Origin: Polyangiaceae bacterium
GTDB taxonomy: Bacteria; Myxococcota_A; Polyangia; Polyangiales; Polyangiaceae
Direction: 5' to 3'
Assembly: GCA_046351325.1 (NCBI GenBank)
Contig: JAXLYR010000002.1
Span: 624,334-688,333, forward strand
Length of the DNA stretch: 64,000 bases
Shown here: piece by piece, positions 1 through 64,000 of the stretch
How positions within the stretch are numbered: the stretch's first letter is position 1
Layout of the letters: every line of letters begins with the position of its first letter
Program-made: the position numbers and the translations under genes
The notes under the pieces: generated by a model
The model's input: only the letters and a program-made list of their open reading frames with translations
Told to the model about the DNA's origin: nothing
The model's database searches: none

Positions 1-948
1 GGCGCGGTACGCGTCGAGCGTCACCGCGATCACGATGATGAGACCGGTGAGGATCTCCTGGATCCAGTTCGCGATGCCCAGGTGGGTCGCGCCGGTCGCG
101 ATGACGGTCATGAGCATCGCGCCGATCAAGCTGCCCGCGATCGAGCCCTGACCCCCGGAGAGCGAGCCGCCGCCGATGACCACGGCGGCGATTACTTTGA
201 GCTCCAAACCAATCGAGTCGGTCGGGTCGCCGACGCTCAAGGTCGCGAGCTCGAGGACGCCCGCGATCCCCGCGAGCAGGCCCGCGAGCGCGTAGACGAG
301 GACGGTGACGCGCGGGATCGAGATGCCTGCGAGGCGCGCAGTGGGCGTGCTCGAGCCGACCGCGACGACGTGCCTGCCGAAGCGCGTGCGCTGGAGCACC
401 ACTGTCGCGACGACCGCGAGCGACGCGGCGATCCAAGCCCCGTAGGGCAGCACGCGCAAGCTACCGCGAGGCACGACGTCCATCAGCGGCTCGATCGCGC
501 GCGTGTCGGCGTCGATCTTCTGCTCGTTCGCGAGCCCTTTGGCGAGCCCGCGCAGGACGCTCATCGTCCCGAGCGTGACGATGAACGGCGTGATGCGGAG
601 CAAGGAGACGAGCGAGCCGTTGAGCGCGCCGGCGATCACTCCCGTCGCGACGCCGATGAGGACCGCGACGATCGGTGACGAGCCCGACTTGAGCGCGCGC
701 GCCGTGACGACGGTGACGAGCGCGACGACGGACCCGACCGAGAGATCGATCCCACCCTCGACGATGACGAGCGTCATGCCGATCGCGGCGAGCGCGACGA
801 CGACCGTGTGTCGCGCCATCATCTCGAGCGCGATCGGCTGGAGGAAGGTCGCGGGCGTGAGCGCCGCGAAGACGAGGTAGACGACGACCAGCGCGAGCAA
901 GGGGCCCGCCCAAGGCTCGGCGAGGATTCGAAGCAGGCGAGCTCTCAC
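1..948 (-). CDS. ABC transporter permease (RbsC/branched sugar type), 3' end truncated by the window edge; not in the ORF track because it runs off the window
   Basis: My translation of the reverse complement of 1..948 is a hydrophobic permease sequence containing ...VIAAVVIGGGSLSGGQGSIAGSLIGAMLMTVIATG..., the conserved ABC-permease EAA-like loop. A GTG start overlaps the TGA stop of the upstream ATPase gene (GTGA at 945-948). Confidence 0.7.
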   Translation of the reverse strand, partial: MRARLLRILAEPWAGPLLALVVVYLVFAALTPATFLQPIALEMMARHTVVVALAAIGMTLVIVEGGIDLSVGSVVALVTVVTARALKSGSSPIVAVLIGVATGVIAGALNGSLVSLLRITPFIVTLGTMSVLRGLAKGLANEQKIDADTRAIEPLMDVVPRGSLRVLPYGAWIAASLAVVATVVLQRTRFGRHVVAVGSSTPTARLAGISIPRVTVLVYALAGLLAGIAGVLELATLSVGDPTDSIGLELKVIAAVVIGGGSLSGGQGSIAGSLIGAMLMTVIATGATHLGIANWIQEILTGLIIVIAVTLDAYRA

Positions 949-2537
949 GACGCGGCTGCTTCCTCGAGCAACGTGTGCTCGTCGAGCCCGCCCGCGTCTC
1001 GCGCCGGGCCGAGCAGGCCGCGGCGCATGATCGCGATGCGATGAGAGACCGCCAAGAGCTCGCTCGCTTGGCTCGAGATCCAGAGCACGGCCTTGCCCGA
1101 TCGAGCGAGCTCGCGCATGAGCTCGTAGATCTGCTCGCGACTGCCGATGTCGATCCCGCGCGTCGGCTCGTCGAGGATGAAGACGTCGACGTCGTGGTGG
1201 AGCAAGCGCGCGAGCGCGACCTTCTGTTGGTTGCCGCCGCTCAGCGAGCTCACCGTCGCGCGCGGCCCACCAGCGCGGATCGCCAGCCGTTCGATGAGCG
1301 AAATCGCAGCTCGATCCTGCGCGGTCGGAGAGAGCAGCCCGAACCGCAGGAAGGGATCGAGGTGGCTCATCGTCGCGTTCTCGGCGACGTCGAGCGCGAG
1401 CGCGAGGCCCTCGTGTTTGCGGTCTTCGCTCGCCATGCCGATCCCCTGCGCGAGGCGCTCGCGCGGCGACGTGGCACCCTCGAAGTGCCGAACCCGGATG
1501 CTACCGCTTACAACTTTGTCAAGTCCGAAGACGGCGCGCGCGAGCTCTGTCCGGCCCGAGCCGTTGAGGCCCGCGATCCCGAGGATTTCACCTCGGTGCA
1601 GCGTGAGGGACGCCCCACGCGGGAGTCGCAGTCCGCGGAGATCCTTCACCTCGAGGAGGACCTCGGCGTCGGGCGCTGCCGAATCGGGGGGGCGCGGAGC
1701 GCATGGGGGGCGGATTGAGCCCCCCGACGAATCGATTCGCTCGCCAGGAGCTTCGCGCGCGGATTGGTTTGCGCTGCCGAGGAGGAGCGTCGCGAGCTCG
1801 CGGATCGAGAGCGCCGCCATGGGCCCCTCGTGGACGGTCTCGCCGCCGCGCAGGATGGTGCACGCGTCCGCGACCTTGCGGATCTCCTCGAGCTGGTGCG
1901 ACACGTAGAGGACGACGTCGCGTCGCGCGCCGGTGGCCAGCGCGCGCACCGCTCGGAGGACGTGCTCGGCCTCCGCGGCTGCGAGGCTGCTCGTCGGCTC
2001 GTCGAGGATCACGACCCGCGTCGCGGCGAGTCCCGCGGTGGTCTCGGCGCGAAAGAGCGCCCGCGCGATGCAGACGATCTGTCGCTCGGCAGGAGTGAGC
2101 GTCGAAGCGGGACGCCTCACGTCGATGTCGAGGCCGAGCGGCTCGAGCGCAGCGCGCGCGAGCTCGTCCCGCGCTCTCACGCGCACGAGCCCGAAGCGCC
2201 CTCGCGGCTCAGCACCGAGCACGATGTTCTCGGCCACGTTGAGCGCGTCGGCGAGCGCGGGCTCCTGCGGTACGAACGCGACGCCGGCGCGCGAGGCCTC
2301 CGCCGCGCTCCTCGGTCGGTACGTGCGCCCCGCGAGGCTCATCGTCCCCGCGTCCGGCGCGAGGAGACCCGCGACGATCGAGAGGAGCGTGCTCTTGCCC
2401 GCTCCGTTTTCACCGAGCAGCGCGTGCACGGCTCCCGGCGCGGCGTGGAGCCGCGCGCCGCAGAGCGCCTGCGTCCCGCCGAAGCGCTTGTCGATGTCGC
2501 GGAGCGCGAGCCCGTCGAGCGCCGAGGGTTCGGTCAT
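945..2537 (-). CDS. sugar ABC transporter ATP-binding protein with two fused ATPase domains (RbsA/MglA-like)
   Basis: Two Walker A motifs (GENGAGKSTLL and GLNGSGRTEL) and two ABC signature motifs (LSGGNQQKV). Overlaps the flanking genes by 4 nt on each side. Confidence 0.9.
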   Translation of the reverse strand: MTEPSALDGLALRDIDKRFGGTQALCGARLHAAPGAVHALLGENGAGKSTLLSIVAGLLAPDAGTMSLAGRTYRPRSAAEASRAGVAFVPQEPALADALNVAENIVLGAEPRGRFGLVRVRARDELARAALEPLGLDIDVRRPASTLTPAERQIVCIARALFRAETTAGLAATRVVILDEPTSSLAAAEAEHVLRAVRALATGARRDVVLYVSHQLEEIRKVADACTILRGGETVHEGPMAALSIRELATLLLGSANQSAREAPGERIDSSGGSIRPPCAPRPPDSAAPDAEVLLEVKDLRGLRLPRGASLTLHRGEILGIAGLNGSGRTELARAVFGLDKVVSGSIRVRHFEGATSPRERLAQGIGMASEDRKHEGLALALDVAENATMSHLDPFLRFGLLSPTAQDRAAISLIERLAIRAGGPRATVSSLSGGNQQKVALARLLHHDVDVFILDEPTRGIDIGSREQIYELMRELARSGKAVLWISSQASELLAVSHRIAIMRRGLLGPARDAGGLDEHTLLEEAAAS

Positions 2538-3499
2538 TCGCCGAGGTAAGTCTTCAGATCGGGGTGGAGGAGCTCGGCGATCGCAGCGTCCTCCATGTTC
2601 GCCTTTTCGACGACGCGCGCGCCCGTGTCGATGACCTTCTCGACCGACTCTTTCTTCAAATGCGACGCGAGCGTCTTCACCGCGAGGTAGCCCATGTTCA
2701 TGGGGTTTTGCACGACGAGCGCGTCGACTCGGCCCTCACCGAGCGCGGCGACGAGCTTCTCCGAGGCGTCGAAGCCGACGAGCTTGGCCTTGCCCGCGAG
2801 GCTCGATTTCTCGAGCGCGCGCAGCATGCCGAACGTCGTCGACTCGTTCGGACAGAAGACGCCGGCCACGCCGCTCGCGATCGAGCTCGAGAGGAGCGCC
2901 TCGCTCGCCGACATCGCGCTCTCGGTCGTAGCGCCGCCGTATTGGTTGTCGCTCACGACCTTCACGTCGGGTGCGGCCTTCACCGCCTCGAGGAAGCCCT
3001 GCTCGCGCTGCGCGGTGCTCGCCGAGCCCTCGAGGTAGCGCAGCAGGATGACCGAGCCCTTGCCGCCGATCGACTTCACGAGCCGCTCACCCGCGAGCTT
3101 GCCGGCCGCGACGTTGTCGGTCGCGACGTAGCTCACGAAGTCATCGCCCTGGAGCGCCGAGTCGAAGACGACGACGGGGATGCCCGCGTTCTTTGCGGCC
3201 TTCACCGGCTGGACCAGGCCCTTGTCGTTGAGCGGCGCGAGCACGATGCCGCTCACGCCCTGCGAGACGAAGCTCTCGACGATCCCGATCTGCTCCTTGA
3301 GATCGTCCTCTTTCTGCGGGCCTTTGAAGACGATCTCGACGCCGAGCTCGCGCGAGGCCTTCACCGCGCCCGCGTGGACGGTCTTCCAAAACTCGTGCGT
3401 CGTGCCCTTCGGGATCACGGCGATCTTGGTCTTCTTGTCGCCGCCGCACGCCCACGTGCTCGCGAGCGCCGCGAGCGTAAGCACCTGTCGCCGCTTCAT
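2534..3499 (-). CDS. periplasmic sugar-binding lipoprotein (PBP type I, RbsB-like) of the ABC transporter
   Basis: Signal peptide plus lipobox (LASTWACGGD), typical periplasmic sugar-binding-protein fold signature (GIVLAP, VVVFDS). Forms an ATGA overlap with the ATPase gene. Confidence 0.85.
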   Translation of the reverse strand: MKRRQVLTLAALASTWACGGDKKTKIAVIPKGTTHEFWKTVHAGAVKASRELGVEIVFKGPQKEDDLKEQIGIVESFVSQGVSGIVLAPLNDKGLVQPVKAAKNAGIPVVVFDSALQGDDFVSYVATDNVAAGKLAGERLVKSIGGKGSVILLRYLEGSASTAQREQGFLEAVKAAPDVKVVSDNQYGGATTESAMSASEALLSSSIASGVAGVFCPNESTTFGMLRALEKSSLAGKAKLVGFDASEKLVAALGEGRVDALVVQNPMNMGYLAVKTLASHLKKESVEKVIDTGARVVEKANMEDAAIAELLHPDLKTYLGE

Positions 3500-3508
3500 G
3501 GATCCCTC

Positions 3509-4996
3509 TTATTTCCCGCCGAAGCTCGGGCCGATGAAGATACCGCCGCCGCCCCCGTCGCCGTCGCAGTCGAGGACGAAGAAGAGGACGAGGAGGGCGA
3601 TGACAGCCAGCACCGTGATCAACGTGCGGCTGACCCCCGACGAAGAGGTTCCGCCCCCGGGCGTGGAGAACATCGCGGGGCTCGGTGGCGGCGCGATGTT
3701 GAAAGATCGCCCGAGCTCGGCGGCCGACAGCGGCCAGCAGAACGACGCGTTGGTCTCGTTCTGATCCGACTCGACGCTGAGGATGCCGTCGGGCCCTTTG
3801 TACTCGGTCGCCTGGACCTCCTCGCCGACCTGGACCTTCCAATAGAGCTCACCGACGACGTACTCGACGCGCGCACGGACGCTCTGTTTGAAGGTGTATC
3901 GCTTTCCTTGATACGTGTAAAAGCTACCCATCTGCTGGGCCTCGCCGGGAGGGACAGGCCCGGCGAGCTGCCAGTGGCCGTCCTCTTCGGTCAGCCACAC
4001 GTAGCCGTCGCGTGGGCCCGCGTAGCAGAGGTACTCGCGCCAGGCGTAGTGCTCGCCCTCGACCCACGTGCCGCGCACGAGGAACGCGATGCAGATGACG
4101 CGACGGCCGCGGAGCGTTCCCTCTGCGCCGAGCGGGATGAACGGCGTCACTGGCGGGCGAGGCGCCTGACCCAAAGCGGACAGCGCACCCGACTTGGCGA
4201 CGTCGCTGATCGTCCCGCAATACCGGCACACGAGCCGCTCGGTTGTCCCGGGCGCGACGAGAGGCAGGCTGCCGCCGCAACCCGGGCAAGAGCAGGCCTC
4301 GACCTTGGCTTGCGGTGCTTCGACCGACTGCCCCGAGTCGAGGCGCAGCGTCGTCGGGTCGAACTGCTGGCCGACGTACAGCGTGGGGGGCACCGATTGG
4401 CCGTCGCCGAAATCGATCGTGCCGAAGACCCCGCCAGGGCCTCCGAAGTCTGCGTAGGGCGTGACCGCGCCGGGGACTGCGACGTTCGGCAGCTCACCCT
4501 CGGCGGAGACGACGCGTCGCCGTCCGACCTCGGCGATCGTCACTTGGCCGACGTTCGGCAGACCGATGACCTGGCCAGGACGGAGCGCGCCGAACGCAGG
4601 GAGCGGCAGCGCCTGTCCCGCGGGCGCGACGACCTCGCGCGTGAAGTACCAGCGGCCCTGCGCGAACGCGACCCAGAAGCCCTCACCGGTCGCTGGGATG
4701 CCGACGTAGAACTCCTGCCAGGGCGCGCTCGCGGCGCCGACGCGGTCGAGCTGCACTCGACCCTCGACCTCGAAGCGGCGATTGCCCCATTGCCCCATCA
4801 CCCCGAGCGCGAGGGGCGAGGGGATCTCCACCAAATCCGCGACGCGTCCGACGGCCGCGAAGCCGCGATCGGTGCGCGCCACCAGGAATTTGCAGAACTT
4901 GCAAACCTGGGCCCGCGCACCCGCGAACTTGAACGTCATCGGGCCCCCGCAATTGGGGCATTCGGCCTTACGGTCGAACGGCGATGACCCTGTCAC
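3509..4996 (-). CDS. DUF4178-like protein with two zinc-ribbon (CxxC..CxxC) motifs and a C-terminal TM anchor
   Basis: Zinc ribbons CPNCGG..CKFCKF and CPGCGG..CRYCG. Repeated W(R)EY(L)..GY.WLTEEDGHW motif that I recognise as DUF4178. Hydrophobic C-terminus ITVLAVIALLVLFFVL. Its stop lies 9 nt upstream of the substrate-binding-protein start, so it is probably co-transcribed with the ABC operon. Confidence 0.6.
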   Translation of the reverse strand: MTGSSPFDRKAECPNCGGPMTFKFAGARAQVCKFCKFLVARTDRGFAAVGRVADLVEIPSPLALGVMGQWGNRRFEVEGRVQLDRVGAASAPWQEFYVGIPATGEGFWVAFAQGRWYFTREVVAPAGQALPLPAFGALRPGQVIGLPNVGQVTIAEVGRRRVVSAEGELPNVAVPGAVTPYADFGGPGGVFGTIDFGDGQSVPPTLYVGQQFDPTTLRLDSGQSVEAPQAKVEACSCPGCGGSLPLVAPGTTERLVCRYCGTISDVAKSGALSALGQAPRPPVTPFIPLGAEGTLRGRRVICIAFLVRGTWVEGEHYAWREYLCYAGPRDGYVWLTEEDGHWQLAGPVPPGEAQQMGSFYTYQGKRYTFKQSVRARVEYVVGELYWKVQVGEEVQATEYKGPDGILSVESDQNETNASFCWPLSAAELGRSFNIAPPPSPAMFSTPGGGTSSSGVSRTLITVLAVIALLVLFFVLDCDGDGGGGGIFIGPSFGGK

Positions 4997-5066
4997 GCGC
5001 GGATCCTACACCGACGCGGTCCCTCGTCGAGTTCGACGTTGCGAGCAGGACCGCCGGGGCTGTGAC

Positions 5067-6602
5067 TCAGCCAGGCAGAGGCGCGCCGCAGTCGTATCGG
5101 CAGGAGCCGTCGTTGCACCAATTGAAGGGGTAGAAGCACTCGAAGCACTGGCCCAAAGGCGCGCAGAGCGGGCCGCATTGATACTCGTTGACGTCGCAAG
5201 CAGGGTGGCAATCCCAAGCTGGCGTGCAGGTCCCCTCGGGGCCGCATTTGACGTTGGGGTCGATGCAGGGGACGCCGCGATATTGATCGAGCTCCGGCAA
5301 GAGGTCATTCGTGCGCTTTTCGTACCAATCACGGATTTGCTGGTAACGGTCCTCATCGCCATTCCGCAGCATGCCCGCTTGGGTGAGTCGATCGTAGACA
5401 GAGTCGACCAGCGCGACGGGGTCGAGCGCGTTGAAGTCGGCGATCGTTGCCTCGCAGGTCGCGATCGTCTCGGCCCAACAATCGGGGTCGGACTGGCAGC
5501 CGTTGCTCACCGAGTTTGACCCGTAGAGTGGCGTGTATTGATACCACTCTTGGCCGGCGCTGATGTCGATCGAGTAAGGCAGATACATGAACTTGCCGTC
5601 CTCGCGCTCGAGCAAGACGACATTGTTCTGATTGTGGAGCGCGTCGTCGCCAGTCCAGAGCATCCACGACAGACACTGGAACTTCTGGATTGAGGGCCAA
5701 TCCAGGTAATCGGCAGTAGCGGCCTCGAAGCCCGGGCCGGCCGGCGTGTTTTGGAGGATCTGCGCGAGCTCCGAGGCGCGCGTGCCGTCACACGCTGCGA
5801 GCCTGCAGTTCTCCTGCGAATTGAAATCCGTAAAGGGGATGTCGCCGACGAACTCGAAGAGGTTGGGGCAGCTGCCGCCGAGCTGGTCGAGGCGCGCATC
5901 GCAGAAGTCCTTCTTGTAGACCTCCGTCACCGTGTAAGGGATTTGGACGTCCTCACCCCAGACGTTGCTGCCTACCCAAGCATAGGACGCGAGCGGCGCC
6001 GGATAGCCGAGTCCGCGATAGACCTCGAGCGCGATGAGCTCGCGGAAGATCGAACCGACGAGGCCGTTGTTGAAGCGGAAGTGCTCGTAGCCGCCGACGA
6101 GGCCGCCGTCGAACTCGTTTGCGTCGACGCGGAGGTTGGGGATCGAGTCCGCGGTCCAAGGGCGCCACGTCGATTGGCCGATCACGCGAACCTCGACCTG
6201 GCCGTAGTCAGCAGTGGAAGGCTCGTTGCCGCTGGTCGTCACGAACAGGTGATTCGCGTAGGTCGCGTTGCTCTCGCCCGAGCCCCCGGGTTGGTAGATG
6301 TCGCCGTTGGGGAACGGGCCGCCGCCCTGCTGCTCATTCATCTTGGCGACCTCGTCCGGATCGGTCGCAAACCAGAACCGATTGCCGTCCACGCCGAAGA
6401 GGTCGACCGTCTGCTCGCTCGGCTGCATGTTGGGCTTGGGCGCGCCGTCAAGGGTCGGGTCCTCACCCCCGGAGCCGGAGCCGCTGCCGCCGCTGCCGCC
6501 GCCACCATCTTCAGGCGGAGGAGGCGTGATGTACGTGTTGTACGTGTTGCACGCGGTCGCAAGGAGAGCAGCAAAAGCAAGAGATCGTTGTCGACGGATC
6601 AT
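5067..6602 (-). CDS. secreted Cys-rich lipoprotein, possibly CotH-like (uncertain)
   Basis: Signal peptide plus lipobox (LLATAC), a Gly/Ser-rich linker and a Cys-rich C-terminal module. The central region (NQNNVVLLEREDGKFMYLPYSIDIS) loosely resembles CotH kinase-family motifs. Confidence 0.55.
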   Translation of the reverse strand: MIRRQRSLAFAALLATACNTYNTYITPPPPEDGGGGSGGSGSGSGGEDPTLDGAPKPNMQPSEQTVDLFGVDGNRFWFATDPDEVAKMNEQQGGGPFPNGDIYQPGGSGESNATYANHLFVTTSGNEPSTADYGQVEVRVIGQSTWRPWTADSIPNLRVDANEFDGGLVGGYEHFRFNNGLVGSIFRELIALEVYRGLGYPAPLASYAWVGSNVWGEDVQIPYTVTEVYKKDFCDARLDQLGGSCPNLFEFVGDIPFTDFNSQENCRLAACDGTRASELAQILQNTPAGPGFEAATADYLDWPSIQKFQCLSWMLWTGDDALHNQNNVVLLEREDGKFMYLPYSIDISAGQEWYQYTPLYGSNSVSNGCQSDPDCWAETIATCEATIADFNALDPVALVDSVYDRLTQAGMLRNGDEDRYQQIRDWYEKRTNDLLPELDQYRGVPCIDPNVKCGPEGTCTPAWDCHPACDVNEYQCGPLCAPLGQCFECFYPFNWCNDGSCRYDCGAPLPG

Positions 6603-6642
6603 CCGCTTCGCCTAGCGCAGATATGACCCCGACGCACGGCTC

Positions 6643-6679
6643 GGCGAATGGTTTTTGTTGGAGGCTAAAACCATTCGCC
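6643..6679. other. perfect 13-bp stem-loop (ggcgaatggtttt / aaaaccattcgcc) with an 11-nt loop, lying between the usp gene's 3' end and the lipoprotein gene's start
   Basis: Inverted repeat read directly from the sequence. No U-tract follows on either strand. On the minus-strand RNA the loop reads agCCUCCaaca. Confidence 0.4.
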
Positions 6680-6794
6680 CAGCGCTCTCGCCCGGCCGCG
6701 GATCAAGCGAGATCAAGCGAGATCAACTTGGGCTCGCGCTCGCTCGCCCAACAGGGGGACTCGTTCCCCTCGCTGAGTTACGGGGTTGTAATCG

Positions 6795-7703
6795 CTAGCG
6801 AGGTCTCTCTGGGCGCGCGTCGAGCACGCTCGTCGAGGCCTCGCGGGCGAGTCGCTCAGCGACGCTGCCGAGCACCCAGCGCGCGGGCGCGGGCAGTCGG
6901 CGGGTGCCGGTGACGATCAGCGAGGCTTTGTTGGTGCTGGCTGCGGCGAGGATCACGTCGGCGGGCGAGCCGGCGTCGACGCTCGCGCGGCCCTCCAAGG
7001 ACGCCGCCGCCATCGAGGCCTCGAGCGCACCGACGGCCGCGGCCTTCACCGCGCGCTGCTCGTCTCCGCTGTGCGTGGTCGGGACGACCCCCGAGAAGAC
7101 TGCCGTCGCGAGCGCCGCGGCGTCGCTCAACCCGAGCTCGGTCGCGTGCGTCGCGACCACGGGCTCACCGAGCAGCTTGCTCCATCGACTCGCCGTCTCG
7201 AGCACCTCCGACGTCGAGGCCGCCAGATCACACGCGGCGATGATCGGGCCCTCGACGCCCTCACGAGCGACGAGGACGTCGCACGGAGCGCTGCGGATGA
7301 GGGACAGGGCGACGCTGCCGAGCAGCGCCCGCGCGAGGAGCGAATGGGGTCGAGCCCCGACGATCAAGAGATCGGCGCCCCAAGCCTCTGCGCGCCCGAT
7401 GATCGCGTCGGTCGCGTCCCCCATCTCGATGAAGCCGGTGAACGCGTGGCGCTCGCGACCCGTGGCTGCGTGCACGCGCTCCTCGACCAGGGCGCGGCGG
7501 TGATCGAGCTCCTTGCGATCTTCGGCGCGCGTATCGAACGACGCCGCGTCCTCGAGCGAGCCCGGCGTCACCACACTCACCACCCCGAGCGCCGCGTGTG
7601 CTGCGCGGGCCACGCGGTCACCGAACGCGAGCGCCACGTCGCCCGCGTGGTCGAGTTCGGTAGCTACGAGGACGTGACGGTAGACAGCGGTCGACTCGGT
7701 CAT
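6795..7703 (-). CDS. universal stress protein with tandem UspA domains
   Basis: Two Usp-like halves (HVLVATELD... and PIIAACDLAASTSEV...). Length is typical of tandem-Usp proteins. Confidence 0.8.
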   Translation of the reverse strand: MTESTAVYRHVLVATELDHAGDVALAFGDRVARAAHAALGVVSVVTPGSLEDAASFDTRAEDRKELDHRRALVEERVHAATGRERHAFTGFIEMGDATDAIIGRAEAWGADLLIVGARPHSLLARALLGSVALSLIRSAPCDVLVAREGVEGPIIAACDLAASTSEVLETASRWSKLLGEPVVATHATELGLSDAAALATAVFSGVVPTTHSGDEQRAVKAAAVGALEASMAAASLEGRASVDAGSPADVILAAASTNKASLIVTGTRRLPAPARWVLGSVAERLAREASTSVLDARPERPR

Positions 7704-7742
7704 GGTGGTCTCCTCAGCCGCTCTTGCGAGGGCTCAGTCTAC

Positions 7743-8222
7743 TTACTTGGCGTTCGGCGTGCGAATGGGGACCTTCTTCGGTTGGAGGTCCGCCCGACGC
7801 TGCACATGGAGCGTCAGCACACCGTCCTTCAATTCGGCGTGAATGCCCGACAGATCCGCGTCCGGGGGCATCGTGAAAGAACGCGCGAACGAGCCGAAGG
7901 AGCGCTCGAACGTGTAATAGGTATCCGAACGCTCTTGCTTCTCGGCCTCACGCTTGCCCGATATGGTCAGGCGATTACCCGTTACCGTGATTTCGACGTC
8001 GCTCTCTTTGACGCCAGGGACGTCCGCTTTGAAGACGTAACCCTCCTTCGACTCTTTGACCTCGAAGGCTGGTGAGAATGTCGACTCTCCGCGCGCGAGC
8101 GGCGCCATCTCCTTGAACGGGTCCCATCCGAAGAACTGGCGCATCATCCGTGTCGGGTCCCACTCGTAGTTCGGGGTTGCGCGCGCAGGCTGCTCTTCCT
8201 TTTTGACTTGAATGCCTGACAT
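7743..8222 (-). CDS. Hsp20/alpha-crystallin family small heat shock protein
   Basis: Alpha-crystallin domain (FEVKESKEGYVFKADVPGVKESDVEITV...AELKDGVLTLHV). The start was moved to the internal ATG (MSGIQV) at 8222, which has an upstream GGAGAAGG RBS. The track ORF 7743..8342 carries an unlikely 40-aa Arg-rich extension. Confidence 0.85.
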   Translation of the reverse strand: MSGIQVKKEEQPARATPNYEWDPTRMMRQFFGWDPFKEMAPLARGESTFSPAFEVKESKEGYVFKADVPGVKESDVEITVTGNRLTISGKREAEKQERSDTYYTFERSFGSFARSFTMPPDADLSGIHAELKDGVLTLHVQRRADLQPKKVPIRTPNAK

Positions 8223-8493
8223 AGGTCCTTCTCCGAGGTATCGAGCCGGTCGAACCTGACGGAGATCTCGCTGCCGCGGGACTCGCGACCGAGCGACCGG
8301 CGCATTGAATCCCGAACGGGCCGAGGCCCGTTCAAACTGCATGTCAATGGCAAGACCCCTGTTGCGCCGTCCTACTCACATTCTTATCGAGGCCGACGCA
8401 CGGACCTGGGTCGATTGATAGCTAGCAATCCAAAGGCCAGACTCCATGGCTGGACTGGCGGACTGGAAGCGGACATCTCTCGAAGGTCTCCAA

Positions 8494-10143
8494 TCAGGAG
8501 ACGAAGTCCTTGCGCCAAGCTGCCGGATTTGCGACCGAGCTCGCGCGTCGCTCGGTGAAGACCGGGACAAGCGCTCTTGTCTTGGCGTTCGCGTCCTCAC
8601 CGAGCACCAACCCGCGCGCGTAAGCCTCTTTGGCGCGGGCTGGCCCGATGGAGTCGCCGACCTCGCTCAGGAACTTGCGCGCGAGCTCGGACTCGACCCC
8701 AATCGAGGCGATCGAGCCCACGGGCAACTCGACCTCTTCGCGCTCTTCACCGCCCGCGGCGAGCTTGATCTCGACCGCGCTCGGGAAGAGCAGCGGCGTC
8801 GCGTCCGCGTTCGGAGGGATGGACTCGGCCGAGCGCTTGCGGCCCCGCCGCGCGAGGGAAACGACAGCGTCCTTCGCCTCGTCGAGCGTCATCGGTTGAG
8901 AGGCATATTCGGCTCGATAGCGCGCGAGCAAATTGGGCAGATCGCGGAGGCGAAGTCGGGCGATCGCCGCGCGGCCCGCGTCGATCTTGCGAGCGCTCGC
9001 GACGAGCTTCGCCGTCTGGGTCGGATCGTGGCGGACCTTGATGCGCGCCTGCCAGGCTCGCAGGGTGGACTCGTGCGTGCGGAGCCAGCCTTCGTGCATC
9101 TCCTGGCTCGTGAGTCGGCGCGCGGTGAGGAGCACGGCGAGCGTGAGGCGAAGGTCGAAGTTCACCGCGACTGCGGTGACAGGCTCGCTCTCGTCCAAAT
9201 AGGCCGAGGCGAAGCGCGTGACCTCGAGCGCGAGCTTCGTCGTTCGAACCGTGATGGAAGAGACCTCGTCGAGCGACAGCGGCCCGCGACGCGCGACGAG
9301 CCGCTCGATTGCGGTGCACGCCGTCTGGAAATAGAAGCAGCCCGGATAGGTCTTCATCGCCAAGGTCGAGAGCACCCAGAATCGACCCAAATCACCGAGC
9401 ATCTCGGGCAACGGCACGAACGAGAAGCGCCGCCATAGACCGCGAGGGTCCTCGAGGATGGTGGGCTCGCCGGTCATCCCCGCGCGAGCGAAATAGGCAG
9501 CTTTCACGCCGATCGCCGCCGGCGTGCCGGCCGTCAGCAGCTTGGAGGTTGGCTTCATGAAGCCCGGTTGAAGGGGAAAGCCAGGCTGCGCGAGCGCGAT
9601 CGCGAGCGCGTGCTCGGTCCTCGTCGCGTCGAGCATCAGCAGCTTCGCCGTCGCCGCGGCCGCGCCGACGAGGTGGATGAAGCTCCACATCTGTCCGTTG
9701 AGTGGCCCCAAGAAACAGGACGCCCCCAAGCGCCCACCGATCTCGTTCGCGATCACCACCGCGAGCAGGAGCTCGCGCTCGGTCGCGTCCTCGTGCTCGG
9801 CCACCGCGAGCGGCGCGAACACAGCCGAATGGCAGGTGTGGCCCATCCAGACGATGTCGTCGAAGTCGTGGGCCATCGCGTACGCTGCGTTCGCGAGCGT
9901 GGCGTCGGCGGGACCGAGGGAAAAGCCTCGCGCGAGCACGGTCGAGCCCCCGGGTGGCGCGGACGCGAGCAGGCCCCCGTCGATGCACGCGACCTCGGGC
10001 GCTTGCGACGCCGCGTGCACGGCCGCCACCATATTGAGGACTTGAAAGCGGGCCGCGCGCAGCACCGACGGAGGCACGTCTTCGTAGCGGACCTTGGCGA
10101 CCCACTCAGCCAGAGGTCGCAAATACGGCGTTATAGTCATCAT
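8494..10143 (-). CDS. MmgE/PrpD family protein (2-methylcitrate dehydratase-like)
   Basis: Family-typical segments (YEDVPPSVLRAARFQVLNMVAA, FDDIVWMGHTCHSAVFAPLAVAE). It is longer than a typical PrpD because of a C-terminal extension. Confidence 0.75.
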   Translation of the reverse strand: MMTITPYLRPLAEWVAKVRYEDVPPSVLRAARFQVLNMVAAVHAASQAPEVACIDGGLLASAPPGGSTVLARGFSLGPADATLANAAYAMAHDFDDIVWMGHTCHSAVFAPLAVAEHEDATERELLLAVVIANEIGGRLGASCFLGPLNGQMWSFIHLVGAAAATAKLLMLDATRTEHALAIALAQPGFPLQPGFMKPTSKLLTAGTPAAIGVKAAYFARAGMTGEPTILEDPRGLWRRFSFVPLPEMLGDLGRFWVLSTLAMKTYPGCFYFQTACTAIERLVARRGPLSLDEVSSITVRTTKLALEVTRFASAYLDESEPVTAVAVNFDLRLTLAVLLTARRLTSQEMHEGWLRTHESTLRAWQARIKVRHDPTQTAKLVASARKIDAGRAAIARLRLRDLPNLLARYRAEYASQPMTLDEAKDAVVSLARRGRKRSAESIPPNADATPLLFPSAVEIKLAAGGEEREEVELPVGSIASIGVESELARKFLSEVGDSIGPARAKEAYARGLVLGEDANAKTRALVPVFTERRASSVANPAAWRKDFVS

Positions 10144-10171
10144 CGCCCCGCCAGATAGTCAGCGTTCTTGC

Positions 10172-10747
10172 TCAGGGTTTGCCGGCCGTCATCTCGACGA
10201 CACACGTCAGGTCGGAGACCCAGGTCGCGGCCTCGATGCCCTTGCCGATGCACGCCGCCGCCGCGGCGTCGGGCGCGCCGGCTACTTTGATGTCAGTGGC
10301 CTTCTTGTCTTTGATGGTGAAGGCCACGCGTACGGTGGTCGGAGCCGCCGAACACCCCTCGAACGTCGGCTTCTGTTTGGCGAGCGGCGCGAGCAACCCG
10401 ACGACCGCGAAGGGGTTCGCGTTGGGCGCTTTGCACACGACGTGCTTCATTTTGAAGCCGTTTGCTTCAACGTCGTTCATGTCGATGTTGGCGCCCTCGA
10501 GTTTGTCGGGCACGTCGCTCGGCGGGGCCGCAGGGCTCGGCGCGGACGCCGACGCCGGCGCGGAGGACCCAGAAGAGCCTGGCGCCGACGAGGTCGCGCC
10601 GCTCGCTCGGGCGCTCGCAGCGGAGCCCGTGCTCTTCGCCGTACCGCTCGCCGAGGACGCGGATGGCTTCTCGTCCCCACAGGCCAAAAGGAACGTGGCG
10701 AACATCGCGAGGGCGAGGTAGCGCCGTGGGCGGTAAGCGTGCTTCAT
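10172..10747 (-). CDS. hypothetical lipoprotein with a Ser/Ala-rich linker
   Basis: Start taken at the internal M (MKHAYRPRRYLALAMFATFLLACGDE), which gives a signal peptide plus lipobox. Low-complexity AS-rich linker followed by a structured C-terminal domain. Confidence 0.5.
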   Translation of the reverse strand: MKHAYRPRRYLALAMFATFLLACGDEKPSASSASGTAKSTGSAASARASGATSSAPGSSGSSAPASASAPSPAAPPSDVPDKLEGANIDMNDVEANGFKMKHVVCKAPNANPFAVVGLLAPLAKQKPTFEGCSAAPTTVRVAFTIKDKKATDIKVAGAPDAAAAACIGKGIEAATWVSDLTCVVEMTAGKP

Positions 10748-10828
10748 CGCGCGGAGGATACAGTCGATGGGCGCGACGTGCGCGGCCACTTTCCCCGAGT
10801 ACGATTGAGCCCTATCGGACGAGTGCAC

Positions 10829-11848
10829 ATGAGCCAGACTTCAGCGTTGCCCAGCCGTCTCGAGCGATGTGTCGCTGCCTTCTTGGGCCTTGCGATCGGA
10901 GACGCATATGGCCGCCCGCTCGAGTTCATGGGGGGAGACGAAGTCCGCCGCAGCGCCGTCGACGTGCGACGCGGGGACTCCAATTGGAGCCTCAAATCGT
11001 GGAGCGGCGCGCTCGCCCTGCCGCCATTCCGTTGGACGGACGACACTCATATGGCGCTCTATCTCGCCCGCGCCGTCCAGTCTTGCGCTCTGGCCTTCGA
11101 CGACGATGCTTTTGGCCGCGCGGTGGGTGAGGCCTTCATCGCGTGGGCCGAGGACCCGCTCATGCCGTTTACCGCTCCCGGCAACACCTGTCTCGCAGGC
11201 GTATCCGCCTATCGGCATGGGCGCGATTGGCGGACCTCGGGCGTCGCGACCTCGGATGGATGCGGCGCTGTCATGCGGATCGCGCCGCTCGCGATGGCCT
11301 ATTCCAATTCGGTGCTCACCCGCGCGGCCGACATCTCCTCGCGGGTCACGCACGCGCACCCGAACGCGCGTGAGGCCGCGATCGCCGCGAGCCACATCCT
11401 CGCGTGGGTCCTCGACGGTTCGTCACTCGACGCAACGCTCCTCCATCGCGCGGTCGCGCACCTCGACAGCGCGCACCCCGAGAGTTGGAGTCGTGGGGGT
11501 GACGTCGCGCGCTCGCTCGTGACCGCGCTGGACCTCGCGATCGACACAACGTCGCAATGGCTCGACGACGCGAGGGTCTGGCCCGGCGACGGTGGTTGGC
11601 GCTCGGGCAGCGCCCTCGGCCTCGCGCTCGCGGCAGCGCTCCGCTGGCAGAGCGACGCGCGGCTCGCCATCGACCGCGCGGCGCGGATCGACGGGGACAG
11701 CGACAGCGTCGCATGCCTTACAGGAATGTTCCTCGGGGCAACGGGCGGGCTCGCCGCGCTCCCACCCCATCTCGTCGCCGCGACGATGGCGCGCGAGGAG
11801 ATCGAAGAGGTCGCGCTCGCTTGTGGTCGGCTCCACGACGGCGCGTGA
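10829..11848 (+). CDS. ADP-ribosylglycohydrolase family protein (DraG/ARH-like)
   Basis: Motifs GLAIGDAYGRPLEF, WTDDTHMAL and RITHAHP are typical of the ADP-ribosylglycohydrolase fold. Start chosen at the internal ATG (MSQTSALPS); the track ORF 10094..11848 has an implausible Arg-rich N-terminus. Confidence 0.8.
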   Translation: MSQTSALPSRLERCVAAFLGLAIGDAYGRPLEFMGGDEVRRSAVDVRRGDSNWSLKSWSGALALPPFRWTDDTHMALYLARAVQSCALAFDDDAFGRAVGEAFIAWAEDPLMPFTAPGNTCLAGVSAYRHGRDWRTSGVATSDGCGAVMRIAPLAMAYSNSVLTRAADISSRVTHAHPNAREAAIAASHILAWVLDGSSLDATLLHRAVAHLDSAHPESWSRGGDVARSLVTALDLAIDTTSQWLDDARVWPGDGGWRSGSALGLALAAALRWQSDARLAIDRAARIDGDSDSVACLTGMFLGATGGLAALPPHLVAATMAREEIEEVALACGRLHDGA

Positions 11849-11861
11849 TAGACCTCCTCGG

Positions 11862-12317
11862 GTGCGGGTCATCTTCTTGGACTTCGACGGCGTGCTCAAC
11901 AGCGACGCCTTCTTCGAGCGTCTCGGGCCCGTGTCGGATTGGGACTCTCGGCTCGACCCGGACGCCGTCGCCCGGCTGAATCGGCTCGTCGCTGCGACCC
12001 AAGCCAAGATCGTCGTGTCGTCGACTTGGCGCTACGACAAGTCCGTCCCCGCGCTCGCGCGCATCCTCGCGGACTTCGGGTTTGTCGGTGAGGTCATCGG
12101 CGCGACGCCGGTGATCTCGGGCCCGCGCGGCCGTGAGATCCAAGCTTGGCTCGACGACGACCAGAGCTGGCGCTCTTATGTCATCCTCGACGATCGCGAC
12201 GACATGGGCTCCTTGAAGAAGCGGCTCGTCCAGACCCAAGAGGCTCACGGACTGCTCGACGAACACCTCGAGCAGGCGACGCGCTGGCTCGAGCGCCGCG
12301 TGTTCTTCCGCTGGTGA
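11862..12317 (+). CDS. HAD-superfamily phosphatase-like protein
   Basis: HAD motif I at the N-terminus (RVIFLDFDGVLNS), SSTWR for motif II, ILDDRDD for motif IV. The GTG start lies 14 nt after the ADP-ribosylglycohydrolase stop. The upstream part of the track ORF is in another frame's junk. Confidence 0.6.
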   Translation: MRVIFLDFDGVLNSDAFFERLGPVSDWDSRLDPDAVARLNRLVAATQAKIVVSSTWRYDKSVPALARILADFGFVGEVIGATPVISGPRGREIQAWLDDDQSWRSYVILDDRDDMGSLKKRLVQTQEAHGLLDEHLEQATRWLERRVFFRW

Positions 12318-12829
12318 GCGAGGCGTATGCTCCGCTCGTGTCCCCCGATCCCGCCCCCGACGCTGACCACGCTGTAAACGCTAGGGCCGTGTGTGCGCGC
12401 GCGCGCGTGGGCGCGCTCTCGACGCTGGCCCGCGAGCCCGCAGGGTTTCCCTACGGCTCTATCGTGGAGCTCGCCTTCGACGAGCGCGGGCGTCCCATCC
12501 TCCTCTTGTCGCGCCTCGCGGAGCACACCCAGAATTTGCTCGCGCGCCCCGAGGCTTCGATTGTCGTCTTCGACGCCAAGAGTGAGAGCGTCATGGCGAG
12601 CGCCCGCGTCACGCTGCTCGGGCCGTGCGCCCCCATCCTCGAGCCGAGCGAGGCTCGCGCCGCGCGTGAGCTCTACCTCGCGGCGCACGCGAACGCCCGT
12701 GTGTATGCCGACTTCGCGGACTTCGGATTTTATCGGCTCGAGCCTGTCGCTATCCGGTATATCGGCGGCTTCGGCAAGATGTCGTGGGTCTCGAGCGAGG
12801 CCTACTCCTCCAAGACCGGCATTTCTTGA
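12314..12829 (+). CDS. pyridoxamine 5'-phosphate oxidase-like FMN-binding split-barrel protein (PNPOx-like/HugZ-like)
   Basis: A GTG start overlaps the HAD gene's stop (GTGA). The pattern GFPYGSIVELAFDERGRPILLLSRLAEHTQNL...SARVTLLG is PNPOx-like. Confidence 0.5.
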   Translation: MSEAYAPLVSPDPAPDADHAVNARAVCARARVGALSTLAREPAGFPYGSIVELAFDERGRPILLLSRLAEHTQNLLARPEASIVVFDAKSESVMASARVTLLGPCAPILEPSEARAARELYLAAHANARVYADFADFGFYRLEPVAIRYIGGFGKMSWVSSEAYSSKTGIS

Positions 12830-12831
12830 AG

Positions 12832-13788
12832 CTACGCCAGCGGGCCCACCCTCAAGACGACGAGATCGTCGTGTGAGCTCGGATCGACAGTGACATCGCT
12901 GTCACTGATTCTCAGCGCGCCGGCATCGTCAGCGAACCATTTCGAGAGGCGCTTCACCGCGACGCCCCCGTACCCCGCGCGCACGTGGATGAAGCCGCCC
13001 GGGCGCGTGACGCGGACGAGCGCCTGCCAGACTGCGCGTTCGTCGTCCTCGTCGAGGTGGCAGAGGAGCCAGCCTGAAGTGACAACGTCGTAAGCCTTGC
13101 TGTCGAGCGCCGAGAGGGTGCGCGCGTCGTCGAGGTGGCGCCGGCCGCTTACGCGAGGGTAACTGTCCGCGACGGCGCCGGCGCACGCAGAGACCCGAGC
13201 GAGTATCCCGCGCTCGTCGTCGCTGAGGTGATAGCGCGGGTCGACTTCGGCGTTGGGCAGGGCGCACGTGGACCAACACGAGAGGCGCTCGAGCTCGCGC
13301 GCGTAGCGGCCGCGCGCGTGCGCCGCCGCCTGCGCGTAGGCCGGGTGCTCCTCACCGAAGACGCGATCGACAGTGTCGACGTGCGCGCCGAGCGCGCTGA
13401 GCTCCGTCGGGAAGATCGAGAGGCCTGTGGCGACGTCGAGCCAACGCGCGCCTCGGTCGAAGAGCGGCGCGCGCGCGAGGACGCCGAGCGACGCGATCGT
13501 GTCGAAGTCCCAACGCGGCAGCCCCCAAGATCGCGTGAGCGAGTCGCGGACGGGCTCGGCCGAGTGCTGCACCTCGAGGTGCCGATCCAAAAAGAGTCCG
13601 CGCATCGTGACCGTGACCCGCGCTCTCGCGACGGGCTCGGTCGCGTCGGAGTCCTGGGACGGCTCGGAGCTCCCGAGCGCCTCGAGGTCGAGCGGGCTCC
13701 TGCCGCGATACGCTGCTGCTGGGTCCGAGCGCTCCGCGCGCAGCGGGCAATCGGCGCTGTGCGTGCACTTCACCCCGGCGTCATCCAT
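12832..13788 (-). CDS. class I SAM-dependent methyltransferase
   Basis: Motif I-like segment (ARWLDVATGLSIFPTELSALGAHVDTVD) and a post-I acidic segment (VVTSGWLLCHLDEDDE). The true start may be the internal M (MRGLFLD, about 13605). It is convergent with the PNPOx-like gene. Confidence 0.6.
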   Translation of the reverse strand: MDDAGVKCTHSADCPLRAERSDPAAAYRGRSPLDLEALGSSEPSQDSDATEPVARARVTVTMRGLFLDRHLEVQHSAEPVRDSLTRSWGLPRWDFDTIASLGVLARAPLFDRGARWLDVATGLSIFPTELSALGAHVDTVDRVFGEEHPAYAQAAAHARGRYARELERLSCWSTCALPNAEVDPRYHLSDDERGILARVSACAGAVADSYPRVSGRRHLDDARTLSALDSKAYDVVTSGWLLCHLDEDDERAVWQALVRVTRPGGFIHVRAGYGGVAVKRLSKWFADDAGALRISDSDVTVDPSSHDDLVVLRVGPLA

Positions 13789-13828
13789 CTCGACAGACTA
13801 GCCGACAGACTAGTCGACAGAGGACCCG

Positions 13829-14743
13829 TCAATTGTCGCAGCCGATGCGATTGGCGTCGTACGCGAGCTCGTCGAGCCAAACCGTGAAGCCCGCGCCTGC
13901 ATCTTGGTAGTTGGCGAGGCCGACCCCCAGACTCTGGAATATCGGGATCTCGGCCGCGTGGTTCGCGCCGGGCACGATCGGGATCTCGGCGCCGTCGATC
14001 CAGAGCGTCCCGTCTTGGCTCGGCTGGTCGTACATCCACTCGATGCACTGCCAGGAGCCCTGCCAGTCATAGACGTAGTCCGTGCCCTCGGCGAACTCGG
14101 GCGCGCCGTTCGAGGGTTGAACGTTGTAGATCCATTGGAGCTTCATCGAGGTGTTCTCGACGACGCCCCAGCGGACATTGTGTGTGCTGCCGTTCGGCCC
14201 GGGCCCGAGCCCTTCGATGAAGTCCGCGTGCAAAACACCTGAGCTCGGCCACGGCGCGGGCACCTGGACCTTCATGAACACGCGGCCGTAATGATGTGAC
14301 GCGAGCGCGCCGAGGTCGCCCTTGAAGTCCATGAAGTGCTGGCCGTTGCTCTCGCCGTCGACCTTCAGGCTCTTCAGTCCGCGGCGAGCGTCGTCGCTCG
14401 CGACTCCGATGACCCCGCCGCCCCACTCGTCGCCGCGCGCGCCCCAGCCCACAGGGAACGCTCCGTCGGCCGCGTCCTCGAAGCCCTCGCAGATGGCGAA
14501 GTTGCCATTGCCACACTTCGAGGCGTTGCTGTCGCCGCCGCCGCCAGTCTGCGAGGTGCTCGTCGACGTCGACGTTTGCCCGCCAGTCCCGGGCGCGCCG
14601 CCGCTCTGTGCGCTACCGCCCGAGCCCCCCGCGGGGCCGCCCGCTGCGCCCGCGCCGCTGCCGCCCCCGCCCGTGGCGTCGTCGCCACATCCGAACCAGG
14701 TGAACAGCCCAGCGAGGAGCACCAGAGTCGCGCGCGCTTGCAT
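13829..14743 (-). CDS. secreted hypothetical protein (lipoprotein-like), possible concanavalin/glycosyl hydrolase-like beta-sandwich
   Basis: Signal peptide MQARATLVLLAGLFTWFGCGDD, Gly-rich linker, Trp/Tyr-rich C-terminal domain. The alternative start (MKSRG) would be 14764. Confidence 0.5.
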   Translation of the reverse strand: MQARATLVLLAGLFTWFGCGDDATGGGGSGAGAAGGPAGGSGGSAQSGGAPGTGGQTSTSTSTSQTGGGGDSNASKCGNGNFAICEGFEDAADGAFPVGWGARGDEWGGGVIGVASDDARRGLKSLKVDGESNGQHFMDFKGDLGALASHHYGRVFMKVQVPAPWPSSGVLHADFIEGLGPGPNGSTHNVRWGVVENTSMKLQWIYNVQPSNGAPEFAEGTDYVYDWQGSWQCIEWMYDQPSQDGTLWIDGAEIPIVPGANHAAEIPIFQSLGVGLANYQDAGAGFTVWLDELAYDANRIGCDN

Positions 14744-14760
14744 ATCGAGGCCCCTGCTCT

Positions 14761-16149
14761 TCATGCCTTGAGTTGATCGAACTCGCCGTCTTCGCCGAGG
14801 TTGGGATCCCCGAAGTGGGTCTCGGGTACGCCCATCGCGTTGCACAGCGTCGTAAGCAGCTTGTTGTGGGGGGCGTCAGCGTCGTTGCGCGTATCGGCTT
14901 GAGCGGTGACCTTCACGTACTCACCCTGTTTGAAGTAGCCATTGCAGCCGCCCGCGATGACGACCGGCAAATCACGGAAGTCGTGGTCTTTGCCGTGGGA
15001 GAGCTCGTTCATGAAGACGACGGCCGACTTGTCGAGGACGCTGACGCCGGCCTCTTCATAGGCGTCGAGCTTCGACAGGAGATAGGCATATTCGGTCGCG
15101 TACCAATGGTCGATGTCGAACAGCATGTCCTCGTAGCCGGGGACGTCGCCACCCGAGTTGTCGTCTTTGGTGTTTCCGTGAGAGAGCTTGTGGTGATTGT
15201 ATTGGTGGCTCATCCCGTCCCACGTGAAGATCGGGCCGCCCGCGCCGGAGCCCCACATCATGGTCGCGACCCGGGTCGCCCCGCACGCGATGGCCAGCGC
15301 CAGCACATCCATCTGGAGGCGTCCGACTGTGCGGTAGTCCGAGTCGTTCTGCACAGTGTCGGGGTTGATGCCGTCGAGCTCGGCCTCGGTCCCGGGCGGG
15401 AGCTTGCACTGGATGCTGCCGTTGATGCTCGTCTCGAGGTCACGCACGACGTCGAAGTGCTGTTGGAGCTTCGTCCTGTCGGCCGTGCTCAGCTTGCGCG
15501 AGAGCAGATATTGATATTCACCCTGCACGAGATCGAGCACGCTCTCGCGGCGCGCGGTGAGGCGCGCGAGCTCCTCGTCGCCGAGGTTCCCGAGGCCCAC
15601 CATATCGAGGTAAGCGAGGCGCGGGTTGCTCTCGGCGGTTACAGGTTGGTTACTGCCGGTATAGGAGATATGTCCGAGCACGCCGCTCGCGCGCCAGCCT
15701 GCCATGAGCGCCAGTGCGGGCTTGCCGTCCGCGTTGACGCTCTTCGCGATGTGCTGATCGACCGAGATGCCGTCCGCGTAGACCGAGCCCTCGATGAGCG
15801 GCCTCGCGGTGAGCTTGCAGCCCATGCCCTTCGCGTGGTCGTCGCCCGCCGAGGCATCCCACCCGAAGCCGCGCGGCGACATGTGCATACCGCGCGGGAT
15901 GAGCAGGCGATTCGCGTACGGCGCGAGCGGCGCGAGCGCGCACTCGCTCGTAAAGGAGCCCTCGCTGAGGGCGCCGTAACCGACGTTCGGCCACCAGCGG
16001 TCCATGTTCACGCCGTTGCAGCAGAAGAATACGATGAGGCGCGAGTCGCTCGCGCCCTCGGCGGACGCGACCTTCGGCTTGAGCGACTCGAGGAAGGGCA
16101 GACACAAGGTCGCGCCGAGCGCACCCCGCAAGAATAGGCGCCTCTTCAT
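14761..16149 (-). CDS. DUF1552 family protein (Planctomycete-type) with Tat-like signal
   Basis: Start at the internal M (MKRRLFLRGALGATLCLPFL, RR motif). I recognise the sequence as DUF1552. Its stop overlaps the upstream DUF1592 gene's stop region, and it forms an ATGA overlap at 16146-16149. Confidence 0.75.
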   Translation of the reverse strand: MKRRLFLRGALGATLCLPFLESLKPKVASAEGASDSRLIVFFCCNGVNMDRWWPNVGYGALSEGSFTSECALAPLAPYANRLLIPRGMHMSPRGFGWDASAGDDHAKGMGCKLTARPLIEGSVYADGISVDQHIAKSVNADGKPALALMAGWRASGVLGHISYTGSNQPVTAESNPRLAYLDMVGLGNLGDEELARLTARRESVLDLVQGEYQYLLSRKLSTADRTKLQQHFDVVRDLETSINGSIQCKLPPGTEAELDGINPDTVQNDSDYRTVGRLQMDVLALAIACGATRVATMMWGSGAGGPIFTWDGMSHQYNHHKLSHGNTKDDNSGGDVPGYEDMLFDIDHWYATEYAYLLSKLDAYEEAGVSVLDKSAVVFMNELSHGKDHDFRDLPVVIAGGCNGYFKQGEYVKVTAQADTRNDADAPHNKLLTTLCNAMGVPETHFGDPNLGEDGEFDQLKA

Positions 16150-17846
16150 GGCGTGATCTCCTCTGCGATCCGGAAGCGGAAGGTCTTGGTCTGGGTGAAC
16201 GCGACGAGCATCTCGCCGATGTTGTAACCGCCGGACGCGAGCTTCTCCTCGAGCACACCCATCGTGCACTCGTCAGCGTCGCTCTCCTGTCGCGCGAACG
16301 CGTAGCGATACCACTGTCGCATATAACAAGCGCCCCCCGACTCGCTCTCCGCGATCTGGTTCACGAGGTCGATGGGGCCGTCCACTGCGACGCTCTCGCC
16401 GTCGATCTTGAAGGTGCCAGTCGGGTCGACGGGCTCGCCGTTCTCGGTGGTTCGATAGGCGCCTACGCCGTCGAAGTTCTCGAGCGCATAACCGGGCGCG
16501 TTGATGATCGAGTGACAGCCGGTGCAGCCCGCGGGCGAGGTGTGCGCCTCGACTGCTTGTTTCGTCGTCTTGATGTTCTCGTCGAAGGGCGGGAGCGTCG
16601 TATCGACGTTACCGGGCGGGTCCCCGATCGTGGTGCAGAGGACGCGGCGCTGGACGAACACGCCGCGGTGAATGGGCGACGAGCCGACGGTATAAGCGTG
16701 AGACGCCAAGAAGCCGACCTGCGTGAGGAGCCCTGCGCGCTGGGTCGGGTCGAGCTCGACCTCTACGAAGTCGGGGCCGAACGTCCCTGACAGCCCGTAA
16801 TAGGGAGCGAGCTTGTCGTTCACGAACGTCGTCCGCGAGAGCATCAGCTCGCGGAAGCCGCCCTCGAGTTCGAACGCGACGTGCCGGATGAAGCGCTGCG
16901 TCTCCTCCTTCATCGCCGCGTCCGTGGAGGCGTCGAAGCCGGGATAAACCGACGCGTCCTTTTGAACGTTGTCATAGCGAGCGAGCTGCAGCCACTGGGC
17001 GTGGAAGTCGTCGATTGGACCCTTCGCGCGGGGGTCCGCGAGCAGCCTACGCGCGGCGCTCTCGACGCCCTCGGGCGTGTCGAGCGCGCCCGAGGCCGCC
17101 GCGTCGAGGAGCGCGTCGTCCGGCGTGCTGTTCCAGAGCAGATAAGAGAGCCGCGTCGCGATCTCGAAGCCGGTGAGGGGAATGAGCTTGTCGCTGTCGA
17201 GCTCCTCGGAGAGCTCCACGCGATAGAGGAAGTTCGGCGACTGGAGGAAGGCCTCGATGACGTGGCGAATGCCCTGTTCGAACGGGGTCCCCGAGGCGAA
17301 CTTGCCGTCGCCGCGGCCGTAGAGCGCGAGGTAAGCGGCGGACTCGTCGGTCGTCAGCGGCCGGCGATAGACGCGCCGCCCGAAGTCACGAATGAAGTCT
17401 GTCGCGCAGGCCTCGTCGCCGAGCGACACGTCGCAGGGCACGACGGGGGCGAGGAGCGTCGGGTCCGCGAGCAAGTCGGCGAGCGCCTCGGCGGCGCGTT
17501 GATAGTCGTGCGCGAGGCGCTCGGAGACGACGAGCCCGTCGGCGCTGTTGTCGAAGCCGGCGAACACCGGATCATCGATGAAGTCTTTGCTCGGCGTGAG
17601 GCCCTCGATCTCGAGCAGATCGCTCACCGAGGCGTCGTATTGGCTGTGCGTCAGCCTGACGAGGCGCGGGCGAGGCCCAGGGAGATCGCCTGTCTCGCAG
17701 AGGCCCTCGGTGTCGGGACCGGGGGGTTTGATCGTGTCGGGCTCGTCATCACAGGCGCCGAGCCCGAGGCCGAGACCTCCTATCAGGGTCCATCGGACAA
17801 CGCTGCTCAGGACTGGAATTCTCCAGTATCGGTGGGCTCTGCCCAT
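16146..17846 (-). CDS. DUF1592/DUF1588 family protein with a CxxCH heme-binding motif
   Basis: Start at the internal M (MGRAHRY...) with a strong RBS (GGAGGTGAcc). Signal peptide, a CTGCH motif, and a Planctomycete cytochrome-like context. It is the partner of DUF1552. Confidence 0.75.
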   Translation of the reverse strand: MGRAHRYWRIPVLSSVVRWTLIGGLGLGLGACDDEPDTIKPPGPDTEGLCETGDLPGPRPRLVRLTHSQYDASVSDLLEIEGLTPSKDFIDDPVFAGFDNSADGLVVSERLAHDYQRAAEALADLLADPTLLAPVVPCDVSLGDEACATDFIRDFGRRVYRRPLTTDESAAYLALYGRGDGKFASGTPFEQGIRHVIEAFLQSPNFLYRVELSEELDSDKLIPLTGFEIATRLSYLLWNSTPDDALLDAAASGALDTPEGVESAARRLLADPRAKGPIDDFHAQWLQLARYDNVQKDASVYPGFDASTDAAMKEETQRFIRHVAFELEGGFRELMLSRTTFVNDKLAPYYGLSGTFGPDFVEVELDPTQRAGLLTQVGFLASHAYTVGSSPIHRGVFVQRRVLCTTIGDPPGNVDTTLPPFDENIKTTKQAVEAHTSPAGCTGCHSIINAPGYALENFDGVGAYRTTENGEPVDPTGTFKIDGESVAVDGPIDLVNQIAESESGGACYMRQWYRYAFARQESDADECTMGVLEEKLASGGYNIGEMLVAFTQTKTFRFRIAEEITP

Positions 17847-18035
17847 GGTCACCTCCAAAGGTGACGGTGCGCAAAGCAAGGTGCATACCCTGATAGCGAG
17901 CGGCCCGTTCGGCGGCAGAATTGCTTTGGGCTGTTCGAGCTGCGACTGGCGTGGCGCACCCCACAAGTGGAAATGGCGATGAGTGCGACAGGCTGGACGC
18001 AGTTCGAGAGCGTGAAAAATTACAGAATTGTTCGC

Positions 18036-18066
18036 GGAGGAGGGGCGCCCCCCCCGGGGGGAGGGG
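18036..18066. repeat. G/C homopolymer-rich palindromic tract (ggggcgcccccccc gggggg agggggg)
   Basis: Seen directly in the sequence. Intergenic, lying between the tetR 3' end and the promoter region of the DUF1592 gene. Confidence 0.5.
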
Positions 18067-18084
18067 GGCGAGCGCGGGCGACTC

Positions 18085-18693
18085 TCACCGAACGATCGTG
18101 CTTTGTCGCGGAGCCGCGCCGAGCGAAGCCAGCTTGGCGAAGGCCCGTCGCAGCCAGTGCGCCAAGCTCGTCTTGCCGGACGAGCGCGCCCACGCGACGA
18201 CGGCCGACTCGAGCGCGCCGACGATCGCGCGGGCCGCGACCATGCGGCCGAGGGCGTCCCCGAAGGTCCGCTTCGCGGTGAAGACCTCGATTAGGTGATT
18301 GGCGAGGAGCGCCTGATCCGACCGGGCGCGGTCCCCGATCTCGGGGTGGGCGAGGAGCAGTCGCGTCCTCCTCAATATCCGGTCTCGATCCTCCGAATAG
18401 ACGTCAGCGACAGCGGTGATCAAGGCGTCGCGGACAGCGTCGAGCGGGGTCGGAGAGGGCAGCGCCGCCCGTATTCGAGAGAGGAGGTCGGCGTCGTAGT
18501 CGTCCCAAAGGATGATTCGTTCCTTCGTCTCGAAGTTCCGATAGACGGTCGCCGGGCCGACGCCAGCGGCGCGCGCGATGGCCTCGACGGTGACGGCCTC
18601 GAAGCCGTGCTCTTCGAATAGCGTGAGCGCCGCTGCCTGCACTCGCCGCATCGCCTCCACTCGCCGCTCCCGACGCCCGTCGCGCTCTTGCAT
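18085..18693 (-). CDS. TetR family transcriptional regulator
   Basis: N-terminal HTH (TVEAIARAAGVGPATVYRNFETKE). Start taken at MQERDG. Confidence 0.8.
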   Translation of the reverse strand: MQERDGRRERRVEAMRRVQAAALTLFEEHGFEAVTVEAIARAAGVGPATVYRNFETKERIILWDDYDADLLSRIRAALPSPTPLDAVRDALITAVADVYSEDRDRILRRTRLLLAHPEIGDRARSDQALLANHLIEVFTAKRTFGDALGRMVAARAIVGALESAVVAWARSSGKTSLAHWLRRAFAKLASLGAAPRQSTIVR

Positions 18694-18747
18694 TCCGAAG
18701 TCCCCTTGACAGAAGTGAGAGTAACTCTCATTTGATTCGGCATGCAA
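18688..18747. promoter_or_regulatory. Nested palindrome in the 48-bp tetR/kinase intergenic region: outer arms ttgcattccgaa/ttcggcatgcaa contain both start codons, the inner arms are TGAGAGTaACTCTCA (probable TetR operator), and there is a perfect TTGACA at 18706-18711
   Basis: Inverted repeats and the -35 hexamer were read directly from the sequence. The operator assignment rests on TetR-family precedent. Confidence 0.45.
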
Positions 18748-20139
18748 GAGACTTCCCGACTTCGAGCCTCCGAGCTCGCCGAACGCCTATTGTCCAGTGA
18801 GCGATCGATGACGAGCTCTCGCCTCGGGCGCTTCATCGGCACGACGCGCGCCGGGGCGAGCTTGGCGCGGACTGTATTGTCCGCGTCGCGCCGCGCGCCC
18901 GATCTCGAGCGCGTCGCGCGCGTCGTGGAGCAGGTCGGCGAGCTCAAGGGCGTCGCGATGAAGGCAGGGCAAATCCTCGGCTACATGGACCCGAGCCTGC
19001 ACGGTGACCTGCGCGCGATGCTCTCCGTTTTGCAGAAGAGCGCGACGGCGAGTCCGTGGACCCATGTCGAGGCCACCGTTCGTTCGGCGTTCGGGCCGCG
19101 CGCTGACACGCTCCTCGCAGGGCTCGAGCGAACGCCGATCGCGGTCGCCAGCGTGGGCCAGGTCCACCTCGCGACGCTCGCGGACGGGCGACGCGTCGTG
19201 GTCAAGGTCCGACATCCCAACATCGAAGCGGCGTTCAAGCAGGACCTCGCCGGGGCAGGTGTCGGCAGCCTGCTCGCGAGCACCTTGGTGCCGGGCGCCG
19301 GCGGTCGCGTCCGCGAGATGGTGGACGAGGCGCGGACGGCGTTCCTCGAGGAGTGCGACTATGGCCTAGAGGCCTCGCGACAGCAGCGATTTCGAGAGCT
19401 GTTCGGCGGGCACGGCGCGCGCGGTCTCGTCGTTCCGACCATTGTCGCGGAGTGGTGTGCGCCGAGTGTGCTTACAGCCGAGTATGTCCCGGGCGAGGGG
19501 CTGGAGTCCTTCGCCGCGCGAGCGTCACAAGCGGATCGCGACCGCGCGGCCGCGGCGCTCTTCGAGTTCTATGTCGGGACGCTCTATCGACATGGGGTTT
19601 TCCACGCCGATCCCCACCCAGGCAACTTCGCGTTTTTGCCGGACGCAGGGGTCGTCGTCTACGACTATGGCTGTGTCCGCACGTTCGAGGAGCGCGACGT
19701 CGCTGCGTTCGCGGCGCTCTCGAGCGCGGTCGCCCGCGACGATCTCGCCGAGATGATCGCGGCCTTCACCGCGCTCGGTGGGAGCGTGAAGAGGACGAGC
19801 GCCGCGACGCTGCGCGACCTGCTTCGTGGCTTCTTCGCCCCGATGCTCCAGCGCGGACCGCACCGAATCGAGACTCGGCGGGCGCTCGACGCGGCGGAGC
19901 TCCTCGAGGACAAACGTGCGCTCCTCGGCCTGGGCGTTCCGGGCCGAATGCTGTTTCTATTTCGGCTCCGGTTCGGCCTCTATGCCGTATTCGAGCGACT
20001 CGGCGCGGAGCTCGATTGGGCGGCGCTGGAGGCTCGGGCTCGAGCGCGCGCGCAGCCTCAACCGCCGCCTGGGCAGGCGAGCTCCAGCGGGTATGAGAAC
20101 CGCTCCACCGAGACGTCGAGCGTCCCCGTCATGACCTGA
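18742..20139 (+). CDS. ABC1/UbiB/ADCK family atypical protein kinase
   Basis: Motifs IAVASVGQVHLATLADGRRVVVKVRHP and FHADPHPGNF. It is divergent from tetR. Confidence 0.8.
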   Translation: MQETSRLRASELAERLLSSERSMTSSRLGRFIGTTRAGASLARTVLSASRRAPDLERVARVVEQVGELKGVAMKAGQILGYMDPSLHGDLRAMLSVLQKSATASPWTHVEATVRSAFGPRADTLLAGLERTPIAVASVGQVHLATLADGRRVVVKVRHPNIEAAFKQDLAGAGVGSLLASTLVPGAGGRVREMVDEARTAFLEECDYGLEASRQQRFRELFGGHGARGLVVPTIVAEWCAPSVLTAEYVPGEGLESFAARASQADRDRAAAALFEFYVGTLYRHGVFHADPHPGNFAFLPDAGVVVYDYGCVRTFEERDVAAFAALSSAVARDDLAEMIAAFTALGGSVKRTSAATLRDLLRGFFAPMLQRGPHRIETRRALDAAELLEDKRALLGLGVPGRMLFLFRLRFGLYAVFERLGAELDWAALEARARARAQPQPPPGQASSSGYENRSTETSSVPVMT

Positions 20140-21044
20140 TCCATCATGGGGTCGCCGCCCGTGAGCGTCGCCGTGAAGGTGCCGCTCAATCGCCCTGATG
20201 CGGTGTCGACGGTCAGCTCACCATTCGAGCCGATGAGGTCCACGATATAGGTGTAGCCGACCGACGTCGCAGTGTCTGTCCAGGTGATCTGCGTGAGTCC
20301 CGAGGCCACGCCCGAAGGGTCCACTCCGAAGTCGATGCGGAGCGCCTGAATGCCACCTGGGACGTCACGCGCGGAGTTCAGCGTCACGGACTCGGAGCCG
20401 TCGGCCGCGGGCGCGAAGATCCCATATCCAAAGAGGCCGTCGAGGTCGTACACGGCGCTCTCCCCCATGAAGTCGATGCTTACAGTGCCGTCACCGAGAC
20501 CGTCGGGCCCAGCCGGGTAAGCGTAGGGGTCGACCAAAATGGCATATCGGCCGAGTCTGCCGACGAATTGTTGGAGGGAGGTCGACGTCACGCCGCAGGC
20601 CTCGAACTCCTGAAAGGTCTGCGTGCCCTCGTCCACGACCGCCATCGAATGGCGCAGATCACTCTCGGGGAAGGAGAGCGTGAGATCCGCGGGCGCAGCG
20701 AGCACGAGATCGGCCGGGCCGATGTCGAAGACGGGGGATGCGAGGTCGCGATTGTAGGGGGCGGCAGGAGGATCTTGGTCGAGTTGGATGGAAAGCTCGG
20801 TCGACGTGGTGAGCGCGCCCGCTGGGATGACGAGTCGAGCCCCGCAATACTCGAGCTCTCCGCCGTCGGGTCCGATGGTCGTGACGACGCCCTCGGGGGG
20901 ACAGTTCGCTGCGGCGCCGCCGCTGCCACCGACACCCTCGCCGCCCGCGTTCGAGCCGCCGGCGCCCGAGCCACCGGGGCCGCTCGCGTCACCACAACCG
21001 GCCGCCAAGAGACCTGCTGCCAAGATCGAAAGAACAAAGCGCAT
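20058..21044 (-). CDS. hypothetical lipoprotein
   Basis: Start at the internal M (MRFVLSILAAGLLAAGCGDA) giving a lipobox, followed by a Gly-rich linker. Convergently overlaps the kinase 3' end. Confidence 0.5.
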   Translation of the reverse strand: MRFVLSILAAGLLAAGCGDASGPGGSGAGGSNAGGEGVGGSGGAAANCPPEGVVTTIGPDGGELEYCGARLVIPAGALTTSTELSIQLDQDPPAAPYNRDLASPVFDIGPADLVLAAPADLTLSFPESDLRHSMAVVDEGTQTFQEFEACGVTSTSLQQFVGRLGRYAILVDPYAYPAGPDGLGDGTVSIDFMGESAVYDLDGLFGYGIFAPAADGSESVTLNSARDVPGGIQALRIDFGVDPSGVASGLTQITWTDTATSVGYTYIVDLIGSNGELTVDTASGRLSGTFTATLTGGDPMMDQVMTGTLDVSVERFSYPLELACPGGG

Positions 21045-21141
21045 AGCGTTCCCTACCGCCCGACGCACGCGCTCGCAAGCTGGTCGCGCAGCACGCGTCC
21101 CTCTTGGCAAGAACCGCCACGCTGGTTAGACCTCGGGCGTC

Positions 21142-21468
21142 ATGTCGTTTCAAAAGCGCGGCCCAGCGCGCATCCAAGACCGAGCGCTGCGGGACGCGGC
21201 GAGCCGACTCGAGAGCTTCTCGACGATGCTCGCGAACCGCGTCGAAGAGGTCGTGAACGGGGCCGACCGAACCGAGAAGACCCTGGCCGCCCTCGAGGCC
21301 GAGGTCGCGGCGCGCCTCGTCGAGAGCGCCGTCTACGAGGTCGCCCTGCGCCTCGTCCCCCACGGCATCGAGTTCGAGCCCGAGCGGCAGCTGCGCCGCA
21401 GGCTCGGGCGCTACCACTTCGCGCTCGCTCAGCTCGAGGCGGCCTACGGTCCGCTCTTGCGGGCGTGA
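21142..21468 (+). CDS. small hypothetical protein, translationally coupled to the GMC oxidoreductase
   Basis: A 108-aa ORF with non-degenerate composition whose TGA stop overlaps the GTG start of the downstream gene (GTGA). No recognisable motif. Confidence 0.35.
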   Translation: MSFQKRGPARIQDRALRDAASRLESFSTMLANRVEEVVNGADRTEKTLAALEAEVAARLVESAVYEVALRLVPHGIEFEPERQLRRRLGRYHFALAQLEAAYGPLLRA

Positions 21469-23273
21469 CCGCCGCCGAGCCCGAGGACGAGACCGAGGTC
21501 GTCGTCATCGGCTCGGGCTTCGGGGGCTCAGTCGCGACGCTGCGCTTCGCCGAGGCCGGCTATCGAGTCGTGGTCCTCGAGCGCGGCGACCATGTCCGGC
21601 GCGACCGCTTTCAGGCTGATATCGACGCGCTCTGGAGCCCCGAGCGCGCGAGCTACGGCTTTCACGATCTCAAGGCGCGCGGCAAACCCATCATCCCTTG
21701 GATCGGCGCGGCGGTGGGCGGGGGGAGCCACGTCTACGCGGGCACGCTCAAGCGACGCGACGACTGGGATGGATTCCCCCAGGCGATCCGCGCGACCGAC
21801 ATGACTCCCTATTACGAGCGCGCCGAGGAGATGCTCGGGAGCACGCCGTTCCCCGATTGGGAGCCTTACAAGAGTGTCCGCGCTACGCAGCTCATGTACC
21901 GAGCCGGCGAGCGCCTGAAGAGGCAGGCTCCCGACCTCGTCGAGGATTGGGGGCCCGTCCACTTGGGCATCTCGTTCGCCCCACCGGGCGGCGTGCCCGG
22001 GGCCGAGTTCATCAACAAACATGGCTGTAAGCAGCGGTACTCGGACCCCCGAGAGCAGTCGATCCTCGGCGGTGACATCGACACCAAGAACTCGCTCGAC
22101 CGAAACTACCTCTTCGTCGCGCAGCACCGGGCGAAGCAGCCTGCCGAGATCCGCCCGCTCTCCGAGGTCGACAAGATCGAGCGGCTCTCGGACGGTCGCT
22201 ACCGCATACATTATGTCGAGCACGTGCCGCCTTCGAACGGCTGGCAGACGCTGCGGCGACGCTGGCTGCCCTTTCGCCCGGCGCCCGCGACCGTCGCGCG
22301 CTGCATCGTGGCGAAGTATGTCGTCGTCGCGGCGGGGGCCGTCGGGAGCACCGAGCTCCTCCTTCGCAACAAGTCGCTCCACAAGTCGCTCCCGAGCCTC
22401 GGAGCGCCGCTCGGCACGCGCTACACGACGAACGGCGACTACCTCACGCTGCTCGTCAAATTCAGGGGCCTAGCGTTCTCGTGGGCGGGCTTCGCGATCA
22501 TGGTGGCGTGCGCCGTCCTCGGGTTTTGGACTTGGGTGGCGATTGGCGCGGTCCTTTATTGGGGGGGCCTCGTCTTCAGCCGCGACGAGGTCGACGCGGA
22601 CCTCGGGACGACGAACAGCGACAACATTCGGTTCAAGGGTCCTACAGGCCAAAGCCAAGGCGCTTACATCGAGAGTGGTCGTTACCCGACTGTAGGCCGG
22701 CTGCTCATCGCGGTATTGGTGAGCGGCGTCGCCGGGCGCTTCCCGCCCTCGTCTTACCGGCGTGTCATCGTCGTGACCAAGCTCCTGCGCTGGCTCGTCC
22801 CACCGCTCGGCGCGATCGCCCGCACGTTCCCCATTCCGCTCCTCAGCATGGGCCGCGACAACGCGTTCGGCGTCTTCCGCTTGAACGCAGAGGGGCGCGC
22901 CGAGATCGACTATGACCTCCAGGCGGCGCGGCCGTTTTATGCCTACCTCGAGTCGCTCGGGCGCAAGGTCGCGAAGGCCGCGGACGCCTATTGGCTGCCT
23001 CATCTGCCGTTCAAGCTGCTCGGTCGGATGGAGGTACCGCACAATCAGGGCGGCGCCCCGATGGGCGAGAGCCGCACCGATGGCGTGGTGGATCACGCGG
23101 GGCGCGTCTTCGGAGTGGCCAACATGATGGTGCTCGACGGCTCGATCATCCCCGTGTCGGTAGGCCCCAATCCAGCGCTCACCATCACAGCGGTGGCCGA
23201 GCGCGCGATGGAGGTCGTGCTCGGGCAGCTCGCGGCGACGGGCGAGATCGTCGCGAGCGAGCCACCCACCTGA
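21465..23273 (+). CDS. GMC family FAD-dependent oxidoreductase (cholesterol oxidase-like)
   Basis: N-terminal Rossmann GxGxxG (VVVIGSGFGGSVATLRFAEAG) and a GMC C-terminal motif (HNQGGAPMG...VANMMVLDGSIIP). An internal hydrophobic insertion is present. The track ORF 20568..23273 has an implausible 5' extension. Confidence 0.8.
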   Translation: MTAAEPEDETEVVVIGSGFGGSVATLRFAEAGYRVVVLERGDHVRRDRFQADIDALWSPERASYGFHDLKARGKPIIPWIGAAVGGGSHVYAGTLKRRDDWDGFPQAIRATDMTPYYERAEEMLGSTPFPDWEPYKSVRATQLMYRAGERLKRQAPDLVEDWGPVHLGISFAPPGGVPGAEFINKHGCKQRYSDPREQSILGGDIDTKNSLDRNYLFVAQHRAKQPAEIRPLSEVDKIERLSDGRYRIHYVEHVPPSNGWQTLRRRWLPFRPAPATVARCIVAKYVVVAAGAVGSTELLLRNKSLHKSLPSLGAPLGTRYTTNGDYLTLLVKFRGLAFSWAGFAIMVACAVLGFWTWVAIGAVLYWGGLVFSRDEVDADLGTTNSDNIRFKGPTGQSQGAYIESGRYPTVGRLLIAVLVSGVAGRFPPSSYRRVIVVTKLLRWLVPPLGAIARTFPIPLLSMGRDNAFGVFRLNAEGRAEIDYDLQAARPFYAYLESLGRKVAKAADAYWLPHLPFKLLGRMEVPHNQGGAPMGESRTDGVVDHAGRVFGVANMMVLDGSIIPVSVGPNPALTITAVAERAMEVVLGQLAATGEIVASEPPT

Positions 23274-23274
23274 C

Positions 23275-24720
23275 TCACAGGACAGGCGCGTTGCGCGTGA
23301 CCACGAGCACGCCGTCGTCCCCTGTTCGCACCGCGACGAAGCGCTTCGACGCGTCGAGCACGGACCGACCGAGCAAGAGCGCGCTCGGCTTCGACGCGAG
23401 GGCCGCGCCGCTCAGCTTGCTGTCGATCTTTCCGTCGGCGCGAACATGCCAGATCCGATCGTTGTCGGTGCCCGCGCTCTCGGCGACGAGCAACCCACCC
23501 GATGGGGTCGCGACCGTGTTCCACAGCGCTCCTGGGGTCCACGCCCAAGACTGGTTGGTCGTCGATTTGCCGTCGACCGAGAGCAGCGCGACCTGCATGT
23601 TCTCACCCGTAGCGTCGAGCGAGACGCAGCTCACCGCGCCCGATGAGAGGCCGACCAGGCTCGAGGCCTCGAGTCCGTAACAAGGATTGGCCGCCGAGCC
23701 TTTGTCCCCGTAGCTCGAGTCGAGCTCGAGCTTACTGGTGAGTCGCGTGAGCTTCTCCGTCGCCTTTCCAGTCGAGAAGACATACGAGCCGTCGGGCCCC
23801 CGACCCACGTAGCCGTGAATGGGCGAGCCGGGTGTCTCATACGTGAGCGAGCCCTTCTTACCGAAGGTCTTGTCAGTGCCACCCTGGGCGGTGATTTTGG
23901 TGAGGAGCGCTTTACCTTTATCGAAGACGACCTCGCCTTCGTCGGTGATCTTGGGCTCCACCAAGGTGGAGAGCACGAGCGCGCCGCCGCCGCTATCGAC
24001 GAAGACAGCGCTCGGGATCATGCCGAACGACTTGTCGAAGAGACGATACTCGCCGCTCTTCCCGAAGGAGGGATCGCGTGCGCCGCGTGCGTCCAGTTTG
24101 ACGATGCTCACCGAGGCCTCGCCGAGGGCCTGCGTGCCGAGCGCGGGCCCCACAACGGCGAAGTGCAGATCGACCGACAAATCAGGCGCGCCCGAGGTCT
24201 TCGACTCGGCGACGTACATGCTGAGTACGTAGAGCCCACCGTCGGGAGCGAGCGCGAGCGAGACGCCGACTCCATAGCTCTTGCTGGCGCGCGCGAGCCC
24301 GTCTTTGCCGAAGGCCATGTCGAGCTTGCCGCTCGGTAGGATCTTGTAGACGGCCGAGTCGCAGCCCTCGAGGGGTTCGTCGCCCCCGAAGGGGATCTGC
24401 GCGAGGACGAAGATCGAGCCGTCTTCGGTGGTGAGGACGTCGCCGACGCCCACGCAAGAGCCTCCCATCGAATGGGGCGGAGTGAGCGAGAGCGCGCCCT
24501 TGTCGCCGAAGCTCGCGTCGAGCGCGACGGCGGGTGCCCGCGTCGCAGGCGGAGACTCGCTCGCCGAGGCGGAAGCGCTCGTCGACCCAGTCGTCTCGTG
24601 CGCGGACGAGGAGCTCGCGGACGTGGTCTGCGTCGCGGCTTGGCTGCCTGTGTTCGTGCTCGAGCAACCTGCGAGCGCGAGCGCCGCGAGCGTGATGAGG
24701 GGATATCGGGACTTGGGCAT
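23275..24720 (-). CDS. repeat-containing lipoprotein, probable beta-propeller
   Basis: Lipobox MPKSRYPLITLAALALAGCSS, a Ser/Thr-rich linker, and repeated FGKDG/FGKSG/FGKKG/YGDKG motifs. Confidence 0.55.
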   Translation of the reverse strand: MPKSRYPLITLAALALAGCSSTNTGSQAATQTTSASSSSAHETTGSTSASASASESPPATRAPAVALDASFGDKGALSLTPPHSMGGSCVGVGDVLTTEDGSIFVLAQIPFGGDEPLEGCDSAVYKILPSGKLDMAFGKDGLARASKSYGVGVSLALAPDGGLYVLSMYVAESKTSGAPDLSVDLHFAVVGPALGTQALGEASVSIVKLDARGARDPSFGKSGEYRLFDKSFGMIPSAVFVDSGGGALVLSTLVEPKITDEGEVVFDKGKALLTKITAQGGTDKTFGKKGSLTYETPGSPIHGYVGRGPDGSYVFSTGKATEKLTRLTSKLELDSSYGDKGSAANPCYGLEASSLVGLSSGAVSCVSLDATGENMQVALLSVDGKSTTNQSWAWTPGALWNTVATPSGGLLVAESAGTDNDRIWHVRADGKIDSKLSGAALASKPSALLLGRSVLDASKRFVAVRTGDDGVLVVTRNAPVL

Positions 24721-24814
24721 CGTCGCGGAAGCTATCACCCGAGCGAGCGCCCACGGCAGCCTGAACCGAGACTTGCTCTGAATGGCGACGATGCTCCGGC
24801 AACAGAGGAGCGCA

Positions 24815-25438
24815 ATGACGAGCAAGTTCATCTGCGGTGTGCTGTTCGGCGGGGTACTCCTATTGCCCGCTTGCGGCGACGACGCAGCCAATCCAGCCGG
24901 AGAGTGCACGCCTGCCTGTGAGGCCGGTGAGTTCTGTTGTCTCGGGACCTGTCAGGCCGTCGGGACAGTCTGCGGGGACTCGACGGGCGGGGCGCCGGCG
25001 GGCGGCGCGGGTGGGGCGGGTGGGGCAGTCGCCGGCGGCGGCGGCGCTGGCGGCGCGCCCGACCCGTGCGCCCTCCACGACGGCGCGACCAGCGTGGTCA
25101 CCGCGTGCGCTGCTGACGGCTCTGTAACTTATTGCCAGCAAGGTGAGAGCGACACGTGCAATCCCGGCTACGTGTGCGTCGAGTGGGTCGACCCCGAGAC
25201 CCACGTCCTCGACGCGTATTGTCCAATGATGGGCGAGACCGAGATCTGCGATCCCGACGTCGACCACGGGACCTGCCAGGGCAACAGCGCGCATCCGTGC
25301 CTCGGCGTCGTGGGGCCGAACTCACCGCCTACGTCGCCGGGGCACTACGAGACGTTCGACTGCGTGGCGCTGAACGGCGCAGGCTCGACCTGCAGCATCG
25401 ACGCGGCGACGCTGCAGCCTTACTGCACTGTCCCTTGA
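24815..25438 (+). CDS. Cys-rich secreted lipoprotein with a myxobacterial-type cysteine-rich repeat
   Basis: Lipobox VLLLPACGDD, about 24 Cys residues in spaced CxxxC patterns, and a Gly/Ala linker. Confidence 0.6.
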   Translation: MTSKFICGVLFGGVLLLPACGDDAANPAGECTPACEAGEFCCLGTCQAVGTVCGDSTGGAPAGGAGGAGGAVAGGGGAGGAPDPCALHDGATSVVTACAADGSVTYCQQGESDTCNPGYVCVEWVDPETHVLDAYCPMMGETEICDPDVDHGTCQGNSAHPCLGVVGPNSPPTSPGHYETFDCVALNGAGSTCSIDAATLQPYCTVP

Positions 25439-25461
25439 GCGACGACACTGGTCTTGGGGGA

Positions 25462-27753
25462 CTATTGCGGCGCCCAGCCAGTCTCGTAGTGGCCGTCTTC
25501 GAAGACCCATATCCGCGCGTCGGCGGGCAAAGGCCCGCTGACCTCGACGACGGCGCCCCCTGGGAAGCGGACCTCGACCGACTCCACGGCTGACGCGGCG
25601 CCCAGGCCGTAATGCAAATAGGCAGAGTCCTGGCCGCCTTTGCCGTTGCCGCCGGAGACGACCCGCAGCTGGGTCACGCCGCCCGCCGTGAGCCAAACGG
25701 TCGCGCCGACGGCCGCGCGATTGGAGGCTACGTTGCCCACGACCTTGACCTCGGCGAAATGGCCAGTCTGCGACTTGGCATTTCGGAAGGGGTAGCGGAG
25801 GAAGGTGTCGACGTCCCCGTCGTTGTCGAAGTCCGAAGTCGAGATGCCCCAGCCGTTCTCGGTCGTGAGGCCCGCGTGGTATGCGTCGAGGCGGAAGGTG
25901 CCGTCGCCGTTACCCCAATAGAAGTCCGTCGGGCGACCGTCGTACACGGCTGTAATCACCAGATCGAGGCGACCGTCATTGTCGAAGTCGGCGAGCGCTG
26001 GGACCGAGTGCGTCTCTTGGTAGCGCAGGCCGGCAGGGTTCGTGAGGTCGGTCGTCTCCGCGAGGTTCACGAACGAGCCGTCCGGCTGTTGGAGCAGGAT
26101 CTCCGTGCGGTCCGAGAAGTCGAAGAAGCGCGGGTGCGCGAGGTTGGCCGACACGAGATCGAGCCGAAGATCGCCGTCGAGATCCCCCCACGCCGCGCCG
26201 ATGGTGTGCCCGTAGTAGCCGCTCGAAAGCGAGCCCGCAGCGCCGAGGGCCTTCGCCGACTCGACGAAGGTGCCGTCCCCCTGATTGACGAATAGGAAGT
26301 TGGCCTGGAGTCGGTAGTTGTTGACGAAGAGGTCCACGTCGCCGTCTCCGTCGTAGTCGGCGGGAGCGGCGCCGCGGCTCGCCGTGCGCTTCGAGCTGAA
26401 GCCGTACTGTGCTGTCCAGCTCTCGAAGGTCCCGTCGCCGCGGTTGTGCCAGACCTCGTCCTCGTAGAAGGTCTCGTTTGCCCAGCAAATGAAGTTGGCG
26501 AGGTAGAGGTCGAGGTAACCGTCCGCGTCGAGGTCGAGCCACGCGGCCGCGGCCGTGGGTGAGCGGGTGTTGAGCGCAGGGTCGCCGCAGCTCTCGTAGG
26601 TTTGTGTGTCCACGATCCCGCTCGCAGGGGTCGCGTCCTCGAAGGTGCCGTCGCACCGCGAGCGCATCAGCTTGTCGGGTTTGTCGTAGGCCTCGGCGTA
26701 GAGGAAGACGTCGAGACAGCCGTCGTTGTCGTAGTCGCCGAAGACGCCGCCCGTGGCGGCGATGGGAGCGCCCACTGCGTCGGTCGCGACGAGGCTCGCC
26801 GCGGTGACCTCGGTGAAGGAGCCGTCGCCGACGTTCTTGTAGAGCCGCGGCCCTGATCCCAATACGTCGTCATAGCCATCCGCATCGTAATCGCCAAACG
26901 AGACGTGCTCGGAGGGCGGGAAGGCCGGGTCCGTAATCTGGAATACACGCGCCGCGGGGTCGACCTCCTCGGTGTGCTCGAGGTGCAAGCGGACGAGGTA
27001 GTCGTATTGGAAGGGGAACGAGACTCCATTGTAGAAGCTCGAGAGGAGGCGCTTCGGCAGGTTCATCGCCGAGTGGCACTCGTCCCAGAGCGCGCAGTCA
27101 CCGGCGCCTTGGGTCGAGCCGTCGAAGTCGAACACCGGACTCCCAGGTTCGGCGAGGTGCGCGACGTAGACCAAGCCCGGGTGCTCGAGGGTGATCGGCG
27201 GGTCGATGACGTAGGTGACCCAGCCGTCCGCGTCGAGGTCACCCGCGCAGCGCGTACCGGTAAAGAGCGGCTCCGCGGCCCAGAAGTCGAAGCCGTTGTA
27301 ACCGAAGTCGGCGTAGAGCCCGGCCGTGAGCTCGGTCTCCGGTGCGAGCCCGTCCACCGCGCCCCAGTGCACCGAGAAGCCGTGGATGACCGAGGGGTGC
27401 TCGACGTCGAAGCGCACGGCCTCGTTGAGCTCTTCGTCGTTGAGGGTGAAGGTCGAGCCGTTCACTGTGATGGAGAACGTCTGCTCTCGGACGTTGGTCG
27501 CGGCGCTCGAGTCGTCCCACGCCAGCGTCTCGAGCCCAGCCGGCAATTCGCCATTCGCCGAGCCACAAACGGGCGCCGCGCCGCCAGCGCCGCCCACGCT
27601 GCCCGTGGATTGGGTGTTTGCGCCAGCGCCCCCAGCACCGCCCGCGTTTGCGCCGCCACCGCCTTGGGGCTGAATCCCGTCATCGCCGCACGCGGCGCCG
27701 AACGCGAGACTGAGGGACAAGACCCAGGGTGAGACCCTACGACGCAAAGCCAT
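25462..27753 (-). CDS. FG-GAP repeat / ASPIC-UnbV (CRTAC1-like) lipoprotein
   Basis: Lipobox LAFGAACGDD, multiple DxDxDG FG-GAP-like repeats, and a C-terminal UnbV_ASPIC-like segment (VGATVWLTAGG..QLRVVSGGNGKGGQDS). Confidence 0.8.
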   Translation of the reverse strand: MALRRRVSPWVLSLSLAFGAACGDDGIQPQGGGGANAGGAGGAGANTQSTGSVGGAGGAAPVCGSANGELPAGLETLAWDDSSAATNVREQTFSITVNGSTFTLNDEELNEAVRFDVEHPSVIHGFSVHWGAVDGLAPETELTAGLYADFGYNGFDFWAAEPLFTGTRCAGDLDADGWVTYVIDPPITLEHPGLVYVAHLAEPGSPVFDFDGSTQGAGDCALWDECHSAMNLPKRLLSSFYNGVSFPFQYDYLVRLHLEHTEEVDPAARVFQITDPAFPPSEHVSFGDYDADGYDDVLGSGPRLYKNVGDGSFTEVTAASLVATDAVGAPIAATGGVFGDYDNDGCLDVFLYAEAYDKPDKLMRSRCDGTFEDATPASGIVDTQTYESCGDPALNTRSPTAAAAWLDLDADGYLDLYLANFICWANETFYEDEVWHNRGDGTFESWTAQYGFSSKRTASRGAAPADYDGDGDVDLFVNNYRLQANFLFVNQGDGTFVESAKALGAAGSLSSGYYGHTIGAAWGDLDGDLRLDLVSANLAHPRFFDFSDRTEILLQQPDGSFVNLAETTDLTNPAGLRYQETHSVPALADFDNDGRLDLVITAVYDGRPTDFYWGNGDGTFRLDAYHAGLTTENGWGISTSDFDNDGDVDTFLRYPFRNAKSQTGHFAEVKVVGNVASNRAAVGATVWLTAGGVTQLRVVSGGNGKGGQDSAYLHYGLGAASAVESVEVRFPGGAVVEVSGPLPADARIWVFEDGHYETGWAPQ

Positions 27754-27798
27754 AATCGGGATTGTCGTCGCTTTGTCGGCGCCTGGCGAGGAGCTCGC

Positions 27799-36484: not shown

Positions 36485-37993
36485 ATGCCCAATTCCAGAC
36501 TCCGCCTCCGATATGCCGCCTCGACGCTCATGGTCGGGGCGTTTGCTCTCTTGTCCGCTTGTGGCGACGACGGCTCCTCCAATGGGGGTGGCGGTGAGAG
36601 CGCCGGGGGCGCGGCCGAGGGTGGGACGGGCGGCCAACCCGACGGCGGAATGGGTCAGACTGGCGGCTCGGGCGGCGCGCCCTCGACGGGTGGCGTCGGT
36701 GGGATAGGCGGTCAGGGCGGGGAGGGGGGCGCTCCCATACCGACCTATTCGATTGGAGGCTTGGTGACCGGCCTGGCTGGTACGGGCCTGGTGCTCGAGA
36801 ACAATGGCGGCGACGATCTCGCTGTCGATCAGGCCGGCCCTTTCACCTTTGCGACCGAGCTCCTCGAAGGCGACGACTACGACGTCAGCGTCCTCACCCA
36901 GCCCACCGAGCCGTGGCAGACCTGCACCGTGTCGAAGGGCGCGGGGCCCGTCGGCACCGCCGACGTCATCGACGTTCAGGTCGACTGCACGACGGATACG
37001 CACACCGTCACGGTCGACGTCTTCGGCGTCTATGGGACGGGCCTCGTCCTGGAGAACAACGGCGCTGACGACCTGCCGATCCCCCAGGATGGTAGCTACA
37101 CGTTCTCCACCGCGATCCCCTCGGGCCAAAACTGGGACATCAGCGTCGCGACGGCGCCGACTGGGCCCGCCGAGACGTGCAACATCGATCAGGCGCAGGG
37201 GACGATGGGTGGGCAGGACATTCACCTGACCGTGCTCTGCGAGCTCGTCGACTCCGACGCGGACCACATCCCGGACCTCTTCGACCCGTTCCCGAGCGAT
37301 CCGACGGCGCCTGCGCCTACCATCGCCGGCGTCTACGCGCACACGTCCTCGCAGCTCTTCACGATGGATCCTGTCACGTACGCCGTCTCGCTGATTGGCA
37401 GCTTCACCGGGGTGAACGGGCAGATCACCGACATCGCCATCGATCGGTACGGCGTCTTGTACGCGGTCTCCTTCAGCGCGCTCTTCGTGTGTGATGCCTC
37501 GACGGCGGCTTGTTATCAGCTCGCGACCCTGCCCTCGAGCTTCAACGGGCTCACCGTGGTGCCGGCCGGTACGGTCGACCCGAATTTCGAGACCATCGTC
37601 GGGATCGCAAACTCGGGTAACTGGTACGCCGTTAATCTCACCGGGACGGGTTCGGCCACGGTCACGCAGATCGGGGCCTACGGTAACGGCTACTCGTCGA
37701 CCGGTGATGCTTACTCGATTGTAGGCGTTGGGACTTACGGCGCTGTCAACAAGCCGGGCGCGTCGTCCACGGTGATCGTGTCCGTCGACCCCGCGACCGG
37801 CACCGCGCTGAACGAGGTCGGTGAGGTCACCGGCTACACGACCATCTACGGATTGGCGGGTTGGCAGAGCGAAATCTTCGCGTTCAACTCGTCGGGGGCG
37901 ATCGTGAGCATCGACCCGATGACGGGGCAACCGACGCTGCTCGCGCAGACGCCCTATTCGTGGTGGGGCGCTGGCGTCTCGACCGAGCTCTGA
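36485..37993 (+). CDS. hypothetical lipoprotein with internally repeated domains
   Basis: Lipobox AFALLSACGDD, a Gly-rich linker, and two similar segments (GLVLENNGGDDL / GLVLENNGADDL). It lies immediately after the giant protein gene. Confidence 0.6.
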   Translation: MPNSRLRLRYAASTLMVGAFALLSACGDDGSSNGGGGESAGGAAEGGTGGQPDGGMGQTGGSGGAPSTGGVGGIGGQGGEGGAPIPTYSIGGLVTGLAGTGLVLENNGGDDLAVDQAGPFTFATELLEGDDYDVSVLTQPTEPWQTCTVSKGAGPVGTADVIDVQVDCTTDTHTVTVDVFGVYGTGLVLENNGADDLPIPQDGSYTFSTAIPSGQNWDISVATAPTGPAETCNIDQAQGTMGGQDIHLTVLCELVDSDADHIPDLFDPFPSDPTAPAPTIAGVYAHTSSQLFTMDPVTYAVSLIGSFTGVNGQITDIAIDRYGVLYAVSFSALFVCDASTAACYQLATLPSSFNGLTVVPAGTVDPNFETIVGIANSGNWYAVNLTGTGSATVTQIGAYGNGYSSTGDAYSIVGVGTYGAVNKPGASSTVIVSVDPATGTALNEVGEVTGYTTIYGLAGWQSEIFAFNSSGAIVSIDPMTGQPTLLAQTPYSWWGAGVSTEL

Positions 37994-38007
37994 GGCTCGC
38001 GGGGTCG

Positions 38008-38775
38008 TCAGTACGGGTGAGGGGGGTAGCCCGCCGCGTCGCAATATTGCAGATAGGCGGGCATGATGTAGTCGATATAGTCGGTGTTGTATTGGTCGCA
38101 GCCGGTCGTGCTCCCGTGCGAGGCCAAGTTGCCGAGGGCCATGAGCGTATATTGGTCTTCGGTGCAGCCGGGGAAGAGCTGCTTGACCTCAGCGCGGTTG
38201 CCGGCGAACCCCGCGACGCCGACGTGGATATTGACGTCCGGGTTGAAGATCGAAGTGTCGAAGGCCTGGGAGCTCGTGTCCGTCGTCAGGTTCGGATGGC
38301 CATTGGGCAATAGGCCAGCGCCGTCGGCGATGTCACCACACGCGGGCACGACCTGCATCATGCCGTAGCAGTGCGCCTCCTCTTCGGTCCAGCCGTCGGG
38401 GATGCCGCAAGGCAGGTTCGGGCACCCGATGGAGGCGTAGTCGAAGCGCGACTCACCATAGATCATGGCCTTCACGATCATCGGATCGGGCTCGCCGTAG
38501 GTCGCCGTCCACTTCAGGATCGAGCAGTCCGCGATGTCCGCGGAGTAGCCGGTCTGTTCGGCGACGAGCCCCGTCGCGAGCGGATCGATGTCGCAGCCCT
38601 CGATGGGCAAGCCGCCCGTGCCTGTCGCGCCAGTGCCCGTGCCGCCGACACCCGAAGCACCCGAGCCCGAGCCGCCGGGGCTCGCGCCGCCCGTGTCCGC
38701 GTCGTCGCCGCACCCGAGGACCAAGACGACCAGCGCGACGAGTACCGCGTGTTTCATCGCTCGAGCGTATCGCAT
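38008..38775 (-). CDS. secreted lysozyme-like / lytic transglycosylase (SLT-like) lipoprotein
   Basis: Lipobox VLVLGCGDD and motifs IYGESRFD and CYGMMQV, which match the SLT catalytic-Glu region and the GLMQ motif. The start could be either MRYARAM (38775) or MKHAV (38757). The track ORF 38008..39468 has a junk 5' extension. Confidence 0.65.
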   Translation of the reverse strand: MRYARAMKHAVLVALVVLVLGCGDDADTGGASPGGSGSGASGVGGTGTGATGTGGLPIEGCDIDPLATGLVAEQTGYSADIADCSILKWTATYGEPDPMIVKAMIYGESRFDYASIGCPNLPCGIPDGWTEEEAHCYGMMQVVPACGDIADGAGLLPNGHPNLTTDTSSQAFDTSIFNPDVNIHVGVAGFAGNRAEVKQLFPGCTEDQYTLMALGNLASHGSTTGCDQYNTDYIDYIMPAYLQYCDAAGYPPHPY

Positions 38776-38841
38776 GCGCGCGGGCGACGAGCGGGGCTGG
38801 ATCCCCATGAAATTTCGGACCGACAGTACTAGGCTTTCGCC

Positions 38842-39486
38842 GTGCTGCGCTCCGCCCGACGGTCTCTCACCCCGCGCCTCCTCGGCGCGCTTGTCCTCGT
38901 GTGTTCGAGCGGATGCGCGGCGGGCAACATCCCCGACCCGAACGAAGCGCTCACAGCCTACGCAGAGGCCGCCGCGAGCGGTGATGCGGATCGGCTCTAC
39001 GAGATGCTCTCCGAGCAGGGCAAGCGCCAGTACACCCGCGACCAGATCAAGGCGATGGTCGGCGATCAGAAGGGCGAGCTGAAGGACCAGGCGACGGCCA
39101 TCACGTCGCCCGGAGTGCGCATCAAGACCGAGGCGACTGTGAAGTACGCGGACGGCGAGCAGGCCGCGCTCACGGTGGAGGACGGCACGTTCAAGATCAG
39201 CGCCGCCGACGCTCTGCCGGCCGAGGCGCGGAGCCCGGTGCAGGCGCTCAACCAGCTGCGCAGGGTGCTCGCGCGGCGCAGCTATGCGGGGCTCATCCGT
39301 GTGCTCACGACGCGCTCGCGGGCCGCGTTCGAGGAGGACCTGCGCTCGCTCGTCGAGGGGCTCGAGGACGCAGAGGGCCTCGACGTCGAGGTCAACGGCG
39401 ACACCGCGACCGTGCTGATCCCGGGCGGCCACGCGGTGCAGCTCCGTCGTGAGAACGGCGTCTGGCACGTCGAGGATCTGGAGTGA
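38842..39486 (+). CDS. hypothetical lipoprotein
   Basis: Lipobox LVLVCSSGCAAG and a soluble domain of mixed charge. It forms a 4-nt overlap with the downstream DUF4159 gene. Confidence 0.55.
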   Translation: MLRSARRSLTPRLLGALVLVCSSGCAAGNIPDPNEALTAYAEAAASGDADRLYEMLSEQGKRQYTRDQIKAMVGDQKGELKDQATAITSPGVRIKTEATVKYADGEQAALTVEDGTFKISAADALPAEARSPVQALNQLRRVLARRSYAGLIRVLTTRSRAAFEEDLRSLVEGLEDAEGLDVEVNGDTATVLIPGGHAVQLRRENGVWHVEDLE

Positions 39487-40253
39487 TGGCTCGCCTCTCG
39501 CGGCGCGCGTTCGGCTTCTCGATGTTGGCCGCGGGCGCCGCGGCCGCGTGGCCCCGTCGGGCGCGCGCCTTCGGCGACGAGGGCGCGTTCAATCCACGCA
39601 TCGTGCTCACGGGCGACACGAAATGGGAGGGGCTGCGCACGACCGCGCCCGCGCGCTGGTCTCAAGAGCTCGTCGATCGCACGAGCGCTCCTGCGCGATC
39701 CTTGCCGAACGTCGTGCACGCCGACGCCAAGAACCTGATCGACGAGCCCTTCCTCGTGTGGGGCGGCGCGGCCGACGTGCCCGAGCTCACCTCGAAGGAG
39801 ATCTCCAGCTTCAGGAAGTTCTTCGCGCTCGGCGGCATCCTCTTCGTCGACGATTTCGACCCCGACAAAGGCGCCTTCGGCAAGGCCGCGCGGCGCGAGC
39901 TCGCGCGCGTCCTACCCGAGGACGCGCCGATCTCGGTCGGCACCGAGAACGTCCTCTTTCGCTCGTTTTACCTGCTGAAGCGCGCGGTCGGTCGCATCGA
40001 GGGCCCCGCGAAGCTCGACATCGTCGTGCGCTCGGGGGCGATCCAGGTCATCTATTCGGCGCACGACGTCCTCGGGGCGCTCGCGCGCGACTCGAGCGGC
40101 GCGAACACCATCGACGTGACGCCAGGCGGAGAGCGGCAGCGCGAGCAGGCGCTGCGGCTCGCGGTGAACGTGGCGATGTACGTCCTCTGCTCGAACTACA
40201 AAGACGACCAGGTCCACGCCGAACACATCATGCGGCGTCGGGGCAACAAGTGA
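39483..40253 (+). CDS. DUF4159 family protein
   Basis: Sequence (GGILFVDDFDPD, FRKFFALGG) recognised as DUF4159, a family usually found alongside MoxR/DUF58/BatA-like genes. Confidence 0.65.
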   Translation: MMARLSRRAFGFSMLAAGAAAAWPRRARAFGDEGAFNPRIVLTGDTKWEGLRTTAPARWSQELVDRTSAPARSLPNVVHADAKNLIDEPFLVWGGAADVPELTSKEISSFRKFFALGGILFVDDFDPDKGAFGKAARRELARVLPEDAPISVGTENVLFRSFYLLKRAVGRIEGPAKLDIVVRSGAIQVIYSAHDVLGALARDSSGANTIDVTPGGERQREQALRLAVNVAMYVLCSNYKDDQVHAEHIMRRRGNK

Positions 40254-40254
40254 C

Positions 40255-42495
40255 ATGACGCGGACGTTGGCGCCCGCCGCGGATCTCAGCGTCGGGGCGC
40301 TCGTAGGAACAGCGGTCGTCTTCGGGCTCGGGGTAGCGCTGCTGCTCTACGAGGTTCGGCGCGCGCGCAGCCCGGTCGCGGTCGTCGCGTCGGGTGTCCT
40401 CGCGGCGCTCGCGCTCGCGTGTGCGGTGCTGCGCCCCGTCGCGCTCGAGGTCGACGGCGTGACGGTCGGGCCCCGCGTGGTCGTGCTGGTCGACGGATCG
40501 CGGTCGATGCGCTTGCCGGGGTCGAGCGGCGATCGCGCGCGCACTGCACGCGACGTCGTCCAGGCGCTGCGCTCGCATGCGAAGGACGCACGCATCGGGG
40601 TCTTCACGTTCGGGGTCGGTCCGGCGCGCCCTGTCGGCGCGAGCGCCGCGGAGGAGATCTCGACCCTCGATGATCCTCGCGAGCCGCGCTCGGATTTGTT
40701 CGCTGCGATCGAGTCGATCGCGAAGGGCGCAGAGGAGCCGCCCGCGGTGATCGTCGTGGTGAGCGACGGCCGCCTCGATCGACCTCTGCCCGAGCACGCG
40801 GACTCTTCGAACGGGCTCGGGCTCGGCGCGCTCGACGCGCGCGTGCACACGGTCGCGACCGCGACGCGCGCGCCGAAGGACGCGAGCATCCGCAAGGTCG
40901 AGGTCGCGGGCGCCGCGGTCGCGCACCAGCCCTTCTCCATCCGCGTCGAGGTCGGCTGCGCGGGCGGGCTCTCGTGCGGCAAGCTCCCCGTCGTCGTGAA
41001 CGAGCTCGTGGACGACGGCCCCGCGCTCGAGCTCGCGCGCGGCGAGGCCGACGTCTCGAGCGACGGCGCCGCGACCATCGAGCTCGGCGTCACGCTCCAT
41101 CGCGCAGGTCAGCGCGTGATCGAGGTCCGCGCCGCGACGCCCGAGGGTGACGCGATCGCCGAGAATGACCATCGCTTCGTCACGATCGACGTCGCGCGCG
41201 ATCGCGTCCGCGTGCTCCACATCGCGGGTCGGCCGACGTACGACGTGCGCGCGCTCCGCACGTGGCTCAAGTCCGACGAGTCCGTCGACGTCGTCGCGTT
41301 CTTCATCTTGCGGACGCCGACCGACGGCGTGAACGCCTCGCCGAGCGAGCTCGCGCTCATCCCGTTCCCGGTCGACGAGCTCTTCACCGAGCACCTGCCG
41401 AGCTTCGACGCGGTCGTCCTGCAGGACTTCAACGCCGCGGTGTACGGCCTGACGAAGCACCTCGGCAACCTCGCCGAGTACATCAAGAAGGGCGGCGGCC
41501 TCATCATGGTCGGTGGCCCCGACGCGTTCGGTCCAGGCATGTACGCCGGCACACCCATCGCCGACGCGCTGCCCGTGCAGCTCACCAAGCAGCGAAAAGA
41601 CGGCGTGGACCTCGCGCCCTTCTCTCCCGAGCTCACGCCGGCCGGCCGCGTCGCGCCAGTCCTCGGGCCGATGCGCGACATCCTCGGTGACGCCTTCCCC
41701 GACATGCCGGGGACGGACATCGTGGGTCGCGCGAACAAGGGCGCGACGGTGCTCTTCACGCACCCGACGCTCACGACCGACGGCAGCGAGCACATGCCAG
41801 TGCTCGCGCTCGGCGAACACGGCACGGGGCGCGTCATCGCGCTCACCGTCGACGGGACGCATCGGCTGCTCTTTGGTTCGTTCGCCGCGGAGACCGCGGG
41901 CCGCGCGTACGGCGCGCTCTGGGATGGCCTGCTCGGTTGGCTGATGCGCGATCCGCGCTTCGAGTCGACGAGCCTCGATTTGCCGGGCGGGTGCGTCTCG
42001 GGCGAGCCTTCGCGGCTCGTCGTGCGGCCGCTCCCAGGCCCAGCCGGCGACGTCACCGTGGAGATCCGACAGCTCGGCTCGGGCGCGAACGTCTTCGATG
42101 CCTCGCAGCCGATCACCGGCGACGGCGGAGAGCTCACTTTCGATCTGCCGGCGTTCGATCCGGGTGGCTACTCCGCCGAGGTCCGCATCGGTGCGTCGGG
42201 TGGCGGCGACATGAGCCTCGCGCCCGCGACCCGCCGCGATTTCGCGTGCGAGGCCGGCGGTGACGAGTGGGCCGACTCGCGCCCCGACGTCGCGCGCCTC
42301 GAGACCATCGCCAAAACGACGCGCGGCAAATACGTCGACGCCTCCAGCGTGTCCGATCTGCCGATTCCGACCGCGACGCTCATCAGCACCCAACGCAAGA
42401 CTCGACCGCTCCTGCCGCCCTGGGGCTGGACGTCGATCGCGGCCGTCGCCGTGGGCGTGCACTGGGTCTTGCGGCGGCGCCGCGGCCTCAGCTGA
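40255..42495 (+). CDS. BatA-like membrane protein with an N-terminal double-TM domain and a VWA-like segment
   Basis: Two N-terminal TM helices, then VVVLVDGSRSM (VWA/MIDAS-like), then a large extracytoplasmic region. It forms a TGA/ATG overlap with the DUF4159 gene. Confidence 0.65.
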   Translation: MTRTLAPAADLSVGALVGTAVVFGLGVALLLYEVRRARSPVAVVASGVLAALALACAVLRPVALEVDGVTVGPRVVVLVDGSRSMRLPGSSGDRARTARDVVQALRSHAKDARIGVFTFGVGPARPVGASAAEEISTLDDPREPRSDLFAAIESIAKGAEEPPAVIVVVSDGRLDRPLPEHADSSNGLGLGALDARVHTVATATRAPKDASIRKVEVAGAAVAHQPFSIRVEVGCAGGLSCGKLPVVVNELVDDGPALELARGEADVSSDGAATIELGVTLHRAGQRVIEVRAATPEGDAIAENDHRFVTIDVARDRVRVLHIAGRPTYDVRALRTWLKSDESVDVVAFFILRTPTDGVNASPSELALIPFPVDELFTEHLPSFDAVVLQDFNAAVYGLTKHLGNLAEYIKKGGGLIMVGGPDAFGPGMYAGTPIADALPVQLTKQRKDGVDLAPFSPELTPAGRVAPVLGPMRDILGDAFPDMPGTDIVGRANKGATVLFTHPTLTTDGSEHMPVLALGEHGTGRVIALTVDGTHRLLFGSFAAETAGRAYGALWDGLLGWLMRDPRFESTSLDLPGGCVSGEPSRLVVRPLPGPAGDVTVEIRQLGSGANVFDASQPITGDGGELTFDLPAFDPGGYSAEVRIGASGGGDMSLAPATRRDFACEAGGDEWADSRPDVARLETIAKTTRGKYVDASSVSDLPIPTATLISTQRKTRPLLPPWGWTSIAAVAVGVHWVLRRRRGLS

Positions 42496-42656
42496 CGACA
42501 ACGGTTACGCGATTGTCAGCGTCGCCTACTCGACAATAGAACTGACGACAGTGCGGCCTTGGCTGGCTGCTTTGGCTGTCCGCCCCGACATTGGCGGACA
42601 TGCTTGTAACCTCAGGCCGCGCCCGACCTCTCGGGGCCCCCGGGCCGCGCGGCCTC

Positions 42657-43613
42657 TTACTTGATTGAGTATTCGAACGTCTGCTGCTTACCGCCGCGAT
42701 CGAGCACGACCGTGAGGCTCTTCGCCGTCTTCATCGTGTCCATCGCCGTCATCGCACGGTCGAGATCCGCCATGTCCGCGCCGTTGACGGAGCGGATGAT
42801 GTCGTCCTTCTTCAAGCCGAGCTGGCCGAGGATCGTCGTCGAGGTGATCTTGTAGAGCTTCATGCCCTTGCCCTCGACGAGGCGCCCCGACTTCTGGATT
42901 GCGCCCTTGATCATGCCGACCTTCTCCGGGCCGTCTCCCTCGATCTCCCACTGCGTCTCGGAGAGCTTGCGGATGCCGCCGATGGGGCCAGTCGTCGCGC
43001 GGGGCGGTGCCTCGGTCGGCACGCTCGGCTGATCGGCGTCGCGGCCCGCGTTGCCCATCGCCCCGACGGGGCCCGCGGCGGACGACATCGACGAGTGCCC
43101 GTCGTGCATCTTCAGCTGGCAGCGATCGGCGCCCCCGCCGAGCACGACGTGTTCGCGGTGGATCGACTCGACCTTCTTGCCGTCGACGTCGTCGCCGATG
43201 CGCCGCATCTTCGCCGACGTGCCGTTGCCCTGAATGACGGCGAACGCGACCTTCGGGTCGTCTGCGCCCACGATCAACACCACGCCACCGTTGGGGCAAA
43301 CGGGGAGCACGGGGTCACCCACCGGCGCGATGACGGGCGCGCTCGACACGGGCGGAGGGGCCTTCACAGGCTTGTCGCTGAGCGGCCCAGTCTTCGAGTC
43401 GAAGGGGTTGCGCGCGAGGATGGTGCGCGCGGTCTTCACCGTTGGGGGCGTCGCGAGCGCGGTGTCGCGCTTGCCGGCGACGGTGATCTCGTTCGACTGG
43501 AGCTGCTCGGCGATGAGGCTCGAGATGCCCCGCGACTGGAGGTACGCGACGATCACGAGCAGCGCGGCGACGATGCCGACGTAGTAGCGCTTCGCGAACG
43601 TATCGAGACCCAC
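42657..43613 (-). CDS. GspC-like type II secretion PDZ-domain protein (orphan)
   Basis: An N-terminal TM helix, a Pro-rich linker and a C-terminal PDZ-like segment (GMKLYKITSTTILGQLGLKKDDIIRSVNG). No other gsp genes are nearby. Confidence 0.55.
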   Translation of the reverse strand: MGLDTFAKRYYVGIVAALLVIVAYLQSRGISSLIAEQLQSNEITVAGKRDTALATPPTVKTARTILARNPFDSKTGPLSDKPVKAPPPVSSAPVIAPVGDPVLPVCPNGGVVLIVGADDPKVAFAVIQGNGTSAKMRRIGDDVDGKKVESIHREHVVLGGGADRCQLKMHDGHSSMSSAAGPVGAMGNAGRDADQPSVPTEAPPRATTGPIGGIRKLSETQWEIEGDGPEKVGMIKGAIQKSGRLVEGKGMKLYKITSTTILGQLGLKKDDIIRSVNGADMADLDRAMTAMDTMKTAKSLTVVLDRGGKQQTFEYSIK

Positions 43614-43718
43614 GAGTCACTCTCTAGTACATCGCGGCGGGGGCTGCGAGCACTCGGGAGAGCGCGACCCCTTGCGGCGTTCTGCCGTTCGCCAGCGTTC
43701 GAGCCCTTCGACTGACCG

Positions 43719-44363
43719 TTAGAAGCTACCGGACAGCATCGCGCCAGTGCCACTCACCGAGAACTCGACGCGCGGACTGGGCGAACGGTGATGACCACGG
43801 TCGCCAGGGTTGGCGAGACCGACAATCAAGAGGGGGATCCCCACCGCGGACCCAATGGCGCCGATCGACATGAACATAATGCCGTAGCTGGCCTGGAGAT
43901 TCCACCACTCGTCGAGTGGCGCGTCCGCGTAGAGCACCGCGCCCGCGATCAGCCAGCCCGCTGCTACCCCGGACGCGACGCCACCGGCGATGGTAATTCC
44001 CCGCCAGATATGATGTGGATGCGCGCGACGCTCGACTGGATTGGCGCGGTCCGGAACGGAGACGCGAACGCGGCTCCGGCGAGGCCCATGGCCCGGGGCA
44101 GGCTCCGCGGGCTCGCCGTCGACCACGTCGTCGTCGCCGGCCTCGTCCCTTTGGATTGCGTCCTCATCGTCGGTGGCGTCGTCGTCTCCAACCTCACAGT
44201 CCTCGACGGTCGTGACGACCTCGACCTTGTCATGATCCACAGTGACGACCACGGATGGTTTTGGCGGTGTGCCCTGCTGTTCTGCCTCGTCGGGATCGGC
44301 AGATGCAACAGCTGCAACGGAGTGGACGAGGAGCAGCGCAACCAATCCTGAAAGTGTTCGCAT
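43719..44363 (-). CDS. hypothetical secreted/membrane protein with an acidic N-terminal region
   Basis: Signal peptide MRTLSGLVALLLVHSVAAVASA, an Asp/Glu-rich segment, and C-terminal TM helices. Confidence 0.45.
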   Translation of the reverse strand: MRTLSGLVALLLVHSVAAVASADPDEAEQQGTPPKPSVVVTVDHDKVEVVTTVEDCEVGDDDATDDEDAIQRDEAGDDDVVDGEPAEPAPGHGPRRSRVRVSVPDRANPVERRAHPHHIWRGITIAGGVASGVAAGWLIAGAVLYADAPLDEWWNLQASYGIMFMSIGAIGSAVGIPLLIVGLANPGDRGHHRSPSPRVEFSVSGTGAMLSGSF

Positions 44364-44586
44364 GTCGTCTTACGATTCAATGGCGATGCCAATGGGTTTT
44401 CGCGCGCGAGTCGTTCGGCGGGCTAAGTGCATTGAGCCCAATGGGCGTCACTCGAGAGGGCACCGTGTGCCCTTCGAGTGACAGATGCCAGTCGCCTCGA
44501 GCCGCGTTCGGATGCGCTGCCTTCGTGATAGGTTGCGCCCGCGTGTAGCACAAGCCAAACGGCTCCCTTCAAGAGGCTCGACTCTC

Positions 44587-45447
44587 ATGCCCACCCTCAC
44601 CGGAATTCATACCGACAATCGGCGCCTCGAGAAGCGCATCACGGCGGCCACGGCCAAGGTGGCCATTCAGGACGTGAGGTCCATAGACCTGAGCGAGTTC
44701 CCCAAGGCTGCCAAGTGCCGTGAGCTCGTCCTCAACCCCGTGAAGACGATCGATGTCGGCCCTCTCGCCGGTCACCCTGCGCTCGAGAGCATCCAGCTGA
44801 CGCTCCCCGGCAGACCCGATCTGTCGCCTCTCGCCCGTTGTCCTCAGCTCCGAGAGCTCGAACTGAACTATGTCGGTTCCGAGCCCGTGGACTTGAGCAC
44901 CGTCGGGATTGGCCCGCAGCTTACCAAGCTCACGATCTCCTCAAAAATGGGCCGGCTCGACCTCACGCCGCTCGCGCAGGCTCAAACCATCACCAAGCTC
45001 GACCTGTCGGCGGCGACTGTGCTGGATCTCGCTCCAGTGCGCCGCATGTCCGGCGTTCGCACCCTGACGCTCCAAGGGACGGCTCCGCGCTACGACCTCG
45101 CACCCTTGGCCGGTATGCCGCTCGAGCACTTCTTTCTGAGCGCCAATGGATGGAAGGAGGTCGACCTGACGCCCATCGCGGTCCCCACGCTGCAGCAGCT
45201 GGCCATCATTCCGCTCGACGTCACGACGCTGAACCTCGATCCGCTGGCCGCGTGCACGTCCTTGCAGGTGGTCTCGCTCGCCCCTGGCTACGCGTCGATT
45301 CTGCGACTCACTGGATTGGCAGGGCTCGCCAACCTGCACACCATCCGGTTCCCTTCTTACGTCGATCTCGTCTGCCACGCCGATCCCAAGAGCATTGCGT
45401 GCGTCCCATTGCGCGAGCACCTGCGTCACCCGAGAAGCGGGATATGA
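44587..45447 (+). CDS. leucine-rich repeat (LRR) protein
   Basis: Repeated LxxLxLxxx(D)LxPLA segments throughout. Start at the internal ATG (MPTLTG). Confidence 0.7.
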   Translation: MPTLTGIHTDNRRLEKRITAATAKVAIQDVRSIDLSEFPKAAKCRELVLNPVKTIDVGPLAGHPALESIQLTLPGRPDLSPLARCPQLRELELNYVGSEPVDLSTVGIGPQLTKLTISSKMGRLDLTPLAQAQTITKLDLSAATVLDLAPVRRMSGVRTLTLQGTAPRYDLAPLAGMPLEHFFLSANGWKEVDLTPIAVPTLQQLAIIPLDVTTLNLDPLAACTSLQVVSLAPGYASILRLTGLAGLANLHTIRFPSYVDLVCHADPKSIACVPLREHLRHPRSGI

Positions 45448-45528
45448 GGCGTCGTGTGTAAGCTCGAACCGGACAGTCGCGCGGCGACGCGAGCGCAGCC
45501 GTCGGTCATGTTGATCCGCGTCCGATTC

Positions 45529-45543
45529 GTGTCACTCTGACAC
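45529..45543. promoter_or_regulatory. palindrome GTGTCA-ctc-TGACAC upstream of the 45667 lipoprotein gene
   Basis: Perfect 6-bp inverted repeat read directly from the sequence, about 125 nt upstream of the start codon. Confidence 0.3.
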
Positions 45544-45666
45544 ACTCGTACGCCACGACTGCCAGGTTGTCCGAGTTGCCGGGGAGTACCTGTCGCGCCG
45601 CCCCACCAAAATGCGCTGAATTGGCGACGCCGCGCGGGTGGCCCCGCGATTGCTCAGCGGCCGACG

Positions 45667-46227
45667 ATGCCTAATCGAACCAGTGCTTGGTCTGCTCGGA
45701 GTGTCCGCTTCGGGCGTTTCTTCTTCGTGCTCTCGAGCCTCGTGGGGTTGGTTGCACTGAGCGGCCTCCTTGCGGCCTGCGAAGAGCCCAACTCGCCATT
45801 CGTGGAGACAGAGTTTCTTCTGCCCGACGACGCAGAACAGAACGATAACGGCTCCATTGGTCCCTTCTGTTGCACCGGCAGAACGGTCACTGTCGAGACG
45901 AAGAGTGGCCACGAGGCAGGGTATGCCCACTTCTTCTTTTGGGATGGCCAAGCCTTCAGCGACGACAAGACCTCCTATGCTCCCAACGTCATCATCGACA
46001 TTGCGGCGCTGGCCGACGTCGAAGACGAGACCTCGGAGCTCTTGCAGTCCCGGATCTTCTTCGATGGGAACGAGCTCGCTGTGGGCGAGTCCCGGTCTCA
46101 GCAGGTGGGCGCGATCATCTTCACAGCCACGGTCGAAGAGGTCGATACGTACACGTTCGACGGCGAGTCCTACTTCGATATGGCGACGCTGAAGATGAGT
46201 CTGACCGTCGAAACCGAGGACGAGTAA
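45667..46227 (+). CDS. small secreted lipoprotein, AT-richer than its surroundings
   Basis: Lipobox LSGLLAACEEP. Codon usage is visibly less GC-biased (ttt, aaa, gat and similar codons). It sits between the LRR gene and its remnant. Confidence 0.55.
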   Translation: MPNRTSAWSARSVRFGRFFFVLSSLVGLVALSGLLAACEEPNSPFVETEFLLPDDAEQNDNGSIGPFCCTGRTVTVETKSGHEAGYAHFFFWDGQAFSDDKTSYAPNVIIDIAALADVEDETSELLQSRIFFDGNELAVGESRSQQVGAIIFTATVEEVDTYTFDGESYFDMATLKMSLTVETEDE

Positions 46228-46254
46228 CTGGTAGGCTCGACGCCCGCCCGCTCT

Positions 46255-46452
46255 CACGGAGTTCACACGGACAATCGGCGCTGGATTGGAGAGCGTCACG
46301 CTCACGCTCACGGGCAGGCCTGACTTGTCGCCTCTCGCGCACTGTCCTCGGCTCCGCGAGCTCGAGTTGGACCTCGTCTGCCACGCCAATCCAAACGACA
46401 TAGCTTGCGTCCCATTGCGCGAGCACCTGCACCACCCGAAAAGCGGGATCTG
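46255..46452 (+). pseudogene. decayed, internally deleted copy of the LRR gene
   Basis: Three blocks show about 80-85% identity to the 44587..45447 gene: (i) the 5' end minus its start codon, (ii) gene positions about 44795-44880, and (iii) the last about 85 nt including the stop. The order is preserved and the intervening roughly 170 and roughly 480 nt are missing. Confidence 0.6.
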
Positions 46453-46500
46453 ACCGCCATCGGGACTCGATACGACTCGCGCCCGGCTATGCTGCCGCCC

Positions 46501-47049
46501 ATGAAAGACAAAGCGCTGGCGCTCTTCGCAGGTGTCCTCGGGATCGTCGCTGTCGGGTGTGGCAATGGAGCCGGTGGGGCGAGCAGCTCGGCCGCAACGA
46601 CGGGGACTGGCGCGAACAAGACAGCCGCGTCCTCCACGTCATCGTCGGCTGCAGCGTCGGCGTCGGCGCCGGCAACAGCCACGGAGAAGCCGGCCGCAGC
46701 GCCGGGAACGACCGCCGAGCTGCGCGCGAATGCCCAGGCCATCATGGGCGCGCTGAAGCGGGGCGACGCGAAGGCCGCGGGCGCCTATTGCAAGGGCAAG
46801 CACCACGACGCGTTCGAGAAGTACCTCGCCGAGAACATCGAGAAGAAGAGCCGCGAATGGGACAAGTGGGACGAGAAGCTCGGGGAGATCCGCGTCGACG
46901 GAGACAACGCGCGGGTCGCCTACAAGCAGAGTGACAAGGATGTAGGCTATCTATCGTTCCGGAAGATCGACGGGTCCTGGTCCCTCGACGATACGCCCTC
47001 GACCTCCAAGGCCAGTTGGGACAAGTGGGGCAAGGTCGCGACCGATTGA
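46501..47049 (+). CDS. hypothetical lipoprotein
   Basis: Start at the internal M (MKDKALALFAGVLGIVAVGCGNG), an Ala/Ser-rich linker, and a Lys/Asp/Glu-rich domain. Confidence 0.55.
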   Translation: MKDKALALFAGVLGIVAVGCGNGAGGASSSAATTGTGANKTAASSTSSSAAASASAPATATEKPAAAPGTTAELRANAQAIMGALKRGDAKAAGAYCKGKHHDAFEKYLAENIEKKSREWDKWDEKLGEIRVDGDNARVAYKQSDKDVGYLSFRKIDGSWSLDDTPSTSKASWDKWGKVATD

Positions 47050-47073
47050 CCCGTTGAGTGACATACTCGGCCA

Positions 47074-47760
47074 ATGGACTTGCTCGAGCGCGCGCGGCGT
47101 TGGCTGGATTTACTCCCGACTCGCACCGAGCTCGCGCGAATCGATCAGCCGACACGCGCCAAGCTTCGCCTCCTCGTCCACGCTGGTGAAGCTCTGGAGA
47201 ACCCCGTCGCGTCGGGTGAAGTGTTCGCGTACCGCATCGAGCTCGGCCAGGTCGAGGAGCGAGCGCGCACGAGCAAGAGCCTCGGGCTATCGCAGCTTCG
47301 AGTCGAGTCGAATGCAGCAGAGGTCGAGAGATGCTTCACGCCGACGACCGACGACCTCGTCGAATACCCCAGCGTGGTCCTCGCGAGCAGCGATCACGTC
47401 AAGGTGCTCCTGCGCGCGAACACGTATCGCCTCGTGGGCGCGGTCGAGCGCGAGGGTGCTGTCCTCGACCGAGACCACCCGCTCGCGGCCAGCATTGGTG
47501 AGGTCCCCAGCGGCCGGCTCGCCGGCTACCGAACCTTGTCGCTCTCGAGGGGTAGGTGGGTGACCTTCGTCGCGGAGCTCGTCCCATTGGACAAGGACGA
47601 CGCGCGGTACGGTTACCGTGGTGTAAGCGATGCCCCCGCCGAGGCTTGCGCACTGGAGGCTAGGCCGCTCGCGGAGGAGACTGATGGCGAGCGCGCCCCG
47701 CAGCCGATCGAGGTGCGGGAGTGGTTGGAGTTCGACCCGCTTCGCGGCTTCGATATGTGA
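47074..47760 (+). CDS. hypothetical protein
   Basis: A 228-aa ORF with balanced composition and no motif I recognise. Confidence 0.4.
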   Translation: MDLLERARRWLDLLPTRTELARIDQPTRAKLRLLVHAGEALENPVASGEVFAYRIELGQVEERARTSKSLGLSQLRVESNAAEVERCFTPTTDDLVEYPSVVLASSDHVKVLLRANTYRLVGAVEREGAVLDRDHPLAASIGEVPSGRLAGYRTLSLSRGRWVTFVAELVPLDKDDARYGYRGVSDAPAEACALEARPLAEETDGERAPQPIEVREWLEFDPLRGFDM

Positions 47761-47765
47761 GCACT

Positions 47766-48635
47766 TCAGCGGCGCATCGCTCGGATCGAAGCGTCCATAT
47801 GGTCCATGAACGCGCGGACGCGGCTGTTGGTCGTCAGCGCTCGCTGCGTGACGAGCCAGACGTCCCGCGAGAACTCGGGGGCGACGGGCCCGACGCGGAC
47901 GAGCTCGGGGTCTCGTTCGGCCTCGAAGCACGAGAGGAAGTGGGCGCCGACGCCGGCGGCGATGGCCTCTCTGACCATCGAGGTTCCGACGTCGAGGCGC
48001 ATCACGATCTCGGCGCCCGGCGCGTGCTGCGCCAGCCAATCCTCGAGCCACCGCATGTTGGGTAGGTGCTCGTCCCAGCCGAGCCACGGGTAGTCGGCGA
48101 GCTTCGCGTCGGGGCCCATTCGGTCCACGAGCGTTTTGCTCGCGAACACCGCGAACTCGATCCTGTCCACCTTGCGACCGACGAGGTCCTCGGGGGGCGT
48201 GTTCGTCATACGGAGCGCGACGTCGGCCTCGCGATGCGGCAGCGACACCTCGGCGTCGCTCGACGCGAGCGTGAGCTCGACGTCGGGGTAGCGCTCGACG
48301 AACGATCGGAACGACGCGCGATAGAGTTTGAAGAGCAGATCCATCGTCGCGACGCGGAGCGGACCGCAGAGGCGCGCGTCGCCCCCGATCACCCGAGACT
48401 CGAGCGACAGGAGCTCCTGCTCCATCCGTGAAGCGACGCGGGCGACCTCGTCTCCTTCGGAGGTGAGTACGAAGCCGTCTGGTGTCTGGTCGAAGAGTCG
48501 GGTGCCGAGCGCCTCCTCGATGCCGCGGAGCCTTCGACCGACCGTCGTGTGCGTAGCGCCCAGTCGCTCTGCAGCCTTCGTGAGCGTGCGCTCTCGAGCG
48601 ACGGCGAGCACGTAGCGAAGATCGTCCCAATTCAC
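47766..48635 (-). CDS. LysR family transcriptional regulator
   Basis: Typical LysR N-terminus after a GTG start (MNWDDLRYVLAVARERTLTKAAERLGATHTTV) and a C-terminal substrate-binding domain. The track ORF carries a 50-aa Arg-rich 5' extension. Confidence 0.8.
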   Translation of the reverse strand: MNWDDLRYVLAVARERTLTKAAERLGATHTTVGRRLRGIEEALGTRLFDQTPDGFVLTSEGDEVARVASRMEQELLSLESRVIGGDARLCGPLRVATMDLLFKLYRASFRSFVERYPDVELTLASSDAEVSLPHREADVALRMTNTPPEDLVGRKVDRIEFAVFASKTLVDRMGPDAKLADYPWLGWDEHLPNMRWLEDWLAQHAPGAEIVMRLDVGTSMVREAIAAGVGAHFLSCFEAERDPELVRVGPVAPEFSRDVWLVTQRALTTNSRVRAFMDHMDASIRAMRR

Positions 48636-48709
48636 CGGTGCGATTGTGCACGACGCCTGCACGTTTTCGAGCGTCGACCGAGGGCTCCGTCGGCCACACG
48701 TTGCCCACC

Positions 48710-49699
48710 ATGAAGGCCGCCGTCTATGAACACTACGGACCGCCGAGCGTCGTCGCGTTGCGCGAGGTGGCCGATCCCGTCCCACGCGACGACGAGCTCC
48801 TCGTCGAGGTGCGCGCGACCACCGTGAGCTCGGGCGATGCTCGACTGCGCGCGCTGCGCACGCCGCCTGGCTTCGCGCTGCTCACCCGCCTCGTGATGGG
48901 CGTCTTCGCTCCGCGCCGACGCACGCTCGGGGTCGAGCTCGCCGGCGTGGTCGCTGCGGTCGGGAGCCGCGTCTCGCGCTTCGCCGTCGGCGACGAGATC
49001 GTCGCGATGACCGGCGCGCGGATGGGCGCGCACGCCGAGCTCTGCGTGATCTCCGAGCGAGAGCCCATCGTTCACAAGCCTCGCGGCCTCACGTTCGAGC
49101 AGGCCGCGGCGCTCTCGTTCGGTGGTCACTCCGCGCTGGATTTCCTGCGCCGCGGAGCGCTCGCGCGGGGTGAGCGACTGTTGATCATCGGGGCTACGGG
49201 CGCGGTCGGATCCGCGGCCGTCCAGCTCGCGAAGCACACCGGCGCACGGGTCACCGCGGTGTGCAGCGCCGCGAACGCCGAGCTCGCGCGGTCGCTCGGC
49301 GCCGACGAGGTCATCGACTACGCGAAGAAGGATTGCCTCGCAGGCAGCGAGCTCTACGACGTCATCATGGACACCGTCGGCGACGTGTCGTTCGGGCGCG
49401 CGCGTCGTTCGCTCGCGCCTCGTGGGCGCCTCCTCTTCGTCGCCGCGGGGCTACCGACGATCCTCGCCGGGGTGGCACGAGCCCCGTTCTATGGCCAGCG
49501 CGTCGTGGCAGGCCCCGCCCTCGGGCGCGTGGAGGATTTGGCGACGCTCGCGGACCTCGCCGAGCAAGGCGTTTACACTCCTGTAATCGATCGAGTCGTG
49601 CCGTTCGCCGACATCACCGAGGCCCACGCGCGCGTCGACTCGGGGCACAAGCGCGGCAGCGTCGTCATCACGATGAGCCGCGACGGCAGTCGGGCTTGA
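48710..49699 (+). CDS. zinc-type alcohol dehydrogenase / quinone oxidoreductase (MDR family)
   Basis: Start at MKAAVYEHYG. It has GroES-like and Rossmann (LIIGATGAVGSAAVQLAK) regions. It is divergent from lysR. Confidence 0.8.
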   Translation: MKAAVYEHYGPPSVVALREVADPVPRDDELLVEVRATTVSSGDARLRALRTPPGFALLTRLVMGVFAPRRRTLGVELAGVVAAVGSRVSRFAVGDEIVAMTGARMGAHAELCVISEREPIVHKPRGLTFEQAAALSFGGHSALDFLRRGALARGERLLIIGATGAVGSAAVQLAKHTGARVTAVCSAANAELARSLGADEVIDYAKKDCLAGSELYDVIMDTVGDVSFGRARRSLAPRGRLLFVAAGLPTILAGVARAPFYGQRVVAGPALGRVEDLATLADLAEQGVYTPVIDRVVPFADITEAHARVDSGHKRGSVVITMSRDGSRA

Positions 49700-49806
49700 G
49701 CCGCTTCATCAATGCACGCGTGTCCCGTCGGGGCCTGAGCGCGGATCGGACCCCAGCGCAGGAGGGTCCATCTCTCCCCCCAAATTAATGACCTGTAGAA
49801 GGCAGG

Positions 49807-50850
49807 TCAGCCCGCGCACATGGAGAAGACGAGCCCGTCGAGGACCGCGCGGGCGGGCCGCTTGGCGCCACCCTTCATCGCGACGTCGGCGTCGGCGAGC
49901 ATCACGAGCCAGCGCGCGAGCGTGCCGCGCGGCAAGCGGCGCACGGCGGCCTGCATCGCCATCGCTTTGAACGGTGGGATGGCTGCGATCTCGGCGGCGC
50001 GTGCGGCAGGCTCGCCGTTCGCGAGCGCCTCCTCGAAGCGGGCGAGCTTGCGCACGCTCGACGCGATCGCGCCGAGGACGCGGAGCTCTTCGCGAGCGAT
50101 GTCCATCCCCTCCATCGCGCGCAGGGCCTTCGAGAGGTCGCGCGCGCAGACGGCGTCGGTGAGCTCCCAGATTGTCGCCTTCTGCACGGGGGCGATGAGG
50201 GCGACGACGGCCTCTTCGGTGAGGGGAGCGCCGGCGCCGACGAAGAGGCCCATGCGCTCGACGGCGTCGGCGGCCGCGCCGAGATCGGTGCCGAGGAGAT
50301 CTGCGGCGTGCTCGGCGAGATCGCGCGCCATCGCGTGCCCGAGGCGCCGCGCGCGATCGATGAGGAAGGGCGCCATCATTTGGGGGCGCACCGGATCACA
50401 CGTGACGATGAAGCCCGCCTTCTTCGCGAGCGTCACGAGCTTGCGTTGCGCGTGGAGCTTGGTCGCGACGAGGACGAGCACGGTGCTCGGGTTGGGGTCG
50501 GCCGCGTAGGCCGCGAGCTTGTCGAGGGGCCCGTCCTTCGAAGCCTTGGCGGGCGCGCCCTCGGCGGATTGGCCGCCGCCCCACTTGTCGAGGTTGCGCA
50601 CGAGGACGAAGCGTCGACGCGCCATCATCGGCATCGACTGCGCCGCGTCGATCACGGCCTCGACCGAGCACTCGCCCGCGGTGAATTTATCGTCGTTAAA
50701 GCCTGGAAGGCCGTCTTTCGTGGCGATCGCGCGCAGGGCACGGGTGACGGCGTCGGCGAAGTAGCCCTCCTCGCCGACGACGAGGAACACCGGGCGAAGC
50801 GCGGCTTCCGCTTTCTCATCGAGGGCGCGCAGGAGCTCGTCGGCGAGCAT
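49807..50850 (-). CDS. holA: DNA polymerase III delta subunit
   Basis: Start at the internal M (MLADELLRALDEKAEAALRPVFLVVGEEGYF). The length and N-terminal pattern match HolA. Confidence 0.7.
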   Translation of the reverse strand: MLADELLRALDEKAEAALRPVFLVVGEEGYFADAVTRALRAIATKDGLPGFNDDKFTAGECSVEAVIDAAQSMPMMARRRFVLVRNLDKWGGGQSAEGAPAKASKDGPLDKLAAYAADPNPSTVLVLVATKLHAQRKLVTLAKKAGFIVTCDPVRPQMMAPFLIDRARRLGHAMARDLAEHAADLLGTDLGAAADAVERMGLFVGAGAPLTEEAVVALIAPVQKATIWELTDAVCARDLSKALRAMEGMDIAREELRVLGAIASSVRKLARFEEALANGEPAARAAEIAAIPPFKAMAMQAAVRRLPRGTLARWLVMLADADVAMKGGAKRPARAVLDGLVFSMCAG

Positions 50851-51084
50851 GCGAGGAGGTCGCCTGGTTCGTCGCGCGCCGTCAAGTGCGAAGGTGTGTT
50901 GCCGAGCGAGGACCGAGTGAGTGGGGAGCGCTCGCTTGACCCGAGGCCACGAGGTCCTACGCTCGACGAGCCCACCCGCCGAAACCGATCGGTGGTACGG
51001 GCGTAGAAGGTAAGGCTGGATCCGCCCGAGGCGGTTCAGCGGAACCCCGAACGAACACCCAAGAAAGTTAGAGGAGAGCGGGAG

Positions 51085-51753
51085 ATGTACGTTGCCTCCA
51101 GGGCAATCCGGCCTCTGCTCCGGATCCGCGCCGAAGCTGTCGTGCCCACTCGCTTCGGCGAGTTCTCGATGATCGTCTTCAACCACCTCGAGCCCGATCC
51201 CGAGACGGGCTTGTCACCGGATCATGTCGCGCTGGTGAAGGCGCCAGGCAACGCGGTGAGCGCGCTCAATGGCAAGAGGGGCGTCCTCTGTCGCGTTCAC
51301 TCCGAGTGCCTGACGAGCGAGGTCTTCGGGTCGCTGAAGTGCGACTGCAAAGATCAGCTCGAGGCCGCGCAGAAGGAGATCGCGCGCGTGGGTGAGGGCG
51401 TCATCCTCTACCTGCGGCAAGAGGGGCGCGGCATCGGGCTCGCGAACAAGATCCGCGCGTACGAGCTCCAGTCCGAGGGGCACGACACGGTCGACGCGAA
51501 CCGCATGCTCGATTTGCCCGACGACGCGCGCGAGTACGACGGCGCGGCCGCCATGCTCGAGCACCTCGGCGTGGCGTCGATTCGTTTGATCACCAACAAT
51601 CCCCTGAAGGTCGAGGCGCTCGAGCGTCACGGGGTGAAGGTGGACGAGCGCGTCTCGAGCCTCATCCACCCGAACGCCTTCAGCCACAGCTACCTCGAGG
51701 CGAAGCGGCAGCGCATGAATCACCAGCTGCCGCACCTCACCGTCGTGCGCTAG
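51085..51753 (+). CDS. ribA: GTP cyclohydrolase II
   Basis: Zinc-binding CRVHSECLTSEVFGSLKCDC, then LYLRQEGRGIGLANKIRAYELQ and LITNNPLKV. Confidence 0.85.
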   Translation: MYVASRAIRPLLRIRAEAVVPTRFGEFSMIVFNHLEPDPETGLSPDHVALVKAPGNAVSALNGKRGVLCRVHSECLTSEVFGSLKCDCKDQLEAAQKEIARVGEGVILYLRQEGRGIGLANKIRAYELQSEGHDTVDANRMLDLPDDAREYDGAAAMLEHLGVASIRLITNNPLKVEALERHGVKVDERVSSLIHPNAFSHSYLEAKRQRMNHQLPHLTVVR

Positions 51754-51791
51754 GCGCTCATCGAGCGCTTCGCGCTCGGGGGCGCGCGGGC

Positions 51792-53210
51792 CTACTTTCC
51801 CGACGAGGCCTTGAGGCGCGCCTTGAGCTTCGAGGCGTAGCCCTCTTTGTTCTCCTGCTTCACGCGGGAGATCGCGAGGGCGTCATCGGGGATGTCGCGC
51901 GTCACCGTGGTGCCGGTCGCGACGTAGGCGCCGAGGCCGATTTTCACCGGGGCGACGAGCTGCGAGTCGCTGCCGATGAAGGCTCCGTCGCCGATGGTCG
52001 TGCGGTGCTTTCGGAAGCCGTCGTAGTTGCAGAAGATGGTGCCGGCCCCGATGTTGGCGCCCGCGCCGATGTCGCCGTCGCCGAGGTAAGCGAGGTGGTT
52101 TGCCTTCGCGCCCTTGCCGAGCACGGTCTTCTTGGTCTCGACGAAGTTGCCGATGTGCGCGCCCTCACCAATCACGCTGTCGGGGCGCACGTGTGAGAAC
52201 GGGCCGACCTGCGCGCCGCGCTCGATGCTCGACTTCGAGGCGACCGTGTACGGGAGGACGACAGCGTCCTCGCCCACGGTGACGTCGGTGAGGACCGCGC
52301 CGACGTCGATGCGCGCCCCGCTCTTCACCACCGTTGCGCCGCGCAGGACGACGCCGTGCTCGAGGATGACGTCGGGCTCGACGACGACGCTCGCGTCGAC
52401 GCGGGCCGAGCCGCGCACGGTGACCCCCGACTTGCGCAGGGCGAGGGCGCGGCGCGCGTAGAGGGCCTGCTCGGCGTCGTCGAGCTGTGCGCGATCGTTG
52501 ATGCCGACGAGCGTCGACGCGTCGTCCACCACGACGCCGACGACCGGCCCGCGGGCGCGGGCCTTTGCTACAACGTCGGTAAAGTAAAGCTCGCCCTGCG
52601 CGTTGTTCGGGGTGAGGTCGCGCACGGCCGGCCCGAGGAACGACGCGCGCACCGCGTACATCGCGGGGTTGATCTCGCGGATCTCGCGGACGGCTGGGGA
52701 GGCGTCGCGGTGCTCGACGATCGCCGAGACCTCACCCTGCTCGTCGCGAACGATGCGTCCGTAGCCCGTCGGGTCGCCGACGAGCGTCGTGAGGAGCGCG
52801 AGCGAGGCCTCGGGGCGGGCCTCGAGGGCGCGCACGAGGCGCTGCAGATCGCTCGGGCGGAGCAGGGGAGTGTCGCCGCAGAGGACGAGGACGATGCTGT
52901 CGTCGGCCGCGTCGGACAAGGCGGGGAGGGCGCATCCGACCGCGTGACCGGTGCCGCGCTGCTCGGCCTGGAGGGCCGTGCGGACGCGCGCGCTGTAGCC
53001 CTTCAGCGAGGCCTCGACCGCGCTCGCGCCGAAGCCGACGACCACGACTGCGTCGTCGATGCCCGACTCGAACGTCGCGTCGAGCACGTGATGGAGCATG
53101 GGTTTGCCCGAGAGCTCGAACAGCACCTTCGGGTGCTTGCTCTTCATCCGGGTGCCTTGTCCTGCTGCGAGCACGATGGCCGTGCTCTTCTTTGCCGTGG
53201 GCTCGGTCAT
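51792..53210 (-). CDS. glmU: bifunctional UDP-N-acetylglucosamine diphosphorylase / glucosamine-1-phosphate N-acetyltransferase
   Basis: N-terminal LAAGQGTRMKS nucleotidyltransferase motif and C-terminal left-handed beta-helix hexapeptide repeats. Start at the internal M (MTEPTAKKS); the track ORF 51792..53621 carries a junk extension. Confidence 0.9.
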   Translation of the reverse strand: MTEPTAKKSTAIVLAAGQGTRMKSKHPKVLFELSGKPMLHHVLDATFESGIDDAVVVVGFGASAVEASLKGYSARVRTALQAEQRGTGHAVGCALPALSDAADDSIVLVLCGDTPLLRPSDLQRLVRALEARPEASLALLTTLVGDPTGYGRIVRDEQGEVSAIVEHRDASPAVREIREINPAMYAVRASFLGPAVRDLTPNNAQGELYFTDVVAKARARGPVVGVVVDDASTLVGINDRAQLDDAEQALYARRALALRKSGVTVRGSARVDASVVVEPDVILEHGVVLRGATVVKSGARIDVGAVLTDVTVGEDAVVLPYTVASKSSIERGAQVGPFSHVRPDSVIGEGAHIGNFVETKKTVLGKGAKANHLAYLGDGDIGAGANIGAGTIFCNYDGFRKHRTTIGDGAFIGSDSQLVAPVKIGLGAYVATGTTVTRDIPDDALAISRVKQENKEGYASKLKARLKASSGK

Positions 53211-53286
53211 GGCGGCGCAGGCTACTCCGAGGCCCGTCTTTTCATGAAGCGAAGAAGGGCAGCCCGTGAGAGGTTCGGGCCGAAAC

Positions 53287-53739
53287 ATGCGAGCGAGACG
53301 CGGAGAAGCGAAGGACGTGCTCGACCTGCGCGCGAGGGTGCTGAGGCCGGGCCGACCCGCGAGCGACGCGCACTTCGCAGGCGACGAGCTCGCGACGACG
53401 GAGCATTGGCTGCTCGAGGATGAAGCGGGAGCGATCGTCGCAGTGACCACGCTGATGCTCGCTGCGCTGCCCGATGCGCCCGCGAGCGACGTCGAGACGT
53501 GGCAGCTCCGAGGCATGGCCGTCGAGCCCGCGCTGCAGGGAAGAGGTGCGGGGAGCGCACTCCTCATGGCGGCCCTCGATGCGTTCGATCGGGCGCGGCC
53601 TCCAGCGATAGTGTGGTGCAACGCGAGGGTCCGCGCCGAGAGCCTCTACGCGCGCTTCGGCTTCCGAGTTGTTACCGGTGTTTTCGAGATCGCTGGCGTC
53701 GGTCCGCACGTGGGGATGGTTCGAGCAATGACGCGTTGA
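53287..53739 (+). CDS. GNAT family N-acetyltransferase
   Basis: Acetyl-CoA binding motif (QLRGMAVEPALQGRGAGSALL). Confidence 0.65.
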   Translation: MRARRGEAKDVLDLRARVLRPGRPASDAHFAGDELATTEHWLLEDEAGAIVAVTTLMLAALPDAPASDVETWQLRGMAVEPALQGRGAGSALLMAALDAFDRARPPAIVWCNARVRAESLYARFGFRVVTGVFEIAGVGPHVGMVRAMTR

Positions 53740-53884
53740 CGCGCTGTGTCGATCGCTGCTCGGCGAGCTTGAGTCCCAACGCGGGGAGCGAGTGATCTAG
53801 GCTCGATGCGGTGGGTGCGGGGAGATCTCGAGCTCCGCGCTGCCCGCTCTTCCTCGGACCCCGCGCGGCTCGTACAGGCGCGGA

Positions 53885-56800
53885 GTGGAGCACCTCCTCA
53901 TGCTGAGCTTCCGTCGCTTCTCCCCTCGCGCCCGAAGGGTGTTCACCAGCGTCGCGCGCGCGATCGCGCTCTCCGGCGCGGTCGCCGCGGGCAGCGCGTG
54001 TCACGAGCCGCTCGACACTTCGCGGCCTCCTGCGGTCATCGCGACGTTCGGCGACGACCTCTACGGCGTGATGTGTGATCGGCTCGCGGCCGACCTCTTC
54101 CAAGAGGATGTGACCGGCGCCTCGTACCAAGCCGTCTGTCACTACGACGACACCGGCGCGTACGGCGACGAGATCGACGAGTCCGTTCTGCCCGCGCCGA
54201 GCAACAACGCCGCGAAGGAGGCTCGCCGCATCTCGCTCGCGAAAATGGCCGCGCTCGTGCGACGTCGCAGCGACCTCGTGAAGGCCTTCAACGCCGTGTT
54301 CCCGGACGTCGACATCGACGACCCGACGACCGAGGACACGAGCGACAAGGTGAACTTGCTCACCGCGATGATGGATCTGAGCCAGCACCTCAGCATCCTC
54401 TACGAGGAGGACCCCTACAACGACGGTCCGGTCGGCACCAACGGGCTCGCGCCGCAGGCGACGGAAGGGCTCGGCGCCGTCTTCGACTCGATGGGCAAGA
54501 GCGACGACGCCAAGGCGATGCTCACGCGGATGTGGGCGCGACGTGGTTATCGCCCCGCGAACGTCGGCCTCGGCATCGTGAGGCCGAGCCTCGACTACCC
54601 GAACCTGCGCGACTTCACGACGAACGCGGTCACGTTGCTCGGTCCTGACGGCGCCGCCGAGTGGCAGCTGAAGGGGCTGCTCGCGGTGATGAAGCAGGAG
54701 ATGGCGTACATGAAGCCCGAGATCGCGGGCTTGCCCGAGCTCGTCGTGGACAACGCGAAGGCCCAGCCGAATCGGCCGCGCACGACGATCGAGCTGCTGC
54801 GCGAGCTCATGCTGACCGAGGACGATGCGTTCGCGCCGACCCCCGAGGAGCCTGCGCGCTACATCGCCCTCCGCGATCGGCGCGGGTACGTCGTACCCGC
54901 GAGCGCTGCCACGATCTTCAGCGACAGCGACGGCGACGGGTACGCGGACGTCGATGGCTTCGGGCGCTTCGTCGACGCCGGCGGCTCACCGATCACCGTC
55001 GACACGCCGTTCCTCATCCCGGGGATCGAGCCGCTCGCGTCCGTCGACGAATACGGCCGCCCGAGCGGTGACGTCTACCGCTACGTCGACACCTCGCGCA
55101 CGCCGGCCGCGTCGCTCTCGTCGGTGCTCGCGCCGCTCCTCGATGCCACGCAGTACGCGACACCCGGCGACCCCGAGGCCTACAAGTCCGAGTACGAGAC
55201 GCTGATGTACGCGCTCGCGGGCGCGACCGTTCTGCTCGGGGATCGCGCGGACGCCGAGTACGACTTCGATCAAGACAAGGTCGTCCCGCCCGGCACGAAC
55301 TGCGAGTCGTGCATGGAGTACAGCCGCTTCCGCGGCGAGAACTCACCGCTCGTCGACCTCGCGTACGCGGCCGGCCAGCTGCTCGCGGACAAGGACTCGG
55401 ATGCGCTCTTGCTCGGGCTCATCGACCTGCTCGAGAACCACGAGAACGAGGTCGCGCGCGTGCTCGCGGCGGCGTTGCGCGTGAAGGAGATCTCGAACGA
55501 GCACGACGCGCTCGCGGCGCAGGGCCAGCTGCCGGCTGCGGGCCTGCCGTACGAGAATCCCCTCTGGGATCAGGCCGCGCAGGTCATCTCGCAGATCGCG
55601 GAGTCGCCGGGGCTGCTCGACGATCTGCTCGGCGCGCTCGCCGATCCCGTCGTCGTCACACCCATCGGCGGCTCGCAGCACATGGGCGAGACGCTCTCGC
55701 TCTTCGCGAGCACGCGCGACGGGATGACGTACGACCAGAACGACCTCAACGGGCCCGCGCTGAACACGACGGACGGCGGCTTCTCGACGGCGGACCCACA
55801 CAACCCCGTCGATTGGAACGCGGCGCGCACTGGGACGAACCGCTCGATCCTCGAGAAGTCGGTGCAGCTCATCCACGACGCCGCGTACGCGCGCACCTGC
55901 AACAAGGACGGCGCCGTCGTGAAGGCCGCACTCGGCCCCTTCACGATCGACTGGCCGATCACGGGCAGCTACGGCCAATGCGAGCTGCTCGAGATCAACG
56001 ACCTCGCGGTCCTCTACTTCGGCGCGGTGCTCGACCCGAGCCACCCGAAGCGCACCGAGTTCGTCCTCAAGGACGGCACGCTGAACGACATCATGGACTT
56101 CCTCGGCGTGTTCGGCGCGAACGAGGACGACCTCATGCAGCAGTCGAGCGGCATCGACGGCCTCACGACGCACCCGGGCCCGTCGGCGCTCAACCGGCTC
56201 GTATTCTTCGGCACGGACAGCGACGTCTACGGGGGCATGCCCGATCGCGACTTCACCAACGCGGGGTCGACGACCGACGAGTTCGTCTTCGGCCTGATGG
56301 AGCCCGCGGCGACCAGCGTCTGCACCGGCATCACGTGCTCGAGCGTGAACGACACGATGCGCATCCGCCTGCGCAACTCGATCTTCACGTGGGAGCGCCG
56401 CGGCTTCCTCGACTACCTGCGGCCTGTCATCACGGCGTTCGTCAACGTGAGCTGCAGCGACGACGTCACGATCTGCGACAAGACCGACTTCACCGGCGAG
56501 CACATGTTCCTCGACCTCGCCGACGTCTTCTGGTCGCACTACGAGGGCTCCGATCACGGCCCCGAGTGCAGCACCACCGTGGCGAAGACCGATCGGCGCT
56601 ACTGCAGCGGGGCCGGCCTCAACCGCTACGAGCCCATCCTCGACAAGGCCCTGCGCACCGACATGATCCCGGCCCTGCACGAGTTCGCGGTCGCGGTGCA
56701 CGACCTCTCGCAGGTGACGATCCAGCGCGGGCCGAAGGCAGGGCAGACGCTCACGGGCTCGCAGATCATGGAGATGACGGCGCGCATCCTGTTGAGCCAG

Positions 56801-57733
56801 GACTACGCCGCGTCGGTGGGGATGAAGGACCGCGCCGGGCAGAAGACGGCGAACTGGGTCGACGGCACCGTTCAATCTCAGGTCACGCCGTTCAACATGT
56901 TCGCGGACGCGTTCCACAAGATGGACACGATGTTCGACGCGATCGAGGACGGCGCGCTCCGCAAGGCCCTCTGGCGGCGCGCCCGCTCGCAGATCGTCGA
57001 TGTTTTCCTCGCGACCGAGGGCACCGGATCGGGCACGCACTTCAAGATTCGCGGCACGGGTCCGCTGCTCAAGACGACGCTGCGACTCGTTCGCGAGCAG
57101 CTGAACGCGCACTGCCCCGACCGCGAGAACGGCGTGCCCTGCACGTGGGCGAAGGATGGGCTCGCGCAGAGCCTCGCCGACACGCTGAGCTCGCCGCTCG
57201 TCGCGGCGATGATCGACCTCTTGGAGAAGGTCCGGCAAGACGAGAACGGCCGTCGCGCGCTCGAGCGGTTCGCGACGTACCTGCTCGAGAACACGAGCGG
57301 TGACGCGCTCCAAGCGACGCTCGCGTCGATGGTCGACGCGATGCAGGTGCTCGCCGACGACGAGAAGCTCGTCCCCATCATGAAGGCCGCGAGCGTGGCG
57401 CTCGAGCCCGATCGGGGCGCGGCGGACACGACCATCAAGATGCTGAAGGCCCTCTCGAGCGACGAATACGATCGCTACCACGTGCTCGACACGGTCCTCG
57501 GCAACCTCGTGCGCCCGCTCCCCGGCGACGACGGTCAGCCCGGGCTCTCGCCGCTCGAGGTCATGATGGAGACCATCTCCGAGGTGAACCGCGAGGATCC
57601 GACGGACCCGATCGCGCCGCTCGATTCGACCGACTACGGCAACATCATGAACGTCGTGCGCGACTTCATGCTCAGCAAGACGCGCGGCCTCGAGCAAATC
57701 TACGACATCGTCCGAAAGCGAAAGCGCAAGTGA
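53885..57733 (+). CDS. giant (1282 aa) secreted lipoprotein of unknown function
   Basis: Signal peptide plus lipobox (ALSGAVAAGSACHEP) and balanced composition throughout, with no domain I recognise. Its stop overlaps the GTG start of the FadL-like gene (GTGA). Confidence 0.7.
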   Translation: MEHLLMLSFRRFSPRARRVFTSVARAIALSGAVAAGSACHEPLDTSRPPAVIATFGDDLYGVMCDRLAADLFQEDVTGASYQAVCHYDDTGAYGDEIDESVLPAPSNNAAKEARRISLAKMAALVRRRSDLVKAFNAVFPDVDIDDPTTEDTSDKVNLLTAMMDLSQHLSILYEEDPYNDGPVGTNGLAPQATEGLGAVFDSMGKSDDAKAMLTRMWARRGYRPANVGLGIVRPSLDYPNLRDFTTNAVTLLGPDGAAEWQLKGLLAVMKQEMAYMKPEIAGLPELVVDNAKAQPNRPRTTIELLRELMLTEDDAFAPTPEEPARYIALRDRRGYVVPASAATIFSDSDGDGYADVDGFGRFVDAGGSPITVDTPFLIPGIEPLASVDEYGRPSGDVYRYVDTSRTPAASLSSVLAPLLDATQYATPGDPEAYKSEYETLMYALAGATVLLGDRADAEYDFDQDKVVPPGTNCESCMEYSRFRGENSPLVDLAYAAGQLLADKDSDALLLGLIDLLENHENEVARVLAAALRVKEISNEHDALAAQGQLPAAGLPYENPLWDQAAQVISQIAESPGLLDDLLGALADPVVVTPIGGSQHMGETLSLFASTRDGMTYDQNDLNGPALNTTDGGFSTADPHNPVDWNAARTGTNRSILEKSVQLIHDAAYARTCNKDGAVVKAALGPFTIDWPITGSYGQCELLEINDLAVLYFGAVLDPSHPKRTEFVLKDGTLNDIMDFLGVFGANEDDLMQQSSGIDGLTTHPGPSALNRLVFFGTDSDVYGGMPDRDFTNAGSTTDEFVFGLMEPAATSVCTGITCSSVNDTMRIRLRNSIFTWERRGFLDYLRPVITAFVNVSCSDDVTICDKTDFTGEHMFLDLADVFWSHYEGSDHGPECSTTVAKTDRRYCSGAGLNRYEPILDKALRTDMIPALHEFAVAVHDLSQVTIQRGPKAGQTLTGSQIMEMTARILLSQDYAASVGMKDRAGQKTANWVDGTVQSQVTPFNMFADAFHKMDTMFDAIEDGALRKALWRRARSQIVDVFLATEGTGSGTHFKIRGTGPLLKTTLRLVREQLNAHCPDRENGVPCTWAKDGLAQSLADTLSSPLVAAMIDLLEKVRQDENGRRALERFATYLLENTSGDALQATLASMVDAMQVLADDEKLVPIMKAASVALEPDRGAADTTIKMLKALSSDEYDRYHVLDTVLGNLVRPLPGDDGQPGLSPLEVMMETISEVNREDPTDPIAPLDSTDYGNIMNVVRDFMLSKTRGLEQIYDIVRKRKRK

Positions 57734-59394
57734 ACCCTCTGAAAAGGTACGCGCTCCTCCTCGTCCCTTCGCTTCTCTTCACCGCCGCGTATTCGACCGA
57801 GGCTCGCGCCTCCGGCTTCTACGCGACCGAGCGCGGCGTGAGGCCGCTCGGTCGTGGTGGCGCGTTCGTCGCGGGCGCCGACGACCTCGGGGCGATCGCT
57901 TACAACCCTGCAGGTATCTTCGGCGCGGGCTCACAGTTCTTCATCGACGGCAGCCTCCTCATCTTCGGGTCGGAGTACACGCGGCAAGCGCTCTTGCGAC
58001 AGGTCGATCCCAACACGGGCGAGACCGTCGCCACGTACGAGCAGACGTTCCCCACGGTCGAGGGCTCGGGCGCGCTCCTGCCGATCCCCACGCTTGCGGG
58101 GTCGTTCGCGCCGCACCCCGATTGGCGGGTCGCGCTCGGTGTGTTCGCGCCGAACGCGATCCTCCCCACGTACCCCGAAGAGGTCGAGGGCGGGCCAGCG
58201 CCGCAGCGCTATCAGCTCATCACGCTCGACGGCTCGGTCCTCGCGGTGCTCGGCCTCTACGCGGCGTGGCGGCCCATCGAACAGCTGCAGATCGGCCTCG
58301 GCTTCGAGCTCTTGCTCGGTTCTTTCACGAGCCGCCAAGTGCTGAGCGGCTGCTTGCCCGAGCGCTTCTTCTGCTCGCCCGAAGACCCCGAGTGGGATCT
58401 CCAGGCCGAGATCTCGGCCGCGCCGATCGTCGCGCCCTCCGGCAACCTCGGCCTCATCTGGGAGTTCTACAAAGGCTGGCGCGTCGGCGCTTCGTTCCAC
58501 CTGCCGTTCTACATCAACGCGCCGGCCACGCTGCACTCGCGCCTGCCGACCGCTGCGCCCTACCGCAACGCTGAACAGGAGGGCGAGGACGCGTCGCTCT
58601 CGTTCCAGCTCCCTTGGGAGATCCGCCTCGGTGTCGAGATGCGCGATCTCGTCGAGGGACTGCGCATCGAGATCGCCGCGGACTACGAGCACTGGGCGAT
58701 GCACGACAAGATCTCGGTCGAGCCTGATGACATCGCTGTCACCAACCTCCCGGGCTTCCCCCAAAAATATTACCTGCCCGAGATCGACATCCCGCGAAAC
58801 CTGCAGAGCACCATCGGCGCGATGATCGGCGCCGAGTACGAGATCAAGGTCAACGACACGATCCGCGTCACGCCGCGCCTCGGGTTCAGCTACGAGACCA
58901 GCGCCGTCCCCTCGGAGTACATGAGCGTGCTCCTGCTCGACGCGGGCAAGGCCACGCCCAGCGTCGGCCTGAGCTTGGGCATCGGCAGCGCCCGCTTCGA
59001 CCTCGTATACGCGCACCAGTTCACGCCGTCGGTCGAGGTCGATCCAGCGAAGGCGCAGCTCGCGCAGGTCGTGCCCGTCGCTGCGAACACGCCCGAGAAC
59101 CCCGACTTCGTGAACGGCGGCATCTACTCGTGGCACGTCGACGTCATCGGCCTCGGCTTCGCGTACACGTTCGAACCAGCCGCGCCGTACACGTCGTCGA
59201 GCGACCCGCCGAAGGAGCAGCCGAAGACCGAGGCGCCCGCAGAAGAACCGCCGAAGACGGAAGCGCCCGCGGCCGAGCCTCCGAAGGAGGAGCCGCCGAA
59301 GACGGAGCCCCCGAAGGAAGAGCCGAAGAAAGAGCAGCCCAAGAAAGAGCAGCCGAAGAAGACGCCGCCGCCGAAGACCGCGCCGAAGAAGTAA
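57730..59394 (+). CDS. FadL/OmpP1/TodX family outer-membrane channel with a C-terminal Pro/Lys/Glu-rich repeat tail
   Basis: Signal peptide and the FadL-like N-terminal pattern (SGFYATERGVRPLGRGGAFVAGADDLGAIAYNPAG). The C-terminal roughly 60 aa is PKTEAPAEEPPKTE...KKEQPKKEQPKK. Confidence 0.7.
   Translation: MNPLKRYALLLVPSLLFTAAYSTEARASGFYATERGVRPLGRGGAFVAGADDLGAIAYNPAGIFGAGSQFFIDGSLLIFGSEYTRQALLRQVDPNTGETVATYEQTFPTVEGSGALLPIPTLAGSFAPHPDWRVALGVFAPNAILPTYPEEVEGGPAPQRYQLITLDGSVLAVLGLYAAWRPIEQLQIGLGFELLLGSFTSRQVLSGCLPERFFCSPEDPEWDLQAEISAAPIVAPSGNLGLIWEFYKGWRVGASFHLPFYINAPATLHSRLPTAAPYRNAEQEGEDASLSFQLPWEIRLGVEMRDLVEGLRIEIAADYEHWAMHDKISVEPDDIAVTNLPGFPQKYYLPEIDIPRNLQSTIGAMIGAEYEIKVNDTIRVTPRLGFSYETSAVPSEYMSVLLLDAGKATPSVGLSLGIGSARFDLVYAHQFTPSVEVDPAKAQLAQVVPVAANTPENPDFVNGGIYSWHVDVIGLGFAYTFEPAAPYTSSSDPPKEQPKTEAPAEEPPKTEAPAAEPPKEEPPKTEPPKEEPKKEQPKKEQPKKTPPPKTAPKK
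59218..59390 (+). repeat. tandem short repeats encoding the PK(T/E)E(A)P tail of the FadL-like protein
   Basis: Repeated ccgaagac.ga.gc.cc / aagaaagagcagcc units read directly from the sequence. Confidence 0.5.
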
Positions 59395-59443
59395 CCCGAC
59401 CCTTTGGAAGCGCGCGGCCCTGCGGCTGTGCTACTCGGGCGCC

Positions 59444-59866
59444 ATGGCTGAGACGCTCACCGAGGAAGAGAAGCTCACGTTCGCCGGGTTGATCCGGGTG
59501 CTGGTTCGCCTCGACGGCTCGTTCAACGACGCGGAGCGCGCAGCGATCGAGGCGATCGGTGTCGAGCTGCTCGCGAGCACACCCGAGGCTTCGCCTTATC
59601 GCGACACCGTCGTCCCCGAGGACGGCGACGACGCGCCGCCCGCGACCGCCGAAGACGCCGTGTGGGATTGGATCGACCTCGCGGGTGAAGAGTGCTCCGG
59701 CGACGAAGCCGTGAAGAAGGCGGTGCTCGCGACCACCCGTCGTGAGGCGCAGCTCGCGATCTACGAGGCGCTCGAGGAGATCGCGGAGTCCGACTCGATT
59801 AGCGAGGGCGAGCTCACGCTGCTCGAGTTCGTTCGGACCGCGTGGAACATCCCCGCGGCCGAGTGA
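59444..59866 (+). CDS. TerB-like (tellurite resistance TerB / DjlA N-terminal-like) domain protein
   Basis: Pattern EKLTFAGLIRVLVRLDGSFNDAERAAIEAI. A small acidic protein. Confidence 0.45.
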   Translation: MAETLTEEEKLTFAGLIRVLVRLDGSFNDAERAAIEAIGVELLASTPEASPYRDTVVPEDGDDAPPATAEDAVWDWIDLAGEECSGDEAVKKAVLATTRREAQLAIYEALEEIAESDSISEGELTLLEFVRTAWNIPAAE

Positions 59867-61223
59867 TCGCCCGCGTGACGCGTTCGTGGTGATCGAGCGC
59901 GGTCGGGCCCCAGGACGTACGCGAGACAGGCGCCCCGACGAGCTCCTCGATGCGCGCTAGGAAGCGCTCCGCGGCGGGGTCGTCGGCGTCGCAAAAGGCA
60001 GGCAGCGCCTCGTAGCTGGGCCGCACGTGGGCGAGCCGCTCGGTGAAGGCCGCGCGCGCCGCGAGGTCGGCGACCTCGCCCGGAGCGAGGTCGAGGTCGT
60101 ACGCGACGGCGACGCGCAGAGGTGCGGTCGCGCCTCTTCGAGCGAGTCGATCGAGGCACGAGATCGCGAGCTCGCAGCCAGCCAATCCAGCCGCTGCGCA
60201 GGCGCTACGAAATGCGTAGCGCGCCGCGACCGCGTCGAACCAGCCCACGCGGAACGCGCCCTGGTAGCGGTGCGTGCCGTTGTGGAGCTCGGGGAGCTCG
60301 AGCTCGCGAGCCTCGGTCGGGAAGGGGCCCGCGCCGTGGCGCGTCGCGTACGCGCGCAAGACGCCGATGCAGCGCGGAGCGGGCAGGTGAGCCTCGCGCG
60401 CGAGCTCGAGCGCGTTCGCGAAGCCCGTGCGACTCGGCGTCACGTGGGGAAAGAAGCCGTAGTCGCGATCGAGGAGCATGCCTTGCGCGCCCTCGAAGAC
60501 GACGTGCTCTCCGGCCCCGAGTGGGACCTCACGAGTGACCTCCACCGAGCGCGCGAGGGCGATCAAAGCAGAAGCGAAGCGGCTCGGGAGGTCGCGATCG
60601 CGAAGGGCTGCGAGCTCTGTTTCGAGCTCTGTTTCGAGCGCGGGATCGAGTTCGGTCGCGCGCGCTGCGAGCAGCTGCTCGGCGAGGTCGAGCTTCATTC
60701 GGGCGAGCAAGGTGAGCTTGCGCACGAGCGCGCCCTCGTCGGCCGCGTCAGCGACGGTCACGGTGGGGAGCGCGCCCCGCTCCGCGTCGAGCAGCGCCTC
60801 GCCGACACCGAGGCCCACGCTGCCGTGTCGCGCCGCGCCCCGCGTGAGCTCGCGCACGCGGTTCATCGCGCGATGCGCGGGCGTCACGACGACGCAGCGC
60901 GGATCGAGGTGGAGTCGTTCGCGTGCGTCGTCGACGCCGAGGTCCGCGAGCACCGCAAGCTCACGCGCGAGCGCGAGTGGCTCGAGCGCGACGAACCGCG
61001 AGAGGAACGTGCGCACGCGAGGCACGAACGTCCCCGCGCCGAGCTGCGCGAAGCAGTGCATCCGCCCATCCGCTGTGACGACGTGGTGCGCGGCCTGCGG
61101 CCCGCCGTTGAATCGGACCACAAGCGACGCGCCCTCTTCGCGCACGAGCGCGTCGACGAGCGCGCCCTTCCCCTCGTCGCCGAACCCGAGGCCTGCGACG
61201 ACCCACGCGCTACTGCGATGCAC
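59814..61223 (-). CDS. purA: adenylosuccinate synthetase
   Basis: P-loop GFGDEGKGALVD near the N-terminus and a PurA-length C-terminal part. GTG start (VHRSSAWVVAGLGF). The track ORF 59814..62240 is a read-through of this frame into Arg/Ser-rich junk. Confidence 0.8.
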   Translation of the reverse strand: MHRSSAWVVAGLGFGDEGKGALVDALVREEGASLVVRFNGGPQAAHHVVTADGRMHCFAQLGAGTFVPRVRTFLSRFVALEPLALARELAVLADLGVDDARERLHLDPRCVVVTPAHRAMNRVRELTRGAARHGSVGLGVGEALLDAERGALPTVTVADAADEGALVRKLTLLARMKLDLAEQLLAARATELDPALETELETELAALRDRDLPSRFASALIALARSVEVTREVPLGAGEHVVFEGAQGMLLDRDYGFFPHVTPSRTGFANALELAREAHLPAPRCIGVLRAYATRHGAGPFPTEARELELPELHNGTHRYQGAFRVGWFDAVAARYAFRSACAAAGLAGCELAISCLDRLARRGATAPLRVAVAYDLDLAPGEVADLAARAAFTERLAHVRPSYEALPAFCDADDPAAERFLARIEELVGAPVSRTSWGPTALDHHERVTRAITRPRGCSTRSERTRAA

Positions 61224-62046
61224 CGCACGCTCCGCAGAACCGCGCGCCCGGCGCGAGGACGCTGCTGCATTCGGTGTTCTTGCAGGGCACAGTCGGGCCC
61301 GCGGCCGCGACCGCGATCGGCGTGGGTGGCGCGGGCGCCGCGCGTGAGGCCGCGACCCGCGACATCGCATCCATCGCGCGGCCGTACGCGTCGACCGCGC
61401 CGCCGTCGCGTCGCGCCGAGGCCTCGATCGACACCGCAGCGAGCCGCTCGAGTCGTTCGAGCTGAGCCTCGAGGAGCGCGCGCGTCTCGACCGCGTGGGC
61501 CTGATCGGCGCGTCGCGCCTCGTCTCCCGAGAGCGCCGCGGCGAAGGCCGCGCCCCACTCGGTGCGCGCGAGCTCGCTCGCTTGCGCGGCCAACATCTCG
61601 CGCTCGCCGAGGCCCGCGAGCGACGTGCGCAGCGCAAGCGCCTGCGCGTGCTCGTCCGCGGCGATCTGCCGGTCGAGCGCGGCCATTCGCTCGAGTTTGT
61701 CGAGCTGGCGTGCGTGCGCGCGCTGGGCTCGATCCTCCTCGAGTCGAGCGCGGTGCTCGTCCCGCGTGAGCTCCACGTCGAGGGCGCGCCCGAGCCGCAC
61801 GTACGCCGCGTCGTCGTGGCTGCGCCGCGCGATGTTGGATTCCACCTCGTGCGCGCGCGCTGCTTCCTCTCGAGCTCGAGCTCGAGCGCCCGTCGCGCGA
61901 CGAGCGCGTCGTGATCCTTCGCGGCGAGCTCGACCGAGCGCCCGGCCGCGGCGACTGCGAGGTCGCGCGCTGCGGATCGCTCCGCTGCTGCGCGATCGAG
62001 CTCGGCCACCTCGTTCGCGAGCGGCTCGGCGTCGTCGATCGGCCAT
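61210..62046 (-). CDS. coiled-coil protein with a C-terminal zinc ribbon (start uncertain)
   Basis: C-terminus PCKNTECSSVLAPGARFCGACG, preceded by a Glu/Arg/Ala coiled-coil-like region. The first roughly 50 aa of the track ORF are Arg-rich and may be upstream of the true start. Confidence 0.4.
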   Translation of the reverse strand: MADRRRRAARERGGRARSRSSGAIRSARPRSRRGRALGRARREGSRRARRATGARARAREEAARAHEVESNIARRSHDDAAYVRLGRALDVELTRDEHRARLEEDRAQRAHARQLDKLERMAALDRQIAADEHAQALALRTSLAGLGEREMLAAQASELARTEWGAAFAAALSGDEARRADQAHAVETRALLEAQLERLERLAAVSIEASARRDGGAVDAYGRAMDAMSRVAASRAAPAPPTPIAVAAAGPTVPCKNTECSSVLAPGARFCGACGASQ

Positions 62047-62097
62047 GCAGATCGCGGCCTCTTCGATACGCGCCGTCGAGCGCCGTCGCGGACTCCT

Positions 62098-63393
62098 TCA
62101 GCTTCGCGTCGCGCTCCACGCGCAGCGACGCAGGGCGAACCGCGAACGCGAGCTCCTCGAGCTCGGTCTCTTCGGCGCGCTCTTTCCCGGCCACGCGCGT
62201 TCGAGCAAGACCTCGTCGCGGGCGCGCTGGAGCTCGTCACGCGCGCCCAAGATCCACTCGCCGCGCACGTCGCGTACGTCGATGAGCGCGATCGACACGA
62301 GCACGAGTCCGTGGCTCGCGAGCGCTTGCTCGGCGGGGCCGCGCACGGCGCGCTCCACCGCGGTGAACCCGCCCGGATGCGTCAGATCCGCGAAGGTGAT
62401 GCAACGGAGCTCCCTCGAGAGCGCAGCGCCGAGCGCGGGCGCGATCGCGTCGGAGGCGAGCGCGTGGTCTTGGCCCTGCACGCGCACCACGAGATCGACC
62501 TCGAGTCGTAGATCGTCGCGTGTGAAGAGCGGCGCTGTCGCATCGGTCTCGGTCGCGGCGCCGAAGCGCAGGTTGCAGCTCGAGGTGCTCGTGAGTGGCG
62601 TCAGCACGACCGAGAAGCCGAGTCCGTGGTGTGCGAGCCGCTCCTCGAGCGCGCGCCGGATGGCGAGCTCGGCGGCCTCGTAGTCGAGCTCGCGGCCCTC
62701 CGCCGAGAGCCGCTCGAGCGCAGCGGTCGCGAGCGTCGCGACGTCGGGCCGCAGCCAGTCGTGGAGCTCTTGCGCGGTCAGCGCGGCGCGGGTGCCGAGC
62801 ACGTTCGCGAGGAAGCTCGCGAGGCCCTCTTTGTTACCGCGCTGTAAGCTGAACGAGACGATGACCTGCGTCTCGACGACGCGACCGTCTCTCTGCGGCC
62901 TGGTCTCGACCCGAAAAGGTACGAGCACCGGCCTGAGGTCGAGCAAGAAGAACGCTGTCCGCTGCCGACCGAGGAAGAACGCCTCGATCCGCTCGAAGAG
63001 CGTCATGCTGGTGCGCTCGCCCGGCGGCAAAACCCGCTCGATCAACCCGTCGACGACGACCACACCGATGGTCGAGACGGGCACCTCCACGACGCGCGAG
63101 CCGAGAAATGTACGGCAATCCTCTGGGTCGACGCGTCTCGCGAGCTCGCCTGGCGCGCGCTCCCAAACCCCGTCGATCACCGCGCCTTGCGGCGCGCTGC
63201 CACCATCGGATGGTGTCCAGGCAGCGCCCGACATCGGCGCGCCGCACCCCATACAGTACTGGTGCGTAAGCGGTTGCGGCGTGCTGCATCGCGAGCAGAC
63301 CACGCGCGGCTCGACGCTCTTGCCACATCGCGTGCAGAACCGGCAGCCAGCGTCGTTGTCGCTGCCGCACGCGACACACGAAATGCGTGTCAT
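62098..63393 (-). CDS. double zinc-ribbon protein with a possible SPFH/band-7-like domain
   Basis: N-terminal CVACG..CRFCTRCG and CSRCS..CMGCG motifs. The downstream domain is loosely SPFH-like (very uncertain). Confidence 0.55.
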   Translation of the reverse strand: MTRISCVACGSDNDAGCRFCTRCGKSVEPRVVCSRCSTPQPLTHQYCMGCGAPMSGAAWTPSDGGSAPQGAVIDGVWERAPGELARRVDPEDCRTFLGSRVVEVPVSTIGVVVVDGLIERVLPPGERTSMTLFERIEAFFLGRQRTAFFLLDLRPVLVPFRVETRPQRDGRVVETQVIVSFSLQRGNKEGLASFLANVLGTRAALTAQELHDWLRPDVATLATAALERLSAEGRELDYEAAELAIRRALEERLAHHGLGFSVVLTPLTSTSSCNLRFGAATETDATAPLFTRDDLRLEVDLVVRVQGQDHALASDAIAPALGAALSRELRCITFADLTHPGGFTAVERAVRGPAEQALASHGLVLVSIALIDVRDVRGEWILGARDELQRARDEVLLERAWPGKSAPKRPSSRSSRSRFALRRCAWSATRS

Positions 63394-63497
63394 CGAATGA
63401 AACCCTCCCCGCCGAGGGTTCTAGGGCGCGCCTTTGACCTTTGCAGGGCTGGAAAACTGCGGGCGCTGGCCCTATTGGCGGTCCCTCGCGTTCGCGC

Positions 63498-63926
63498 TCA
63501 CTCGTGTTTCGGTTGGAATGAGTCGCAAATGTCGCGAGCGGTTTCGACTTCATCGTCGTTCAAGTAACCGCGGCGATGCCAGGCCGCGCATCGGAGGTGA
63601 CGCGTCCCATCGGCGAAACAGTAGCTCGTGGAGCGTGAGCGTTCGCGCATCACGCCGTCCCGGTCCTGTTGACGGCTCCCTCCATGGGTCGGCTTCCATT
63701 CGGAGCACGGCCCCCGCGTGGACGTGCTGGTTTCGATCACCACGACCCAGCCGTCGCGCGTCGACTTCTCCCAGCGGTGGTGCTGTTCGTCGACGATCTG
63801 GAGCGTTAGGTCGGGGGGAAGCCGAACGCTGTAGGGAATCCCCTCGATGGTGGCGTGCGCCGCGCTGTCCGCTTCACAGGCGACGAGGCTCAGGCAACCC
63901 ACGACGAGATGCGATAGACGGCGCAT
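63498..63926 (-). CDS. small hypothetical lipoprotein
   Basis: Start at the internal M (MRRLSHLVVGCLSLVACEAD) giving a lipobox. Confidence 0.45.
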   Translation of the reverse strand: MRRLSHLVVGCLSLVACEADSAAHATIEGIPYSVRLPPDLTLQIVDEQHHRWEKSTRDGWVVVIETSTSTRGPCSEWKPTHGGSRQQDRDGVMRERSRSTSYCFADGTRHLRCAAWHRRGYLNDDEVETARDICDSFQPKHE

Positions 63927-64000
63927 GTCCCAGCCCCGTTTGGCATTCCCCATGCCACGGAGCTCTCCCACGGTTTGGCGGTGGCCCGCTGCGGCACTCG

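Follow-up and report, generated by a model that had tools for sequence, protein, structure and literature searches.

The window, by which we mean the whole 64,000-nucleotide stretch of Polyangiaceae DNA that was analysed, carries adjacent genes for an ADP-ribosylglycohydrolase (ARH) and a phosphatase of the HAD superfamily. We consider these to make up a two-gene ‘ARG-centric’ ARH-phosphatase module, with a HugZ-like split beta-barrel protein that happens to share the transcript (rough probability 0.6). The catalytic motifs of the two enzymes are intact and their folds confidently modelled, and in the clade of the ARH, non-homologous phosphatases are time and again fused to the enzyme or encoded next to it, in exactly the position that the HAD gene takes here. 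In the proposed mechanism the binuclear-metal ARH would cleave the glycosidic bond joining ADP-ribose to a macromolecular acceptor; an ADP-ribosyltransferase (ART) encoded elsewhere, such as a phage enzyme or the toxin of a competitor, would earlier have modified that acceptor. The co-expressed capless HAD would take a phosphate off the same adduct or off the released ADP-ribose derivative. We infer that the HAD substitutes functionally for the PTP-SAK phosphatases and metallophosphatases of the relatives, and the substrate and defensive role of the pair are put forward on the same footing. The locus is a new example of an ARG-phosphatase pairing that had already been predicted; in other respects it is an ordinary genomic observation. 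The features discussed below are the following:

10748..10828, no strand: probable divergent intergenic/promoter region, placed tentatively from the ORF translation and the sequence
10829..11848, + strand: ARH (ADP-ribosylglycohydrolase, ARH/ARG fold), 339 aa, from PF03747
11849..11861, + strand: spacer of 13 nt between the ARH stop and the HAD start, from the sequence
11862..12317, + strand: capless HAD-superfamily phosphatase, HAD_SAK_2, 151 aa, from PF18143
12314..12829, + strand: HugZ/HOZ-like split beta-barrel protein lacking DUF2470, from PF13883 and PNPOx_N
12832..13788, - strand: convergent methyltransferase-like gene, context outside the module, from weak partial Pfam matches

ORF calls together with the sequence placed the ARH, HAD and split-barrel genes tightly packed on the + strand, as the original prediction had it. 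The ARH gene runs from an ATG at 10829 to a TGA at 11846-11848, and its product of 339 aa has the length of the NCBI model (P0121). The gap to the HAD gene is 13 nt and not the 14 nt that had been claimed, and the HAD gene extends from a GTG at 11862, a start that agrees with the N-termini of 35 homologues (M-[RK]-[VI]-hFLDFDGV), to a TGA at 12315-12317. A predicted GTGA overlap of the HAD and barrel genes is possible but not established: the HAD TGA shares bases with a GTG at 12314-12316, from which a barrel protein of 171 aa would be read, whereas the NCBI model (P0241, 163 aa) starts from a GTG at 12338, about 20 nt past the HAD stop, and removes the overlap. Homology does not settle the choice, since in the alignment similarity begins only at around residue 18 of the barrel.

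Upstream of the ARH, a divergent ORF formally occupies 10172-10828 on the - strand. A Met near 10747 is more likely to be its start (MKHAYRPRRYLALAMFATFLLAC, lipoprotein-like), in which case about 81 nt of intergenic DNA would separate it from the ARH. No sigma-70-like promoter was detected in the 10748..10828 region, and Rfam, promoter and terminator scans of 8-16 kb gave nothing useful. At the other end of the three genes, the predicted SAM methyltransferase is indeed convergent, with a stop codon 2 nt from that of the barrel gene, but the Pfam matches behind its functional assignment are weak and cover only part of the protein (Methyltransf_11, E=2.4e-6, residues 219-267). This gene was not seen beside ARH orthologues, and a weak match to PADLOC mad2 (E=5e-5) was discounted.

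The assignment of the first gene to the ARH/DraG fold was borne out by a strong match to PF03747 (ADP_ribosyl_GH, E=5e-54) and by Foldseek comparison of its AlphaFold model (pLDDT 93.2), which gave TM-scores of 0.70-0.77 to 2cwc, Tri1, DraG, ARH1 and ARH3 at 18-27% identity. The metal-binding motifs T70-D71-D72-T73 and G289-D290-S291-D292-S293 are intact, and invariant across 25 orthologues. Membership of a Tri1-, DraG- or DarG-like group, which had also been suggested, did not hold. DraG (2woe/2woc, E~3e-16) and Tri1 (E=6e-14) are among the best PDB sequence matches, but the NCBIfam scores fell far under their cut-offs, at 87.5 bits against 337 for DraG (TIGR02662) and 71 bits against 490 for Tri1 (NF041672). 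An alignment with Tri1 begins only at Tri1 residue 68. The ARH lies outside the housekeeping DraG clade, and no DraT/nif context and no adjacent ART were found. DraG and Tri1 are arginine-specific enzymes, and the catalytic Asp of both is replaced by Ala in the window ARH, where Ala116 aligns to DraG Asp97. DarG is a macrodomain with a fold distinct from that of ARH enzymes, and no DarT is present.

As read from the arrangement of genes, the link between ARH and HAD is supported from the ARH side only. When the 120 top ARH homologues (47-63% identity) were inspected, many proved to end in a PTP-SAK/Tc-R-P or Metallophos domain. A set of 38 non-redundant orthologue loci could be evaluated (ARH identity 44-64%), and in 23 of them (61%) a phosphatase was fused to the ARH or encoded directly downstream of it (18 fused, 5 separate genes), the type being PTP-SAK in 12 cases and a metallophosphatase in 11. 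In each of the four closest orthologues with readable downstream DNA (P0122 and P0123, 62% identity; P0127, 60%; P0129, 58%), a separate PTP-SAK gene follows immediately 3' of the ARH gene. The two genes overlap by 4 nt at the ARH stop in three of them, and at the fourth locus (L028), where the contig ends and the PTP-SAK start alone is visible, that start lies 2 nt past the stop. This is the position held by HAD_SAK_2 in the window, 13 nt downstream of the ARH. Because ARH orthologues repeatedly carry a fused or adjacent phosphatase, the ARH and its phosphatase very probably work together; the phosphatase is nonetheless dispensable, since 15 of the 38 loci have no recognisable one downstream. 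The ARH/HAD_SAK_2 pairing itself was absent from all 38 loci and was seen only in the window. Genes of defence type (GmrSD, NERD helicase, BrxC/D-like, SIR2_2 and WCX) occur near the ARH orthologues. A Pfam census of 122 predicted neighbours found no enriched family and no Nudix/WYL signal, with scattered helicase, STAND, PARG and methylase matches and a single RtcB.

The second gene had been described as a HAD phosphatase with an N-terminal DxDGV motif, which proved correct and could be narrowed to a capless HAD_SAK_2 protein (PF18143, E=5e-31, score above the Pfam cut-off). The four HAD motifs (I-IV: DxD, S/T, K/R, DD) and the Rossmannoid fold of that family are present, and the capless architecture resembles that of phosphatases acting on macromolecules. 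The idea that this gene might be a pseudo-ORF, raised when the locus was first annotated, was rejected on the strength of motifs that do not vary across the family alignment (D7xD9GV, S54, R89, D110-D111), of a GC3 of 0.85, comparable to that of neighbouring genes, and of an AlphaFold model with a pLDDT of 95.7. All of the homologues are single-domain proteins. In a HAD-side sample of about 110 loci (1 metagenome, 23 genome, 4 closest-homologue and 80 IMG/VR loci and two annotated phages), HAD_SAK_2 genes had no consistent partner or conserved neighbour, and neither an ARH nor the barrel gene stood beside any of them.

A class of systems of this kind has been described by Iyer, Burroughs, Anantharaman & Aravind (2022, Viruses 14:1977, section 3.8; PMC9503650), and is itself a computational prediction only. 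ARG domains without a linked ART were found to be coupled, by fusion or adjacency, to R-P, calcineurin-like, HD or HAD phosphatases in >55% of cases, and the predicted role of these ARG-centric systems is the reversal of foreign ADP-ribosylation (PMC9503650). The original idea of a reversal or immunity module came close to this published prediction of reversing externally imposed ADP-ribosylation. ARG-phosphatase modules have been put forward as the first systems of hosts whose dedicated task is to undo the ADP-ribosylation that viruses or competitors impose. The published HAD partner is named ‘HAD superfamily 5' nucleotidase’ and may or may not equal HAD_SAK_2 (PMC9503650). The identical pattern of partner domains suggests that the window ARH belongs to the same ARG clade as the published examples.

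The features that define the class can be recognised in the window: an ARG/ARH domain with a predicted catalytic metal site (PF03747, TDDT and GDSDS motifs, fold), an adjacent phosphatase in the form of HAD_SAK_2, and no coupled ART or sirtuin. Scanning of about 55 ORFs across the whole window found no ART/SIR2 Pfam match, adjacent or distant, nor any other ADP-ribose enzyme, an absence that is not absolute because several large window ORFs match no Pfam family. A Nudix- or WYL-HTH regulator accompanies >42% of the published systems and is thus not obligatory (PMC9503650); none was found in the window. A weak Zn_ribbon_Nudix match lies in an unrelated DUF4178 protein (3509-4996), and a WCX domain occurs near one ARH orthologue. 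The variable components of the class, namely a chaperone (vWA, SseB, TY-Chap), ARPP and an REase effector (PMC9503650), were not found adjacent to the module. The window does contain vWA genes, at 27.8 kb and 40 kb, but as parts of other systems. The immediate surroundings of the module (Usp, Hsp20, PrpD, DUF1552/DUF1592) do not resemble a defence island, and PADLOC had no model matching the ARH or the HAD.

The chemistry of the pair allows a further, tentative interpretation. PTP-SAK, RLPH2/ApaH-like metallophosphatase and HAD_SAK_2 would all suit macromolecular phosphates and the clade is without the DraG/Tri1 Asp, and for these reasons the module might perform a two-step uncapping of phosphate-linked ADP-ribosylation at RNA or DNA ends, or of macromolecular phosphoribosyl remnants. 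The ARH would strip the ADP-ribose and the phosphatase would then strip the exposed phosphate. Were this to prove true, the module would serve specifically to counter ART toxins that target nucleic acids, a function that to our knowledge is undescribed for any ARH.

Related to this, and similarly unlikely, is a role in nucleic-acid end healing, in which the pair would be an RNA/DNA repair or anti-toxin module and not one for protein de-ADP-ribosylation. The ARH would uncap ADP-ribosylated 5'/3' RNA or DNA phosphates for a SAK-type phosphatase to remove the exposed phosphate, or, in a variant, would process the ADP-ribose phosphates left over when a 2'-phosphate is removed in the Tpt1 or sirtuin manner. 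The associations typical of the Swiss Army Knife (SAK) RNA-repair group were not seen, as no RNA ligase, polynucleotide kinase, Tpt1/KptA, 2H phosphoesterase or other end-healing domain was found in the window. No such family was enriched among the 122 neighbours of ARH orthologues, where RtcB appeared once. The PTP and metallophosphatase domains fused to the orthologues are by sequence closest to protein phosphatases (archaeal PTPs, DUSP23, RLPH2), and the SAK annotations are themselves predictions only.

We regard it as somewhat less likely still that three unrelated genes came together by chance in one transcription unit, the ARH acting alone and the HAD being a free-standing HAD_SAK_2 protein. 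The lack of conserved neighbours around HAD_SAK_2 in about 110 loci, the fact that the pairing was seen in this window alone and the 15 of 38 ARH orthologues without a downstream phosphatase would all fit such an explanation. Phosphatases make up roughly 1-2% of bacterial genes by a rough estimate, however, and as they are rare and the HAD nevertheless sits exactly where 61% of the orthologues and the four closest relatives have one, chance is an unlikely source of the arrangement.

The ARH-phosphatase module, in our preferred reading, leaves the third gene without a part. Its assignment to a PNPOx-like split-barrel fold was correct, and its family is HugZ/HOZ-like. The protein matched PF13883 (CREG_beta-barrel, E=5e-21, 76 bits against a cut-off of 27), and PNPOx_N at the superfamily level only (E=3.5e-10, 40.7 bits). 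It is 51-60% identical to Polyangia ‘HugZ family’ proteins, and its PDB relatives are PA4388 (2arz, E=4e-27), AtHOZ (6m09) and MSMEG_6519 (5bnc). Identity as PNPOx proper (PdxH) was rejected, the best NCBIfam scores being 37 against 225 for HutZ and 19.7 against 79 for Rv1155_F420. The original prediction had the ARH, HAD and barrel carrying out successive steps on ADP-ribose or on some ADP-ribosylated molecule, which we now consider improbable. The shared strand, gaps of no more than about 20 nt, the possible GTGA overlap and the failure to find a terminator-like site between the three genes would be in keeping with such a pathway. Against it, the solved HugZ/HOZ relatives of the barrel bind or degrade heme, and the start in the NCBI model abolishes the overlap. 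The barrel gene was moreover missing from 38 of 38 evaluable ARH-orthologue loci and from all HAD loci examined. Close short homologues of the barrel, at 55-59% identity, have a gene for thymidylate synthase, guanylate cyclase or a sigma factor as a neighbour, unrelated contexts in which neither an ARH nor a HAD was found. A three-step pathway is therefore not supported, because the barrel was found beside an ARH or HAD_SAK_2 gene nowhere else; the gene is probably co-transcribed with the ARH-HAD pair but is no conserved partner of it.

That the ARH is the Tri1- or DraG-like cognate partner of an ADP-ribosyltransferase of the organism itself, such as a T6SS effector, is very improbable, for although DraG and Tri1 rank among its best PDB matches and, some 18 kb away (30950-37993), a VgrG-like gene precedes those of large proteins without annotation, the low NCBIfam scores, the missing Tri1 N-terminal extension, the lack of nif/DraT context and of any ART domain in the scanned ORFs and the Asp-to-Ala replacement all stand against it.

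Several known systems bear comparison with the locus. DraG has the same fold and binuclear-metal motifs and gave the best PDB sequence match, but the window ARH is only 22% identical to it in the structural alignment and has no DraT/nif neighbours. Tri1 shares the fold and, as an ARH, undoes the ADP-ribosylation that a toxin (the T6SS toxin Tre1) has put in place, and enzymes like Tri1 are able to protect even where no cognate toxin is involved; the window ARH is 24% identical to it, with no N-terminal toxin-binding extension and no adjacent ART. The barrel shares the N-terminal split beta-barrel of the HugZ/HOZ family (PA4388, AtHOZ1, MSMEG_6519), but not the C-terminal DUF2470 of the 250-280-aa members. 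SAK RNA-repair proteins and the D. radiodurans operon of ligase, PARG and HD phosphatase/kinase likewise combine an ADP-ribose hydrolase with a phosphatase of end-processing type, represented in the window by HAD_SAK_2, but the window has no ligase, kinase or Tpt1, its proteins come from separate single-domain genes and its hydrolase has the ARH fold and not that of a macrodomain/PARG.

The ARG-centric systems differ from the window locus in several ways. The window version is minimal, without a Nudix/WYL regulator, chaperone, ARPP or nuclease effector, its local context is not defence-like, and its phosphatase is a capless HAD_SAK_2, a pairing unseen in the other sampled loci, that appears to have been swapped in for the PTP superfamily. 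The two enzymes are small, come from separate genes and are modelled with confidence, and the phosphatase is a swapped one, which makes them a convenient pair for biochemistry on the substrate of the ARH, be it a protein, a nucleic acid or a small molecule, and on why a phosphatase is needed. The likeness to these systems is otherwise close: the ARH has no linked ART, and its phosphatase is encoded next to it in tight coupling. Among the orthologues, R-P (PTP-SAK) and calcineurin-like phosphatases replace one another exactly as described for the class, whether fused or adjacent, and relatives of the ARH sit among defence-type genes.

Three closely packed genes were confirmed on the + strand at 10829-12829 of the window, whose G+C content is ~68%:

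ATG 10829 to TGA 11848, + strand, ADP-ribosylglycohydrolase (ARH), 339 aa
GTG 11862 to TGA 12317, + strand, HAD phosphatase (HAD_SAK_2), 151 aa
GTG 12314 or GTG 12338 to 12829, + strand, split-barrel gene (the NCBI 163-aa model uses GTG 12338)

The gap between the ARH stop and the HAD start was measured as 13 nt, and not 14 nt as in the original prediction. The GTGA overlap that had been proposed between the HAD and barrel genes was borne out in so far as GTG 12314 exists and would overlap the HAD stop in this way, but the NCBI model starts at GTG 12338; since homology to relatives begins only at ~residue 18 and fits either start, it leaves the choice undecided. GC3 was 0.82-0.85 across the three genes and similar in their neighbours. 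The expected SAM methyltransferase-like gene (12832-13788, - strand) does converge on the barrel gene, the stop codons being separated by 2 nt; its product matched SAM-methyltransferase models over the C-terminal half only, and in PADLOC it hit the MADS component mad2 weakly (E=4.8e-5). On the upstream side, the ARH gene is flanked by a divergent lipoprotein-like gene and then by a PrpD/MmgE gene.

The first protein was identified as a PF03747 ADP-ribosylglycohydrolase (E=5e-54), and its metal-binding motifs TDDT (70-73) and GDSDS (289-293) were invariant in an alignment of 25 orthologues. Its AlphaFold model (pLDDT 93) superposed on the solved T. thermophilus 2cwc, Tri1, DraG, ARH1, ARH3 and MJ1187 structures with TM scores of 0.70-0.77 at 18-27% identity, and the protein is roughly equally distant from all of them. 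More specifically, Ala116 (codon at 11174-11176, alignment A1) aligned with DraG D97, an Asp located two residues ahead of the G-N-T motif and present in both A. brasilense DraG and Tri1. This alanine was kept in at least 90% of the ARH clade in the same alignment, a substitution which hints at a differing acceptor specificity or mechanism.

Many of the best 120 ARH homologues (47-63% identity) were found to be 480-590 aa proteins with a C-terminal PTP-SAK/Tc-R-P (DSP-PTPase) or Metallophos domain. Among 38 non-redundant orthologue loci with at least 500 nt of downstream sequence, a phosphatase directly followed the ARH domain in 23 (61%), as 18 fusions and 5 separate genes; neither HAD_SAK_2 nor the barrel gene occurred in any of the 38. 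The four nearest orthologues for which downstream DNA was readable (58-62% identity) originate from MAGs of Polyangiales and from metagenome contigs related to them, and each has a stand-alone PTP-SAK gene immediately 3' of ARH. In three of them the two genes overlap by 4 nt at the ARH stop; in the fourth (L028), only the start of the PTP-SAK gene is visible before the contig end. The HAD_SAK_2 gene of the window occupies exactly this position and, from gene order, we read it as a probable in-place, non-orthologous replacement of another phosphatase. The neighbours of these four pairs are defence- or mobile-type genes: GmrSD, a NERD helicase and DUF1016 at L025, a BrxC/D-like gene and a Lhr/Cas3-like helicase at L119, SIR2_2 and WCX domains at L121, and a serine recombinase and ParB at L028. 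The window differs from them, as its module lies among Usp, Hsp20, PrpD and DUF1552/DUF1592 genes and its surroundings are not defence-like. One MAG, GCA_044450585.1, was found to hold two copies of the ARH and PTP-SAK pair.

The best-supported reading of the locus is a two-enzyme module, in which the ARH would hydrolyse the bond between ADP-ribose and its acceptor on a macromolecule modified by an enzyme encoded elsewhere, and the HAD protein would take phosphate off the same adduct or off the released product. Action on ADP-ribosylated nucleic-acid ends is a tentative alternative that we consider unlikely, although several observations keep it in play. Two of the partner phosphatase families take their names from 'Swiss Army Knife' proteins predicted to act in RNA repair. 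An ARH-like enzyme of bacterial origin takes ADP-ribose off the phosphate ends of RNA, and a PARG shares its operon with genes for a ligase and an HD-phosphatase/kinase (PMC11833690). The ARH clade lacks the Asp common to DraG and Tri1, and the partner phosphatase domains are similar to protein phosphatases, namely archaeal PTPs, DUSP23 and RLPH2. Phosphatases make up only ~1-2% of bacterial genes, as a rough estimate, and an adjacency of ARH and HAD due to chance alone is therefore unlikely, somewhat less probable again than the nucleic-acid alternative. HAD_SAK_2 was seen with ARH in no other locus sampled.

The two-enzyme module leaves out the third gene, which had been proposed to complete a three-step pathway. 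The barrel protein matched PF13883/PNPOx_N, and its relatives of solved structure (E=4e-27 to 1e-21) are PA4388, AtHOZ, which is a heme oxygenase from plants, and heme-binding MSMEG_6519. Databases label its other relatives 'HugZ family' or 'heme iron utilization' proteins. Most HugZ relatives carry a C-terminal DUF2470 domain, whereas the 163/171-aa barrel of the window does not. Short homologues (55-59% identity) lie in unrelated contexts, adjoining thymidylate synthase, guanylate cyclase or sigma factor genes. The HAD homologues (the best 120 of 737 all being single-domain) had no ARH or barrel gene within 4-6 kb at any of 24 genome and metagenome loci, beside the two closest homologues (58-59% identity) or at 80 IMG/VR loci, and the trio is not a conserved unit seen from either the HAD or the barrel side. 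Large phages often carry the HAD_SAK_2 family: 296 phage records gave matches, among them T4-like RB43 and RB16 and numerous phages of Klebsiella and Vibrio. These homologues are free-standing (34-38% identity; for example NC_007023.1 142815-143216), every one bears a hypothetical-protein annotation, and the matching PHROG, phrog_1818, is of unknown function. Comparative evidence lends no support to a pathway that takes in the barrel, and such a pathway appears improbable. Lastly, a cognate role resembling that of Tri1 or DraG is very improbable, the NCBIfam equivalog scores lying far under the cut-offs, at 71 against 490 for Tri1 and 87.5 against 337 for DraG; the suggested Tri1/DarG affiliation is not supported.

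Several other features of the window were recorded. At 14761-17627 (- strand), genes of the DUF1552 (HXXSHH) and DUF1592/1588/1595/1585/1587 types form a pair, upstream of which lies a Gly-rich, secreted-looking 311-aa protein with no Pfam match (13829-14764). Three genes in a row at 25462-30761 (- strand) have the appearance of a complete ternary system of the MoxR-vWA-beta-propeller type: they encode a 711-aa FG-GAP/ASPIC beta-propeller, a 439-aa vWA protein and a bpMoxR AAA ATPase (PF20030, E=3.5e-62). At 30950-37993 (+ strand), a VgrG-like gene (30950-32404, Phage_GPD E=1e-61) precedes 1208-aa and 410-aa proteins with no Pfam or PADLOC match, possibly secreted effector cargo; G+C drops to 0.638 at 30-32 kb. 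In a 731-aa ORF (59814-62009, - strand), the adenylosuccinate synthetase domain starts only at residue 270, reflecting either a long N-terminal extension or a wrong start in the crude gene call.

PADLOC holds no model for the ARH or HAD proteins, and the coupling of such glycohydrolases (ARGs) to phosphatases has already been published as a computational prediction. Iyer, Burroughs, Anantharaman and Aravind (Viruses 2022, section 3.8; PMC9503650) described 'ARG-centric' systems, which have no linked ADP-ribosyltransferase (ART) or sirtuin and of which >55% couple a phosphatase, fused or in an adjacent gene, mostly of the rhodanese-phosphatase (PTP) superfamily and otherwise calcineurin-like, HD or HAD. 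Nudix- or WYL-type regulators occur in >42%, and chaperones, ARPP and nuclease effectors are variable parts. These systems are predicted to strip ADP-ribose that viral transferases put on host macromolecules, the phosphatase processing the released ADP-ribose (PMC9503650). The window has none of the optional parts in its scanned ORFs but shares the three core features: an intact ARG, an adjacent phosphatase and no ART among ~55 ORFs. Together with the 23 coupled orthologue loci, this predicted class supports the ARH-phosphatase reversal module of the original prediction. Judged on sequence, the locus is a putative minimal member of the class, and its ARH-HAD pair is tractable for a first biochemical test of ARG-phosphatase systems.

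Follow-up and report, generated by a model that had tools for sequence, protein, structure and literature searches.

We analyzed a 64-kb stretch of DNA (hereafter the window) in which two genes diverge from a short shared region. On the minus strand, an open reading frame at 18085-18747 contains an in-frame ATG at 18693-18691, from which a TetR-family regulator of 202 amino acids beginning MQERDG would be translated (tetR, 18085-18693). On the plus strand, an ABC1/UbiB-family atypical kinase/ATPase gene (18742-20139) encodes a 465 amino acid protein that begins MQETSR. From ATG to ATG the genes are 48 bp apart (18694-18741), and the segment around this gap reads tcgcgCTCTTGCATTCCGAAgtccccTTGACAgaagTGAGAGTaACTCTCAtttgaTTCGGCATGCAAGAGacttcc (18680-18760, taken from the window). 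Pfam annotation of the neighbors of tetR identified the ABC1 gene and a DUF1592-family gene, with no mft gene adjoining. Both divergent genes had been noted initially to start with MQE and to have their first codons inside the arms of an outer inverted repeat, and we found them so placed.

The regulator contains a TetR_N domain (PF00440, 2.7e-15, residues 20-61 of the 202 amino acid form) and a TetR_C_14 domain – also called the 'MftR C-terminal' domain (2.7e-09). Its AlphaFold model (pLDDT 92) has nine helices and an all-helical C-terminal domain, and the Foldseek PDB matches listed are all TetR-family or TetR-type regulators. The closest folds are SCO0337 and MftR (TM 0.73-0.83), followed by the acyl-CoA sensors FadR, DesT and FasR. 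MftR is also the best NCBIfam match (TIGR03968), with a score of 82.2 bits that lies far below the cut-off of 224.9.

The kinase gene product matches Pfam ABC1 (PF03109, 1.1e-52), and alignment to Rv3197, MSMEG_1954 and COQ8A showed that the motifs KxGQ, ASVGQVH, VKVRHP, HADPHPGN and YDYG are intact. Its C-terminus is hydrophilic, is modelled as disordered and has no segment resembling a membrane anchor; the protein is probably soluble. The sequence falls well short of the cut-offs for UbiB (TIGR01982, 168 vs 487.55; PRK04750, 120.5 vs 667) and for MABP-1 (NF050082, 136.1 bits vs 800). The nearest solved relative by sequence is MABP-1 (Rv3197, E 4.9e-34), and the best match by fold is COQ8A (TM 0.65-0.80), with Rv3197 and MSMEG_1954 equally close. 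We rejected a specific likeness to MABP-1, since COQ8A is just as near by fold.

Between the two genes lies a perfect 7-1-7 dyad, TGAGAGT-A-ACTCTCA (18716-18730, no strand), which is unique in the window and extends at 9/10 matches to a 10-1-10 dyad at 18713-18733 (18713-18722 / 18724-18733, center 18723). A plus-strand TTGACA (18706-18711) stands to its left. The outer inverted repeat, CTCTTGCATTCCGAA (18685-18699) / TTCGGCATGCAAGAG (18736-18750), is complementary at 14/15 positions with its arms 36 nt apart; the left arm holds the tetR start codon (CAT, 18691-18693), the right arm holds the kinase start codon (ATG, 18742-18744) and neither is assigned a strand. The initial annotation described this repeat correctly as having one mismatch, although it is longer than was first described. 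Its further description of a 'nested palindrome' does not hold for a single symmetric element – the outer repeat is centered on 18717.5 and the inner dyad on 18723, an offset of 5.5 bp.

Taken singly, the dyad, the outer repeat and TTGACA do not rise above chance within the window, which has a G+C content of 67.5% and for which we set the chance level by dinucleotide shuffles. Perfect 7-1-7 palindromes number 13 in the 64-kb window vs 12.4 in the shuffles, and three loci have inverted repeats that match at 14/15 positions or better around a loop of at most 60 nt, vs ~2 hits per shuffle. On both strands of the 64 kb there are six TTGACA hexamers (three on the plus strand) vs 9.4 expected – if anything, an under-representation. 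The generalized operator pattern described below, with up to two mismatches, occurs once in the 64 kb vs 0.16 expected. Because features of the window alone do no better than shuffles, we built the case on comparison with related loci.

A kinase-based scan with one genome per species identified 53 loci, nearly all from metagenome-assembled genomes of Myxococcota. A divergent homolog of the window TetR lies directly upstream of the kinase in 10 of these 53, and a pattern search found the dyad upstream of the kinase in all ten of the loci with tetR and in none of the other 43. Within the short gap of those ten loci the dyad is present once or twice (e.g., TGTGATAGTAACTATCACA, ATATGATAGTTACTATCATAT). 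Contigs that encode TetR homologs 45-75% identical to the window protein again contained the gene pair and the dyad (L057-L063, L080-L085, L090), and a locus found through a kinase homolog 73% identical to that of the window (L092) has a matching architecture with the dyad. The tetR-ABC1 pair with its operator is common to ~20 related loci of myxobacteria.

Most relatives have 17-63 bp from ATG to ATG; in L042 this distance is ~200-250 bp, and a separate operator pair precedes each gene, the pairs being ~200 bp apart. That each L042 gene has its own operator pair suggests control of both genes. A metagenome scan with the TetR protein returned generic helix-turn-helix matches only (L064-L079). 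Among nine kinase homologs without tetR that we inspected, a distinct N-terminal type, M-S/P/A-K-D-P, is present in L004, L009, L010, L012 and L037; the regions upstream of tetR-less kinase homologs are high-G+C DNA with spurious open reading frames.

We consider the outer repeat most likely to be a by-product of the way the two genes begin, because both read TTCGG(A/C)-ATG-CAA-GAG on their sense strands. That the repeat is functional in itself – as a stem that masks a start codon within a longer transcript, a cruciform, a site for a second protein or a site for a second pair of repressor dimers – seems unlikely, though several observations invite the idea. The RNA fold of 18680-18755 is a nested hairpin of -29.5 kcal/mol (z = -4.8 vs shuffles), but good folding is inherent to any inverted repeat, and each shuffled window yields about two repeats of equal quality. 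In the closest clade the repeat survives in part: L057-59 have a perfect 10-bp repeat, TCTTGCATGG/CCATGCAAGA, and L060, L062 and L092 keep 9-10 matches of 11-12 (L060 10/12, L062 10/11). In this clade the kinase side is constant (ATGCAAGA) and the tetR side varies (ATGCAAGAT, ATGAACGAT, ATGCACGAA, ATGAACGAC). Against a functional role, the repeat is absent from L085, L002, L003, L080, L083 and L084.

The third codons of tetR and the kinase gene are identical in four of the six sub-lineages. We considered this covariation as a sign of selection on the outer repeat and rejected it, since four matches of six among related lineages fall short of significance and L063 is an exception. Geometry also argues against a function for the repeat: being 5.5 bp off the dyad center, it could not be read together with the dyad by a single symmetric complex, and a kinase transcript that starts at ~18742 would exclude the left arm.

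The position of the repeat relative to the genes, and the length of the gap itself, depend on where translation starts. An in-frame TGA at 18733-18735 excludes a kinase start earlier than 18742. The NCBI records place both starts further in, at M23 of the kinase (18808, 443 amino acids, P0121) and at M33 of the TetR-family protein (18651, 188 amino acids, P0001), and several TetR homologs are likewise called from the methionine equivalent to M33. Were these calls correct, 156 bp would separate the two genes, the starts would lie outside the repeat and both mRNAs would have leaders. We find this improbable – somewhat more so than a functional outer repeat. In relatives 73-75% identical, residues 1-22 of the kinase are kept while third codon positions change, and residues 2-18 form a confident helix in the AlphaFold model, so M23 is probably too late a start.

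A similar argument applies to tetR. The block DGRxRRRxxAMRRVQ precedes M33 and is conserved family-wide among the homologs, and initiation at M33 would truncate the first helix of the AlphaFold model (residues 4-29 of the 202 amino acid form). Relatives in which 17-23 bp separate the ATGs have conserved N-termini that begin right at the operator. Conservation and models thus make ATG 18693 for tetR and ATG 18742 for the kinase the best-supported starts, and with these assignments the 48-bp intergenic region reported initially stands. Automatic annotation appears to have cut both N-termini here, a typical error for genes that lack a Shine-Dalgarno sequence.

Conservation among relatives marks the inner dyad and TTGACA as functional elements: a DNA alignment of 13 related loci identified CTTGAC(A) (18705-18711 in the window) and the dyad as the sole invariant blocks between flanks that diverge. 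CTTGAC is present in 13/13 aligned loci and the final A of TTGACA in 12/13, and the hexamer sits 3-4 nt left of the dyad across them. A count matrix of 26 sites from 20 loci gave the operator consensus TGAKAGT-n-ACTMTCA, in which positions +/-1 to +/-7 are almost exceptionless. Where the dyad occurs as tandem copies, the center-to-center distance is 17 bp in every case. A search for another, degenerate operator 17 bp left and right of the window dyad center (18723) found none on the left and, on the right, only a similar TTTGAT.

The inner palindrome had been proposed to be the operator of the adjoining TetR-family protein, and the comparison bears this out: the motif is present in 20 loci and accompanies tetR despite differing partners. 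A Devosia genome with a distant TetR homolog and other neighbors (L086) and a locus with a distant TetR homolog beside an ABC transporter gene (L088) both retain the dyad next to tetR, which indicates that the dyad tracks the regulator and not the kinase. The region of the DNA-reading helix, GVGPATVYRNFxTKE, is highly conserved among the TetR homologs. One could suppose instead that another factor binds the dyad, or that it is not regulatory, and that the adjacency of tetR and the kinase gene is a coincidence, given that 43 of the 53 kinase homologs in the genome scan have no tetR neighbor and that the operator assignment rests on sequence. The strict co-occurrence of dyad and tetR, which extends to lineages without an ABC1 neighbor, and the conservation of the DNA-reading helix region make such a coincidence highly improbable.

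We also give very little credence to a tetR start at TTG 18747, which would make the genes overlap, the 'operator' coding and the TetR-family protein 220 amino acids long (including HAESNESYSHFCQGDFG): the frame is open from 18747 and one relative (P0006, L002) is called with such an extension, but TTG is rare as a start codon, the extra residues are a mere translation of the conserved dyad, this DNA is conserved symmetrically in the pattern of a binding site, unlike a coding region, and a stop in the tetR frame inside or beside the operator in eight related loci (L058, L059, L060, L080, L084, L085, L090, L086) contradicts the overlap, a scenario that the initial annotation had raised against its own reading.

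The conserved blocks are arranged as a putative kinase promoter. With TTGACA (18706-18711, plus strand) as the -35 hexamer, a -10-like CATTTG at 18729-18734 would follow after a 17-nt spacer and overlap the right edge of the operator; an alternative -10-like TCATTT (18728-18733, plus strand) would leave a 16-nt spacer. In relatives, the hexamer that begins with the last two operator bases is CATATT, CACAAT, CATATC, CATATG or CATTTG, at a spacer of 16-17 nt. A sigma-70 consensus scan of 18400-19000 returned no promoter match, because the -10 in the window is weak. The initial proposal that the operator lies over the spacer and -10 region of a kinase promoter with a perfect TTGACA gains comparative support from a -35 that is invariant in 13 loci. 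Judged from sequence, relatives differ in promoter layout: the TTGACA geometry is absent from L015, L030, L020 and L007, in which 17-23 bp separate the ATGs.

Counting 7-8 nt from the end of the -10 predicts a kinase transcription start at 18741-18742 (plus strand), on the A of the ATG or 1 nt before it. This spacing recurs in relatives. In the window (7 nt) as in L057-63, L092, L085, L002 and L003, the kinase ATG begins 7-9 nt past the -10-like hexamer, and 35-37 nt separate the start of TTGACA from the ATG. We found no Shine-Dalgarno sequence before the kinase ATG in the window (18731-18741), which is preceded by TTTGATTCGGC, or in those same relatives. Relatives whose dyad-to-ATG distance is at most 12 nt lack one, and those in which this distance is 16-45 nt carry AAGGAG, GGAGGAG or GAGGG; the motif is clear and well spaced in the longer-gap loci L083, L080/L084 and L014/L011, whose ATG follows the dyad by 21-45 nt.

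This contrast between short-gap and long-gap loci suggests that the kinase mRNA is leaderless or nearly so in the short versions of the region, and in the window it is probably of this kind. The earlier expectation of very short-leader or leaderless transcripts thus appears probable for the kinase; for tetR no convincing leaderless geometry is visible in the window. A search of the literature on leaderless transcripts in Myxococcus found nothing relevant.

A tetR promoter that is consistent across relatives, or convincing in the window, was not located. The low-confidence candidate in the window (18718-18747, minus strand) pairs TTGCAT (18747-18742) with TACTCT (18723-18718) across 18 nt, a speculative reading of the sequence. 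The same arrangement with 17 nt is present in L058 and L060. We rate this candidate low because the arrangement is not found in other clades (L085, L002, L003, L080, L083, L084), though it could conceivably serve as a tetR promoter in the closest clade. TTGCAT is the minus-strand reading of the kinase ATGCAA, and TACTCT falls inside the operator. As a tetR promoter shared by the relatives, we considered a mirror-image CAyaTt -10, an extended -10 (TGTGATAGT) and TTGCAT with TACTCT at 17/18 nt; each fails to hold across clades. An AAGGGG lies 8 nt upstream of the tetR start in the window and is not conserved in relatives.

Several relatives compress the region further. L015 and L030 contain a 29-bp perfect palindrome, CATGTTGTGATAGT-n-ACTATCACAACATG (with a central A in L015), that has start codons at both ends. 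In L007 and L020 just 17 bp separate the two ATGs, and the first five tetR codons (MRVTP / MKVTP) form a degenerate copy of the operator. By sequence comparison, the placement of start codons in palindrome arms is more literal in these four loci, and the region in the window appears to be a less compact form, with a consensus -35 inserted between the operator and tetR.

Our analysis shows the sequence features, what the genes are, that operator and -35 are conserved, and where the start codons lie; from these we infer binding, repression, autoregulation, the ligand class and the transcription start. A dimer of the adjoining TetR-family protein would bind the 15-bp dyad at 18716-18730. Since this dyad would occupy the stretch between the -35 and -10 of the kinase promoter (TTGACA 18706-18711; CATTTG 18729-18734) and overlap the -10, a bound repressor would exclude RNA polymerase from that promoter. 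Transcription would begin at the first base of the kinase ATG or one base earlier, giving an mRNA that is leaderless or nearly so. The tetR promoter would have to fit within the 48-bp gap and the opening codons of the kinase gene, leaving no room for a promoter that escapes the operator, and for this reason it is very probable that the repressor restricts its own production too. The MftR-like, acyl-CoA-sensor-like C-terminal domain suggests a small hydrophobic ligand, which would free the repressor from the dyad. Our guess from fold and family similarity is that a lipid, an acyl-CoA or a xenobiotic would be the likeliest kind.

Taken together, these comparisons favor with good confidence a compact two-way control region in which a TetR dyad lies over the promoter of a leaderless kinase transcript, with likely autoregulation and release by a ligand. 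A more far-reaching reading is possible, if doubtful: that one short palindrome acts as repressor site, as -10 for both promoters and as carrier of both starts – as the L015 form (CATGTTGTGATAGT-A-ACTATCACAACATG), L007 and L020 would exemplify – in a minimal two-way leaderless switch, and that the ABC1/UbiB ATPase is an inducible handler of lipids or xenobiotics like MABP-1. If true, this reading would provide a rare direct handle on non-ubiquinone ABC1 proteins in bacteria.

The better-supported reading – a TetR dyad over the kinase promoter – has consequences of its own. ABC1/UbiB proteins beyond ubiquinone synthesis are poorly understood, and the inducer of the TetR-family protein would reveal what the kinase responds to. 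The consensus TGAKAGT-n-ACTMTCA, in tandem at 17 bp, defines an operator for a TetR subfamily in Myxococcota and beyond. The kinase had been called an unusual regulatory target; this is fair in that our literature search turned up no description of an ABC1/UbiB gene under TetR control, though the pair is a conserved module and not a one-off.

Among characterized proteins, the kinase shares with the ubiquinone-biosynthesis factor UbiB/COQ8 the ABC1 domain, KxGQ, an Ala/Ser-rich loop, the catalytic Lys and the HxDxHPGN loop. It differs in scoring below the TIGR01982 cut-off and in having a C-terminus without a membrane-anchor-like segment. MABP-1 (Rv3197) and MSMEG_1954 are ABC1-type ATPases of mycobacteria that bind macrolides (PMC6208485, PMC8696161), and Rv3197 is inducible by erythromycin and confers resistance (PMC6208485). 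The window kinase resembles MABP-1 in its UbiB-like kinase fold, its predicted solubility and its extra N-terminal helices. The inducibility of MABP-1 by a small molecule, erythromycin, parallels the inducible control predicted here, and by analogy with Rv3197 an inducible small-molecule-handling role for the window kinase is conceivable; TetR control of Rv3197 is not described in PMC6208485.

On the regulator side, MftR is the mycofactocin regulator of mycobacteria and has the operator T-N2-GGCA-N5-TGCC-N2-A (PMC8728441; PDB 8x0a). Long-chain acyl-CoAs are its inducers and release it from DNA (PMC8728441). The window protein has MftR as its best NCBIfam match and second-best fold match and has the TetR_C_14 domain in common with it. 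The two differ in that the MftR operator is unrelated to TGAKAGT-n-ACTMTCA and the window tetR has no mft neighbor. We therefore rejected orthology to MftR, given a score under the cut-off, a different operator and a different gene context.

In design, the region is a conventional TetR divergent switch of the classic kind, with an ABC1 target that is less usual, conserved and unstudied. Tn10 TetR/tetA and QacR/qacA are divergent pairs of repressor and target in which palindromic operators lie over the promoters, a ligand releases the repressor and the repressor controls its own gene. The region resembles both in that a TetR-family gene diverges from its putative target across a short shared control region with a palindromic operator, and the tandem operators of the relatives recall the two tetO sites. 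It differs in its target, a soluble ABC1/UbiB-type ATPase in place of an efflux pump, in its single operator and in a kinase transcript that is probably leaderless. The half-site words of tetO, TGATAG/CTATCA, recur in this operator family in everted order, which implies that the geometry of binding would differ from that at tetO.

NCBI records begin both genes of the divergent tetR-kinase pair later than the starts used here: the TetR record (188 aa) starts at 18651, 14 codons after the ATG at 18693, and the ABC1/UbiB-family kinase record (443 aa) starts at 18808, 22 codons after the ATG at 18742. Homologue conservation and structure models support 18693 and 18742 over the NCBI starts, and the late NCBI positions fit gene callers overlooking starts that lack a Shine-Dalgarno sequence.

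We examined the predicted TetR operator (consensus TGAKAGT-n-ACTMTCA) in related loci. In two of these, L007 and L020, the first five tetR codons (MRVTP and MKVTP, respectively) are encoded by a degenerate second operator copy (~2970-2995 in L007; ~2968-2995 in L020), such that a predicted binding site overlaps N-terminal coding sequence. Another subset (L011, L014, L029, L042, and L090) carries tandem operators with a centre-to-centre distance of exactly 17 bp in every case and flanking bases common to both copies. With this spacing, two bound dimers would approach the DNA from approximately opposite sides. L042 contains two separate tandem pairs with ~200 bp between them, one at the tetR start and the other at the kinase start (2682-2711 and 2912-2941), and both ATGs lie in identical register relative to the nearest operator.

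Within the window, the tetR-kinase pair is flanked by minus-strand genes for a DUF1592/1588/1595/1587/1585 multi-domain protein (16146-17966) and a ZU5-domain protein (20058-21110). Neither is kept beside the pair in the related locus L092, which argues that the two-gene module stands alone. The related locus L054 (2300-3060) encodes a close TetR relative (P0005, 72% identical) and has lost both kinase and operator; its sequence keeps the family pattern as far as CTTGACACA and diverges beyond, as if the module had been broken there by rearrangement. L047 encodes a kinase (55% identical) with no tetR, and immediately 5' of the kinase ATG (~2960-2995) is AATATCATTTGGTCATGAGC, which resembles the operator right half plus flank, follows an unusually A+T-rich stretch, and may be an operator remnant left after tetR loss.

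Elsewhere in the window, at 6641-6677, the inverted repeat GGCGAATGGTTTT / AAAACCATTCGCC gives a 13-bp stem without mismatches around a loop of 11 nt (TGTTGGAGGCT). This stem-loop separates two ORFs on the minus strand (5067..6602 and 6795..7703), and neither strand has a T-run after it.

The hexamer words of classical tetO, TGATAG and CTATCA, also serve as half-sites in the operator group to which the window site (18716-18730) belongs. However, these half-sites face outward in the window-type operators and inward in tetO, and the shared words are probably a coincidence.

What the first reader, a model, noticed from the sequence alone, without database searches (positions are those of the whole stretch)
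44587..46452. LRR gene plus a decayed, internally deleted second copy bracketing an AT-richer lipoprotein gene
About 200 nt at 46255..46452 reproduce, in order and at roughly 80-85% identity, the 5' end (minus the ATG), a middle block and the 3' end with stop of the LRR gene at 44587..45447. The small lipoprotein gene between them has visibly lower GC and different codon usage. This looks like the scar of a duplication followed by deletions, or a cassette insertion. The decay could feed spurious gene calls: ORFs 44838..45461 and 46405.. share the IARAPA.PEKRD peptide from the repeat.
Basis: seen in the sequence. Interest (0 to 1): 0.5.

Follow-up and report, generated by a model that had tools for sequence, protein, structure and literature searches.

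The report
Decayed remnant of duplicated LRR gene
A 221-base stretch between two lipoprotein genes is the unannotated, broken leftover of a second copy of the neighbouring leucine-rich-repeat gene, which is an ordinary bacterial pseudogene relic and not a new kind of element.

Summary
Window 46233-46453 reproduces three parts of the LRR gene 44587-45447, in order and on the same strand. These are the ribosome-site/5' end (81% identity), one internal repeat unit (about 80%) and the last 27 codons plus the stop (86%). The best match scores 98.7 bits against at most 27.4 in 200 shuffles. It is not generic LRR similarity, because the next-best register reaches only 54.5%.

The copy has lost its ATG and carries a 1-nt frameshift. 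A 159-nt stretch is replaced by 7 nt, and a further 498 nt are deleted in frame. Differences sit mostly at third codon positions (dN/dS about 0.17), so the two copies diverged largely as coding genes before one collapsed.

The source is a Polyangiaceae MAG. Its annotation (U0271_09745 to _09760) calls neither the remnant nor any spurious ORF. No intact second copy, and no syntenic locus, exists in public data.

The lipoprotein gene does have the lowest GC in the window (0.586). However, its synonymous codon usage equals that of the LRR gene, so a foreign cassette is not specifically supported.

One oddity remains. The 7-nt junction filler creates CTGGATTGG, the most over-represented 9-mer in the window.

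Verdict: an ordinary pseudogene relic, of low interest.

The parts
44587..45447 (+). Intact LRR gene (286 aa; public tag U0271_09745, Polyangiaceae MAG). It is an internalin-like solenoid of about 22-residue repeats. By inspection it has no signal peptide.
   Evidence: The exact protein is in the public collection. NCBIfam gives partial internalin hits and Pfam LRR_4 is sub-threshold. The AlphaFold model has pLDDT 93.1. Foldseek's top hits are InlA (E 2.6e-8) and the Roco LRR domain.
46233..46453 (+). Remnant (pseudogene relic) of a second, paralogous LRR gene copy. It is unannotated and lies in the spacer between the two lipoprotein genes.
   Evidence: Three co-linear blocks. Shuffle control. 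No gene tag exists between U0271_09750 and _09755.
46233..46281 (+). Block 1: part of the ribosome-binding region and codons 1-13. The ATG is destroyed by a 2-nt deletion and codon 5 carries a 1-nt deletion.
   Evidence: Aligned to 44574-44625 at 81% with 3 gap nt. Codons 6-13 read GVHTDNRR against GIHTDNRR, with 2 of the 3 changes synonymous.
46282..46288 (+). 7-nt filler TGGATTG standing in for 159 nt (44626-44784) of the intact gene. It shifts the frame relative to block 1.
   Evidence: Junction sequences. With its flanking bases it forms CTGGATTGG, an over-represented word.
46289..46369 (+). Block 2: codons 67-93, exactly one LRR unit (ESVTLTLTGRPDLSPLAHCPRLRELEL).
   Evidence: 80.5% identity to 44785-44861, next-best register 54.5%. 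This corresponds to strand 68-73, helix 80-83 and strand 90-95 of the model.
46370..46453 (+). Block 3: codons 260-286 plus the TGA stop (C-terminal cap). It is joined in frame to block 2 after a 498-nt (166-codon) deletion.
   Evidence: 86% identity to 45364-45447. The tail motif CVPLR.HL..P.SGI is also conserved in the 54%-identical homologue P0002.
44622..44632 (+). GCGCCTCGAGA, the left member of a short direct repeat at the left edge of the segment missing from the remnant (deletion 1).
   Evidence: Read from the sequence. Its partner is GCGCTCGAGA at 44779-44788. Both CTC GAG pairs are in the same frame (codons 14-15 and 66-67).
44779..44788 (+). GCGCTCGAGA, the right member of the direct repeat at the right edge of deletion 1.
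45667..46227 (+). Lipoprotein gene 1 (186 aa from ATG 45667; public call U0271_09750 is 166 aa from GTG 45727). It has the lipobox LLAAC and an all-beta domain with an invariant IGPFCCTG.TVTV motif. It belongs to no known family.
   Evidence: The model has pLDDT 62 overall and 65-90 for residues 70-185. No fold match at E<0.1. GC 0.586.
46501..47049 (+). Lipoprotein gene 2 (182 aa, U0271_09755; signal peptide MKDKALALFAGVLGIVAVGC). The mechanical ORF from TTG 46405 runs back into the remnant, but the annotated start is ATG 46501.

Best explanation
The 221 nt at 46233-46453 are a non-functional relic of a second, paralogous copy (call it 'B') of the adjacent LRR gene ('A', 44587-45447).

Shown: B is specifically homologous to A from 13 nt upstream of the start codon to the stop codon. 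It is closer to A than either is to the nearest homologue from another genome. It carries four inactivating or reducing lesions. The start codon is lost through a 2-nt deletion. There is a 1-nt deletion in codon 5. A 159-nt segment is replaced by 7 nt, giving a frameshift. A 498-nt segment is deleted in frame.

Inferred: an LRR gene was duplicated, or a close paralogue was acquired. The two copies then diverged for a considerable time while both were translated. The differences are mostly synonymous, with dS about 0.6 and dN/dS about 0.17. Copy B then lost function and was whittled down by the deletional bias typical of bacterial genomes.

Deletion 1 has the short direct repeat GCGC(C)TCGAGA at both of its edges in the intact copy. 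This points to slippage or illegitimate recombination between short repeats, followed or accompanied by a small insertion.

What is left now serves only as the spacer between two lipoprotein genes. Similarity ends at the gene borders because neutral flanks at this divergence are no longer recognisable. For that reason the original duplication unit cannot be recovered, nor whether lipoprotein gene 1 was inside it or inserted later.
For: Co-linear blocks with E-values of 1.7e-5 to 2.5e-22 against the whole window, and only two copies in 64 kb.

Shuffle control: 98.7 bits observed against a maximum of 27.4.

Register specificity: 80.5% against 54.5% for block 2, and 85.7% against 44% for block 3.

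Lesions read directly from the alignments.

Mismatches by codon position are 7/6/16. There are 17 synonymous and 12 non-synonymous differences, dN/dS 0.17. Binomial P is 1e-4 against omega=1 and 0.03 against omega=0.5.

Over the shared 62 codons, A-B amino-acid identity is 82%, while A and B are each 53% identical to P0002. The duplication therefore postdates the split from that lineage.

Changes assigned to the remnant lineage are flat across codon positions (5/3/5). Those assigned to the intact lineage are third-position biased (2/1/11). Fisher P = 0.054.

There is no annotated gene at the remnant, no Rfam family, and no unusual RNA fold, z = -0.74.
Against: No relative with an intact copy B, and no syntenic locus, could be found. 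The ancestral state is therefore inferred, not observed.

The low overall dN/dS, and the open 55-codon frame spanning blocks 2 and 3, would also fit continued selection on a mini-ORF.

The 7-nt filler is not explained by simple repeat-mediated deletion.

The sequence comes from a metagenome-assembled genome. I found no independent assembly covering the remnant.

The polarisation uses an outgroup that is only about 61% identical at the nucleotide level, and it rests on 27 polarised changes.
Confidence: 0.88

Rival explanations
1. Cassette insertion. Two tandem LRR copies were originally adjacent, and the lipoprotein-1 gene was inserted between them as horizontally acquired DNA. This is a sub-scenario of the best explanation, not a contradiction of it.
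For: Lipoprotein gene 1 has the lowest GC in the window, 0.586 against 0.675. Its only three detectable homologues lie on contigs of 54-57% GC, and none is next to an LRR gene. In the species carrying the closest LRR homologue, two 98%-identical strains differ by whole-gene indels directly on both sides of the LRR gene.
Against: Its GC3 (0.76) and codon-typicality score (-1.090) are the same as those of the LRR gene (0.80, -1.089). The upstream gene p214 is even less typical. The whole stretch 43.7-46.2 kb is therefore atypical, not the lipoprotein gene alone. No insertion scars, direct repeats, tRNA or integrase were seen in the ORFs scanned from 36 to 53 kb.
Confidence: 0.25
2. The remnant is still functional. 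It could act as a 55-codon mini-ORF (TTG 46286 to TGA 46453: one LRR unit plus the C-terminal cap) or as a structured leader or 3'UTR between the lipoprotein genes.
For: Blocks 2 and 3 are joined in frame, and the 498-nt deletion is exactly 166 codons. dN/dS between the copies is 0.17.
Against: The only start is a TTG with no recognisable ribosome site, by inspection. This ORF sequence is absent from a 15-billion-protein collection. One LRR unit without its neighbours is unlikely to fold. Changes in the remnant lineage are spread evenly over codon positions. There is no Rfam hit, and folding energy is ordinary, z = -0.74. An in-frame deletion is expected by chance one time in three.
Confidence: 0.04
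3. Silent donor cassette. The truncated copy serves as a template for gene conversion into the expressed LRR gene. This would be antigenic or specificity variation, as with pilS/pilE, vls, or orphan Rhs/CDI modules.
For: It is a promoterless partial copy lying 0.8 kb downstream of an expressed paralogue that encodes a binding protein.
Against: There is a single copy only. It retains the conserved cap regions and one repeat, not a variable segment. It carries frameshifts and a non-homologous filler. The 17% divergence, with the longest identical run only 25 nt, argues against recent conversion. The closest relative has no such partner within 10 kb.
Confidence: 0.03
4. Diversity-generating retroelement: the remnant is a template repeat and the 3' end of the LRR gene is the variable repeat.
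For: A short, imperfect copy of the 3' end of a ligand-binding-protein gene, including the stop, lies nearby.
Against: Mismatches show no adenine specificity. Of 32 mismatches, 9 have A in the remnant and 9 have A in the gene, and there are 19 transitions and 13 transversions. No reverse transcriptase domain appeared among the ORFs scanned from 36 to 53 kb. The copy also includes 5' and internal blocks.
Confidence: 0.01
5. Assembly artefact of the MAG: a chimeric join of reads from a related strain.
For: The source is a metagenome-assembled genome. Only the intact gene was recovered on an independent Logan contig.
Against: The remnant is 17% diverged from the gene, has clean co-linear structure, and lies between two intact genes on a 1.14-Mb contig. 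Chimeras do not produce codon-position-biased divergence.
Confidence: 0.03

Closest known systems
Bacterial pseudogene relics left by deletional decay of a redundant duplicate. This rests on established knowledge of deletional bias in bacterial genomes and the rapid extinction of pseudogenes, from my own knowledge and not checked in papers here.
   Same: There is homology to a functional neighbour, a lost start codon, frameshifts and large internal deletions. The relic sits in an intergenic position and has no annotation.
   Different: Nothing essential. The unusual details are that the largest deletion is in frame and that one junction carries a 7-nt filler.
Internalin-type bacterial LRR proteins (Listeria InlA/InlB/InlH; Chlorobium Roco LRR domain)
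   Same: The intact gene encodes an LRR solenoid of about 22-residue repeats. Foldseek matches InlA at E 2.6e-8, TM about 0.6 normalised to the query. NCBIfam gives partial internalin matches.
   Different: There is no signal peptide, no Ig-like inter-repeat domain and no LPXTG/GW anchor. The scores are far below the family cut-offs (33.6 bits against 1050). It belongs to a small family of about 270-aa proteins, mostly from uncultured bacteria, with its own N-terminal and C-terminal caps.
Silent or orphan cassettes next to expressed genes (Neisseria pilS, Borrelia vls, orphan Rhs/CDI toxin-immunity modules)
   Same: A truncated, promoterless partial copy lies close to the expressed gene.
   Different: It is a single copy retaining conserved rather than variable parts. 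It is frameshifted and shows no sign of recent exchange.
DGR template/variable repeat pairs
   Same: A short, diverged repeat of the 3' end of a binding-protein gene.
   Different: There are no adenine-specific differences and no reverse transcriptase was seen.

Membership tests
Pseudogene relic of a paralogue | Statistically significant, co-linear homology to a functional gene that goes beyond shared domain consensus | tested here: met
   E down to 2.5e-22. Shuffle maximum 27.4 against 98.7 bits observed. Own-register identity 80.5% against 54.5% for the next-best.
Pseudogene relic of a paralogue | Disabling lesions (lost start, frameshift, large truncation or deletion) | tested here: met
   the ATG is removed by a 2-nt deletion, there is a 1-nt deletion in codon 5, 159 nt are replaced by 7 nt, and 498 nt are deleted. 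62 of 286 codons are retained.
Pseudogene relic of a paralogue | Relaxed selective constraint on the disabled copy | tested here: inconclusive
   Remnant-lineage changes by codon position are 5/3/5, against 2/1/11 in the intact lineage (Fisher P=0.054). However, pairwise dN/dS is 0.17, there are few sites, and the outgroup is distant.
Pseudogene relic of a paralogue | No expression of a product | not testable with these tools
   Indirect evidence only: it is not annotated, and the 55-aa ORF is absent from the protein collection.
Tandem duplication in situ | Duplicate boundaries, or an intact two-copy state seen in relatives | tested here: not met
   Similarity stops at the gene borders. The nearest homologue (54% identity) is single-copy in a different neighbourhood. 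Five Polyangiaceae GspC loci show no synteny.
Internalin-like LRR protein (the intact gene) | Solenoid of 22-residue LRR units | tested here: met
   AlphaFold pLDDT 93.1 with regular strand/turn periodicity. Foldseek matches InlA at E 2.6e-8.
Internalin-like LRR protein (the intact gene) | Secretion signal and cell-wall anchoring or inter-repeat domain; score above the family cut-off | tested here: not met
   The N-terminus MPTLTGIHTDNRRLEKR has no hydrophobic signal, by inspection. NCBIfam scores 33.6 bits against a cut-off of 1050. Pfam LRR_4 scores 20 bits against 27.
Diversity-generating retroelement | Adenine-specific template-to-variable mismatches | tested here: not met
   of 32 mismatches, 9 have A in the remnant and 9 have A in the gene.
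Diversity-generating retroelement | Nearby reverse transcriptase | tested here: not met
   No RT domain among the ORFs scanned between 36 and 53 kb. The rest of the window was not scanned.
Bacterial lipoprotein (gene 45667-46227) | Signal peptide ending in a lipobox [LVI][ASTVI][GAS]C | tested here: met
   The sequence reads ...LVALSGLLAAC|EEP. This is by inspection only; no dedicated predictor was available.
Horizontally acquired cassette (lipoprotein gene 1) | Composition and codon usage distinct from its neighbours | tested here: not met
   GC is 0.586 but GC3 is 0.76, against 0.80 for the LRR gene. Codon-typicality scores are identical to the LRR gene.

The most novel reading that the evidence does not exclude
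The 7-nt filler at the deletion junction is not random. Together with its flanking bases it forms CTGGATTGG.

This is the most over-represented 9-mer of the window: 7 sites against 0.12-0.28 expected, and it remains enriched after synonymous-codon shuffling. Four of the nine 8-mer sites cluster in this 2.4-kb locus. One of these is an exact inverted copy 96 nt away inside the remnant, and another lies inside the intact gene.

The most novel reading not excluded is that this word is a genome-specific DNA-level signal tied to recombination or repair. It could be Chi-like, or a preferred template or target for template-switch or end-joining events. On that reading the remnant would record such an event.
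Probability: 0.06. Interest if true: 0.55.

Novelty: new member of a known kind. Interest (0 to 1): 0.15.

Why it matters
It matters little beyond annotation hygiene. The public record of this Polyangiaceae MAG does not mark the remnant, and labelling it as a pseudogene fragment would be correct.

It is a clean small example of how a redundant repeat-protein gene is dismantled. The short direct repeats at one deletion edge, the in-frame loss of 166 codons and the small junction filler are all visible.

It also shows that this uncharacterised family of about 270-aa cytoplasmic LRR proteins undergoes gene birth and death within one lineage.

The over-represented CTGGATTGG word is the only element that could lead somewhere new. 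Testing it needs the whole genome.

Tried and rejected
(1) Generic LRR similarity. Rejected by the register-specific identity profile.

(2) DGR. Rejected by the mismatch spectrum.

(3) Structured RNA or riboswitch in 43.5-47.5 kb. There were no Rfam matches at E<=1, and the fold z-score is -0.74.

(4) Promoter and terminator scan. There were no sigma-70-like sites, and the terminator-like hits were at chance level.

(5) Orthologous locus comparison. The nearest LRR homologue is 54% identical and sits in an unrelated neighbourhood next to an Rhs/SpvB toxin gene. The GspC-anchored search of 185,579 species genomes returned five Polyangiaceae loci with GspC identity of at most 48% and none of the locus genes. 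The metagenome scan returned only P0002-type genes.

(6) Homology between the two lipoprotein genes, which would indicate duplication of a two-gene unit. None was detected by tblastn.

(7) LRR-lipoprotein as a conserved gene pair. The lipoprotein homologues are not next to LRR genes.

(8) Fold assignment for lipoprotein 1. The model has moderate confidence and no PDB match better than E 0.15.

(9) Independent assembly of the remnant. Exact-protein look-ups for both lipoprotein genes found nothing.

(10) Literature search for the 8/9-mer. It returned only unrelated sequence strings.

(11) TAYGTCG repeats just inside both ends of deletion 2. Both copies are missing from the remnant, so they do not explain the deletion.
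Full report
THE OBSERVATION

I read 44200-46900 and listed the ORFs. I then compared 46200-46500 with 44400-45500 by BLASTN, and ran the repeat finder.

Three same-strand, co-linear blocks appear:
- 46233-46281 matches 44574-44625 at 81% with three gap bases.
- 46289-46372 matches 44785-44868 at 79-81%.
- 46370-46453 matches 45364-45447 at 86%.

Against the full 64-kb window the E-values are 1.7e-5, 3.5e-14 and 2.5e-22, and there is no third copy. In 200 dinucleotide-preserving shuffles of the 273-nt spacer, the best hit never exceeded 27.4 bits, against 98.7 observed.

It fails. Block 2 aligns to its own register at 80.5% and to the next-best repeat register at 54.5%. Block 3 is the non-repeat C-terminal tail plus the stop codon, at 85.7% against 44% elsewhere. 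Block 1 starts 13 nt upstream of the ATG, inside the probable ribosome-binding region.

The shared off-frame peptide in the mechanical ORFs 44838..45461 and 46405..47049 is also there.

WHAT THE GENES ARE

The 286-aa product of 44587-45447 is identical to a public protein, U0271_09745. It comes from a Polyangiaceae metagenome-assembled genome, on a 1.14-Mb contig.

Family libraries give only sub-threshold LRR or internalin matches. The AlphaFold model built on 13 family members is confident, with pLDDT 93.1. Its best structural matches are the internalin A LRR domain (E 2.6e-8) and the Roco LRR domain. By inspection it has no signal peptide.

It belongs to a thin family of about 270-aa proteins with their own N- and C-terminal caps. 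The nearest member, P0002, is only 54% identical.

The gene between the copies (45667-46227) encodes a protein with a signal peptide and the lipobox LLAAC. Its mature all-beta domain carries an invariant IGPFCCTG.TVTV motif. It has three detectable homologues in 5.8 billion proteins, no Pfam or NCBIfam family, and no PDB fold match.

The next gene (ATG 46501) is another, unrelated lipoprotein. The surroundings are chromosomal: GspC, BatA-like/DUF4159, LysR, ADH, holA and GlmU-like genes.

ANATOMY OF THE REMNANT

Relative to the intact gene, the remnant has four lesions:
- It lacks the AT of the ATG (a 2-nt deletion).
- It lacks one base of codon 5.
- Positions 44626-44784 (159 nt) are replaced by the seven bases TGGATTG, which shifts the frame.
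- It lacks 498 nt (166 codons) between codons 93/94 and 260.

Blocks 2 and 3 are joined in frame, giving a 55-codon open frame from TTG 46286. What survives is the first 13 codons, exactly one LRR unit (residues 67-93 of the model), and the C-terminal cap.

In the intact copy, the edges of deletion 1 carry the direct repeat GCGCCTCGAGA (44622-44632) and GCGCTCGAGA (44779-44788). The two CTC GAG pairs are in the same frame. A slippage or illegitimate-recombination deletion between them would be in frame. The filler adds four net bases.

Deletion 2 has no informative microhomology beyond 1-3 nt.

HISTORY INFERRED FROM SUBSTITUTIONS

Over blocks 2 and 3 there are 17 synonymous and 12 non-synonymous differences. 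pS is 0.42, pN is 0.10 and dN/dS is 0.17. Mismatches by codon position are 7/6/16.

This departs from neutrality (binomial P = 1e-4). It departs less strongly from the value expected if one copy had been neutral throughout (omega at least 0.5, P = 0.03). In block 1, two of three changes in codons 6-13 are synonymous.

I therefore infer that both copies were translated for much of their divergence and that the collapse of copy B is comparatively recent.

I used the P0002 gene as an outgroup. The two copies are each other's closest relatives, at 82% amino-acid identity, while each is 53% identical to P0002. Changes assigned to the remnant lineage are flat over codon positions (5/3/5). Those assigned to the intact lineage are third-position biased (2/1/11), with Fisher P = 0.054. 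This agrees with relaxed constraint on the remnant but is not decisive.

Similarity ends exactly at the gene borders. That is expected, because neutral flanks at dS of about 0.6 would no longer align. The original duplication unit therefore cannot be reconstructed.

THE LIPOPROTEIN GENE AND THE 'CASSETTE' IDEA

Its GC (0.586) is indeed the lowest of 39 ORFs. However, the deficit is at codon positions 1 and 2, with GC1-3 of 0.57, 0.43 and 0.76. The LRR gene has GC3 of 0.80 and the window median is about 0.85.

A leave-one-out synonymous-codon likelihood ranks the upstream gene p214, lipoprotein 1 and the LRR gene as 1st, 3rd and 4th least typical of 38 genes. Lipoprotein 1 and the LRR gene have identical scores, -1.090 and -1.089.

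The whole stretch 43.7-46.2 kb is therefore mildly atypical, not the lipoprotein gene alone.

There are two hints in favour of acquisition. First, the only lipoprotein homologues lie on contigs of 54-57% GC. Second, in the species carrying P0002, two 98%-identical strains differ by whole-gene indels immediately on both sides of the LRR gene. I rate insertion of the lipoprotein gene between two older copies as possible (about 0.25) but not shown.

COMPARISON WITH RELATIVES

- The LRR search found one homologue at 54% identity and the rest at 35% or less.
- That homologue is single-copy, beside an Rhs/SpvB toxin gene, in a different neighbourhood.
- A GspC-anchored scan of one genome per species returned five Polyangiaceae loci with at most 48% GspC identity and none of the locus genes.
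- The metagenome scan added only P0002-type genes.

An intact copy B would have been found by the LRR-A query, so none is in these collections.

RIVALS

DGR is excluded by the symmetric mismatch spectrum: 9 and 9 of 32 mismatches involve A on either side. No reverse transcriptase appeared among the neighbours.

A silent donor cassette is unlikely. There is a single copy, it retains conserved rather than variable parts, it is frameshifted, and its 17% divergence comes with no long identical tracts.

A functional mini-ORF or RNA is not excluded, but it has no positive support.

An assembly artefact is unlikely given the codon-structured divergence. It could not be tested with reads, and no independent assembly was found.

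ANNOTATION CONSEQUENCES

The public record has consecutive tags for the LRR gene, lipoprotein 1 (GTG 45727 start), lipoprotein 2 (ATG 46501) and the 228-aa gene.

AN UNEXPLAINED DETAIL

The junction filler plus its flanking bases reads CTGGATTGG. This 9-mer occurs 7 times in the window against 0.12 expected from dinucleotide shuffles. The 8-mer TGGATTGG occurs 9 times against 0.40 expected.

It is the top 9-mer by observed/expected ratio under an order-3 Markov model. It stays enriched when synonymous codons are shuffled within genes: 9 against 3.0 for the 8-mer, and 7 against 1.5 for the 9-mer. In those shuffles the intergenic sites were held fixed (two for the 8-mer, one for the 9-mer). The maxima over 500 shuffles were 7 and 4.

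The sites fall in different frames and on both strands relative to genes.

Four of the nine 8-mer sites lie within 44037-46393 (scan-statistic P about 0.02; local shuffle expectation 0.05). One is inside the intact gene, in the part missing from the remnant. One is the filler. One is its exact reverse complement 96 nt downstream in the remnant, created by two substitutions relative to the intact copy.

The word is absent from about 150 kb of other Polyangiaceae loci. I cannot tell whether this reflects templated insertion or template switching at the junction, a genome-wide signal of unknown role, or coincidence. The whole genome is needed.

VERDICT

The feature is an ordinary, previously unannotated pseudogene relic of a paralogous LRR gene. 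It is a new member of a known kind, and interest is low (0.15). The only lead with some potential is the over-represented 9-mer at the junction.

Noticed in passing
window 5697, 23167, 24888, 27606, 44037, 45312, 46282, 46386, 60182: TGGATTGG (mostly as CTGGATTGG) is strongly over-represented. There are 9 sites against 0.4 expected. It is the top 9-mer under an order-3 Markov model and is still enriched after synonymous-codon shuffling. The sites are in mixed frames and strands, and four cluster in the LRR locus. It is absent from about 150 kb of other Polyangiaceae loci. At 5685-5705 it forms a hairpin with its own complement.
   Followed up: partly
window-wide (12 sites; positions not listed): The palindromic 8-mer TTCATGAA (often CTTCATGAAG) occurs 12 times against about 0.4 expected under a dinucleotide model, making it the most over-represented 8-mer.
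   Followed up: no
window 45667-46227; L013 1241-2283; L014 957-3244: Lipoprotein 1 belongs to a tiny uncharacterised family, with 3 homologues in 5.8 billion proteins. The family has an invariant IGPFCCTG.TVTV motif and an all-beta domain without a PDB fold match. In L013 the domain is tandemly repeated. In L014 the homologue's stop overlaps the start of a patatin-TIR gene, which has a defence-like architecture.
   Followed up: partly
L002 9383-9950 and 10923-12970 versus L010 5939-6921: In the species carrying the closest LRR homologue (P0002), two strains are about 98% identical yet differ by whole-gene indels directly on both sides of the LRR gene. These are a 158-aa membrane protein gene and a beta-lactamase-family gene. 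A 2596-aa Rhs/SpvB toxin gene upstream in L002 has no counterpart in L010.
   Followed up: partly
window 43719-46227: The three genes p214 (secreted, acidic, with C-terminal membrane helices), LRR and lipoprotein 1 have the 1st, 4th and 3rd least typical synonymous codon usage of 38 genes in the window. GC3 is below 0.83 from 43.7 to 47.8 kb, against a window median of about 0.85. This may be a small, more recently acquired or weakly expressed islet.
   Followed up: partly
window 42657-43613 (-): A clear GspC (delta-type) homologue scores 210.8 bits against a cut-off of 150. It has no other type II secretion genes among the ORFs scanned from 36 to 53 kb. Immediately downstream of it on the same strand, the ORF with family hits is on the opposite strand and is BatA/VWA-like.
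   Followed up: no
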